Positions 1 to 64,000 of a DNA stretch of 64,000 nt are shown here, piece by piece. Positions within the stretch are counted from its first letter, which is position 1, and each line of letters begins with the position of its first letter. The position numbers and the translations under genes are program-made. The notes beneath the pieces were generated by a model. That model saw nothing but the letters and a program-made list of their open reading frames with translations. It searched no databases and had not been told where the DNA came from. This DNA comes from Hormiphora californensis (lineage: Eukaryota > Animalia > Ctenophora), in the NCBI GenBank assembly GCA_020137815.1, contig CM035353.1, positions 4,898,001-4,962,000 of the forward strand. The letters run 5' to 3'.

Positions 1-113
1 CTGAAGTTTGAAGTTTTGGGTAAAATTTAGCATTGTGTTTCAGGTGAGAACATAATCTTTCTTGTCTTTGTATTCTGGTAATTTTTCTCCTAGTTTTGAT
101 AGGCTTAAATAAT

Positions 114-331
114 AATTTAGAGCAAAAACTAATTGAAATTAGTTCGCCAGAAAGGTGGCCCATTTTGAACTTACTCCTTCATTTCCGTCACCTTTGAGTT
201 GAGGCTTCAAAGACATTGAGGTATCCGTAAACTTTTCCGCCTTTAACTCAAAGGTGACGGAAATGAAGGAGTAAGTTCAAAATGGGCCACCTTTCTGGCG
301 AACTAATTTCAATTAGTTTTTGCTCTAAATT
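114..331. repeat. Inverted repeat (hairpin), ~87-bp arms, ~44-bp spacer
   Basis: 114-200 is the reverse complement of 245-331. Confidence 0.9.
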
Positions 332-1628
332 TGAACTCTTTTTTGGTCGTTTGAGGTCATTTATGACCTCAAATAACTTAGCAAATCGTCAACTAAAGTG
401 TTTAAATGTAATTCGATGAATCCTGGGTTGTAGGAAACTGATTTGACGAAATTTTCAAAATACGACGTCGTTTTGACGTCGTGACGTCACACGTGACGTC
501 ACGACGACGTGAAATATTATGACAGAATATTTGGCCAATGAAGCACTAAACGTGTGAAAAGTTTTAAAGGCCATGGTAGTCAAGAACTGAAGTTATAGCA
601 TGAAATGTGAGTTTTTATGTGGATTTTCACATCAAATTTTTGAGTTCCGACGCGTTTTAAGGTCTAAAAATGACAAGTTAGAGAAAATCACGATATAGTA
701 TCTGAAAGTTCAGACAATTTGCCACTAACGATTTTCCGTCAAATCAGGAATCAGAATACGTCTTGAGGGTGTTAAAGGTGTTTGAAAATATTTGGTCTGA
801 GATTTTTCAATGACGTCACTACGGTCGTCATAGTGGACATTTTCACTTGAAACCTTAACTAATGCATGCCCCGAACGATTTCCTAACGGATAAAACTTGG
901 TTCAAGTCTCTAGCTAGTATGGTTCGGGCTACAAGTGTTACACAGTGAAGCGTCTATATCTATCTATATATCTATCTATATACCTATCGCCACACTGAAT
1001 TTTCTGTTTTGGGGGTGGTGTCATAACTTGCGACCGGAATGAGCTAGCCACTTCAAATTTTTACCTTCAGTAGAGGTCTATATGAAGCTTCTTAGTACCA
1101 AATTTCAGCCTCCTAGCTCATCTGGTTCCGGAGTTAGGAGGGGTCGAAAAGTGCCAATATGGGCTAAAACTTCAAAATTGTTATATCTACGCTGTTGGCA
1201 AGCGGGCCCACTTTTTCGGGAAAAGTTTTTGGGGGGATGGGATGGGGCCACCTTTGCGCTTGCCAGCGCAGTGATTGATGAGAAAGATTATGAAATCTAC
1301 TAAAATACAAGGATAGTTTCTATCCTAAATTTTATATTTGAGAGAGGATCATATTGTTAGCATTTCAAGGAGTACAACCGCGTTTACAAGGGGACCCCAA
1401 ATGGCCCCCAACTTGAGTGGCTCCCCCTGGGCTCACCTGGGGCCCGTGTGGCGTGTAGGTACCTATGTTTTTTGGGACTCCAATAGCATGCTTGTTACGA
1501 TGTAGTGTTCAAAATAATTAAATAAAATTTGGGTTTTTAGGCCCTTTAAATCAATTTTCGGATGATGATTCAAACAGCTTTTCTCTTCTGCACATGACCC
1601 CCTTCGGAAATATACAGCTGTAGTACGT

Positions 1629-1985
1629 TATATGATTAGATGACTGGTTAAAATGGTCTATTACTTTTTAGTGCACGAGGCCGAAGGCCGAGTGTTCTAA
1701 ATACAACAATAATGAACCGAGACCGACAGGTCGAGGTAGATCCTTTTACTTAGCTGCCGAGCCTGCGAGGCACGCTAAGTGTAACTACCGAGCGAGCCTG
1801 CGAGCTCTGTAGTTGTACTTTTGGGCCGAGCCTGCGAGGCCTAAAAGTGAAAGAATCTTTAACATTATTGTTGTGTAATAGAGCATGTAAAATCAGTCAT
1901 CTAATTTTATTAGATGATTTTGGAAACAAACTGAGTGAACGAGATAAAGATTGAGTGAGAGAGAGAAAGAGAAAGAGAAAGAGAA

Positions 1986-2040
<55 letters not shown>

Positions 2041-2215
2041 TGTGCAGTAGTCACTACTGCATAGTGCACACGCCCTAACCCTTATCTTTTCTTCCCCTCT
2101 GCAACTATAGGTCACGTGATCGTCACGTGATGGCACCACGCCAATGAGCGTCCTGCATCTGCTTTCCCTCTCTGCCTTCTCTCTTTTCCTATCTCTCTCT
2201 CTCACACACACACAC

Positions 2216-2267
<52 letters not shown>

Positions 2268-2313
2268 CTCTCTCCCTCCTCTCTCCTTCTCTATCTCTCT
2301 CTCTCTCTCTTCA

Positions 2314-2402
<89 letters not shown>

Positions 2403-3317
2403 TAATCTTTATCTCGTTCACTCAGTTTGTAATGTTTTGTAATGCTCACACTGTGTGCGTGTGACTAGAAAGTGTCTAATTTTTCACATACCACTGCAAC
2501 GGTATTTTACTTTATAATTACTAGTGTTTTTGCAGTGGTCTAAGTTTTCACAGTACACTGTAACCGGTGGTCACGGTGTACTGTGAAAACTTAGATAACC
2601 GGTTAAAATTGTCTAATATATGATTAGATGACTGGTTAAAATGGTCTATTACTTTTAGTGCACGAGGCCGAAGGCCGAGTGTTCTAAATACAACAATAAT
2701 GAACCGAGACCGATAGGTCGAGGTAGATCCTTTTACTTAGCTGCCGAGCCTGCGAGGCACGCTAAGTGTAACTACTGAGCGAGCCTGCGAGCTCTGTAGT
2801 TGTACTTTTGGGCCGAGCCTGCGAGGCCTAAAAGTGAAAGAATCTTTAACATTATCACACGTTCTAACATTATCACACGTTCTTCCCCTCGGTCGCTTCG
2901 CTCCCTCGTGGAGAACTAGTGATAACCCCCTCCTGCGTCGGGGGTTATCAAATTTCATCCCTGCACTAGCCGGGGTTATCTATATTATATGATTAGATGA
3001 CTGGTTAAAATGGTCTATTACTTTTTAGTGCACGAGGCCGAAGGCCGAGTGTTCTAAATACAACAATAATGAACCGAGACCGATAGGTCGAGGTAGATCC
3101 TTTTACTTAGCTGCCGAGCCTGCGAGGCACGCTAAGTGTAACTACTGAGCGAGCCTGCGAGCTCTGTAGTTGTACTTTTGGGCCGAGCCTGCGAGGCCTA
3201 AAAGTGAAAGAATCTTTAACATTATTGTTGTGTAATAGAGCATGTAAAAGCAGTCATCTAATTTTATTAGATGATTTTGGAAAACAACTGAGTGAACGAG
3301 ATAAAGATTGAGCGAGT

Positions 3318-3407
<90 letters not shown>

Positions 3408-4169
3408 GAGAAGAGAATGTGTGTGAGAGAGAGATAGGGGAAAGAGATAATCGAAGGCAGAGAGGAAAAGCAGATGCAGGACGCTCATTGGGTTGGTGCC
3501 ATCACGTGACGATCACGTGACCTATAGTTGCAGAGGGGAAGAAAAGATAAGGGTTAGGGCGTTATGTGTGACGATCACGTGACCTAGAGAGTTGCAACAT
3601 GGTCGCAGAGGGAAAGAAAAGATAAGCGTGTGCTGTTGCGTGTGCAGTAGTTAGGTCGTGTGTACTGTGTAGTGACGTAATGTTCACACTGTGTGCGTGT
3701 GACTAGAAAGTGTTTAATTTTTCACATACCACTGCAGCGGTATTTTACTTTATAATTACTAGTGTTTTTGCAGTGGTCTAAAATTTCACAGTACACTTTA
3801 ACCACCGGAAACAGTGTACTGTGAAAATTTAGATGACCTGTCAAAATTGTCTAATACTTTTTAGTGCACGAGGCCGAAGGCCGAGTGCTCTAAATACAAC
3901 AATAATGAACCGAGACCGACAGGTCGAGGTAGATCCTTTACTTAGCTGGCCGAGCCTGCGAGCACGCTAAGTGTAACTACTGAGCGAGCCTGCGAGCTCT
4001 GTAGTTGTACTTTTGGGCCGAGCCTGCCGGAGGCCTAAAGTGAAAGAATCTTTAACATTATTGTTGTGTAATAGAGGCATGTAAAAGCAGTCATCTAATT
4101 TTATTAGATGATTTGGAAACAAACTGAGTGAAAGAGATAAGATTGAGTGAGAGAGAGAGAGAAAGAGAA

Positions 4170-4218
<49 letters not shown>

Positions 4219-4421
4219 TGTGCAGTAGTCACTACTGCACAGTGCACACGCCCCTAACCCTTATCTTTTCTTCCCCTCTGCAACTATAGGTCACGTGATC
4301 GTCACGTGATGGCACCACACCAATGAGCGTCCTGCATCTGCTTTCCCTCTCTGCCTTCGATTCTCTCTTTTCCTATCTCTCTCTCTCACACACACACACA
4401 CACATTCTCTTTCTCTCTCTC

Positions 4422-4469
<48 letters not shown>

Positions 4470-4603
4470 CACATACCACTGCAGCGGTATTTTACTTTAT
4501 AATTACTAGTGTTTTTGCAGTGGTCTAAAATTTCACAGTACACTTTAACCACCGGAAACGGTGTACTGTGAAAACTTAGATAACCGGTTAAAATTGTCTA
4601 ATA
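1629..4603. mobile_element. Tandem array of about 4 copies of a non-autonomous repeat containing (GA)n/(TC)n tracts and internal palindromes
   Basis: A ~230-bp head (gattagatgactggttaaaatgg...cgaggccgaaggccgag...) recurs at ~1629, ~2617, ~2985 and, without its first bases, ~3855. The tail ttagataaccggttaaaattgtctaata occurs at ~2591 and ~4576. Confidence 0.8.
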
Positions 4604-5087
4604 TGTTTTAACATGTTTCAACTTCAGGCCTACATATTCCGATATATCAGGATCACAACCAAGTTGGCGATATGATTTGCTGTAGGGTACGTTATAAGAG
4701 ATCCCTTATTTTTGTCCGATCGGGTCAGATACTCAGATAGGTTATACATTGTGTGTGACAGGCGCAGTGGGAGCTTGTCTCATGTCATTGCCTGGCTAAG
4801 CTATGTGTCAGCACGTTTATCGGGAGTTACCCTGTGTCACGCTTGTCGGCACTTCGACCAACCTAAACTATAGCATTGAGCGGCCTGGGAAACACAGAGA
4901 GATCATGAATTAGTATGATTTTCTGGAACTTTCATCTGAAATCTGAACTTTCATACCTTGAAGCTCATCAACAATTAAAACTTAAATTGAGTAACTGTAA
5001 ATCAAAGGGGGGATGAGGGGTAACCTCGTCTCTCGCTAGCTTTTGTCAACAAGCTATTCGGGAGTGGAAACTATATCCCTATTATAG

Positions 5088-5224
5088 GGAGTCCAAAGCT
5101 GTGAGATAATGTGACAACGATTTCTTTAGATTCAGTTTAAAAGATCATCGGTTATAACCGCGGATGATCGTTTAAACTGAATCTAAAGAAATCGTTGTCA
5201 CATTATCTCACAGCTTCGGACTCC
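5088..5224. repeat. Near-perfect palindrome, ~62-bp arms
   Basis: ggagtccaaagctgtgagataatg...cattatctcacagcttcggactcc. Confidence 0.85.
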
Positions 5225-5619
5225 TGCTATACTAGGAGCATAAAAGTCAGACATGATGTTACCCTCCTCCCCCCCCCCCCCCCCCCGGTGATTTGTGTCT
5301 ACTAAAGCTGGGTCGCTAATAAAATTTTAATAACTCTACCACCTTGCTTCCACTAATACTATTTATCGTTGGTGACATAGACACCGTGCGCGACCAAGAT
5401 TGAGCTCACATCTCGCACGCACTAGGTGTCAATGTCACCAATATTTATCGTACATCATGGTACCATTTACCATACCAACAACAACTTTTTATTGGCTAGG
5501 TTTTGAAACGACTCTTTATATTTGCTAGATTCTGACAAGTTTTAATATAGGATCATGAAATAACTGCGAGCAAGTTGTCAGAGAGAGGGGCAATGAACTG
5601 TAATGATAATTGTCAATTG

Positions 5620-5621
<2 letters not shown>

Positions 5622-5702
<81 letters not shown>

Positions 5703-5703
5703 T

Positions 5704-5777
<74 letters not shown>
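5622..5777 (+). repeat. (GA)n microsatellite
   Basis: Read directly from the sequence. Confidence 0.97.
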
Positions 5778-5782
<5 letters not shown>

Positions 5783-6196
5783 TCTCCACAAGCGTGTGGG
5801 ACAAATTTGATGAGTTTAGATGTTTTCTATCACACCATTTCTCAAAACATACTTTCTCTCTGGAAGAGTCTTCACCGCTCTTCTCCTCTCAACTCTCTCC
5901 CCGTAACTACGATCAGGCTCAATTAGATACACTCTCTTATAATTCTCAGTTGCCTCCTTTCAGTTTGTTGTCACAGTTGTCTTACAATTATACCGATATC
6001 AGGACTCAGAGTTTAGATATCGTTGCACAATAAGGTTGCTTGGCGTGAAAATTATCTCATATTGTTCTCATATTATCTCATATTGTTCTCATATTATCTC
6101 ATATTGTGAAGAATTGTCTAATATTGTTTCAATCAGACAACTATTTTCGGTTGTTTAGTATTCCTCCAATAACTTTCAAATTCAAACAGTGAAGTT

Positions 6197-6835
6197 ATGG
6201 AGAGTAACTTGTCAGCATCCTTCTACTATCACATCCCCGCATCCCCTGTGGAACGTGGATTCCTGGGTATGTGGATGTCCACTATTTCCCTGTTTTCTCT
6301 GCTAGGAAACAGCTTCGTCCTCCACTCCTCCATCAACCACAACTCCATCAACCTCGACCATATTTCAGTGTTTCTAATTCGGAATATTGCCCTCGTTGAT
6401 TTGGTGATGGTGGGCATTATTTTGATTAACCTCAGCTCAGTTATAGCAGGAGAGTGGGTGTTAGGAAGTGGGGTGTGCGATGTAGCGAGTTTCGTCACCA
6501 TCTACCTGGGTATATGTGAGATTATGTCAATCTGTGCCCTGAATATCTCCAAAATTACCCTCCTCCTAAACCCCCTTCGAGCAAGGAGACGCAGTGCTGT
6601 TACTGGGAAACGGCTCTGTATAGGCATGTGGATAATACCCCTCTTCCAGGTGATACCAGCCTATATTTTCGGAAGAAAACAAGAATTCCGGGTCACATAC
6701 TACAAGTGTGAGGGGTACTTTGATGACGATGCCAGATCCCTTCTATTTCCCAAGATATCCGGTTTTCTCTTCCTCATCCTCCCAATGTTGAACATTTTCA
6801 ATGAAACTATCATAATTTTGGTGTGCAGACTTTAG
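6197..6835 (+). pseudogene. Intronless class A (rhodopsin-like) GPCR, truncated around TM5
   Basis: TM1 GN motif (SLLGNSFV), TM2 NIALVD, EL1 W..G..VC, TM3, TM4 W..P, EL2 Cys and TM5 FLILP are present. TM6/7 are absent, and the ORF ends inside a repeat starting at 6820. Confidence 0.8.
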
Positions 6836-7286
6836 TACTACACTCTATGTCTAAAGAGGACTCTATATCTAAATTTAGATCTCTATTATAATTTGGAGAT
6901 GAACGTCGAAGTCGAAGTCGTTCGTTCAGCGGTATCTAAGCGACAGGCTGCTCCTTCATAAAATACTTCATGTGCCCAAAGCTGTAAAGCTGTTGCTCAC
7001 ACTTTTGGAACTTCCAGTGGAAGTTTGTTGATATTTTCGAATAAATTTTAACATGCCAGTCCCTATAGTTACCAATTCAGTTGCCATGACAACCGTGTTA
7101 TTGACGTTGAGAGGGCGAAAAGAACCACCCGGCGAAGCCGGGTGGGTTATCAAAAGGCCTTACTAGTTTAGATAAAGAGTCCAAATAATTATAAACTCTA
7201 GGAGGACTCTTTATCTAAAAAGTCTACACAGGGCGGACTCTTTATCTAAAAAGTCTAACCATAGTGTACTCTATATCTACATGAGG

Positions 7287-7473
7287 CATAAACTCTGGCC
7301 ACTGGCGCGTTATTTCAGATAACTTTCTCCCAGCGCGCCGCTGGGAGAAGTTAGCTGGAGTTTATCCGCCGCTGGCGGATAAACTGGTTTAAATCACGAC
7401 GACGATCCCGAGGCGGAGCCGAGGGAGAGGCGGAGGGGTTTAAACCAATAACGTGCCAGTGGTCAGAGTTTAT
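7287..7473. repeat. Inverted-repeat module within a nested non-autonomous element (~7280-7960)
   Basis: cataaactctggccactggcgcgttatt pairs with aataacgtgccagtggtcagagtttatg. Confidence 0.65.
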
Positions 7474-7981
7474 GGGTTATATACCCTGCTTTAGTTGTTT
7501 ATTTGAAGTATTACACACCAACAAGAGAGAGAACACTAATCAAAACACACAAAGAGAACTGAGAAATAGTTAAAAACACCTCACAATTGAGTGTACACTG
7601 TTTGGTAACAGTTACTAAGCAGTTGCTAAGGAAAGAGAGTGAAAGAAATAGCCTGATAAGGGGCATGTCACACATAACACAGAGGAAGAGATAGTGAGAC
7701 AAAAGGGGAGATAAAGAGAGAGTAATTGACGGAATGTGTCCTTTCTTTCTCTCCAATGTAGTGTGTAAGTGTTGCACATAATGTTCCCTCTGTATTTTAG
7801 TAAGAACTGATCATTTACACACACTTTGAATGTTACATAGGAGTTCAAAATAAATAACCTGCCAGTGGGAAATAATCTGCCGCTGGACTGGCTGTTTATT
7901 GAGAGCGCGCTAGTGGGACTTCTCGCCACTGGCGGGTTATTTAAGTTAGCAGGGTATATATAAATATAAATTAGATATAGA

Positions 7982-8625
7982 TAGTAGGGTCGGTTGTGGG
8001 AAGTTGGGTCTGGAATTTTAAATTTGACTTGCTGATATGATTAGGGACTCTATAAAAAGTCCAAAGTACCATCCCACAGGTCTCTACCACCCCCGGTTCA
8101 CTAATTAGTCGTAATTATGTGATTTATGACGTTATCGCCAATTAGCACTAATGATACCAGTTCCTGGTCACTTAGAGCTTAGATTTTGATACCAGCTGAT
8201 AGAGGATCACTAGATTAGTGCCGTGGGCATTCAAAATTTTAGGTCAATCGGAATTATGGTCGAGGAGTAATAACCATTTTTCCGTTTGGCTGGCGGTTGG
8301 CTGGCACCACGTGGGATTACGGGTTTAGGTCGTTGTGGGAGGTCGTCATTGGTCGTGTTCGATCGGGCTCGATGAGGTGATCAAAACCTAGTGGGGCCGG
8401 GCCAGACCTTGGCCCCACCCCGTTCTTGGGTTATTAGGCTTTTTCGGTTTTGGCGGTAAAATATTTTGGCAATAACGTCATAAATCACATAATTACGACT
8501 AATTAGTGAACCGGGGGTGGTAGAGACCTGTGGGATGGTACTTTGGACTTTGTATAGAGTCCCTAATCATATCAGCAAGTCAAATTTAAAATTCCAGACC
8601 CAACTTCCCACAACCGACCCTACTA
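7982..8625. mobile_element. MITE with ~160-bp TIRs, TAGT...ACTA termini and a 3-bp TSD (Academ-like)
   Basis: TIRs at 7982-~8141 and ~8468-8625, with AGA on both sides. The empty site tatAGAgtcc is present in the host copy at ~15670. Confidence 0.8.
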
Positions 8626-9225
8626 AGAGTCTGCTTTTCGCCGCGAACTCGAGATTTCGGCCGTCAGGCCGGAAACGAGAGTTTGCTCTACCCCTATACT
8701 AATTTAGAAGTGTTAGGGCCGTTATTTGGGTTCGAGGTTAGGGTTAGGGTTAGGGTTAGGGTGGTGGTTAGGGCGGTGGTTAGGGTGATGGTTAGGGGAG
8801 TCACCCCTCCCTGCCGACGGACCTCCCTGCCGACGGGTCGGCATGGAGGTCATTCGGCAGGGAGGGCGGGTACCGTCCCATTACGGTAATGCGTTACCGT
8901 TTCAGAAACGGCGTTTCTCCACTACAACCGGCTGTGTTACCATTGCTGCATCTCTGCTCTCTCGATATTGGATGTCAGGAAAGAAACGTACACTGAAATT
9001 TTGGATTCTACATTTCCATGATTTCGTGACAAGACACACACTGAAGTTTATCGTGCGTATTGAGATCTTAACTTTGTGACACGCACTGAAGTTCGAAGTT
9101 TCGCGTATAACACTCTGTCAGGGGGGAGACACACTGAGGTTGGTCGCGCGCGTTCAACTCTCAACCGCGTGAAACACACTGAAGGGCGCGCACAGACTGT
9201 TCATGCGTGATCATGTCCATGCGTG

Positions 9226-10473
9226 ACTAGAGCTACCAGTACGCCCACTAGACAAAACAACCAAAGAAACTCTTAGGAAAGACTACGAGACAACAATAGA
9301 CTGGGATACAGGTACACTAGATGAGGAGGACAAAAATGCGTTAACGGTATACACGGATGGATCAAAAAATGAATCTAATCAAACGGGACTAGGAGCACAT
9401 TCCAAAGCTACGGAGCTTACACAAGAAATCGTTATCTCAGAAAGACTACCTAATTACAGCACAGTCTTCCAAGCCGAAGTAACAGCGATTAAAAGAGTAG
9501 CAGAGGAACTTAACAACAATGGGACACGAAACCACCACATTCACATCAGATCAGATTCAGCCGCCAGTATAAGCGCACTGAGCAAATTGACCTCAGATTC
9601 CTTAACAATTAAGGAATGTAACGCGGAACTCAACCAACTAGCACAAAACAATACGGTGAAAATAAAATGGGTCAAAGCACATATCGGCATCCAAGGCAAC
9701 GAGATAGCCGACCAACTTGCCAAAGAAGGATGCAGCAAACCAACCAGTGAAACCAGACAAATACCAATCCCACACAGCTATATTAAAAACTCTACGGCGA
9801 AAATAGCCAAAACAAAAACCATGAACCAATTTCTAGCAAATGGAGGGAAGCACGCAAGAACCCTAATAACGAATGAATCAACATGGAACTCACTAACAAA
9901 AAAGATGGCAATGTACGCCAATCAAAGGAAAAAATATAGAACCATATTACATCTCATCACAAACATAGGGCCGTTTAATTACTACCTCAAGATTGGCAAA
10001 TCCAACACTGACATATGCAGCCTATGCACTAAAACAAAAGAAAATGCGAAACACCTAATATGTGAATGTGAAATCCTGGTAACGGAGAGAATGAGACTAA
10101 GCGGCATAACCACCTTCAAAGACCTAGGCAAAACTATAATAAACCACACCGCGGTAGCCATCAAGCTAATCGAGAAAGCAAATAAACTCAAGAACCAAGA
10201 GAAAGATTAGAAGAACTCATCCCCACCCGTCGCAGTGACATAGAGCCAAAGATCCAAGACTCAGAGGGAAGAAGAATCAATATCCTGCGACTCTCGAAGG
10301 AGTTTACCCACCCGAACCCGAAGCCACCTATAATGGAACCTGTCCTGTGGGCAGTTCCTGATGGAGGGGGAGGGGAGGGGGGCTATTCTCCTAGTGCCGG
10401 CGATATCGCTTTGCGATAGTCCCCTGTGGGCTTGCCGTTGGCAAGCCCAGGCACTCCGTAGATAGATAGATAG
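9226..10473 (+). mobile_element. 5'-truncated non-LTR retrotransposon with RNase H (I/R1/LOA-like), (TAGA)n tail and 13-bp TSD
   Basis: TSD atgtccatgcgtg at 9213-9225 and 10474-10486. RNase H and CCHC coding sequence is followed by a 3' UTR and a TAGA tail. Confidence 0.92.
9227..10210 (+). CDS. C-terminal part of LINE ORF2: RNase H plus CCHC zinc finger (no start codon, 5' truncated)
   Basis: The frame is open from 9227 and contains YTDGSK, TVFQAEVTAI, IRSDS, WVKAHIGIQGNEIADQLAK and CSLC..ENAKHLICEC. Confidence 0.9.
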   Translation, partial: LELPVRPLDKTTKETLRKDYETTIDWDTGTLDEEDKNALTVYTDGSKNESNQTGLGAHSKATELTQEIVISERLPNYSTVFQAEVTAIKRVAEELNNNGTRNHHIHIRSDSAASISALSKLTSDSLTIKECNAELNQLAQNNTVKIKWVKAHIGIQGNEIADQLAKEGCSKPTSETRQIPIPHSYIKNSTAKIAKTKTMNQFLANGGKHARTLITNESTWNSLTKKMAMYANQRKKYRTILHLITNIGPFNYYLKIGKSNTDICSLCTKTKENAKHLICECEILVTERMRLSGITTFKDLGKTIINHTAVAIKLIEKANKLKNQEKD

Positions 10474-12169
10474 ATGTCCATGCGTGGACAAGATTTTGAT
10501 CAAGTCACGCAGACTGTTCAAGCTTGATCATCTGATCAAGCTTGGACAGTAAAAACTGAAACTTATTCATATCAGCAAAAACCACTGTACCCGACTAATT
10601 TTGATACTCTGAATCACGTAAGCTAGTTTTCAAATCCGTCAGAGGTCAGGAAAGTGTTCTAATTGGGCATAATTGGGTCTAATTGACCCCACTTAAAACT
10701 TGTCACCTGGAAATAATAGACGCTTATGTGAGGGCGCTTTCCGACTAATTTTGATACGCTGAATCACATAAACAACTTTTCCACGCCCCCAGAGGTCGGG
10801 AAAGTGTATAATTGGATCTAATTGACCTTAATTGCTCAATTAGGGCATTTCCCGACCTCTGGGGGCTTGGAAAAGTTGCTTATGTGATTCAGCGTATCAA
10901 AATTAGTCGGAAAAGTGCCCTCACATCATTTCCAGGTGATAAGTTGTAAGTGGGGTCAATTAGACCCAATTATGCCCAATTAGGACACTTTCCCGACCTC
11001 CGAAGGATTTGAAAACTAGCTTACGTGATTCAGAGTATCAAAATTAGTCGGGTACAGTGGTTTTTGCTTTGATATGAATAAGTTTCAGTTTTTACTGTCC
11101 AAGCTTGATCAGATGATCAAGCTTGAACAGTCTGCGTGACTTGATCAAAATCTTGTCCACGCATGGACATGATCACGCATGAACAGTCTGTGCGCGCCCG
11201 AAGTTTCGCGGTTTGAAGTTTCGCGGAAAAGTTCGAAGTTTCGCGAAACCCCATTTTCGGCTGAGAAATCATTTGTAAGGCGCTAACTTATTTACTGGTA
11301 CATCTCTCGAGGTGTCCTTTGTCCATACCGAGTCAATTTCACCGTTTTTAAAATTTTTGGTGAATTGGGACAACTGTGACCGGATTAGCCAAAAATTTCA
11401 AAAACGGTGAAATTGACTCGGTATGGATAAAGGACACCTCGAGAAATGTACCGGTAAGTAAGTTAGCATCTTACAAATGATTTCTCAGCCGAAAATTGGT
11501 TTTCGCGAAACTTCGAACTTCGAACTTCAGTGTGTGTCGCGAGGTTGAGATTTGAACGAGCGCGCTCAACTTCAGTGTGTCTCCCCCTATGATCATTGTC
11601 AGCTGACAAGGAACACGCACTCATGCTCAGTGTGTCTGCTCTCGCATTGTAAACCCGACCAGGAGAAGATAAAAACGATATATTTATCATAAATTGAAAG
11701 GCATAAGTCGGATTCATAGTACAGCTATAAGATATCTTTATAATTCTCTATATTATATATTCGACGGTCATGTCACACTACTTCACATGTCACATTATAT
11801 TGAATCATAGATTATATAGATAGCGCAACTCGACCATAAAAACAATTCGTCAAATTCTACGGTCAGATCTATACAGAGAAAATACCTATCAATTTTCAAT
11901 TCTCAATCTGGGTCGGCACCACCAGACATGTTTCTCTACAACCCCAGCTTCTCTTTTTTTACTTCTCTTTATAAAAAAGTTTCGTACCATTGTAATATCG
12001 AGAGCACAAATATAACACATACACTCAATCAGAAATGTCCCTGCGGCACAATAAAACCGCCATTCTTAAATCCCTACCCTCTAGCACTTCACTACGTTGC
12101 CGTTACGCGTCACATATCACTCGATCTGGGTAGCTGCTGGGGGTCCAAACAGTGGACACACCAGTCTGA

Positions 12170-13328
12170 TCATGAAAGTGGCGGCCGGTGGACGGTAGTT
12201 GATGGCGGAGAGGAGAACTGCTGGGCCACTGTCGTCCTGGGTACACCACTGCTACTGATTAGTGGTGCTATCGGGCCAGCAGAAGTGCTGCAAGGCAGGG
12301 ATTGGAGGGGAAGGCTGGTATTCGGGAATCCTGGAATTCCTCCCCCACTTGCTGAGGTGTAGAGTTGGCCTGGTGCCATTGTGGGCAGGGTGCTTCCTGG
12401 GAGGGGGAGAATGGGTTAGAGAGAGTGGGGAGGGGAGGGGAGGGGAGGGGAGGGGAGGGGAGGATGGGTTAGAGAAGGAGGGTGGGCACTGGGCAGGGAG
12501 AGAGAAAAAGGGGATAGATTAGGGAAGAAAGTGGATGGGTTAGGGAAGAGGGGACTGCAGCAGCTGAGGGATATAGCTGCTACAGAAGGCAGGTATAACT
12601 TACCAAAGTGGGACTGGGCTACAGCTGGATGGTATAGTGAGTTAGTTGCAGTTGAGGCTGACAGGGCAGGGTGTTGGAGATGGTGGTGGTGGTGATACCC
12701 TGGAATGGGTCCCATCATATTGCCAGGGGCACCGTAACTTCCGAATAGGTCTGCGTCCATGTGGCTTGCTGAGGGGAGAGCGGTGGGTTAGAGAGTGGTG
12801 ACGGGGTTAGAGAGGGTCAGTGGGGTTAGAGAGGGGTGAAGTAGTTGGTTGGATAGGGATAAGTGGTTAGAGCGGGTTGGTGGGGCGGGTAGATTGTAGA
12901 GAGAAGTGGTGGTGTTGCGATAGGGTTCAGATCCAAAGTACAACAGCTGAAGGGTATATATGAACCAATATGTTGTTCCCTGAAATACACTTACAGGTCA
13001 TATTGAGATTTTGCTGGGTTGTGTCGATTCCCTTTTGAGCCATCTCCCTCTTCCACTTGGCTCTTCTGTTTTGGAACCATATTTTCACCTGAAAACAGAA
13101 CATGTGGTTAGAGAGTGGTTAAAGAGTGGTTAAAATGTGGTTAGAAACCAACTAAGGAAAGGGGCAGATTGTGAAATCATGTTCGCGGTTCAGGCTCCAG
13201 CTGAGCCTGGGATGGGATTGAAAAGTGTACAGCTAGATCTCTATACTACACACCTGTGTCTCAGTTAGTTGGAGGGAATATGCGAGTCGTGCCCTTTCCG
13301 ATGCAGAGAGATATTTCTGAGCGTTGAA
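12170..13328 (-). CDS. ANTP-class (NKL-like) homeobox transcription factor, 3' four exons: 13328-13254, 13088-12995, 12768-12604, 12396-12170
   Basis: Translation FNAQKYLSASERARLAYSLQLTETQ|VKIWFQNRRAKWKREM, with a GT-AG intron between homeodomain residues 44/45. Two phase-1 introns join His/Pro/Ser-rich exons in frame to a TGA stop. Helix 1 was not found. Confidence 0.9.
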
Positions 13329-13689
13329 AAAGTCGCCATTTGAGAAAGGAAACAAACGGAATAGGAGTAAGAAAAGAAGATTATAAACACTTTCCTCCCT
13401 CTCTAGTCCCTATTTAGGTGCCGGCAGGCACCTCCGGCCCGAAGATAAGGGGATAACTGTCACGAATATGATTATTGAGAATTTTTTTAAATATTGAATT
13501 TTAAGTACAACAACCTCTCCTGTTAAGGGCTGGGCACAATATTCCTCCCCAGCTGGGAGTCTGTTACAAATAAATATACGTATATTTTAGATTGCTGCAA
13601 ACGAAACGGATCTAACTTTATAAAACTATAAAGGCCGTAACTAGAAGACGATCTTGGAGATGTTGTGCCCTAAATTTGCCAAACAACAC

Positions 13690-13802
13690 CATGTCAAGGT
13701 AGCGACAGAGCTGTATGGGGCACTATATTTCAAGGGTAGCGACAGAGCTTTGTGGGGCACTACATGTCAAGGGTAGCGACAGAGCTGTGTGGGGCATGTC
13801 AA
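13690..13802 (+). repeat. Tandem repeat, ~37-bp unit x3
   Basis: tcaagg(g)tagcgacagagct...ggggca is repeated three times. Confidence 0.85.
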
Positions 13803-15481
13803 AAAGAAGGTGACATTGGGAAAGGTCTAACCTAAAGCAGAAGGTTGCCGAGCTTTTACATGATTTTGAATTTGGCCAACCTACTATTCCAAGGCTGATA
13901 ACTATTCAATAACCCCGATCACTATGAAGAGAGAACGAATTGCAGAGTCTAACGCGTGATCACGGTTGGCTTATTATCACCACACATTACCCTAACACAA
14001 CATATTTTAACACAATGTATCACCAGATACAAAACGGACCTAACTGCTATGACAAAAAATGCCTTCGGGCAAATGTGTGGCCTTCTGGAAAGTTTGATAT
14101 GAGAATTAGAGTTAGAGTGTGGTATCCAGTGGCCTGAGCCATTGGATACCACGATAACTGCATAGGGTAGAGGGCCAGCGACCCTAACATAGATTACCGA
14201 TAATTTATTATTTTATTAGTGTAGTATATTGCCGCGCATATATATATGTAGAGTTAGGGCGGGCCGGAATGTCTCGTATATATTTAGCACTGCTGCTAAT
14301 TATACATAAAGATGAAAGATCTGCATTCTTTTATTCTTTGTGAACTGCACTAACCCTCCCATGACCAAGAACAGCTACAGATGGGGTAGAAAAGGCGATA
14401 GAAGTGGGAGAGAAGAAGGAGGTGTGTCTGCAGCAGGACACGTGCTGATGTGCACTGGACGTATAAAGCTGCAGAGACTGAGTAAAAGACTGAGCTGTAG
14501 TGTGATATATCTAGTATCTGTATCTGTTATTACTTATTTATTGCTGCAAGATACTGTGTATAAATTTGAAATATAATGTCCCAAAATGATGGTGTTACGG
14601 ATACGGGTCGCAGAGACGGAGTCACAAACACCTCTGCCGACTTCCTGCTGGAAGGTGGAGGTGTCGAACCTATAAATGGCAGCACTACAAGAGCATTAGC
14701 TACATATATAATAAGATAGCTAAGAGTATAAATAAAAGCAGTGGAGAGTAACTTGTATTGTTAAATTTATAATGGTTCGTTTTGCTGGTGTCGGGACCGT
14801 CCAGGAGAAGGGCATTAAATTTCCTTTAGATATCTCTAGGCGGTCCAATACGGCTCATGTATTCGCAATACTGGTGTTATATAATATCTAGATTATGTTG
14901 AAAATAGAAACTTGACAGATATGAACCATAAAGAATGAACCAAACCACAATTAAAGTATGTTTTGTTTGTTAAGGGAAAAGGAGGCGGATGTGTGTTTTG
15001 GGGTATCAACCCAGTCTACCGGATTTAGTTGAGTCTGAGTTGTCTCAGTATGGTCAATCAGGGAACGATACCGGATCTGAGTACGAACCCAGTTTTCACC
15101 AGCAAGGTAAGAATTGTCTGAATAGGAAGCAGTCATATATGGCTAAGGATTTTCAATAGAATCGGATGTTATGAAGCAAAATGAATAGTTCTACGGTATT
15201 CCTGACCCTTGGTTTCTTTACCTATATGTCAGGCATTCTACCTGCCCACACAGAAGGGTAGCTATAGGTGAATTTAGTAGGCCAGTCTTGTATTGTTATA
15301 TGTTGCACATGTGAGAGCATAGAGAGGGAGATGGGATGGATACTGTTGAGTCTGATTTTTAGAAAGACTTCGAATCCCTTCTCGGTGACTCTGACACCGA
15401 ATTTGTTCCAGACAACGCAGAGCGAGATGACTAGATATTTAAAAATATGAAAGTAGAAAAAGGGGAAGCTGTCTTCATTCA

Positions 15482-15910
15482 GGTGTGCGGACTCTAGTGC
15501 TACACTCTAAGTCTAAAGAGGACTCTATATCTAAATTTAGATTTAGATAAAGAGTCCAAATAATTCTAAACTCTAGGAGGACTCTTTATCTAAAAAGTCT
15601 ACACAGGGCGGACTCTTTATCTAAAAAGTCTAAACAAAGTGCTCTATATCTACATAAATCTAAATTAGATATAGAGTCCGCCTTTCGCCGCGAACTCGAG
15701 ATTTCGGCCGTTAGCCGGAAACGAGAGTTTGCTCACCCCTATACTAATTTAGAAGTGTAGGGCCGTTTATTTGGGTTCGAGGTTAGGGTTAGGTTAGGGT
15801 TAGGGTTAGGTTTTGGGTTGGTTAGATTTTAGAATAGATCCGGTTGGAGGATTTGCGCCAAAATGTACTAGAGGACTCTATATCTAAAAATTCTACACAG
15901 GGCGGACTCG
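15482..15910 (+). mobile_element. Second copy of the 'ggactctttatctaaa'/(TTAGGG)n element
   Basis: Starts ggtgtgcggactctagtgcta, as at 6820. The inverted terminus occurs at ~21174-21194. Confidence 0.75.
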
Positions 15911-16423
15911 CTAGGGGGAGATTTCAGAACCTGGTATTGCTGTTTTCTCTGTGGCACTGATATTCTCGCCTGTCCTCTCAAATTTAATTTCTCTTTCCCC
16001 TCTCCAAAACTTTCTCCCTCTTTTCCCCTATCACCCCTAGCCGTCTCATGCTCTTCAATGCGGCTAGTTTCACATCGACACCCATTCCTCCTTCCTGAGA
16101 GTTGTGAGGCGTGCACGTGAATAGACAGAGGGCCATATGTGCTGGGATCTGTGAGCAATTTTAACATTGTATACTCTTGAATTTTGCGTTGATGCCCTGT
16201 GCTCTTCGCTATTTACGAGGTCCCAGGAGTTCAGATGGGCAGCGATCTCATAGTATGGCTGACCCTTCTGATTTGTACTGTGGTAACTCGATATCCAAGC
16301 TTTCTTCCTCTTCTACTCATCTAGTCTTTCACTCGGCCCTCAGAAATCCAGAAACCCTGGTGCTAAGAGCAGCCTAGTGTGAGATGAAACAAAGACAAAT
16401 TTAAAGATTTGTAACCTTGAATA

Positions 16424-16610
16424 TGAGTGATGCCAGCTTACCCCCAGCCCCGTCAGCTCTTTGACAGCCCAAGAATACAGCACGTACCAGAGTACTGCGA
16501 CGGGTGAACCTCTTTGATTGAGTGATGCCAGCTCTTACCCCCAGCCCCTGTCAGCTCTTTGACAGGCCCCAGATACAGCACGTACCAGAGTACTGCGACG
16601 GGTGAACCTC
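16424..16610 (+). repeat. Tandem duplication of ~95 bp
   Basis: gagtgatgccagct...gcgacgggtgaacctc occurs twice. Confidence 0.85.
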
Positions 16611-16979
16611 CTAAAAAACCGAGTAGGGGCATGGTGCCCCTGGGGACCTCTGCCAAAATTTCTAATCTCGGCACAGTATAAGTATCTGAATTTCACTTTA
16701 CCTAACGTCTCCGTGGTCTAATGGCCACAAAATGGGCTAAGAAACATAGGTGCCGGTTCAAACCCGGTCATGCACTAATAATTTTTCTTTCACTTTTGCT
16801 TGATATTGAAACAATTAAATTTCCGATAGAAACAAAACATATATAAATGACCAGAAACTGCTGACTACTGCAAAACAGTGGCAGAAACAAGCTAAAGAGA
16901 AAAACTACAAAATTACCACTGCGGTAATGACAAAGATAGACAAAGACTACCGAAATATGGTTCACAGATAAGATCACAA

Positions 16980-17270
16980 TGAGAAATGTCACACTGGCAA
17001 TCTTAGGACAAAACAACTTGAACTCCTCCTTAGCACACAGAGATCCAGAGAGAATCAGAACTGCCCTCTATGCAACCAAAAACAGAACTCGGAACATGTC
17101 CTAATCACATGCCCAGATCTAGATCATCTCAGATACACACTGGGATACAAAACAACATAAAACAAAACATCTACGACAAAAGACCAGAAAATCGACCTAG
17201 GCAAACTAACTGCACTGATAAAGAAATCTGGTCTCTTCAAAATAGAATCTGCCTAATCAAAACCGCCCCC
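16980..17270 (+). mobile_element. Degenerate non-LTR retrotransposon 3' fragment
   Basis: An alternative frame reads NCPLCNQKQNSEHVLITCPDLDHLR, a C-terminal CCHC finger similar to the one at 22130-22340. Confidence 0.6.
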
Positions 17271-17277
17271 CACCCCA

Positions 17278-17377
17278 NNNNNNNNNNNNNNNNNNNNNNN
17301 NNNNNNNNNNNNNNNNNNNNNNNNNNNNNNNNNNNNNNNNNNNNNNNNNNNNNNNNNNNNNNNNNNNNNNNNNNNNN
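17278..17377. other. Scaffold gap (100 N)
   Basis: Run of N. Confidence 0.99.
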
Positions 17378-17490
17378 AACGTCGTTCCAATCGGAACAGT
17401 TGGGATATGGAAAATATCGTTCTAACACGCTTCTCTTTTTTCGCTGCTTCCCGTCTCGTGTCTTCTTCTGCGGGAGGAGGAGTTGGAGGT

Positions 17491-17833
<343 letters not shown>

Positions 17834-18111
17834 TGGTTGGCAGCGTGTACAAGTTTTAAGATACATTGGGCTGAAGAGATCTGGAATTATTTAGGCCCTC
17901 ACTTTGAACCCCTTCAATCCTGTCCTAGCAGTAAAATTAACTAGATTAACAGTCTCTACACCAAGTGAAATCTAAGATGCCAAAACATGCTGTCTGATAG
18001 AAGCGATAATTTGAACCCTCTCCCTCTCTACCCCAACTCTCTTATCTGTTTCAAACAATCGGGAACAGGTTGTGAGTGTATGGGTCTGCAGTCTAGGATA
18101 ATGAAATGCTC

Positions 18112-18215
18112 CACGTGACTTACCACGTGACAAAACAGTGGTCACGTGGCCCCTTTTTGATACAAATCATGTGAAATATTCCTGGGAACTGATCACGTGT
18201 TACAGCGCCCACGTG
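18112..18215. promoter_or_regulatory. Cluster of five CACGTG E-boxes
   Basis: CACGTG at 18112, 18124, 18143, 18194 and 18210. Function is unproven. Confidence 0.35.
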
Positions 18216-19245
18216 CAGCTCTCGACTGGCAGCTCTATCGAATATTTGATAATTTGAAACAATTCATTTTGAACACCGCTAATTTAATAACACACGTTGG
18301 CTAAGTATATTATATATGCGATCTCTCTCTGTCTCTTTTCAGGTTTTCTTATCACAATTTTTTGTCACCTCGACACTCCCCAAACTTTCTCTCTCCTAGG
18401 GGAGGGGGTCCTAAACCGTCTAGCCTCAAAGAGAGAGAGAGTCACATGACATTAAATAAACTACACACAAGCCCTCATCGTGACCCAGATGTCGAAAGCG
18501 CATATTATGTATGACCATTCAATTCTGTCGAAGTAACTGTAGAAGGAACCTCGGTCAAAATAGCCGGAGGGGCAGGATCGGGAAAAGAAAGTGAAATTTC
18601 AACTGAGCTTTCTAGTCTCTTTCTAGTCTCGTCCAGTGTGAAATGATTAGTTGCATGGAAATTGTTTAATGGCCAGTGTCACTGCACTCACCAATATGCA
18701 ATGCTAGAGAATTCCTTGCACCTACACATCACGCCGGCAGCATCTCCCCCACACCCTCTTTTAGTTTCTTAAATTTCCTCTCTCCCTCCCTCCCAGCTCT
18801 CTCTTCTCAATTCTCTCCTTTTCTAACTATCATTTTCTGACCCCCATTCTGAAGTATCACACCGTTTTGCTTGTTTTTTGCTAATGATCGTTTAATGATC
18901 CTGGATCATGCAATTAGACTAAGAAGTAGTAGGCGAGAAAGAAGATGACGGAGAGAGAGTAGAAGAGAGCAGACCGAGAGAGAGAGAGAGCAGAGAGCAT
19001 GAGGACGAGAGAGCAGAGAGAGTAGAAGTGGCAGTCCCTGCTTGCTATGATCAGATCTCGCGCCACGCGGTTGTGTATTTTTGTTACATGCAACTACCAA
19101 TCCCTGTCAACATATATGGCGGGAGAAGGGAGGATCAGAGATGGAAAACTGAGACAAAAATAGACCAGTAGCGCGTGCTGAAAGCCCCGATCTGCAATGC
19201 TTGGAATTTGATAATGTCTGGACGGTTATAAACTACCACTTCTCA

Positions 19246-19276
<31 letters not shown>

Positions 19277-21039
19277 ATCTCTCTTCTTTCCTCTCTCTCT
19301 CTCTCCGTTCTCGGGGTCGTCGTCTCCTCTACTCTCCTCCTCTCTATCTCTCTCACCCTCTCTCTATCTCTGGTATGTTGAGTGGCTGAAGGGGTAGCTA
19401 AAGGAGCGACCGACACCAATAATTTTGTCTCTCTTTCTCAAAGGACGTCTCACTGCAAAGGACTTTTGTATGTGACAGGGAGACAGGCGCATGGTAACCA
19501 ATCCTGTCTTGTGCATATTGAATTTGAAAGAAATATAGGAGCATATAAAGATAGAGAGGGAGAGATGAGAGATATGAGAGGGAGAAGAGAGCAAGAAGTA
19601 AGAAGACGAGGATGAGAGAGAGAGAATGACGAGAGAAAGAGAGAGAGAAGAGGTAGACATGGGAGGGAGAAGAGAGAGAGAGGAGAGAGATATTGTGAAG
19701 GTGTAGTGTGGGAGGGAGAAAAGATGAAAGTACCCCGGCATCATATTGTGCTTGCCGCCCTTTTTACCAGCATTTTATACCCTGCTGCACCGCAGTGATA
19801 TTGTAGTACTATAAAAATATAGTAAAGAAGAGAGTGATCAGAGAGAGAGAGATTGATTTTTCGTGGTCTGAAGTTTGGGGAGATCCGCGGTTCAGGCTGT
19901 CATGATTTTTTTAAAAAAGAGGAACGGAGAGAGAGATGAGGAGAGAAGAGAAAGAGAAAGAGGGAGTGTTGTGAAGACAGGTGGGACGAGTGCCCTTCAA
20001 ATTGTATTTGGAACTGTTTTCACCCAGCAATCTGTCGCCTTGGATCTTGTGAAGAGGTCATCTTAGGTGTGGGGGAGAGAGAGAGAGAGAGAGAGAGCAG
20101 AGATACCCCCCCGTGTGTGTTGTGTGAGTGGTGTGTGAATGAAGTGTGGTGCAAAGTACAAGATTCAGTCACCATGAAACCATAATCAAAAGGAGATTGT
20201 GAAAAATAAACAAAAAAAAAAAATATAAAAGAAAAAAAATGAAGACTGAAAAGATGACAAAATAAGATGGGTAATGGGAACTGAAGGAGAAATAAAAGAA
20301 AGTCGATATTAGGAGACGAGGGAGAGAGATAGAGAAGGATAGAGAGAGAGAGAGAGAAAGGGATAGGAAGGGAGAGGAAGAAGGAGGAGAAGAGAGAGGG
20401 GTTTACCCGGCAGATAGTATAATCCGGAGAGTTGGGCCGCCCAGACATTAAAATGTAGAAGGGTGGTACAAAACGAGCTCGAAAGAGCATCCCAATGGTT
20501 GCCACCTTAGGCTGACAGGCTATGGAGCACCCCTTGAGGGAGAGTGCCGCTTCACTAGACTGCGTATTAGAAGCACTACAAACTGGGCCGATTAGGTACA
20601 TAGAGTACCAATCGGTGGTCCGAGCCACCACTCTGGTCCTGAAGCAGGATTCTGGCCTTAAATGGCAAGTGCTGGTAGAAGAAATGACGTTTCTCATCTA
20701 CGTGTGGGCAGAGAAGCCGCGTCATCGCTCGGCAATATACCTACTTCTGGGGAAACCCAGTAACGTAAGACTGGTGGAAATACACTGGTGCTCTCAGCTG
20801 TGTGTCTAACTGGATTAGTAACCGGCAAACTTAACAAAAGCGGACCGAATGTGAAGCTAGCCTTTCCCTCGAAGGGGATCCTCCATGGAGGGTCCCTGGA
20901 CAGGACTGACTAGTGGAACTACTGAGCAACTCTTTGTGTGGGGTGCTCGGGAGGAACGCCAGAATTTTGATTCGCCGGGAGCTGGCCCCGTAAGACACCA
21001 GCAAAGTGGGAGGAAGTACGGGAGGTTCAAACACACACA

Positions 21040-21194
21040 CACAGGGCGGACTCTTTATCTAAAAAGTCTACACAGGGAGGACTCTTTATCTAAACTTTTT
21101 TCAAAATCTAACTGTAGATAAAGAGTCCGTTTTTAGATATAGAGTCCGCCTTGGATTTAGATAAAGAGTCCGTTAGCACTAGAGTCCGCCCACC
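21040..21194. mobile_element. Right-end piece of the 'ggactctttatctaaa' element
   Basis: Same subrepeats, and tagcactagagtccgcccacc is nearly the reverse complement of the 15482 terminus. Confidence 0.65.
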
Positions 21195-21442
21195 CTTCAT
21201 TCACACACGGACGACTGAGTTAAATATCCAGTGGATATTTAACTCAGTCGTGGATATTATCCACTTTAACCTCCACACCTGTAATCGCTGGAATGTGTAG
21301 AAGTGTGGGGTCGGGTCCCTGTTGGAACTTGGAATGTTCCACCAAAAAAGCAGGGAGTAATGATCTCACTTGCTTCATCGGCACTGGGACTTGGGAATTT
21401 TTCAGCTTGGCCAGACTGGGCACCTCGTTCTTTGAGAATCTA

Positions 21443-22340
21443 GTGTGTGTGTGTGTCGTGTACCTCCCGTACTTCCACCCACTTGCTGTCGTTGGGGAGC
21501 AGCGATCCCTAGATTTCACAGTTCTCTCCTCAGGTCACCAACACACATGGCTGCCCAGAGCGCCGTGCTCGATCTCCCGGTCAGGTCCCACCAAGGTAGC
21601 GCCGGGTTTCCCCGGTACCCCTTAGTGGTACCCTTCCATTGGAAGACACGAGTCGACAGACGAGAACTGTTTCGATAAAGAGCATGAAGGTCACCACCAA
21701 CAGCAGGCGCACTAGTACTACTGTACCAGTCTTACGGTACTGGGTTTCCCCAGAATAGGTTAAATCGCCGAACGATAGTGCACGTTCATCTTCACCATGA
21801 TGAGGCACCATTTGTGCACTACCACCTGCCTGTTTCCAGGCGTGTACCTCTGATCGGGGTACAGTGGTAGGGTTCGGTCCATCGAGTCGTCATAGCAGCT
21901 ATGATCGAGTCGACCCAGGTGGCGCTGTTCTTTTTGTTTAGCCGATCTAGTTGTGGGGGGCCAGTCCAAAGACTAGTGACTTGGTTTTTATTGCGCTTTT
22001 GCTAGTTGCGGATTTGCTTCTGCCGTGATGGTTTCAACAGACTCTACCTGATGAGATCAGGGCTTTGCCAGTGTGCACTTTTAAACTACCGTTGGTATAG
22101 AATCATTTTGGTGGTAGCGTTATGTTTTATTTGAATAGACCGGATTTGGTGACTACGTTGGTGAGTTTCCTTAGTTCCAGTGGCTCGTCTTCATTGTAAA
22201 TGTTTTCTTTGATGTTTTGATACTCTTGAGTGAATCTGAGGTGGTCAAGGTCAGGACAGTTTAGTAGTTTGTGTTTGGAGTTTTCTCTTTCCCCACATAA
22301 CTCACAGTTGGGATTTATGGAAGGGTCTCTGTGGGAGAGG
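21443..22340 (-). mobile_element. Non-LTR retrotransposon 3' end with (CA)n tail
   Basis: The minus strand reads PNCELCGERENSKHKLLNCPDLDHLRF...SGLFK*, then a putative UTR ending ggaagtacgggagg...(CA)n. A related end lies on the plus strand at ~21005-21043. Confidence 0.6.
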
Positions 22341-23355
22341 GCGCTTCCTAGGTTGTTCTAGGTTGAGAATCTAGTGATGGATGAGTGGAAACTTGACTGA
22401 TCCAGCTACTTCGAAGCAAAGAAAATGGTGCTGATGATGCTGCTAGTGCTGGTGCTGAATGATGCTCAAGGACACAGCGAAAAAGGAGGACAACCTGCAG
22501 GCCAACCAACAAACCGAAACGAAAGGGCCTATGTTCCTGATCGGCGAAACCGCAAACAGGAACCAGCAAGATGGCACCTGGTGTCTAATTAGTATTTTCT
22601 AATTATTTTTTTATAATCCCCCAGATCTCCAGGATAGAGTTTTTGCTAGTTTCGTGAGAGCGTGGGCAAAGTTTTAAATATTTGCTTCAATATCAAATCT
22701 TAACAGGGAGTGCTGCACTATAATAAGGTACAATCATTGAACGAATTGAACGGAAAGGCATGGCAGCCTGTTTCAACGCCACCAGTGGGAACCTGGAACG
22801 ATATTCCTTGTCACTGTTACGGTGGAAGTTCTCGAGGGAAAGAGAAAGCCCCATCAGCTGCCGATACACCTGTGGTGCCCACCGTCATGGTCCCTCCAGC
22901 GGAGGAGACCTGGCACCAGGCAACCCCACTGTATGGGATAGCTGAGCTGAATGAAGGGAGGGAAGCATTTAAGAGTTGCTTCGACCCCCAGGGGTGGGTA
23001 CAGAGGGAACTCATGAATAACTTCAACAACATGGTGTCACGTGACTAGAGAGCCTATAGCACGGGCATGGTGCAGTTCAAGGCACTTCTTGATTTCTTAG
23101 TTTCTTCTACTCAGTTCTTAGCTAGAGAGTACAATTTGACGTAGATTGCTCTTGTTGTACTCTATTTCTTTTCACCCTACATCATACTACGTGTTTTTAC
23201 TTCGTCCACCCCTTGCATCAAGGTATAGAGGAATACCAGATTGTATGACTTTGTATTCATTCTTTCCTGATTTAAGTTTTATGGAATTCTTATTTTAGTT
23301 GTTGTATTGAAAAGAGAGTATCATCTTGCAGATATAGCAATTGAATCTTTCCTGT

Positions 23356-24343
23356 TAGTTAGGGGATTTTAGTGAAAAAAGGGCCAAGTTATCAGCAAAA
23401 TTTTTAACAAGCTAATTTCTTCACCAATAGGTCCGGATAGGTGTCTAGTATCACCAAAAAAAAGTACACGATAATCGGAAGTGCGCACGTGCGCTGAGCG
23501 CGCAAGAAGTAAACACATGTAAATACATGTATTTCTAGCCTGGCACGAAAACCCAAAAACCATCTTAGGAGACGAGTAGAGAAAAAATCAAGGGCACTAG
23601 ATTGTGTAGCGTCCTCGCATTAGTGGGGGTAGGTGCTGGAATTAAGTCTCTATCTCATCTGGTTAATTAGATAATTGGATAATTAGATATGCGCATAACC
23701 GTATTTTGGCTATATGGCTATAGCCACTTAGGAATGGTTTAGAGACTTTTCATTGGTGCCATTTTGTTCAGAAAAAAATTTCAATCTAAGAGTTGTGGAA
23801 AAATTTAGAGCCTATCTCTTACCGTTTTGGCGTTATTTGCGGTCAAAGTATGCCAAATCAGTTGAAAATGCCAAAACGGTAAGAGATAGGCTCTAAATTT
23901 TTCCACAACTCTTAGATTGAAATTTTTTTCTGAACAAAATGGCACCAATGAAAAGTCTCTAAACCATTCCTAAGTGGCTATAGGCTATAGCCATATAGCC
24001 AAAATACGGTTATGCGCATATCTAATTATCCAATTATCTAATTAACCAGATGAGATAGAGACTTAATTCCAGCACCTACCCCCACTAATGCGAGGACGCT
24101 ACACAATCTAGTGCCCTTGATTTTTTCTCTACTCGTCTCCTAAGATGGTTTTTGGGTTTTCGTGCCAGGCTAGAAATACATGTATTTACATGTGTTTACT
24201 TCTTGCGCGCTCAGCGCGCGTGCGCACTTCCGATTATCGTGTACTTTTTTTTGGTGATACTAGACACCTATCCGGACCTATTGGTGAAGAAATTAGCTTG
24301 TTAAAAATTTTGCTGAAAAAAATATACTAAAATTCCCTAACTA
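23356..24343. mobile_element. ~1-kb foldback MITE with TAGT...ACTA termini and 3-bp TSD TGT (Academ-like)
   Basis: Arms ~23356-23831 and ~23868-24343 are nearly perfect complements. TGT is at 23353-23355 and 24344-24346. Confidence 0.88.
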
Positions 24344-26111
24344 TGTATAAAAAAATTGTCATAGTGTCGAGATTGCTATTATAAATCGATATTGTTTTAT
24401 ATATTGTACACATTATCATATTAACCCCCGGACTTATTACCGAACAACACCTTACTGAATTACTTCGCGAAGAGAAAGAGGCCACCGCCTCTGGTGGTCA
24501 ATGGGGGGCGAAGAAGGGAGGGCGAACGACCCACTCCAGTGGAGCGGTGAACGTAGCCAGCTTACTCCCGGATTCCGAGCATTGAGCAACCACTACCGGA
24601 ACAGCTCCACCAGATAAATGCAGTAATGCAGAGCCTCACCGACCGTGGAGGAACGAATGAAGAAAGAGGTGATCGTAAAAGTGGACCCGCAGAGCATCAG
24701 GACATCCTCCTACCAGTCGGTACGAGGAAGACATAACTCCCAGCGGGAGTGTACCCACCGAGATGACAGCGACGCAGGGAGGACCACCAACAGAAGATCT
24801 GGGGAGAGAGCAGAGAGAGAGGATGGCCGACGACCCGCCAAGGAGAGACTCGGCCAGATGCCCGCCACCACACCCCGTTCCAGGTCCCGAGAGACTTCCA
24901 GTGGAAGTCCTCGAGGGAAAGAGAAAGCCCCATCAGCTGCCGATACACCTGTGGTGCCCACCGTCGTGGTCCCTCCAGCGGAGGAGACCTGGCACCAGGC
25001 GACCCCACTGTATTGGGGAGCTGAAACGGTTCTCTCTGGCCGTCCAGAGTAAAACAGCCCTGATTAGCACGGTTTACAACAGTGTAATGGAGCTGAAAGA
25101 GTGGCTACAAGAGTTAAAAGACTGTGTTAGCTCCACTCTCCTACTCGAGGACTTCAGGAAGCAGTGTGAACATCCTTGTTTTGACCCTACCGACAGGTGA
25201 GATAATAGATCTAGTCTACTCTTAACTCTATAGTCAACAATTAGTGTCAAGTGACAAATTTGAAATTGTTATTGTTATACGTTAGTTTTGAAATATTGAT
25301 CAAGTTTTCATCTCTGTTTAGGCCTGGGAAGAGTGACAGACCAGTGGACATACCTGCAGTGAAATCGACTTGTTTAAAACATCCGGGTCGTGAAGGATTC
25401 GCAGGATTCGCAGGATTTAAACCGATCCCTGTTTTATTGCAAGCATACAATATCCAAGAGGGTGCCTGTCCGAGGGTACATCCAACAACTTATCGACAGC
25501 ACTCTCGCTTGATACAAGAAGAGGATACGGCTCCGAGAGGACAGAAAAAGGCAGATTGCAGAAACTTAATATTTTCTATTAATATTTTGAGATAATGAAT
25601 TGTAAATATTTGTAAATTGTTCCCAGAATACAGTAAATCTATCGTATTTTATAATTTAAGAGAAACAACGATTTGCTGTTGTTTCCACGTTGCACTTAAA
25701 CGATCTTCAAATAACTTCCTATTAAAAGGAGGACAACCAACAGGCCAACGAGCAAACCGTAGAGAAGTTCCTGATCGGCGAAACAGCAAGGGATACCGAT
25801 AGAGTTTTTGCTAGTTTCTTGAGGACGTGGCCAATTTAAAAATATGTCTCAATATCAAATCTTTACAGGGAGTGCTGTACCTGGTACAACCATTGAAAGA
25901 ATTGAACGGAAAGGCATAGTAGCCTGTTTCAACGCCACCGGTAGGAACCTGGAACGATATTCCTTGTCACTCCCAAGCAACGGAGTTTTACGTGGCCCTA
26001 ACCAGTCAAGTGGTGGTACACTACCGCGGCCACCTCAATCAAATTGCCGCTATGCTGATAATTGATGCTTACCACAAAGCAACTAGGAAGTGATAAACTG
26101 ATTCAAAAGAT

Positions 26112-26352
26112 CATGAGGAGCCTCGGAAATGTTCAAGTCATGCACATTCAAGTCACGCCCACCAATTTTTTGGGAAAGCCGGGTTGACCGGTTCAACTTT
26201 ATATAAGAAATAAATCAGGTTACACAATCACTATATACACATTGAATTGGTCATTAGGACTATAAAATTACAGCTCAGAACGCACGGATCACAAGAGCTG
26301 TTCTGGGCTGTGATTGGTGGGCTTGACTTGAACATTACCGAGGCTCCTCATG
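26112..26352. mobile_element. MITE with CATG...CATG termini and a ~8-bp TSD (P-element-like)
   Basis: TIR catgaggagcctcgg-aatgttcaagtca. Flanks caaaagat and aaaaagat match at 7/8 positions. Confidence 0.7.
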
Positions 26353-27659
26353 AAAAAGATCACGAACTTAGCAAACGTTGCTGACAGCGCGTGATAACGC
26401 AGCGCTTTTCAAATCCCAACATGAACAAGGGAAAAAATGAACAGGAGGAAAATGACCAGGAAAAAATCGAGCTTTTCAGGAGAAAAAAATTCTCCGAGTT
26501 CAGACTTCGTACTGAAAAACGGCAGCGCTTCAAGAAATATTACGCGCGTTCCGTTTCGCGCGCCATTTTTAGTTGTATTTTTTTCGAAATTTTTAGTTTT
26601 CAAAATTCTCTGAGCTGCAGTGGTGACTGTTGGCATGCGCTGCAGACCCCAAGTGCGCGCGTTTTCCACGGCTTCTAGGGGCCTGGGGGTTGGTACGCGC
26701 GGTAGACCCCCTTTGAGACACGACATAACTTTGCGACCGTGATTTTGGCGGGCGCTATATCTCCGGCACCTGAAGTCCGTTTGACAAAATTCCAACGCCA
26801 GTCGATAGTCCTTGATGTCTTCTACCTCCCTGTTTTTAATTGAAGTTAATTGGCCTTAATTGGCCAGAGTTATGGCCAGTCAAAGTTTTCGCGCGTTACG
26901 TCCAAATTTACCTTGCGCGGCTCGTTTTTTATTATTCACTGCGAATATTTCCGAGTTACGTTGACGTTTGACGTCATATCTCTCTCATTTCTTCATCAAT
27001 TTCGACGTTCTAAAGCTTGCTGGATAGGAAATTGTCAGCTCTTTCCAACGGTTCTAAGAACGTGAAGATTGAACGTAAACTCGTGGAGATATGGCTTAAA
27101 ACGTCACAAACTTGAATAAATGACGCCGCGGCGCGTATTTAAGCGATATTTTTTTCTTTTCGTCCCAACTTGGCCCAGCTTTTGACTTCGTTACAGCTTT
27201 AAAATCGACCCGTGGACACTTTTAATATGTCTTTAGGACACCTGAAGATGACATATGAGAGAGCAGTGAGCCGGGTGACCTCTCACAGTACGTTGAGAAT
27301 ACGTAATACCTTGCTGCCACAACTAGGGTTGTTTAGCTTTATCGGGTATCCTTACCTTTCGATTTTAATCCTTGAATAACTGTAACATAATACTATAATA
27401 CTATAATATAATACTAAATTCCAATTTCAAAGTAGCTATTGGATGACAAAAGCTTCGATAATCGATATGAATGTGATGAGCACTAGGTGTGGTCAGTGGT
27501 GTGGAACAAGATCGAACCGAAGACCCATAGTACCAAGAAGATAGTAGATACCAAGATCGTTGATCGTTGCTTTGATGCTCCTGATCTTCAATGCGATCAA
27601 TTGGAGTTGTACTACTCTCTTTAAAACTGTAAGTTGAATTCCTTGATTTATTCACCTCA

Positions 27660-28042
27660 TCTCTTTCTCTATCTCTCTAGATCTCTCTCTAGATCTCTCC
27701 CTAGATCTCTCCATCTCCATCTCTAGACCTCCATCTCTAGATCTCCATCTCTAGATCTACATCTCTAGATCTCCATCTCTAGATCTCCATCTCTAGATCT
27801 CCATCTCCATCTCTAGATCTCCATCTCCATCTCTAGATCTCCATCTCCATCTCTAGATCTCCATCTCCATCTCTAGATCTCCATCTCCATCTCTAGATCT
27901 CCATCTCCATCTCTAGATCTCCATCTCTAGATCTCCATCTCCATCTCTAGATCTCCATCTCTAGATCTCCATCTCCATCTCTAGATCTCCATCTCCATCT
28001 CTAGATCTCCATCTCCATCTCTAGATCTCCATCTCCATCTCC
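27660..28042 (+). repeat. Satellite of ATCTCC/ATCTCTAG units
   Basis: Read directly from the sequence. Confidence 0.95.
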
Positions 28043-28198
28043 AACCTATAATGTGAACCTGCCTGTGTAGTTCCTGATGGTGGGAGGGGAGGGGGGCTAT
28101 TCTCCTAGTGCCGGCGATATCGCTTCGCGATAGTCCCCTGTAGGCTTGCGGCTTGCCGTTGGAAAGCCCAGGCACTCCGTAGATAGATAGATAGATAG
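28043..28198 (+). mobile_element. Short 3'-end copy of the LINE at 9226-10473
   Basis: Closely matches ~10326-10473 and includes the (TAGA)n tail. Confidence 0.88.
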
Positions 28199-28204
28199 AT
28201 CTCC

Positions 28205-28268
<64 letters not shown>

Positions 28269-28429
28269 ACCCCAACTAATCAACATATGGACCCCTTATA
28301 ACCCACCTCTGAGCCCTTTTACCTCAGCTCCCTGCTAACCCACCTCTGAATCTCTTCTAGCTCAACTCTGGACCCGCCTTTGAACCCCCTCTGATAGTTT
28401 TATCAAATGTTAACAAAATACTCTCTCAG

Positions 28430-28570
28430 ATTCCGTTCCGGAAACCAAATTACTGGGTCAAGATACTATTACTGGGCCAACGTACTATGAGCTAAACACC
28501 TGAGTAGGGGAACCGTTCACAGCCGCTTCTCATCGCCAGCAGATCTTTATTGATGGATTCACAGACCCTG
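28430..28570 (+). pseudogene. Disabled exon encoding the start of a Smad MH2 domain (R-Smad-like)
   Basis: Bounded by cag and gtaagt. Removing a 14-nt insertion (28466-28479) gives IPFRKPNYWVKITYYELNT*VGEPFTAASHRQQIFIDGFTDP, compared with SMAD1 [21 protein letters not shown]...VDGFTDP. Confidence 0.88.
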
Positions 28571-29414
28571 GTAAGTGGTTCCAGTCTAGAACTGGGTTAG
28601 TATAGATCCACCTCTGGACCCCTTATACTAAGCAACATGTGGACCCCTTCTAACCCACCTCTGAGTCCTTTTACCTCATCAGTCAGCTCCCTACTAACTC
28701 CCTCTGAAACCTCTATTATATCTCACCTCTGGACTCTTCTAACCCACCTTTGAAGCCCCTTCTAACCCAACTCTGAACCCCTCCTAAATCAACTTATTAA
28801 CTCTTAATCCCTTTTAAACCACCTCTCGACCCCTACTAATTACTACCCCACTCCTCGAACCCTTCTAACCCACCCTTCAACCCCTTCTAACAAATCTCTC
28901 AGCTCCCTAATAACCCACCTCCGGACCCCTTCTAACTTACCTCTCGACCCCTTTTAAACCACCCTTTGAACACTTTTAACCCAACTCTAGTACCATTCTG
29001 ACCCACCTCTCGACCCCTAGTAACTCACCTCTGGGCCCCTTCTAACCTCCTTTTGACCGCTTCTATGTTCTAACCCACCTCTCGTACCCCTTTTAACCCC
29101 TTCTATCCCACCTTCCGACCTCTACTAACCCATCCCTCTAACCTTTCTAACCCACCTTCCGATAGGTGGGTTAGAAGGGGTCGGAACTTCTAATCCATCT
29201 CCCGTACCCCTTCTAAGCCACCTCTCGACCCCTAGTAACTTACCTCTGGACTTCTTCAAACCCACCCCTGGACCCCTTCAAACCCACCCCTAGACCCCTT
29301 CTAAACCACCCCTAAATCCCTTCTAACCCACCTCTAGACCCCTTCTAACTCACCTCTAGACCCCTTCTAACTCACCTCTCAATCCCTTATAGCCCACCTC
29401 TCGAGCCCTATTAA

Positions 29415-30150
29415 GGCCAGAGGGGGGGGGGGTCGACCGATATTTGACCCCCATTTTGGGCCATTTTCGGGGTTACCATCATGTGATAGCGCTTGGCATA
29501 CCGGACCAGATGGATATGACAAAATGTGTTGTGCGCGAACGGTCTGGGAGAAAAACGGGGTTAACTTTTGGCCTGATATCAATGTAAACCCCATTATTTA
29601 AGGACTGGTAGGGTTTTGGACATTCAATTTACGTGGATTTTTTATCGATCAAAAATGTGTTAATCTCCATAATTTTTGAACGGGGACCTTAATCAAAAAT
29701 CGCTACATCAGTTTCAGGCTACTAGGTCTGTAGAACAAGTGTGCCAAACGACAAGGTCTAGATCCTAGCCGTTATTTCAGGAATTGGCTAGTCCTGTGCA
29801 AAAATGGGGTTTAGAGGGGAGCCATAATGTCGATTTTTCCAGATTCTGTTAACCTCAAATAATTCAAAGACCAGTTGGACTTATGGTCTAAAAATTTGTA
29901 GAGTGATTCCTCTTGATAAGACGAAGTGTTTGGCACTAAATTGAATGTCCAAAACCCTACCAGTCCTTAAATAATGGGGTTTACATTGATATCAGGCCAA
30001 AAGTTAACCCCGTTTTTCTCCCAGACCGTTCGCGCACAACACATTTTGTCATATCCATCTGGTCCGGTATGCCAAGCGCTATCACATGACGGTAACCCCG
30101 AAAATGGCCCAAAATGGGGGTGAAAAATCGGTCGACCCCCCCCTCTGGCC
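29415..30150. mobile_element. MITE with ~215-bp TIRs, GG...CC termini and TTAA TSD (Kolobok-like)
   Basis: TTAA at 29411-29414 and 30151-30154. Arms span 29415-~29630 and ~29938-30150. Confidence 0.82.
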
Positions 30151-32862
30151 TTAAGTACTTACCCTTCCCTCGACCCCGTGGACCCATTAGCCTTTTAAGT
30201 TTTAACCCACCTCTCGACCCCTTTTAATCCACCTCTCGACCCCTAGTAACTCACCTCTTAACCCCTTCTAACTTACCCCTAGACCCCTTCTAACTCACCC
30301 TTCGACCTCTTCTAACTCACCCATAGACCCCTTCTAACTCTCAACCCCTTTTAACCCACCTCACCAGTCTCCACCTCTTCTAACCCACCCCTAGACCTCT
30401 TCTAAGTCACCTCTCAACCCCTTTTTACCCACCTCTCCACCTCTACTAAGTACTTACTCTTCCCTCGACCCCTTCTAACCCACCTCTCGACCCCTTCTAA
30501 CTCATCTTTCAACCCCTTTTAACCCACCTCTCGACCCCTATGAAGTAGTTACCCTTTCCTCGACCCCTTCTAACCAACCTCTCGACCACTAGTAACTCAC
30601 CGTGGACCCATTAGCCTTTTAAGTTTTAACCCACATCTCGACCCCTACCAAACCACCAAATCTCTAGACCCTTTCTAACCCACAGCACCTCTCATCACCT
30701 TTTATCCCACCTAGATTCTAACCTAGATGTTATCTCTCTATCTAGAGATCTAATCTTTGCATCCCTAGATGGTTTCTCTCCATCGCTAAATACTACATCG
30801 CTATCAAGACCAACATCGCCATCTCCAACATTCATGTTAGTACCCCACCCTAATTTTAAAGCTACCGGATACCCCATCCTCATTTATTACCCCATCTCTC
30901 AGTTAGCCCACGCTACCTCTCACTCTCAACTACTCAGGAGTCAGGTACCCTCTTTTTCTCCCTCCCCCTTCCCAAAAAGAGAGGGTACACCGTGCCCAAC
31001 AATTAGACCACGTCACCTCTCACTCTCACCTACTCAAACACTATGTCTCAAGTACCCGGCATCTCTACCACCCTACCCGTTGGGTACCCCACGCTGCTAG
31101 ATACCTATGAAATTTTGCTAGATGCCCCTAAAACCCCCTAAATACACCAATATATCCACTAGAAACCCCTCGGACTCTACAAAATACCCCTCAGAGCATT
31201 ATTCACGAACGGACACTATCACACCATGTCATACTCACAAACGGACACACACTAACATCGTTACTAAAATCTCTGTCTTTTCTCAGGTATTATTGACCAC
31301 GTTAGACCTTCCACGACCTTCCCCACGACAACTTTAAATTGCCAAGGTTTGTGATGAACTACAACGACATGGACACCTGAAACTCGCCATTTTCCAGGTA
31401 CAGTGTTGTCTTGTTCGACCCTCCTTCCCCGAACAAAACAAGTACAGTGTGGGAGCGGCCAAAATTCACGTGGGAGTCACGTGACACAACGTTACTTTAT
31501 GTGCACTATCTCTCTCTCTCTATCTATCTAGATATGTAACGGTTTCCAATTCAGGTGTGATGATTACTGCAGATAATCTAGACGAGTTCACTCTTCCTAT
31601 GGTTCCCACAATCAAGGGATGGCAAGGGAGGTAGGGCACATGTTTTTTCATCATCACGGGACTGTTGAAGTCGGTTAAGGCACCCACGGAGCTAAGCTGT
31701 GCATCAAGCTAACAATGGTCCTTAGATGGCCCTACCTCTGCTGATGGCTGTAAACTGCAAGGATTTCAGTGCAGTGGAGACATTGATTGTTAAATGTACT
31801 ATCCTGGAGCCTCATGAACAAGTTTAATGTGTAAGAGTGACTCTTGTATATCCGTCATTTCCCAATAATATTTCCCCTGTGCTGTATGTGTCTAGAGAGA
31901 GAGGGCGTGAGGAGACGAGTATTTTAATTTCAATTTAGGTGGACCCATAAAGGGAAGATCTATATACATATTTAGTGTCACCTTTACTTTATTTGTAAAC
32001 CTGTATATTTTGTAACATGATTTTTCCAAGTTTAGTTTCTTCACCTTGAAAATTGTTGTTTTGTTCGAACAAGGCAAGAAAGTTGCTCATGATGTCTTTA
32101 AAAAACAACCCCAACCGCCGATTGGCATCACTTTTCAGCAGCCCTCATGTCCAATTTGCCACAGTTTGATATAACTTTACGTCGCGCGCGTTTGTTAAAT
32201 CTCTTATCGAAAGTCTAAGTAAGTCGGCATTTCAATACCGCGCGTACGACCCCCTAGGCCCTTTAAGGGCCTGTAGCATAGGCCAATGGTGACTGGTGGG
32301 GCAGCTCTGACCAATCGTGGTGTGCGTTTCTGAGACCCCGGTGTCGTATTGTTGTTTCACAAAGTATCTTATTTTCTTTTTTATTCACGAACCCCAACAC
32401 CGCTTGACATCACTTTCCAACATACAACAGCCGAAGAGAAGCTGTCAAAGAGAGAAAGGGGGTAACCGTATGAAGAGTTAATCGCGATGAGTCTCATTCA
32501 CATTGGGTTCGATCATTCGTCCCCGGTGTTGGCCGTTGGGGTTTGGCCTTTGGGTACAAAACAATCATAAAATATTCTCTACAATAAATAAAATCTCACA
32601 CGTTTAAACATAGAAGTCTATGCTTCCTAGTCCTGCTGGGGTGTATTTCGTCCGACAACCTCTTAATGAATTGTTTACTCAAAGCTTCATGTGTTATTAC
32701 ATAATCGTCAGAACAATAACTTCAAAACTTTCAATTTCCACTTCTGCTCCTTCATTAAACGGTTATTGGAGTGCTGCAAGATGTCCTCTTCTGTGGGGGC
32801 ATTTGTTAAGAAGAATTATTGTTGTCTTCGCTCCGACACTCGCGGGGTTGAAAAGCGCTACG

Positions 32863-33470
32863 TTATATAAAGTTGTAAGGTGTAAAATGAATAAATTTAT
32901 GGTGTTGGTGGACAGGTAGCCACTCCAGGGCAAAGGTGGGTGTGGGTGCCCTGGGTGGTGGTGGTGGAGGAGGTGGGCGAGCATCAGTCAATACTGCCCG
33001 GGGCCGATAGACCTGGACCGGCAACTGTTCCGGGGGTGGTTGTTGAGGGGGAGGACGAGGTGGGGGTCCAGTGTTCCTTGGCCTCGTGCGGCTGAAAGAA
33101 AGTAAATGTGTTAAATCGAGTAGAATATTATTACACGGCAATAGTGGATATTGACATCTATCATTTGAATTGTATCAATCTCTGATTATTGGTTTGAATT
33201 TTGTCAATCTATGAGATATTTGTTATCTAGTATATTGGTAAGTGGTAACTCACCAGTGTTTCCTCAGGTGACCCAGCTTCTTGCACCGGTAACACCTTGG
33301 TCTCTCATAGGGCTTTTTGGGCCCATTACCCCTACTCCCCGAGGTAGAGGAGGGGCAGGGAGGTGGCCTGGAGGTGGTGGTGGTGGGGCGGGAAATCGTG
33401 CGTACATGCCCATATCGGCCATGGTGGCTACCCGGAGACCGTTCAAAATGCTTAGGACATTAATATCCAT
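32863..33470 (-). pseudogene. Spliced proline-rich CCHC zinc-knuckle gene, copy A (intron 33092-33253)
   Basis: Reads GNGPKKPYERPRCYRCKKLGHLRKH-TG|gtgagt...ttcag|C-RTRPRNTGPPPRPPPQQPPP. There is a frameshift upstream relative to the 34137-34228 copy. Confidence 0.7.
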
Positions 33471-33482
33471 CCTGCGTGAAGT

Positions 33483-33728
33483 AAGTTTGAGACAGTGAGC
33501 GGGCATCCCACTGGGGTTAACGCTATTTAGAAACTCTGTGGTGAGGTTAGATATTTCGTTAGAGTCGTCCTCAATCACTGTATCAATACTTCGGTACTCT
33601 CTGGGAGAAGTGTTAGGCTCAAAGATTTTGAGAATCTTATCATTCAACTTATTCACATCCTGATTGAGAGGTGTTACAATGACAAAGCGGGTCCTGTCAA
33701 CAGAAAAGTCAGGGAAAACAGTAGTCAA
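33483..33728 (-). mobile_element. Helitron PIF1-type helicase fragment
   Basis: IVTPLNQDVNKLN...YRSID...TEFLNSVNPSGMPAHCLKL matches the Helitron helicase motifs. Confidence 0.85.
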
Positions 33729-34136
33729 AATGCACTGGAGGGGATGTCAATTTGCATCCTGGTGGCATCTGGACAAAAAAAGGTTGGCAAATTATTTTGT
33801 TAAATCATAGAGCAGAGTTGAAATTGGTGTTGTAAGTTGAACTGCCCTGAATACGCATGATATTTCGGATATTGTAAAATTGACTGTGGCTTCAAAGGAG
33901 AGGGCAGGGACATTTTAGTAAGATCTGTGCGCACGAAACACAGTATTCCAAGGTGGATGCTGACATTGATTACTTGTGAATTGAATTAAAAAATTCGTGT
34001 TACATTGAAATTCTACTTTTATCAGTTTTTTGAAAAATAATTACTAATTACAGAAAACATTACAGTGATTAATATATTGAGTTCACTCACATACTATAAT
34101 ATGTCAGTGCCTCCTCGTCTGTACTGTACTCCCTGT

Positions 34137-34228
34137 CTTGCACCGGTAACACCTTGGTTTCTCGTAGGGCTTTTTGGGCCCATTACCCCTACTCCCCGAG
34201 GGAGACGCCCGGGAGGGAGGTAGAGGTT
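34137..34228 (-). repeat. Partial duplicate of the zinc-knuckle exon
   Basis: Reads PLPPSRASPSGSRGNGPKKPYEKPRCYRCK and is near-identical to 33279-33349. Confidence 0.8.
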
Positions 34229-36300
34229 TATGTTTATACGCGGCGCCTAGACTCTGCCGGCCCATGATGATGAATCATTCACCTATCTACATAATTGTGG
34301 ACCGAAATCTCTATCTTTTAATCCCAGCAATATCTTGTCTCCATACCTGATACCTCTCCTTGTCAGGCCCTAAACAGGGTGTAATAGTCATATTTATAGT
34401 TGAAGGCGGAGTAATTTCTGATTTCACCACGAAAGTATCCAGGGACAGCAGCTCTTTTCTCCTACTCGTTCGATCCACCATCTAAATTGTCGGTCACTTT
34501 TTTTTCACTTTTCGCAGCTCTCTATCCACAGCCTTGATTGCCGATGTTAAGTTTCGCAGATTGAAGCTCATTAAAAAATACTGTGGTAGACTGTAAAACC
34601 TCGTGTAACGCATTACTCATAGATTAATATGAATTCATACTCGTTCATTTGCCTCAAAACCCTGCAATTGATGATTTTATGAAGTAGGAATTGAGAATGC
34701 ATATCGATATAACTCAACTCTTTTCCGCCATCTCATAATAACTCGACACCATCGCTGAGTACCCATTGCCCTCGACACATTATGATATCTATAATACGTG
34801 TGTCATCTGTCGTGGTCGTACTTACTGAAATTTGTATCCATCTCCTTCATAAGAGACGTCAATAAACGTACCCAATTGCTAAGCTATAATAGGTATGTGT
34901 GTTCAGTTCTAGCTGGTGTTTCGTTTGATATCCTCAAGATTTTAGGTGCCTACTGCACTGCCTAGGGTGTCACTTGTTAGTACTGCGTCTCATTACTGCG
35001 TAGCTACAGCAGGGTTGGCCCACCTCTACACCTCTACCTCTGTTTTATTTTAATCCTCACATGTCCAACTATATCTAATAACACATCATCTTCTCCGCAT
35101 ACCATGTCCAGAATTTGTGCCATGTTTTCCAATGAATCGATGATTTTTTCATATTTATTCAATCTCATCAACTAACTATTGTAGTATAGAGTTAGGGTTA
35201 GTTTAATTATCATGAATGAAAACGGATTAAGTAAACTGATGGGTTAATAAAAACTAAATTCCCGGTGGTGTGGGTTTCTCTGGCCGGGGGGCCGAGGTCC
35301 GCCGGGATGTCTCTATCTCTGCTGCAGGTGATAAGTTTGTCGGTCTAAAGGAGGGTGAAATATCTTATAATGATAACTTAAAACATAGTTTTAGTTTGTA
35401 TGTTTTCGTTTATTGATCACATGTTTTTAGTATTGCAGTATTACCACTAATGATTTATAGTCAACCTATACTATGCGAGAGAGGTACTCCTGTGTGAACT
35501 GTGAAGGAAAGTGGGTTGTACTCATGGCTTGGTGAGAAGGTCCTCTCCATCTTCATCTTCCGAACCCTCTTTCCTTGATATTATGTGCCTCTCTCACTCG
35601 CTAACTCTCTTCTCTAACTCCACTAACTCCACCTCCCCTGCTAATTCTAACAGTTCTATAACAGTTATCATGCAAAGAAATAATCAAAGCTATAACAACC
35701 GTAGTTAAATACTATACAATATGTAGTATCAAGTATGTAACTATACATGTAGTATGTAAGTGATTCATCATCAGTGTCACTGTCTTTCCGGTCAGTTTCA
35801 GACGCGGAAAGATCCAATATCGAGGAAATAATTATCTCTGTCTTATTTTTTAATCTAGCCTTTTCCTTACCTGAGCGACAGGCTTCTCTTTCCATAACAT
35901 CTGGTTGCCAGTTACGTTGGAGTAATGTAAACTATCCAATTTTGTTGACGAGCCCGTACTGCTGCCAGTTTTGTTCTCATGATGTCACTAGTGAGTGACA
36001 TCAGGGCAGATTGGCTGTCAGTGAGGATTATCACTGACCTGCCAGTTAGTCGATCGTTTGTTGAGTCAGATACATAGTTTGTCAACAGCTTTCAAGACCG
36101 AACATATTCTTGAGAACATCGAATTCTCAAGCTTCAAGGAACCAGTGATGTACTCAGTTGGATAGCTGTCGAATATCACCCAGGCACATCCCGTCCCAGA
36201 TGCCTAAAAGACCAGGTGTATTCTCCTGGTTCACAATTTCTTTAGCCGATAACAGCACTTTCTTCTCGCTATCTTATTTCTAGGGGTTTGTAAAGTTACA

Positions 36301-37134
36301 CCCGGTGCCCGGATTTTCAAAATTTTTGATAAATACGATTTTCAAAAGTCAAATATGCTGCCAACTTTGTCCCAAAAATCGACGATTTTGCTGCCTAGTA
36401 AAATAAATGTCTAAAAAGTTTTTAGAAATCATTTATAAATCACTTATAAAGTTTGAAAAAATTAAAAAAAATTGTCCCACCCGGGCCCGGTCGGGAATCG
36501 AACTCGTGCTGCCGGCAGCACGGATCTATCTTAATTAAGCTAAATACGTGCTGCCTCATGCTGCCTTCTATATCATGCTAAGTTTTACCGTTTTTCCCCG
36601 TTTATCGGTTTAGGCACTTGTTTATCGATACTGTGGATGTCCCTGCACCGAATATCACCAAATTGGATGGGTAGAAGGGCGGGAATAGCCAAAAAATCGG
36701 TAAATAATGGTACCCGAGGCAGCAGAAGGACTAAGAAAATTTGTGACGTTCAATTTGTTTATTTCCTTCATATTCGTGTTCGGAATACTTCTTCGAATAT
36801 AATAGCCGGAAAAGTAAAACTGATATTGCATAAAATGAGACTAAATTTTCTATGTAAATATGGGGTAAATTTGTGCTGCCTGTGCTGCCTCCACTCTGAC
36901 GCGTGAGGCCCGGGTTCGATTCCCGACCGATCCCGGGTGGGACACTTTTTAAAAACTTTTTAAATGATTTATAAAGATTAAACCCTGGCCCCCAGTACAT
37001 TTATTACTGCCGATAGCGATATTTATTGAACTGCTGACTACTAGGCAGCTTGTCCAATATGCTGCCTCGCCTTTAATTTGCTGCCAAATTAAGGGCATTA
37101 CTCTCTTGGGTATTTGCAATATCTGGGCACCGGG
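36301..37134. mobile_element. TIR element with an 8-bp TSD, inserted at the apex of a palindrome
   Basis: Termini cccggtgccc/gggcaccggg, with aagttaca at 36293-36300 and 37135-37142. Flanks ~36217-36293 and ~37138-37214 are complementary. Confidence 0.82.
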
Positions 37135-37211
37135 AAGTTACAAACCCCTAGAAATAAGATAGCGAGAAGAAAGTGCTGTTATCGGCTAAAGAAATTGTGA
37201 ACCAGGAGAAT

Positions 37212-37301
37212 ACATTCACACGCGATAATATTACCCCATTTTGAGTACAGTGTAGTTCTACACTGTACTCAAAATGGGGTAATATTATCGCGTGTGAATG
37301 T
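37212..37301. repeat. Perfect 90-bp palindrome with a 2-nt loop
   Basis: acattcacacgcg...gtgtag tt ctacac...cgcgtgtgaatgt. Confidence 0.92.
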
Positions 37302-37530
37302 TGGGTCTTATCTGAAATTGTATCGAATTATATCGATATTGTTTATCTGACTTGTTTTAATTGATGCATATACTCCTAAAGCTGAGAAAGTCCTCCTCGA
37401 ATCTAGCTTGCTGAGTCGTGCATTCTTGACAATGGTCAAGCCTCTCAAGATCTGCATTGATCTTATTTTAAAATTATTATTCAAAATTAGCGTGATGGCT
37501 ATACAGTGCTCAATCTTTACAGAGAGCTAT

Positions 37531-37668
37531 TAACACGAAAACCAAAGAAAACGAATTTTCTGTGTTACGAACGTTTCATGGATAAACCAATCTTTAGACG
37601 TCTGAAGATTGGTTTATCCATGAACCGTTCGTAACACAGAAAATTCGTTTTCTTTGGTTTTCGTGTTA
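37531..37668. repeat. Spacerless palindrome with hammerhead-like cores (possible Penelope-like terminal repeat remnant)
   Basis: Centred on gacgtc. The two arms give the consensus CTGAAGA-ttgg-tttat-cca-t-GAAA-CGTT. Confidence 0.55.
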
Positions 37669-38685
37669 TTTTAGAATTATGTAGTTATATTTAAACGTTT
37701 ATCATAAGTTATAAATTAGTTTGTTTTAAATTTATATTTTCATCCAGGGTGTCATGGGTAAGTCACCCTTTTGACCAAACTCGCCAGTTTAGTTTTGCAG
37801 AGTTTATAGGAACATTGTTCCTGCTCTGCCACAACCTGCGAAAGTATTTTTGTGAACTGATCTAGTAGAGCCCTGAAGGTTGATTTTCAACGTTCCTTGC
37901 ACAAACTAATTCAATTGATTGTTGAATCACAGCTCCTGCATTGCAGTTGGTACTTACCCTGATCAAAGAATCTGTGTACTCCTTTTCGTAGAATTTCTTG
38001 CCACCGGTGACGGCGCCCCTAAAACGCGGCTCCATCCAGGGTCAGCCGTCGTCAGCAGCGTGTACGGGCCACCGAAGTTCCTCCTCGTCCCCTGCCCAAA
38101 CTCCTCCACTCCTCGAACATTCCCTTCCTGTAGGAAAGTTGGCACAAATAAACAGACTATTTGCTGCTAACGATATTGAAATCGAACTTATAATCACCTT
38201 CATCCTAATATCATCTAAAGATGGATGCACTTGGGATGTATTCCTCGTTAGGCTTTTGCTCAAAGCGACACCATCGATATTGATGGCCACACTAACCGTC
38301 GGAATAGGCAGAGTAAGATCGTGGAGGGCACTAAACTGCCCCCATCGTTCACTTTGCTGCACTTCCACTATCTTTCCTGGTTCGATTAGTTTATTGGTGC
38401 GGCTGTTTTTCATGATGATCTCCTGGATCACCTTATCTGGTAAAGAATCCCAGTTTTTTCGCACTAATAATTTTTGTTCATCTAATGATAATAATCACAG
38501 TATTATAAAGTACGGTAGTACAACCACTCCTTCATATCAGCCAATGTATTAGCGCTAATTAACATTAATTTATCTTCATTGAGTCCTCAACGCTTATAAA
38601 AATTTCACCTTACCATCACATTTCCTGACCAGGGCCACCTTGCTCTCGTAATCCCTGAGAGTTACATTTGTTACGATCTGGGCAA

Positions 38686-39060
38686 CTAATCGAACTGCAC
38701 AAAGTGGATCTTCATCAACAGGCAAGTGGCAACAACGAGAACAATACAGCATTTATCATACCTGTAGGAAGACCCCCGCGACACGTTCTCATAGGCTATC
38801 ATACACAAATTGGTCAGCACAGATCCGGAATAAATTTCCTTCCCATGGTCTGCCAGATTTGCCTGGTGTATTGTCCCAGCGGTGTGCGTTTTAATATTCC
38901 CTAAAATTCGCGAGGAGGGTGCACTTTTGGTTCCGTCAGGATTCTCGACGGCCTGGTAATACGGGTAGCCAGTAACCTTCTTGCATATCGCACACCGTAC
39001 TCGTCCCGAAAGTTCTCCTTCTTCGATGAGCTGCAGAAAATTGAAATTGCTATAATCCAA
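38686..39060 (-). mobile_element. Possible transposase N-terminal zinc-finger fragment
   Basis: VRCAICKK...NIKTHTAGTIH has C2H2 spacing of the kind seen in hAT-like transposases. Confidence 0.35.
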
Positions 39061-39852
39061 TTACGAATTACGAGCCATTAGCCATTAGTTCTTTGTTATG
39101 TCTTTCTCTCTCTCAGATATATCACAAACCTCGTAGGAGTATGGCAACTGCATCTCGAACAGTTGATCCCAAGATCTCACGTGGTCCAGGGAGGGAAGCA
39201 CAACCGACTCCTCAACCAGCACTGGGCGTTGAGCAGGCTTCGTCAAACTTCCTCCTTGGCTAACCTTACTTAGGATCACCTCCTGATTCTCAAGTATTTT
39301 TTTCTGGTTTTTCTCCAGCTCTCAGTCGTTCCATCGATTTTGAGAATGGACTGCGGCCATTCCCGGCCACTTTGAACCCCTCGGACACCGGGCTTAATGG
39401 TGTTGGCGGGTGTGACATGACATCGAAGACGCTCATTTAGACGTTAACACTTCTCAATATATCGGTCCTTGTCCCGGAGTGTGCTCGACTCACGGTTGCG
39501 AGGAGCTATTTACAAGTAAAACAAGGAAGTTTTAGTTGTGTTGAACTAAAACTTCCTAGAATGTCCTAATCCTTCCTATCTCTGATGTGTTCATATTGCT
39601 AATATCATTATGACGGAGCACAACGATTATTTAGATACCTCATATTAAAAGTAAAACCAAACTAAAAAGACCCTTAGGTTTTATAAAATTTCCCACGGTC
39701 ATATCTCAACCCCCTGGGAAGATAGAGACTTGAATAGTTGCCCTACTGCTTTTCGGATGATGTCGAGCTGTCATTTTTCCTCTTAAATTTCAGGAAGTTG
39801 TTTAACTTGACAAGATATAAAAAATCTTAAACCGATGAACCCGGGTGGTATT

Positions 39853-40420
39853 TCATCGGGACGGATCCTGTGCAACCAGCTTCTTAGTGGTCCTCTGTTG
39901 CTCAGTATGTCTGACATTATTTTGAGATGGTGTCTTGAACTGGTTACTAGTCTCAGGGGTTTTGAGGCAGCTAATTGGTAGAGGGGATTTGTCGAGATTG
40001 TGTTGTTGTTCCTCTGGTTGATCTCCTGTTTTTCTCGGGACTTCTGATGGTATTTGAAGAAGCATTTGCCATTTGGGGGTTGTCAGTGTGATATCTGCTG
40101 GGCGGTCTGCTAGGGCTGCTTCTTTACAATATATATACAAAATATGTGGGTGGGGAGATGGTTCATGCCATTTAAATGCATTTTGCCTGGCCAAGTCCTT
40201 GACCGCCATCCCCCCTGGACCTTTCATAGCAGAATCGGTTTCCCTGCTCTGCCTAATGGCTAGGTTCATGCTCCAATCCATTTGAAACACTGCACTGTTT
40301 ACATCGACTCTCATGACCCATATGTTTTCTCATACTGGGCCTTTACCCGACAGAGATGTTCACAAAGAGCCTTTATGTCGTCCCGAAACTCAGCTAGAAA
40401 GTTCTCATAATTCTGCCTCT
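39853..40420 (-). mobile_element. Possible degraded DDE transposase fragment
   Basis: FQMDWSMN...Q..E and KGP-GG-VK-LAR-like motifs. The superfamily is uncertain. Confidence 0.3.
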
Positions 40421-41071
40421 GCAAATTTATCTCTTAATTCATCATAATTTATTAAGAAGAGCTAATTATTATAATTTTATTCGGTGATAGATACTGGTGG
40501 GATAGTGAATTCCAATGTGGGTGGTTGTCATGACGTAGAAGTCATTTCAATTTTTAAACTTGTACTAATTACCAATTATTGTATTTATTCCTAAGTTATA
40601 ACTGAGACTTACCTCCAATTCATCTCTAAAATACCCGTACTCGGTTTTGTCATTATCTGTTTGAGTCGTCGACCTAAAATCATAAAAAAGAGCGTGATAT
40701 AATGCTTAGGATATATGGCATCCTCCGCGTCCGGGAGTCCCCCTGTTTGTTTTCAGGACACCATATTCTGTAGCTTTTTAGAGACCAGCAATGTCTCACA
40801 ACTTTTCTCCAATTAATCTTTACTCGGTTTTGACATGATATGTTTGATTCGTAAAACATAAATAAATAGCGCTTTGTTATTTTTACTAACAACTAATAGT
40901 GTAATATTATACCGGTCAGATTTGTCCGCGAATCATTAATTACAGATCCTTATTGGTCGCACTATTCTATCGAAACATCTGAAACAAATTACCAGATCGG
41001 AGATAGGTACCCTGTAAAGATCCCCTCTTCCTATTTCCTCTATTCCGATTAGGTTGCATTTGTTTTTATTA

Positions 41072-41228
41072 CAGTCGGACCCCGATTTACCGGGATGCTC
41101 GGGGGAAAGGGTTTTGCCCGGTAAATCGGGGTGTCCGGTATATCGGGGTCAAATGCCGTTAATTTCCTAGATCGGGGGAAATTTATCCTCCCGGTAAATC
41201 GGGGTTCCGGTAAATCGGGGTCCGACTG
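41072..41228. mobile_element. Tc1/mariner (pogo-like) MITE with TA TSD
   Basis: ta|cagtcggaccccgatttaccgg...ccggtaaatcggggtccgactg|ta. A right-half copy lies at ~52890-52963. Confidence 0.88.
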
Positions 41229-41541
41229 TACCTATAATCTCCCTTAAAAATTTAAATGCTACATTTGTCTCACCAAATCCAAGAAGGAGACCAAACATGT
41301 TCAGATTACCAATGAACACGAAACAGTTTTTTCATGATTTGTGCCTTGTGGCACCATATATAATGGGCATATCACGTGATCTATGACGTCATAGGTCACG
41401 TGATATGTCACGTGATTATGAAGTAAGTATGATTTATACAAATTAATTCATGCAATTATGATAATTTGTATTAAAGGGGGTCGAGGATTGAAACTACATA
41501 TAATTACTTGCCCTACTCTTGATCCTCTGTTTAAGAGTTCA

Positions 41542-41641
41542 NNNNNNNNNNNNNNNNNNNNNNNNNNNNNNNNNNNNNNNNNNNNNNNNNNNNNNNNNNN
41601 NNNNNNNNNNNNNNNNNNNNNNNNNNNNNNNNNNNNNNNNN
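41542..41641. other. Scaffold gap (100 N)
   Basis: Run of N. Confidence 0.99.
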
Positions 41642-42959
41642 ATCATGAATCGTTATTCCAATATTTTGGTGGTAGGTCCATATATCCTGGAGTCGAGATG
41701 AACTGGTGAGTGGGAGATGAAAGAGATGATCATTTGTTGAGACAACTCCCCAAGATATTGTCGATCACTTCAAAATATATTCTCGAGAACTTAGGGTTTC
41801 CAGCAGGCTCACGCATCCGAACTCTACTTTGCAACTCATAGTCGTCCAGTGCAACTGGTCACTTCTACTTCTTCTTCCTAGGAATTCCACAAGATACCCA
41901 GTTAGGTTGCTAGGCAGAGCTTCAATAAGTTCCCGTCATTTTTCCTCAGACCCTCTCAAACTCAAACACGTAACACATGTCACATATAAATTATAAATTA
42001 AAGGTACATGTAGGCAATAAATAGTAGTAGTACATTTAGCATTGTACACGTAACACATGTCACATATAAATTATAATGTAGTAGTAGTACATGTAGCATT
42101 GTACACGTAACAAATATAAATCATTAAAAAACATTAAAAACCCCTCACGTCACCAATGACCAAAATAAGCCCATTGTCCAATAACCAAACTCCAAAGTTC
42201 ATATGTCCAAAAGCAGGCCTGGCATTTTCTTGTGGAGTCTCGCAAGGACCTGCCCCGGTTTCCTCTTCCTCCCAAACTCTCCCATACCGAGCCAGGTGTT
42301 CGTTGGCTGGAGGTTGATATTTTTTTGCACCTCCCGGTACCACCTGTCCGCGGTGTGATTAATGTCTGCAACCATTTTTAGGTGGGTACGAGATTGAATT
42401 GTTGGGTATAGTTGTCTGCCCAAGATATTGTCGATCACTTCAAAATATATCCTTGAGAACTTGGGGTTTCCAGCAGGCTCACGTATCCGACTCATAGTCG
42501 TCCAGTGCAGCTGGTCACTTCCTCTTCCTAGGAATTCCACAGGATACCAGTTAGGTTGCTAGGCAGAGCTCCGTTAGGTTGCTAGGCAGAGCTTCAAAAA
42601 GTTCCCGTCACTTTTCCTCAGACCGTGCATTAATCAGAGCCTCTCAAACTCAAAATCGGGGATGCTCATTGCTCAAACAATACGTACTCAAATCAAATTC
42701 ATTAGGCGTTTCCGAACATTTTAGCATCATATGAAAATGAATTCCGCGGTCTCCAAACTCAACTCTTCCAAAATAAGCTTGTGCAGTAACTACATAGTAA
42801 TAGTAGTTATCCTTTTTCGAGCACTATATACACAACTTTATGAACATATATCTATCGTATGTCCTCTTTGCGATGACGGGAATGGGTTTCAAAGTTTAGT
42901 ACGTGAATCCCTCTCCGTCTCACTCTCTCCTCTCTCTCCTCTTTCATCATGTCGTGGAG

Positions 42960-43261
42960 GGTTTTGAAAGTTCTTAGCCATATGAATCCTAACCTCTTTA
43001 CCAAAACGAAAGTTTCCCAAGTTTATACTTCCAAGACTTTCCATCCGCCATTTTCTGTTTGTGAACAGCCTTCTTCTCCAGCTTCGACCTAAAATTCTTG
43101 CTGACATGTCCAATACAGTCGACCTTGATCACCACATTACAGGAGTAACTGGGATCGTCATGCTTTTCCACCCAATCCTTCCTTTCCTCCGACCGTGCAT
43201 TAATCAGAGCCTCAGCCACCCTCTCCACTGCCTTCTCTGATATCATGATGTCCAGGTTCAC
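42960..43261 (-). mobile_element. Mutator-like transposase fragment, partly duplicated at ~44760-44885
   Basis: DPSY...VIKVDCIGHVSKNFRSKL...MADGK...GKL resembles the KxECVGHVQKRMG motif. Confidence 0.65.
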
Positions 43262-43869
43262 CCTTCCATACCAGCGGACAAAAATCGGGAATCGTCGTAT
43301 CTTTCAAGGACTTTCGGTCATTTTCTCTTTATACCGTTTTGCCACTAATATGCAGCTTATTTGGCTATCTCGCCCTAACTATCTACTCCTATTTTAAGGA
43401 TACTTATGATTTTTGCCCCAGGCTGAAAATACAGGTACAACTCCCACCCGGAAAAAACACCTCTGCCCTCGTGCCTCAGCTGGAGGCACTTCAGGATCCG
43501 TTCAGGGTATTATTCGGGACATTTTAGTGAAGAAATCAGCTGGTTATGATACTTTTGCCAAACCGACCCTTTTTTTCCCTAACTATTTTCCCAATTCTCG
43601 GTGACAAGCTGAAATCTTCCCTTTTAATGTTCTACTATTTGATACCCAAAATACAATACACAGTTCCTATTCCTAACCCAATGCAGTCCTTCTCCACAAC
43701 ATGCACTCCTTCTCCCAAACAAACAAACAAACGGGAACACGAATACACACAATGGCTATTGTTCAGTTCGTATGACATCGGTGTCCGTTATCCTGAATCC
43801 TTTGGTTTGGAACAACTTATATATGCTGTGAGCATGGTGTGTGCGAACTTTGTGGCATCCTGCTGCTAT

Positions 43870-45215
43870 GAAATCCATATTAAATTCTGCATGCAAGGAA
43901 AGTTACCAGTAATATTGATAATTGGTTTTATAAGCCTTGTTATAAGAGCGAAAGAGAGTAAACCAAACTATTAAGAAGCAAAGCACGTCCTTCTCATGAT
44001 TATTATTATTAACCCATTAAGTACTATTCACTCCATTTTGGGTACTGATTTAGACCAGTTCAATGCTCTTATCATTGATAAGAGCTTGTTTTGATAATTT
44101 CTATCTATGACGACCCGACTCACCGTTTTATAACTTCTTCTCTTGTAAAAAGTGGGTCTCCTTCCTTTGCTTTTTCATCGAACAATCGGGGTAATTTTTC
44201 CCGCTAATCTGTTGCTGGTGGGTATTGAGGAAGTGTCGATTTACCTAGAGAAAGAAACTTTCAAATGCAAACTCTTGGACGGACCATTCTCTAGTTGGTA
44301 TACACTCTCGCATATCAAACTGTCCTTTTGTACGGCCAAACTGGCCGGGCTCAGGAATTGCACGACACACGAAACAAAATAAAGGTCTCTCCTGAATGCG
44401 TCCTTTGATAGTGAACGTATAAGTCCAGGGGGCTTCTTGTTCGGCTGCTTGCGGGTCAGGAGGTCATTTCCTCATCTTCACTTATAATGGTAGCCTCCGC
44501 CCTCCCTCCCCGGAGCCACCCGGTCGTGGGCCCACACTGTAGTAAAGAGATGTTATTAGCTTTTGGTTGCCATTCGGTGATGACTGATGCATTATGTACA
44601 CAGTCACAGCGTGACGTGTGTACAATGGGCAGACCTGGTGTCTCTCATCAGGGTCTAGTCTGAGACAGTGAAACGATCCCGCCATTATCTTCCTATCTCT
44701 CCTGCTGCCTCCAACGCCTCTGCCGTGGTGCACTCTTTGTTGGTGGAGCTCTTCACCGAGTTTTTAAAGTTCTTATGAATCCTAACCTCTTTACCAAAAC
44801 GAAAGTTTCCCAAGTTTAGACTTCCAAGACTTTCCATCCGCCATTTTCTGTTTGTGAACAGCCTTTTTCTCCAGCTTCGACCTTGAATTGGTGGTATACG
44901 CTCGAGCACTTCCATTCGTCCCCCTTTTCCTTAAAAATAAGCGTTTTCAATTTGTTACTTCATTTATAAACTCCAATATTAAATTCTGCATGCAAGGAAA
45001 ATTACCAGTAATATTGATAATTGCTTTTGTAAGCTTTGTTATAAGAGCGAAAGAGAGTAAACCAAACTATTAAGAAGTAAAGCACGTCCTTCTCATGATT
45101 ATTATTATTAACCCATTAATTACTAGCTCTATCTACCTCATTTTGGAGACTGATTTAGCCCAGTTTAATGCTCTTACCACTGATAAGAGCTTGTTTTGTT
45201 AATTCCTATCTATTC
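43870..45215 (+). repeat. Direct duplication of ~240 bp (~43875-44110 and ~44973-45213)
   Basis: atattaaattctgcatgcaagga...tgataagagcttgtttt occurs twice. Confidence 0.85.
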
Positions 45216-45594
45216 CAATAAATAATGGCAAGTTTTGATTTGGCTGTGATAGTTTTTGTCGCGTCCTGATCAGCTTTATACATTGGCAGCAATCGGTTGT
45301 TTGTGTTGAGATTGTGTAGTAGCCCAGCAATCATGATTATTACAATTTTATTATACGCCCAGATACGCCTAGTTTCTGGCGGGCTTCGTAGTGCGTCACC
45401 ACAAATGTCGAGGTATGCTTTTGTATCTCCATCTCCGACGGCAACTGAGAGTTTATCAACTTTTGTTTCTTTTTTCTAGGTCTCGCTCGATACTCCTGTG
45501 GGTGAGAATACAAGCGAGATGGCCATATTTCTATCAGTATAAAGAAGTCTGGTGCCGGGCACTTCGTTTGTTTTTCACAATAAGAAGTATGATA

Positions 45595-46018
45595 TTAAGT
45601 CCAAAAACCAATTAAATAAATTAGTTTGGATGCCCGGGCCCATGTGGTGTCACGGGGGTAACACCTTTAGGCTACTGCCATAATTAACGGCATATCTCGT
45701 TAATTGTTAATTGTTATCCTTCAATCTGCCTATCTCTATCTATCTCTCTCAGTCTCTCTCTCTCACTCTCTCTCACACACTATTTCTCTCTCTCACTTTC
45801 TCTCTCACTGTTTCTTTCACTCAACTCTCTTTTTTTCTCTCCTCTTATTTATCTCTTCGTCTTTCTTGATTATATCGCACTCTTTCTATCCTAATTTCCT
45901 TTGCCTTTATCTCTCCCGATATCCATCATTTACGACAGTAGCCTAAAGGTGTTACCCCCGTGACACCACATGGGCCCGGGCATCCAAACTAATTTATTTA
46001 ATTGGTTTTTGGACTTAA
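45595..46018. repeat. Inverted repeat, ~83-bp arms around a CT-rich spacer
   Basis: 45595-45677 is complementary to 45936-46018. Confidence 0.88.
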
Positions 46019-46094
46019 TTTCTGTTCTTTTTGGTGTAAAATAGAAAAAGCTATTTTTTCTGATTTCTGCATATTTTCGAATTTGAATAATTCA

Positions 46095-46545
46095 TAAATA
46101 TACGACTAACGGTGAGAGATACGACTTTTTGTTGGGGGGACGACCCCCCATAAATCGACTATTTTGCGCCGGAATATGTCCATGAAAACGTTCTAGGACC
46201 AGCCGAAGTGGAAATATTAAGAATATGCATTAAATCATGAACCGGTGCATAAATATGCAAATAACGGCATAACGGTGCGAGATAGAGATTTTTGTCCCGA
46301 GTAAGACCCCCCATAAATCGACTATTTTGCGTCGAAATATGTCCATGAAAACGTTCTAAGACGAGCCGAACTGGAAATATTTAGAATATGCATAAAATCA
46401 TGAATCGGTGCATAAATATGCAAATAACGGCTAAACGGTGCGAGATACGACTTTTTGTCCGGGGGACAACCCCCCATAAGTTGACTATTTTACGTCGAAA
46501 TATGTCCATGAAAACGTTCTAGGACCATCTGAAGTGAAAATATTG
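46095..46545 (+). repeat. Tandem ~170-bp unit x~2.7, with another copy at ~47967-48080
   Basis: aacggtgcgagata...cccccataaatcgactatttt...catgaaaacgttcta is repeated. Confidence 0.8.
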
Positions 46546-47499
46546 AAAACTAGAAAGCCCATTGAAGTCCCTCACCCCCCCCCCCCACCGTCCCCATGTC
46601 CCCCCCCCCTCTTACACGGTCGCTTGTAGTGGGAAAACGGTAATGGAAAACGAAGATACAGTAAGACGACGCGCAACCGTGACCAATCAGGGCGCTAGTA
46701 CGTGCTGACACATGAACTTTTTGCTGCGCGTTATGCACCGTGCGCGTCTCCTTACTGTATTTTCCGTTACCGTATTTTGACTGCAAGCAGCACTGTAACT
46801 CTTTGTCTCTCCATGTCGGGGTAAAGAATACGGAGGTTGGTAGACCGTAGAGCGCTGGTGATAAACATCAAGGGAAATCCCGCTGATTAACATGTAGAAT
46901 CAGGTGATAAAGATCCGTAGAATTGTAGCTGTGTAGAGAATCAACGGGGTACGTAGGTAGAAAGGCTTTGGCAATCATGGCGGCCCCAGTAGTAGATCCC
47001 AAAGCACCACGAAACACCACACAGGAACACGCAACAAACAATCAACAACATGCACGTGCAGTATCACCCTCCAATACCCATCCCAAGCCAGCTCCTTGGC
47101 AACCCCCCTCTATTTGCACGTGATGATAGGACATACTCCTCCTCCTCATCACGACGTTCATTTGTACTTTATAATAAGGACTAGAGAGCCCAGGCAAAAG
47201 ACCCAAAACTACTTTCGCCCCCTACTGACTCCCCCACCCCTATCGAATCCTCTCAATATCTACTGACTGCTGTCGCCCCACATTATTGAATACTCATTCC
47301 TCAACACCCTCCTTCCCCCCGCCCCCGCTATGTTGACCAACTCACCCCATAACCCCCTTACAGCCAGTTGGAGTCCTATAACATCCCCCCCCCCCCGTCT
47401 CCATGTCTCTCTCTCTCTCCACCTCTCCATCCCCTATCCCCCTCTCTCTCTATCCCTCTCACCCCATCATTCGATTCCCTCCCCCCCTCACTCTCACTC

Positions 47500-47551
<52 letters not shown>

Positions 47552-50449
47552 TCTCCCCCTCTTTCTCTTTATCGTCGTTTCTTCATATCGGGCTGGTGAA
47601 TATAATGGAAGCTGGTACAGGGAAGTCTTTAGAGTACTGCAGCTGAAGAACATACCGAATCATGTGATAAAAATCTGTAGAACTGGAGCTGTGTAGAGTT
47701 ATTAAAGCTGGGATACGTTGGTAGAAAATCTTTGGCATTCATCGGGGCCGCAGCAGTAGATGGCCAAACACCACAAAACACCACAGGAACACGCAATACA
47801 ACACCCAACAACATGCACGTGCAGTATTAACACTCTTGCCCACCATCATGGCAACTCCCCAAACCCCCCACCAACCACCCCTAACAACACGTCAATTTTC
47901 CACGTGCAAACCCTAAAAACCCCCTCCCCCAATTTTGTCTTGCAAGCATCTCTGCTTTATAATATAGATATGCATAAAATCGTGAATAGGTGCATAAATA
48001 TGCAAATAACGGCTTAACGGTGCGAGATAGAGATTTTTGTCCCGAGTAAGACCCCCCATAAATCGACCATTGCGCGTCGACTAAGATCGGTTTCAAGTCT
48101 TTATGACCTTCGAGTCGTGTCATATCGCAACCATGGCTAAAATGAATATTTAATGACTAATTAATGAATAATTAATGAACTATGGCGATTTCGAAGTTCT
48201 CACACAGCTATTACCGAGCGCAATGATGTAAGGAACCACTGTTCCAAACGGCAAGTCTCTACTATTTGTGGTTTAGGAGAACACTCAAAGATAAAAAAGC
48301 GTCCTCCCCCCTCCCCCTCCCCTCCTTTACATTTTTGCATTTTGGGACCCCTCTGGTAAATTTTTACCTTACATACGATCGTTCTGAAAATTTGCATGCC
48401 TCTTCTCCTATATGAGGGCACTCAGAGTACAAAATTTCAGCTCTCTACTTCATCTGGAACATGCTTTTTTAAAGCATCAAAAACCTCGAAATCTGCAATG
48501 GTATATAATAGTAGCACTGGCAGTTTCAGGCGCTTGTGTGTAGAAGTGTTGCGTGTGCTCTCTCTTTTGTTTTTTGAGTTAGAGGGTATTTCTAAGGTGG
48601 GGGCTCTGCCCCCACACCCCCGTTTCTGTTACTATTTTTTCAACCTCCATGTCCAGTTTGCCCTTGCTCCATCAAACCCATCTTTCATGTCCAAAATGAA
48701 GATATTTAACATGATTTTGCCATATATAATACATGCTATAGTACATACGTGTATAGAACATATAATGTACGAACATGCATAAACCTCCGGTTCCAAAATT
48801 ACCGACGAACGTCAGCGACATAATGTTCTGCATGTGCTCACTTTCATCTTCATAGTGGCACGTATACTAAACAGCCGCGCAACGTGCAAGTGCTCGCTGA
48901 GGGCCACTTGTATAGTCTATCTCGGTTTAGGGCACGTTTGTGTCTCCCATTTGCGTGTCTTTTGACGTAACGCTCTGAAACTTTAAATATACTATGGTAA
49001 CTTAATTTAGAAGATGACCCCATAAAAGCTAAATGATTGAGCGAAAATCACTCTGACAACTTCAACACCGTAGGTGCTATCAAGAAGATTTTATGGGGTC
49101 ATCGAGAAATAGTAGTTTTAGAGATGTCTACAAAGTTTCACCTCGATTCTCCTTAAAACCACTGAGTAATTGAATTGTCTTGGTACTGATCAAGTGACTT
49201 CAATTTTAGCGTGCCTCGCGACGTCTATGATCTGAACCTTGGCGCGCTCCTTCCGGTCCCACTAATTCAAATTAGGCGATAATTAGTGCGGTTAGGCTGA
49301 TAGTATCAGTGATACAGTAGTTTACGTAATTTGGGAACCCCTTCCTGTCATACTCAACTGAACCCAGTGCTGACACAGAGTCTCAAGTGTACTTTCTTTA
49401 TAAAGATGGTAAAAGTTGCTAGTCGTGGTGGTAATGTTGCCGAAATGTCCCAGTTGGTTGGCGCGCTCCGTCAGAGCTGCAGTGAACTGTGAAACTGAAC
49501 ACCCTAAATTTAATCTCGATCAGGTTATTGATGGAGCTCACAATTGATCATGCAATGAATATACCTGTTGTTAAGAATAGTGTTTCCACTGACCATGGAT
49601 TACATCGAATTGGTGGTGATGACTGATGATATATTGAGCGATCTGTGATTATTCCACCTATATTGACCTAAGAAAAGGATAGAAAATAGTTTAGATGGTT
49701 TAGATCTACCTCCCTAACACCAACAGTAACAATCTACTTAGATTCTCTTGATACCATTGATATCATATTCTGTATCTAATCAATGGCTGGGTAACTTTCA
49801 AAGTCATAAACCGACCGGACCAAGTAAGCAACCATCAGATTCCATTATTTAGGTTACGTGACTGGTTATCAACAAATCAGGGACACGTATTTCCTGGTCC
49901 GGTCGGTTCCTGTTCAAAACTTACCATGTTCAAAGAACGGCATTAGGTTTCTATCTCAAATCTCAAGTCTCAATCCGGCTTCAAATGACAGATATTCCGA
50001 ATTTGAATGAAATGAGTGCAGCTTTTTTGTCAACCTGACAGTGATAGAGAGGGTGTAAAAGGGATGCTGCATAAATAAATCAATTGACAACTTTAAGATG
50101 AAAGAAGTTTAGAAGAATTTAGCCTGATAAGTGACTTCTTTGATCTTAAATCTTAAATAAATAATGGACGCCAATTTCACTTAATTCGAGAAAGTAAATT
50201 GTATTTTAATGATTGGATTGATGTGTTGCTTGATTTTCCACCAGGTAAGACCTCAGGGCCGCACTGTTCACTAATTTCAATTGGAGGGATCAACTATCAA
50301 CAACTTCATATCCTTGTTCCTCCTTCTTCACCGGCCCGCAATCAACTCAAGAAATCGGGATTCCTTCGTAGTTTAGTCCTTTTATGTCAGATTGGGATGT
50401 GGTTGTAGTATCGGGATCCTAACCATCTCTCTCTCAACTACCTGTGGGT

Positions 50450-50851
50450 TGGAAGAGTGGGGGTTCACTGGGACTGGGGTAGGAAAAGAGTGGGGGTTCA
50501 CTGGGAGTGGGGTAGGAAAAGAGTGGGGGTTTAGTGGGGTAGCCTTGAGTAAAACACAGGGTACAAATAGATAGCATGTAAAACCGTACCTCCGTTGAAG
50601 ATGATACAGTTGTGTAAGATCCATAATGCCTCATCTAAGAACTGATAGGTACACGTCCACATGCCTGCTTTAGCCTTCTGCCGCAGGGTACCTGTATATG
50701 TAGGGTGCAACTGTTAGACATGAGGAAAAGAGTGGGGGTTTACTGGGACTGGGGTAGGAAAAGATTGGGGGTTCACTGGGAGTGGGGTAGGAAAAGAGTG
50801 GGGGTTTACTGGGACTGTACCCTGTGTTTTACTCAAGGCTACCCCACTAAA
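50450..50851. repeat. Two arrays of a 33-bp tandem repeat plus a 35-bp inverted pair
   Basis: Unit gagtgggggttcactgggactggggtaggaaaa. 50530-50565 is complementary to 50816-50851. Confidence 0.8.
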
Positions 50852-50945
50852 AAATTCAATATGACTCATTATCACTTTTCATTGCCAACAAATAACTTGT
50901 CTCAACCAACTGCAGCACAACACCCAAAAGTGGAAAATAACTCAC

Positions 50946-51115
50946 CACCTAGCCGCGTAATGACCGGAACCAGAACAGCGGTAACAGATCGGGGGAGCAG
51001 GCGGGGTGGGTTCACCGCGTTGTAACGTTCGGGAGCGGTTGTGGGCCTGATCGTGGTGGGACTTGGTTGAGCAGTTTGTACAGTAAATCAAATGCCATCT
51101 CTTGTTTGGTCATGG
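50946..51115 (-). pseudogene. Zinc-knuckle exon, copy C (one degenerate and one split CCHC knuckle)
   Basis: Reads PNKRWHLIYCTNCSTKSHH...EPTPPAPPICYRCSGSGHYAAR-TG|gtgagt. It is out of frame with its acceptor and with the nearby ATG. Confidence 0.65.
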
Positions 51116-51294
51116 CTGAACTGTTGTGATGTGAGTTTTTGTGAATGATACACTAAAGATTGGGATATTGGGACAGTGGGAGTGGGGCAGTGTGAAAGAA
51201 AGAACTTTGAAATATCTAAAATAAATAAAATAATAATTAATAAAGTGATTCTGATGTTGACAAACATGTCCGGGGTAGAAATAATGGGGGGAAA

Positions 51295-51777
51295 CTATTT
51301 TTCGTCCATAAGAGGCTTGGTAATATCTAACTCTCTAGTAAGAGACCTCCATTTCTCCATGGTCATGGATACTACAACCTGAGAGGGGTGAATGGCCCGT
51401 GTTGTCCCCGGTGTTACCGGAATATCAGCACCATCCCCACCGCCCCAAATTGAAGGGTACTTTTTCCCGAATTTTACCACCGGAATACGATCATCATCGA
51501 GAAAGAGTTTCACCCTACCGTCTTTGACAAGGAATGACAAGTGGAATATGTTCTCTACAGTGGTTGAGAAGGAGGTTGGGTGGATAATTAACTCGAAGAA
51601 GGGGACATGTGGGTAGGGAGAGTTAGGGGCCCCAGTTAGCTGATACACAGATTCCATAACCCGTTTCGCCTCCTTCACTGTGGCTTCCTCCACATCTACC
51701 ACTTGGGCAGCAACACGGTCCCCGTCCAGGATGGGGCGCTCATTGTGAGGTAGGTCGGGTGCATCGTGTATGGTCAT
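51295..51777 (-). CDS. NSMCE4: Nse4/EID-family kleisin (SMC5/6 subunit), C-terminal domain only
   Basis: PFFELIIHPTSFSTTVENIFHLSFLVKDGRV...QVVVSMTMEKWRSL is the Nse4 C-terminal signature. At 160 aa it lacks the N-terminal domain. Confidence 0.85.
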   Translation of the reverse strand: MTIHDAPDLPHNERPILDGDRVAAQVVDVEEATVKEAKRVMESVYQLTGAPNSPYPHVPFFELIIHPTSFSTTVENIFHLSFLVKDGRVKLFLDDDRIPVVKFGKKYPSIWGGGDGADIPVTPGTTRAIHPSQVVVSMTMEKWRSLTRELDITKPLMDEK

Positions 51778-51905
51778 GGCTAAACGGTTGTGATGTGAGT
51801 TTTTGTGAATGATTGGGATATTGGGACAGTGGGAGTGGGGCAGTGTGAGGGAGAGAAAGAAAGAACTGAACTGATAAAATGAAATCTAAATTAAAGTGAT
51901 TGCAA

Positions 51906-52720
51906 TCACCATTTTGCTAGCCGCTTTGAAACCACTACCAGGGTTTCCGAATCTGCCGTCCTCTTTTTGTTATCCTCAACTTTCACGACAGCAAAGCTTC
52001 TATCAAGCTCCTCGATAAGCTCTTCCTCGATGTTTAGTTCTAGTTTTATGTCAAAACCAGGAAATTCCCGCTTTTCAGCTTTCGCAACAACACACTCAAA
52101 CCGTCTGTTGATAGAAGGGTCGCTCTTGGGCCCACTATCTGCTCCTATGAAGCTATCAATCAGTTTATCCACTGCCTCTACCTCCTCGGGAAGGCAGGGA
52201 GAGGAGGGTAGGGGAGGATAGAGCTGTGATTTAACCTCGTCTGTTAGGGGAAGTTGGAAGACGTGGAAGAAGGCGGTGTGAGGTTTTGTGACAGGGAGTA
52301 GGCAGACTAGCTGGGAATCTGCTCCTTCCTTCTTTACCAACCTAGGTGGAGAGAGAAATAGTTGTTAAATGAAAGTTGGAACTGTTATATTACCTAATAA
52401 TCGACCATAAAATCTCACCACGCCCTAGCTACGATGCAAACAGAGTTTCGTTGTAAAAAGATTAGAACTATCATCATGACAGATTCACACCATAACTGGG
52501 AGGAGTGTCTGTGTAAACTGGTGCCTGCTAACAAGCCTACACGTGTAGTACAACAACTAACGGTGCAGTGTGTGTTGTTACACAGTGTATCTAATTAACT
52601 GATGTAATTAATTACATAATTACCTGCAAATTGCCACCAGACCCAGTTCCTTGAGAGCTATAACAAAAGCAGCTAATGCCTGACCTTTAATTGGGTCATC
52701 TGCTGGTGCCATTAACAAGC
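51906..52720 (-). pseudogene. XRCC5: Ku80-like fragment, two exons (~52720-52624 and 52341-51906)
   Basis: Reads LLMAPADDPIKGQALAAFVIALKELGLVAICR|LVKKEGADSQLVCLLP...QLPLTDEVK...P...AVDKLIDSF...RRFECV, across a phase-2 GT-AG intron (52342-52623). There is an in-frame stop and no acceptor just upstream. Confidence 0.8.
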
Positions 52721-54529
52721 GTCAAAATTGCGATTCGATGGGCCTCATGGGGATCACATATCTGTTCTTTCGAACCGTCTAATTACCGGCAAGACATGCA
52801 ATAAGATGCACCGATTCGAAACACGATTCGGACGTGGTTTTTCAAAAAATTTTCAAAAAAAAAATTTCAAAAAAAAATTTCAAAAATTTTTGGGGGAAAT
52901 TTATCCTGCCGTTAAATCGGGGTGCCGCTAAATCGGGGGCCGTTAAATCGGGGTCCGACTGTATATCTTCAGCATCTCGTTTTGGAGGTTTCAGGGTCCA
53001 CTCCTTTGATAATGGGAGGAGTTAACTTACAATTGTGATCAACCGATATTTCCGGGATTTGTCGCTGATGATGTGCTTTCCCAAGATCTAGGCAATTACT
53101 TTTTCTGGTTTATACCGCTGCAAAATATTTTATTATTTAATCACAGTGTCACACCAACCGCTTCAACTAAGGTGTGTTGTAACTATGGGTAATGGGGCTT
53201 TGTGTGGTAACAATAGACAACTTAGTTGCACAGTCATATATGTCACTTGGGCCCTGTGCATCGCATCTCCAAGAGGTCCAAAGTCCAAGCCGCCATCTCT
53301 TAGTGCAGTTCCGGCTTCCTGTCGATTCGGCCTCCATCATGCATCAAGGTCTGGCAGGCTTGTCATGCTGTTGCCACTTATTTATGTCCCTGATCAAATG
53401 GAGCTGATGTGAACTAACAATTTTGCACATAGCAGATGAATGTCCGCCCACGTTATGTCCCGGACCCCCATTATATACCACCTCTCTTTAACTCAGCCTT
53501 GTATCACTTTATTGGTGTATGGTGTAAGAGCGGGACGAAGTTATATCTTATTTGAGTGACTTTGTGATAAATTGTGCGTAAACTTAAACTTAAACTATTA
53601 CCCCGTGCCCGCTTGATTAATAGTGGATGTATTATGCAGGATCTTTCTTAAACATTTCATGCCCTTTCCACCTTTGGACTGCAAATCACAGTATTTTTTA
53701 GACAGCCCCCTAAAACGAGTGGCGGGTCTTTTTCTTGGTGTGGGTACAGTGTTTCCAGTAAACTCGATAAAGACGACCGTCATGCCGATGCTCCATTATG
53801 CTCCCAAGGGTCTCCATGTATGCCTCAGAGCATGGCAGGGTGAGGAGGATGACCAAGAGCTCCAGAGTCCAGGGATGGCTTTGGGAGGTGGGCAAAAGAT
53901 GTTAGCCTCTTCAGGGTGTTCTCAAGGGTCTTCGTTGTCCTCATGGCCTCCTGATCTCTCTCCCTCAGCGGCCCCGATGTGATGATGGAGGACAGGAGGG
54001 TAAGGTCGGGTTGGGATGTGGTCTAGAACTCCCAGTCTTGGAGGAAGGGAGGGAGTGCCAGAGTTTCCTGGAGGGATCCATGTAGAGGATGAAGTTGATT
54101 GATGTTACGGCGCCCTTCTCCACCCCAATATTCATGTCCCTCGAACAGATAGTGTTTCGCAGCTGCCTGGTCGTAGTATCCACCTTCTTTACAACTGGGT
54201 AATGCGACTTTATCAATGAAAAGAATAGGGATCCCTAAAAAAGTGCTGGTGTACCATTATAGGGTTGTGTTGGCACACGGAGAAGGTGGGAGAGGGACAC
54301 AACAAGAGTGGCTTCCCAATCCACCACTCCTGGTACACCACGCACTCCCATGCGACTTATAAACATAAATAAATAAATAAATAGTAACCAATCTCATCAT
54401 TTTACGTTAAAAGTTCAACTTCGTGCATATTGATGGGCACGATCTTCCTCCTGTTCCCTCGAAGGGCTTTATCAATGGTGCATGAGGTATTTTTTACAAA
54501 GTTCACATAAAATTAATAAATTTCGGGAG

Positions 54530-54880
54530 CCTTGCTCCTTTTTCGTTGGCTAGAGTCAGATCTAGTGTTGATGAGTGTCCCGCCTCCTTTCTTGTTGCAA
54601 GGCTGATGTTGTTGTGAAGTACTTTACCATTATCTGATATATCCTGTTGGATAACTGTGTCCCTTTTCCCATATGTGATCTTGGCCAGATCCATAGAGGG
54701 GTCCCTAAATACAGATTTCTTTTGGTTCTGATGTTGTTTGTAAACGTTCGATATCGACACCTGTAGACACAAACATGTCCAGTAATTGAGGTAACAGCAG
54801 TAATTGCCCTTCTGAATTCTGATTTGTAAAAAAATACCCAGGGTTTCCCCTTTTTTTGCTGTCCCAACCTTGAAGGGCTG
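54530..54880 (-). mobile_element. Possible LINE AP-endonuclease remnant
   Basis: ATRKEAGHSSTLDLTLAN resembles the C-terminal APE motif. The region is frameshifted. Confidence 0.35.
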
Positions 54881-55469
54881 GTGTCACCGTCCGCGGCATC
54901 GTGATGATTGGAGTAGGGGCCACTACTAGGGGACCTTCACACTGGTCGCGCGTGTGAAGAGGACATTAGTTTTATTAGCTTTTTAATTTGAACACCTGAA
55001 TAAACGTCGTTTTCCTGAATGCCTGAATATTAGAACCCACGCTAACACACACGATACCAGTTTGGAGGTCCCCGAGTGGCCCCCACTCCAATCATCCCTT
55101 TTTTTCCTGATGGCCTGATGTCAACTTTGAAAGTCCCGAAGAATGAGTGCCAGTCCCGCCTGCTACTCCCGTTGTTAGTTCTCATTTGCAGGTGGACCAG
55201 TGAAATCTAGAAAACTCTGAGCAGCGCATGTACGGAGGGCGCGGCGCGTGGGCTTTATGAAAAGGCCCGCGCGTCAACAATGTAAAACTCTTGTTTCCCG
55301 CGCCCAGTCTTCAGTTCGCGAGAGTTCTAGCATTTCCGCCAACCGATTTCCCGCTTTGCCGGTCTTCCTTCTCTCTTGGTTGTTTGCTTTTAATTTAATG
55401 AGGAGAATTTCATGGTTTATCTCTTCATCCCTAATTTGTGTTAAACACTAGTTTAAATATTCTTGCTGC

Positions 55470-55700
55470 TCAGGCATGTAGGGGAAGTTTTGAAAGTGGT
55501 GGGGCCAAATTTTTTTGGTCACGTGATATGACATACACTGACACTGCATACCCCGCGTATTTTCCATTTGCCTGCTCGTCCCCGTACACCACAATGGAAA
55601 TGTTGTCGTCTTTCTTTACTGTCTGGCGACCATCAGTCACCAAGTTTCTCTTGCCGTCAAAGTAGGCGGAATGTATGGCTTGTCCCTCCAAATCTGCCAG
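55470..55700 (-). mobile_element. Degraded hAT-like transposase fragment
   Basis: AYFDGKR...NISIV...GKYAG resembles the YFDGRKD motif and is probably the same type as 59051-59420. Confidence 0.45.
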
Positions 55701-57519
55701 AGCCCTCTTCCCCGACCGGTAGATTTCCTACCTCAGCTTCTTCTCGTCATGACAACTAGTCGGGTGTCACCATGACCATAGAGTCTTCACAGGGCATTTT
55801 CCGAGAATACATCAGTGATTCTTATCAATTTCTCACCTAGTTCATTTAGTCCTGACCTACATTTTGATATTTAAATGTCCCGGAAAGTTTCTAAAATTAC
55901 ACACGACTTATATTACTCGGTTTGGGTCGGTTTGGGTCCCAGTGGATGTGGTTGGGATTCTGTGCCTGGGAGTGTGGCATATCAACTTCCATCTTAATTG
56001 CAGTTGTATTATTGTAATATTACCATACGTAGTTTATTGATTGAGGGCTCCCTTACCAACAATACGCAGTTTCTTTACTAGTGTAGAAAGCATTGTTGAT
56101 AATGCAGCTGGCAGTGATCCTGGGATCATGTTTTTCTCATGAACAGGCGAAACCTTTCCCTTAGATTTATGAGTTTTACATCGTTTACAAATCCAGTCTA
56201 TTCGATATTTTCACAACTCCTTGTAGGTAATGACGCTTACTGCAATGTTTGCACTCTAGGTAAACACTCCATCTCCTCCTTAAACTCTTCGGCATGTCCT
56301 TTTCACTTTTTAACTTTTGTTTGGTAGCAGTTTCTGTCATATTATTATTACAATTGGGCATAAACCTTATGGGAAGCGGGGGATAAACAAATCGTTTCGT
56401 GCAAGGAACTCTTCAGACACTTATAAGTTCAAGTATTTACATTTACTATTTACAAAAACAAACAAGGAAGTTTTAGTTCAACATTTACTATTTATATATA
56501 TCACCAGGAGTGCTATTGCTATTGCTATTGCTATCATGTACACGTGTTTTGTGTTGCACCATATTTTATTTTAGGGCGGTCGTGTACGTAATAATGTTTA
56601 CTACATTGCCAAATGCGGGTTATCAACGTTTTCCTTCGGTTCAAAAGTTCCTTAGTCAGCCGCACACCAGGCAGGTGTAAGAGAGATAAAACTGATAGTC
56701 TTGTTTCAATATTCGTTTTCACTTTTCTGTTCGTCAAAAGAAATTGTCATATACGAACAATGTGGTATACTTCTGCCATTGTGCCATCTCCATGGCAGTT
56801 GGAGGCCCCAGGATCCTCTGTGGGGGCATCGCAAACTACGGCACTAGAACAGAATCAAAGCGGCACTTTTATTTCACTTTGGAAACTTATTTTCATGTTA
56901 CCTGTTTATTCTCGGGCAGGTGAATCTTCGTTCATCCCCAAGCCACTCTACTACGGCCCATTTTTCCATCGTAAACTAAGGCTCAGGGATTAGCTTCTTA
57001 TATTACTTGCTTATGAAGTATGAACATTTTCGGGTTTGTTTAGGTAGATCAGAATCAAGGCCAGGTCAGGTTAAGATCTGCAGATGCTTTCAGATATGGT
57101 TCTTAGGTATTTACCGTTTCCTTTAATACTGACAGCCCTCTCGTGTGGGCACAACTCTCATCACTAGAAAATTTTGATGAATTCTTGAATTCCTCTAATC
57201 CCTGGGCTGGACTTAACGCATCCCGTCCGTCTCCCGAAGTATCGACTCGCCCTCACACTTGCAGTCCCATATTCATCTTCTGGCTTGCATTGAAGAGTCC
57301 CAATTGTCCCCAGAGGTTATCCTGCTTAATTCCAAAATGACTGTCCAAAAGTCAACAGCGCCAGACTTAACGCAAATATATTGCCACAACTAAGGTTCCC
57401 TGTTAACTGGTCATTGATATTCCAGCTCACATCCGTATAGGGATTAAAAAGTTGTACAAAATCCCGAAAAACAGCAACACTATCAATGAGCGTCGCATCC
57501 TTGAAAGTTGCTCTACTCA

Positions 57520-57700
57520 ATTCTCAAATGTGTTTCAATTTGGTCTTGTCTGGGTTCAATTCCAGGTTGTGTTTGTCACACCATTGTGCGACCTTGTCCA
57601 GGACCCATTGGGCACGAGTGAACATGTTCAGGATGTTGTCACCTGCCATTGCAGTACTGGCAAAGTCATCAGCAATCGCTTGCAGATGCTCGTTCTGATT
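57520..57700 (-). mobile_element. Non-LTR reverse transcriptase fragment
   Basis: Reads LQAIADDF...QWVLDKVAQWCDKHNLELNPDKTK. Confidence 0.75.
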
Positions 57701-59050
57701 GACTACTCCAAGGACCTCTGTGGTTCAAGTCGACTCAGAGAAAAGTTGGCGGCGGCCACCTCTAGCTTGTTTCATCAAATTTACGAAGCAATTAATAATA
57801 ATAATAATTATTAAGTAATATATTTATCTCCGTCCTGGTGGAAGTACCTTACAGTCAGCTATTTTGAATTGTCTTAATTTCAAAAGAAAACTGGAACTAC
57901 GTCTTTGGTGGTAAGGACTGCGTTATGCCTGGTCACACCGCCTTGTACTTTGTAGAAGGAGCTGGCTGACGACGCGTTGTGCGTTAATTGTGCCAAACAT
58001 CTTTTTTCAAGTAGCTGAAGTATAATACATACTATGGCGCTTCCGTGAATGATACAGAGCCTAGTTGGCTATAGCCAGTATCAAATATCTATCAGTTTGG
58101 GCTACTTGGTTGTCTAATTGTTTGCTGAGTCGTGGTGTGACTTTACCAACTGCTTTTGAAAAAACTTATAAACAGTATAAAATGTTTAAGGCCAACCATC
58201 GTGATGCTCAACTTATTTGTCTCCAGTAGTTTTATTTCACCTGTATGCCTTTCGTTTCCTGCCGACAGATATTCCATCGAAGTATCAATCCTCTAATACG
58301 TGTAAAATCAGACCTAACATGGCGATAAGTACGTAGTGTGGGTGGCAGTAATTTCGCTAGTTGGTTCAGTACAGGGTGTCCTGGTGCTCTTAATTCCTAT
58401 TTTTTGTGCCAATATTTAACATTAATTATATGAAATAGTCTTCTATAACTCGCTGATGGGCGTAGTGACTATTTGATATCGTATTTTTTAGCCGAAACAG
58501 CACATTATATGGCCCTTCTCCTGTGCCTCGAAAAACTATTAAAGTTCGTCTTTCTTTTGCAGTTTGGTCCAGTTCCTATATACTTTTTTAAACCTTTCCA
58601 TCGAAGTCTATAATAATTGGCAGTAGTAAAGTTATATTCGATGGTGTTCGTATCTTGGTCCTTGCGTCCAATGTATTGAGCATCCCTGATAGCTGTACTT
58701 CATAAAGAAGATGCTTGGCCCCCTTTCCTATCACTGCATCCTTTCCTATTGCTGTAAACACCTGGAGTTATGTTATTTACTAACTCCGATAGTTATATCT
58801 TAACCCCTCCCTATACTCCCTCCATTCAAATTGTACTAGGTATAATACGATAATACGATAAACTTCCCTAGTTGGTCCTGGTACCGGTACATACAGGCTC
58901 ATTATCCGGGATGCTGTGGTATACCACCTTGACCCGTCTATCTACCCGATCTTAAGGGAACCCAGTCTTTGAGGAAACAGTACAGGATCCAGAACACACC
59001 CAAGGCCAGTAATGGATATACTATTATATACACTAATCGAGAGTTTAAAA

Positions 59051-59420
59051 CTATTTCGACGTTGTTGACGCTAAACATATGCGGTACGTATATCTCGCAT
59101 CGTTGGATAGCTTTTGGATAGCTGCTTCATCCAACTCGTCCAGCTCCACATCTCGAAACTTGCCACCGGTTTGCTCCATAAATCGGTGCTCAGTTCCTCC
59201 CCAATTGTAGGCCATGTAGGGTCTAATGTAGGGCCGGTCATGGTGCTGTTTGAGGTGGTATTTATCCCCAAAAACTTGAATAGTTTCTTGAGGGGAAGCT
59301 CTCCGTGGTGAAGCAGGCATACATTCCACTGCAGTGTCCGTCCCACCATACTTTGTATGTGAACGAGAGCCCCGACCATCCGCCCGATGAGAAAAGCCTC
59401 TTACAACAGCCTCATAGGTT
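59051..59420 (-). mobile_element. Frameshifted hAT-like transposase fragment
   Basis: GALVHIQSMVGRTLQWNVCLLHHGELPLKKLF (CxxH motif), continuing in another frame as LSNDARYTYRIC. Confidence 0.65.
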
Positions 59421-60059
59421 GCCAAATTCGCCCAGTACTGCCGCAGTGCATGACGGCTGTGCATGACAAACTTCCTGTCTATTTGGAGGGAAGGACAGCT
59501 ACTCCCCTGATCAGTACTGAGCATCTGTTCATAGGCCGTGGTGTCACTGAAGAATGTGGCAACTCTGGTGGGTATAGGCATGAGAGATAGTGCCTGGTTC
59601 CGTATCTCCCCCTGCCGCCTCCTTCTCCTGTTTCACCGCCCTCTTCAGTATTAGCTCAAGCACATGTGCCCCGTCCCACAGCCACAACATCCTCCGCTTG
59701 TCAGCACGTTCAATATGTTCCCATCGCAGGGCTTGATAACCAACCTTGCTAGGTAGAGTTTTCCCTGTTATGTTACATTTAAATTATATTGTTAATATTT
59801 GTCATCTTTGACATCCGGGGGATTTTAGGCCCATTTTAGACAATCGATCTATTGCGGCATGGTCAATACAATCATTTTTATAGAGATAAACGAGAATATT
59901 CACGTGTACGCATGGTACTACGGTGTACACCTGTCATCAATCATTAGACAGTCACTGGTACGGTGGTGTTGCTGAAAACAATACTGAATATTATCTACCA
60001 TATTTGCTACTACATAGTTTAATGTTTTGGTATCGAAGTCTGACTCAAGAATATCCAAT

Positions 60060-60460
60060 GGCACCAATGGTGCAAACCTCTTATTTGGAACTCGATAACC
60101 ATGGCTGATTTGTTATAGCCTATAGTCCAGCCTTATCGGAAACTGGTATCTTAAAAATTGCTTGTTATTCATAGTTGCATTGAAAACTTGCCGTCTTAAA
60201 AGAACTGATTTTCTACCACAGTCGTAACTACATTTAATTGTCATGGTTTGTCTATTGATACACTTTACCGTCAGTCTGGTGTTGATGGGTGTGTTGCAAA
60301 CCTTTTATTTGGAACTCGATAACGCTAGCGATGGCCTCTTGCTCACCAAATACAAATCTCATGTCCTTGTAGAATTCGTCTGTGTGTAGTTTATAAGTTG
60401 CGGTAACAATGTCGTGCCGGTCATTTGGTTGAAGTTTGGGTGCTCCCTGTAAATACTGAT
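60060..60460 (-). mobile_element. Helitron Rep (HUH) fragment with duplicated motif 2
   Basis: QPNDRHDIV...VFGEQEAIASVIEFQIKGLQHTH, plus a second VIEFQIRGLHH at ~60067-60100. Confidence 0.82.
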
Positions 60461-61221
60461 TTCCTAGGTTGTCAACCATGTTATAAAATACAGATTTAGA
60501 ATGAGTCAACAGTTTTTTTTACAAGAAAAACACTTCTATCGTGAGCTAGGTTATTTTCCTAGGTTGTCAACCATGTCGGGTGGGTTGGATTACACGTGAA
60601 CGTAATGAAAAATCTATCCATAAAGTCGTGAGGTAGTTCTCAGGGTTCTTACCTTGAAACAAACCAGAAATAGTTTGTCTGCATCCAAATATATCACCTG
60701 CAGGACATTCCAATCTGCAGAACAAAAATTGATCGGTATAAATTAAACTATGCAATGAGTAATATAGATGTCAATAAAGAATATAAAATGTTTATATGAA
60801 ATATTCAAATAAGAATACGATCCGATAAGATGCAAAGAAATTGACTATAAAGCAATTCCCTTTGATCGTATTATAAACTGTCTACACATATTCACTTACC
60901 CAGTGGGTGGACAAAATTGCAGCCCGGCACCAAGCATGAGACCCCGTACAGGAAGTTAGGGCATACGTTGGAGATGTATCTGAAACACGGTATAGGTGTT
61001 ACATTTTGATGGAGTTACAAAAACATATAATAATTGTTCAGGGGTTCATCTCGGGGTGTAGTTGCCCAACACAAACCAGGCCAATGGTTACTAGCCGGAT
61101 GCCGTCATGGTGGATAAACGGGAAGAAGATGGGAAGAAGATGTTGGATGCAGGAGGTTCACTATGTGAGGCTCCTCACGGTGAAGTTCAGAGTACTGTTA
61201 CAGTGGTCCTCCGACATATTC

Positions 61222-61396
61222 CGACGTGAAATTCGACCTAGATCTCGACCTGGAATGAGCCGCGCATCAGAGAGATGTGCCGCAGTAAGAAAATGATGTC
61301 GCGCTTCAACTCTTTTCTCTCGCTAGTCTTTGTGTCTCTCTCACTACGAATGCGCGCCTCATTCCAGGTCGAGATTCTCGTCGAATTTCACGTCGA
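61222..61396. repeat. Imperfect inverted repeat, ~45-bp arms
   Basis: cgacgtgaaattcgac...cctggaatgag pairs with ctcattccagg...gtcgaatttcacgtcg. Confidence 0.75.
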
Positions 61397-61605
61397 GGTA
61401 TGGCAATTATGTTGGATGACCACTGTTATTGGTCTAACTTGCTCTTCCATCACTATAAAATGAATGATGGGAGGCTCTGAAACAATATAGGTCTACTCTT
61501 ATGGTCTGAATAGATTGTATTATATAAGATTCACTCGAGTCTCTGTCGCTGGTACATCCATTCGACGAATATAATTGTGTTGAAGAATTTTCACTTGTCA
61601 ATATA

Positions 61606-62052
61606 TTATATATATTTAATTGACGTCAATGTAGCATGTGAAAACGCGACAAACAATTGGTGACGCGGTCCCCCCTCCACTAGGGCCGCGCGAAGCGCGG
61701 CAACGAAGCCGGCGAAGTAGGATGGCAAATTATACCCTCGGTTCATAAACCTGTACGGGGTAGGAAGTGCCGGGGGAGGAGGAGGAGGTGGGGGTCCAGC
61801 TGCCGCATTCCTCTCGGCAATACCGTGCGGCTGAAACGAAATAAATATTAACATCACAATAATGGTTGTTGACACCAAATTGTAAAATTACATATCATTT
61901 GCATTTTGTTATTTGTGATCTAGAGTATTGATAACTTTCTTAGGTGTCCCCGTTTGTGGCATCTGTAACACCGGGGTTTTTGATAAGGCTTGCTAGGCCC
62001 ATGCCACTTCATCCATGAGGGAGTTGCCCGGGTTGGAGGTAGAGGTACTGGA
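61606..62052 (-). pseudogene. Spliced proline-rich zinc-knuckle gene, copy B (donor site deleted)
   Basis: Reads HGPSKPYQKPRCYRCHKRGHLRK. The intron and acceptor ttcag|CCGCACG are homologous to copy A, and a poly-Pro exon follows. Confidence 0.65.
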
Positions 62053-62246
62053 TTTACCAAAGGTTAATACTATTTGCTATCAACTACTATAAAAAAGAAA
62101 TATGGTACATGGGAGGGAGTATAAAAAGTAAACTTGTATTGTTTCTTCTTGGTTGAGCCAATAGATGATGGCACTTGCTGCTCCGGCCGTTGCGACGCAG
62201 CCAGCAATAATCTTTGTCTTCAAAGTGAACATAACAAATGTTGTCT

Positions 62247-62690
62247 TTACTCTTTGTTTTTCTTGGAAGATGTTCCTGGAATCGTTTCTTCGACTCCGTA
62301 AAGGAGTTTAGCAGTTGTTACTGCTGTCCATATCCATTCCTGTACTTCTGTGCCGAGTCCCCATGTTGGTCCTACCAATCTGCGGGCTAGATTTTCCATT
62401 CTTGAGGCTTCTGCTGTTATCCTCGTATAGTGAGACATCCAGATCAGTCCAAAGTCACCCCCAGATACTTAAATACTCTTTTTTTGAACGGTATTATTTC
62501 TTCTTTGCAGATTTAAATGGTAGTTGGAGAAGTTGGCATTCGTTTCTTGTGTGTAAAAAGGACTACTGCTGATTTTCCCACTGATATTTCCAGGTCCAGT
62601 TCTTCGCACCATTTAGCAACTTCGTCCATGATCCATTGAAGTCGCTTCATTAGATCTTCGATATCTGTATCACTAACCTTGATGTGGAGA
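62247..62690 (-). mobile_element. Non-LTR RT/thumb fragment (LOA/R1-like)
   Basis: LQWIMDEVAKWCEELDLEISVGKSAVVLFT and GPTWGL...WIWTAV...LLYG. Confidence 0.8.
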
Positions 62691-62718
62691 GTATAGGGTG
62701 TAAACAGCAAAACAAGAC

Positions 62719-62758
62719 GAATTCAACGTTTCGGATATAAATCCTTTATCAAGAAATT
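62719..62758 (-). ncRNA. Minimal hammerhead-like motif of Penelope type (variant core)
   Basis: aatttc-TTGATAAA-ggat ttat atcc-GAAA-CGTT-gaatt. Confidence 0.35.
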
Positions 62759-64000
62759 GGTAGATTACATAAAGGATGATATCTAATAAATCAAACAAGG
62801 ATGTTGTTGAGAACAATACACGTGCAGTTGGTAACTAAGTATAGCTTCATTTCAAAAGTGATTCTTGGTACCTAACAGTTTTAACATTGGAGCTTCAAAT
62901 GCCTTTTATTAGTACTACATAGTACAAAGTTTTCGCTAGTTCATACTAACCCGTGAGGTGTGGAACTGGAATACCAAACTCCACTCTCCAATATTGTGCA
63001 TCTTTGGGACCAAGCAGTTTACCCTTTCATGCAATATATTGAATGTATCTTATGAAGATACCTGTCAAATGTTCTTACTTCTATAACAGGATATGTATTG
63101 CGAAATTATGATGCTTATTATTACAAAGTAATACAAGATGTAATAATCGTTTACTCAAGTTTCATGCTTTCACAATCATCAGAACCTGTTACACCTGTTA
63201 TTGGGAATATTAGTTGGAGACACACAAACTGAAACTCAGGAACTTGGGTGATGGAAAAAGTTCAGTGGGAAAGTGAAAGAGTGGGAATAGTAGCAATAAG
63301 ATGAACCTTTTAGTTTTTGAATGGAATTGGAATTTGAAGATAAGTGAAACTCAAAGAATTTATTTTTAATTATAAAATCCAATTATTTATACACATAAAA
63401 TCCATTTCTATTTTTTTTGTCTTTTTATTTTTTTCCCGATTTTCTTTTTTTTGTCACTTGCACTGTGTCAGTCGGCGGGGGTTGGGCGCTGGATCCTCCT
63501 CCAGTTCCACCGCAGACCTCATCGAGCTGAAAAAGTAGTTTGCTGTAATATATGTATAAATATTATCACGATTGGAAGAAAAAATTGGTCGATTTTGCAT
63601 TTGTACTTACAGATGCCCAGGATTCATTAAGTATGCGCATTACTTCCTCATCCGTAATGGTGTTTGACATATTTGCTATAAAATGGCATGTTGTTAAAGA
63701 TTGATGAGACAGCTTTCGCTGTATTGCCTAATGCCTGCCGCGGAGTGATTATACGGAGATCTGTTAGAGTCTCGCGGCGTGTTCCGAACCATGTTGTCAG
63801 ACATTAAAAACAAGATTTTTAAGCGATATTTCGGATTTCTCCTTAATCATGCATGACTCTAACAACTATTAATAACTTTTGCCAGTTTCTACAGAGTGCT
63901 GATCTCATATAATGCCTTTTTAATTTTCCCTTCGTAACTGACTGGGGCCATATCTCATACCACTTCATGGAACGCCACTCTCAAAGCTTTGTCTTGGTTC

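Follow-up and report, generated by a model that had tools for sequence, protein, structure and literature searches.

Why should parts of Ku80 and Nse4, two repair genes that are usually single-copy, lie together with a zinc-knuckle exon on one strand of comb-jelly DNA, and what are the two related spacers between them? The question is raised by a 64-kb stretch of the Hormiphora californensis genome (contig CM035353.1; referred to as the window), which has about 43% GC and contains two 100-N gaps. The answer preferred here, tentatively and at slightly less than even confidence, is that a start module heads a short Nse4 gene under selection, which would encode the C-terminal domain only and whose product would attach to the SMC5 head while leaving the SMC5/6 ring open.

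Chain layout and spacer analysis

The Ku80 piece, the Nse4 piece and the knuckle exon all lie on the minus strand, with gaps of 128 and 181 nt (Table 1). A preliminary description of this DNA had reported three head-to-tail pieces on that strand, spacers that share about 110 bp and both end in AG, and a first spacer opening with TG/GTGATT. The coordinates and motifs were recomputed and hold, the shared sequence was borne out by alignment and shuffling, and the TG/GTGATT was found in the sequence.

The two spacers align with 79% column identity (78% over 153 columns by blastn, E 2.5e-27) and have exact blocks of 38, 24, 11 and 10 nt in common; their alignment score was reached by 0 of 1000 shuffles. 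The spacer core was found at two places in the 64 kb, against 0.01 expected. Both spacers end in AG/CCATGACCA, with an AG/CCATG junction. They are poor in G (6%), spacer 1 is free of AG for about 85 nt before its final AG, and neither folds better than shuffled versions (z +0.8 and +1.5), which marks them as unstructured. The signals AATAAA and ATTAAA are absent from both, and no copy of a leader was found in the 64-kb window. The spacer motif was encountered at 52 metagenome loci, none of them with the remaining spacer, Nse4 or Ku80, and at none in viral contigs. The GTGATT of spacer 1 is one half of a perfect 14-nt palindrome (51896-51909) that the first spacer bases complete; this donor-like motif may have arisen by fold-back at the junction rather than as an intron donor.

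Table 1. Features of the chain and of the elements adjoining it (positions in the window; a slash marks a splice junction).
Feature	Position	Strand	Description
Small element	50530..50851	.	36-nt perfect inverted ends; inside knuckle intron
Knuckle first exon	50946..51113	-	frameshifted; ATG frame stops at 51014-51012; CCHC from 50986 in other frame, ends TG/GTGAGT
Spacer 2	51294-51114	-	181 nt; about 45 nt of its own sequence, then module copy 2; final AG 51117-51116
Nse4 C-terminal winged-helix domain	51295..51690	-	complete, with stop, intronless
Leading codons of Nse4 frame	51691..51777	-	29 open codons from ATG, in frame with Nse4
Spacer 1 (start module copy 1)	51905-51778	-	128 nt; final AG 51781-51780
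Ku80 exon 2	51906..52341	-	Ku80 as far as about 51955; about 14 unrelated codons and TGA follow; remaining Ku80 C-terminus absent
Ku80 intron	52342..52623	-	282 nt, GT-AG, phase 2, native position
Ku80 exon 1	52624..52712	-	89 nt, opens at internal in-frame Met; tblastn with P0006 residues 180-210
Transposon arm	52712..52961	-	one arm of a non-autonomous DNA transposon, palindromic and in high copy; CAGTCGG terminal repeat preceded by TA

Contig support and native genes

Contigs from public runs were used: X1 and X3 (sample S1), X6 (sample S2) and X10. Runs X3, X6 and X10 were compared over 50500-53500, where a fifth run (X9) gave no match, and X6 and X1 over 50862-52728; counts from the contig tables refer to the best matches listed. 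In X1, five contigs with zero differing letters tile 50862-52728, and X3 also tiles the chain. S2 also has Ku80, spacer 1 and Nse4, which differ from the window at 4 of about 1,390 nt. Positions 50862-51113 and 51240-51302 are uncovered in run X6, in agreement with its word share (0.67 and 0.74 against 0.69 computed), and this hole was not counted as evidence.

The junction between the end of spacer 1 and Nse4 lies within one contig in both samples. None of the contigs listed extends 31 letters beyond both ends of a spacer core; the order of the pieces therefore depends on the assembly and on matched depths, which in X1 are 18 and 20 across spacer 1 and 47 and 53 across spacer 2. Other copies of the spacer, three or more, occur among the contigs. 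A joint skipping from 51186 to 51834 was considered as a deletion between the spacers and was rejected; the loose end at 51872 belongs to a third spacer copy instead. Another joint (51259-51305) hints at a further junction of an Nse4 end with a spacer, its short side being 21 letters. In both S1 runs the contig depth over 50862-51495 is 2.3 to 4.6 times that of the 5′ part, and there is a break at 51495; additional identical copies of this region may be joined to other sequence.

Native-type Ku80 and Nse4 exist elsewhere: contigs from two samples run on past both breakpoints and continue as ordinary Ku80 and Nse4, so neither piece in the window is the native gene. The possibility that this is the sole native Ku80/Nse4 locus, which the preliminary description had named as fatal to its idea of gene capture, is set aside by these contigs.

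Ku80 piece

Ku80 homology extends from about 52715 to 51955 and corresponds to residues 180-340 of Pleurobrachia bachei Ku80 (P0006). Exon 2 is identical to P0006 210-340 at 108 of 131 residues, and the piece also matches residues 323-457 of P0004; P0006 and P0004 both carry the Pfam Ku family. Identification was achieved with a full HMMER scan and cluster members, the piece alone giving no Pfam, PDB or word-index match. Homology to the Ku80 barrel and arm is present; a complete set of vWA, barrel and C-terminal domain is not, and no further part of Ku80 was found in the window by tblastn. From the in-frame ATG at 52712 runs an intact two-exon frame of 174 codons. The final codons (about 14) before spacer 1 were rejected as Ku80: native-type contigs diverge at 51955, and two X1 contigs that depart from the window there continue like P0006 (8 of 9 residues, read by hand).

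A Ku80-type contig of X6 departs at 52343 into a pyrimidine tract and AG, that is, an intron end, which places the Ku80 intron at its native site; as the native intron was kept, Ku80 was copied as DNA. An X6 Ku80 contig also leaves the window at 52715 and extends for 246 letters, and the transposon arm has the same length. The metagenome protein P0002 is identical to the Ku80 piece at 85 of 94 residues (window 52346-52065), and its sequence, too, starts within the end of this intron; it may reveal if the Ku80 paralog is present in other comb jellies.

Nse4 piece

An unbroken frame of 160 codons opens at the ATG after spacer 1 and holds only the C-terminal Nse4 domain (Pfam Nse4_C, E 9e-25, 87 bits against a cut-off of 26). 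The piece is identical to P0001 at 113 of 129 residues, with homology beginning at 51690, which is P0001 residue 187, and it matches the EID3 and yeast Nse4 chains. The EID3 alignment begins at query residue 30, the first Nse4 codon; the piece is therefore the whole C-terminal domain and nothing more. The Nse3/MAGE-binding domain (PF15412) matches P0001 and is absent from the window frame, and no N-terminal Nse4 was found in the window by tblastn. Close relatives of the Ku80-piece and Nse4-piece proteins were found only among P. bachei models.

The first 29 codons after spacer 1 were rejected as Nse4: they are unrecognisable, and contigs of native type diverge at 51691. By chance, an in-frame stretch of this length (29 codons) would stay open in a quarter of cases, and apart from CCATGACCA these codons have no significant likeness to the knuckle exon (score reached by 2899 of 5000 shuffles).

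Two further sequences have a similar start. The P. bachei gene model P0008 (125 aa) begins four residues before the same Nse4 boundary; its core is almost wholly kept (59 of 61 residues), its first helix much less so (6 of 16). A second Nse4 piece headed by a spacer, on one contig in both samples, has its spacer end 56 nt before Nse4; it is 83% like that of the window, has lost 36 nt of the variable loop without a shift of frame, and stops at 51304. Judged from lengths only, its ATG would be in frame.

Sister contigs from both samples leave the window at 51691 with the ten residues that precede this point in P0001, and one of them continues for 588 further letters, enough for the 186 missing Nse4 codons. 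The window-type contig is unbroken across 51691 in all three DNA runs, so no near-identical full-length Nse4 parent showed. A metagenome scan with the Nse4 alignment gave 97 pattern matches, none of which was confirmed. The AlphaFold model, built from three sequences, has a mean pLDDT of 37 and was given no weight. Run X10 (presumed RNA), which is silent on expression, yielded a 124-nt Nse4 piece that is 81% alike as well as short repeat matches. An X1 contig with long unlike flanks matches 51354-51389 only (36 nt) and has two letters in common with the X10 Nse4 piece; it may represent a more distant Nse4 copy or a chance match.

Knuckle unit, transposons and surroundings

The ATG after spacer 2 opens a frame that stops after 33 codons, and the knuckle lies in a different frame. 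The knuckle itself is a weak zf-CCHC match (E 0.008, under the cut-off) with its last Cys split by an intron; no family name was given by two atlas searches (best 0.87 and 0.77). No convincing AG/C acceptor was found after the small element in this intron.

At the other end of the chain the transposon arm meets the Ku80 piece over about 4 common bases (TTAA), and position 52712 has very high summed depth together with loose ends of the transposon family. Of the CAGTCGG family the window contains a complete 155-nt copy (41072-41228) and the half copy at 52.7-53.0 kb; no partner arm was found beyond the far side of the chain. A Pack-TIR element with paired terminal repeats and target duplication was thus not recovered here, the sole inverted copy (41074) pairing with 41226 within a small element of its own. 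Helitrons are marked by a 3′ hairpin followed by CTRR before T, a 5′ TC end and an A/T insertion site; no such 3′ end was found on the minus strand over 44058-57167. Loose matches to it number 21 in the 64 kb, and two of these, on the plus strand, lie inside the Ku80 intron.

Several other features of the window were recorded. A Pif1/Helitron-type helicase fragment (33256-33746, minus strand; Pif1_2B, E 0.004, under the cut-off) runs directly into a proline-rich CCHC knuckle exon, in which a 162-nt intron interrupts the last Cys; the same strand carries related knuckle copies near 34150 and 61970. Palindromes are present as well: one of about 930 nt (95% identity) occupies 23389-24319, smaller ones lie at 114-331, 37212-37301 and 37531-37668, and 221-nt inverted arms at 29411-30154. 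On the plus strand are a rhodopsin-type receptor frame (6173-6832, E 1e-14) and a retroelement RNase H frame (9227-10207, E 5e-17); on the minus strand, a weak Mutator-like fragment (43001-43303, E 0.009) and, upstream of the chain, a broken coding-like stretch (53700-54260) and a 193-codon open frame (59054-59632), both of which are without a significant Pfam family.

Age and selection

Between the Ku80 piece and a native-type contig there are 35 differences in 215 nt. Of the 23 listed, 17 are silent and 6 are replacements (pN/pS 0.10, p 1e-7), and all 6 are on the side of the window, the contig being equal to P. bachei at each; about 31 replacements would be expected if a neutral copy carried half of the silent changes. 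The Nse4 piece differs from two sister contigs at 42 and 43 sites; of the 14 in common, 10 are silent and 4 are replacements (pN/pS 0.12, p 2e-4), and, being those common to both sister contigs, these listed sites favour saturated silent positions. Under neutral drift of 0.2 per site 36% of residues would change, and in a simulation at 0.2 changes per site both frames stayed free of stops in 45 of 2000 copies. Three of the S2 differences concern the Nse4 frame, and the two visible there are both replacements (51677 V to A, 51692 V to E).

The pieces are thus 16-18% diverged from their sister copies with mostly silent changes, which argues against fresh capture. By their substitution patterns both are old duplicates with a signal of selection, which may stem from full-length paralogs that no longer exist.

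Role of the spacers

In the preliminary description the spacer had been interpreted as a duplicated intron of the knuckle gene. The sequences do not bear this out. Spacer 1 is unlike the knuckle introns at 33.1, 50.9 and 61.9 kb, its alignment scores being reached by 218, 964 and 365 of 1000 shuffles, respectively. In the knuckle genes at 50986 and 33294 the last Cys is split as TG/GTGAGT, and the 33 kb copy resumes at AG/C; the spacers share neither the likeness nor the in-frame splice of this TG/GT...AG/C pattern. When TG/GT at 51910 is spliced to the AG at 51780, 13 wrong-frame residues of Nse4 are read and then a stop, and a search for a donor-like GT in spacer 2 found none.

What follows the spacers is more telling. 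Spacer 2 leads into MTKQEMAF, and other spacer copies, read by hand from contig letters, into MTSQELAF and MTCQE, with three silent third-position changes within the first nine codons. The ATG lies 9 nt from the fixed spacer end in the window, 13 nt in the MTSQELAF copy and 5 nt in the MTCQE copy, which are three different phases that no choice of AG brings to one. An ATG at three phases with a conserved MTxQE indicates a start codon, not an internal exon, and the spacer is accordingly regarded, with good though not full confidence, as a repeated gene-start module rather than an intron. On sequence grounds this module likely derives from the start region of a multi-copy knuckle gene family and carries a spliced-leader acceptor.

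Leader acceptance is the likeliest role of the spacers, to judge from the acceptor and ATG anatomy, the unstructured low-G sequence and the abundance of leaders in Hormiphora; alternatively, they may be a cis-intron in the 5′-untranslated region. A leader is reported on 56% of full-length Iso-Seq reads of Hormiphora, which belongs to the same family as Pleurobrachia (PMC8527503).

Proposed mechanism and rival explanations

The repeated start module, the open frame and the old copies with mostly silent changes together point to a likely short gene. Duplication and recombination at the DNA level would have placed the start region of the family before paralog pieces. A leader spliced at 51779 and 51115 would then give separate mRNAs, not fusion proteins, and the middle mRNA would encode 29 residues and the Nse4 winged helix. 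Nse4 binds Smc5 through its C-terminal half, and Nse1 and Nse3 through its N-terminal half (PMC3045436), and cleaved kleisin fragments of cohesin can remain with the SMC core (PMC9586560); by these precedents the short protein would occupy SMC5, where it is predicted to compete with or regulate the native kleisin. In this haplotype the units on either side seem damaged, Ku80 being cut by a transposon arm and the knuckle frameshifted.

Damage of this kind is also what would be expected if full-length Ku80 and Nse4 paralogs, long under selection, had recently been broken and shuffled with pieces of the knuckle repeat, leaving a pseudogene whose frame has yet to decay. This account is a real possibility, if on balance doubtful. 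Besides the frameshifted knuckle, the short common stretch at which the transposon arm cuts Ku80 is as in template-switch repair (PMC8277862), the two S2 differences seen in the Nse4 frame each change a residue, the window is rich in fragments such as the Pif1 piece that leads into a knuckle exon (33.3-33.7 kb), and the raised S1 depth at 50862-51495 is a hint in the same direction. Against it, a near-identical full-length parent appeared in none of three runs, the second spacer-headed Nse4 piece, 17% away, retains its frame and stop position, the short P. bachei model has the same start, and random breaks are unlikely to hit a domain start twice. A Helitron-like capture of Ku80 and Nse4 between copies of the knuckle intron, with cis-splicing into chimeric transcripts, had been one of two inferences in the preliminary description and is now very unlikely. 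Its core of duplicated host-gene pieces stands, native-type genes being present elsewhere; TG/GT at 51910 fits the knuckle donor pattern, the Ku80 tail is weakly like the end of a knuckle exon (78 of 5000 shuffles; equalled by 101 of 3876 window tiles), and a Pif1 helicase fragment adjoins another knuckle copy 17 kb away. The knuckle intron, the Helitron and the freshness of the capture do not stand: the spacer is unlike all three introns, the Ku80-Nse4 splice is out of frame, spacer 2 is without a donor-like GT, the hairpin with CTRRT is absent from the minus strand between 44.1 and 57.1 kb, and the pieces are old and show a selection signal.

The other inference, a working polycistron of Ku80 piece, Nse4 piece and knuckle resolved by leader splicing at the two AGs, fares differently in its parts. 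Strand, spacing and an acceptor beside the ATG agree with a spliced-leader operon: the gaps, 128 and 181 nt long, fall within the range seen between nematode cistrons, about 100 nt (PMC7986045), the Ku80 frame is intact from its ATG, and the acceptor-plus-ATG anatomy is retained in the present reading, given the sister copies that lead into MTxQE at three phases. Intact units were not found; the third is frameshifted and its intron has no good acceptor, the first lacks its 5′ end, where half a transposon lies, and neither spacer has a common poly(A) signal. The frameshift and the cut make a working three-gene operon highly improbable. Least probable of all is an assembly error that joined pieces from different loci at the repeated spacer. 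Such an error would be in keeping with the missing bridge across the spacer cores, the other spacer copies and the gaps in the window; it is opposed by the difference-free tiling of the chain, the depths matched across each spacer and the spacer-1/Nse4 junction inside one contig of both samples.

Relation to known systems and significance

The chain joins known themes, namely chimeric gene birth and truncated kleisin paralogs. Mammalian EID1, EID2 and EID2b are, like the Nse4 of the window, short paralogs of one part of the Nse4 kleisin with a full-length gene alongside; as described, they consist of the N-terminal MAGE-binding part without the winged helix needed for SMC5, whereas the comb-jelly pieces have only the winged helix and lack the Nse3-binding domain (PMC3045436). 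The decoy idea is based on fragments of yeast cohesin Mcd1/Scc1, which illustrate that a lone C-terminal kleisin piece can remain bound to the SMC core; those fragments arise by proteolysis and belong to cohesin, whereas the piece in the window would be a separate gene and concern SMC5/6, and the binding is predicted (PMC9586560). As in Pack-TIR and Helitron capture, gene pieces were copied at the DNA level, an intron was kept and the transposon junction has a short common stretch (PMC8277862); unlike there, paired terminal repeats and a Helitron 3′ end are absent around the chain, and the pieces, at 16-18% divergence and with changes that are mostly silent, are unlike neutral copies of the native genes. 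With the leader operons of nematodes and tunicates the chain has in common a single strand, short spacing, an AG just before the downstream ATG and a leader-splicing lineage (PMC7986045); it differs in having a single sequence repeated as its spacers, damage in two of its three units, and leader sites that are predicted.

Full-text searches, which covered the smaller part of the subscription journals and no supplements, returned no paper on comb-jelly Nse4 and only an unrelated match for comb-jelly Ku80; gene annotations in supplements could already list these models. Among the papers retrieved on Pleurobrachia and operons, none was on comb-jelly operons by its title.

A bolder extension, which is unlikely but worth stating, is that the module is a portable starter of about 130 bases, with leader acceptor and ATG, that would yield capped, translatable mRNAs from promoterless pieces lying within a transcribed row. 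It would have founded, in two or more species, a selected family of Nse4 proteins reduced to the winged helix, which cap the SMC5 head and tune or block SMC5/6; beside a trimmed Ku80 this would amount to a DNA-repair decoy cassette, possibly serving a carrier mobile element.

If the pieces are debris of broken paralogs, the locus still records unexpected old paralogs of Ku80 and Nse4. If the start module is true, it would represent a route to new genes that is special to leader-splicing animals, in which a fragment needs only an acceptor and an ATG. The short Nse4 genes, if real, would be a naturally occurring kleisin with the C-terminal part alone, a mirror image of the EID proteins of mammals, and would offer a tool for asking whether a competing winged helix can regulate SMC5/6.
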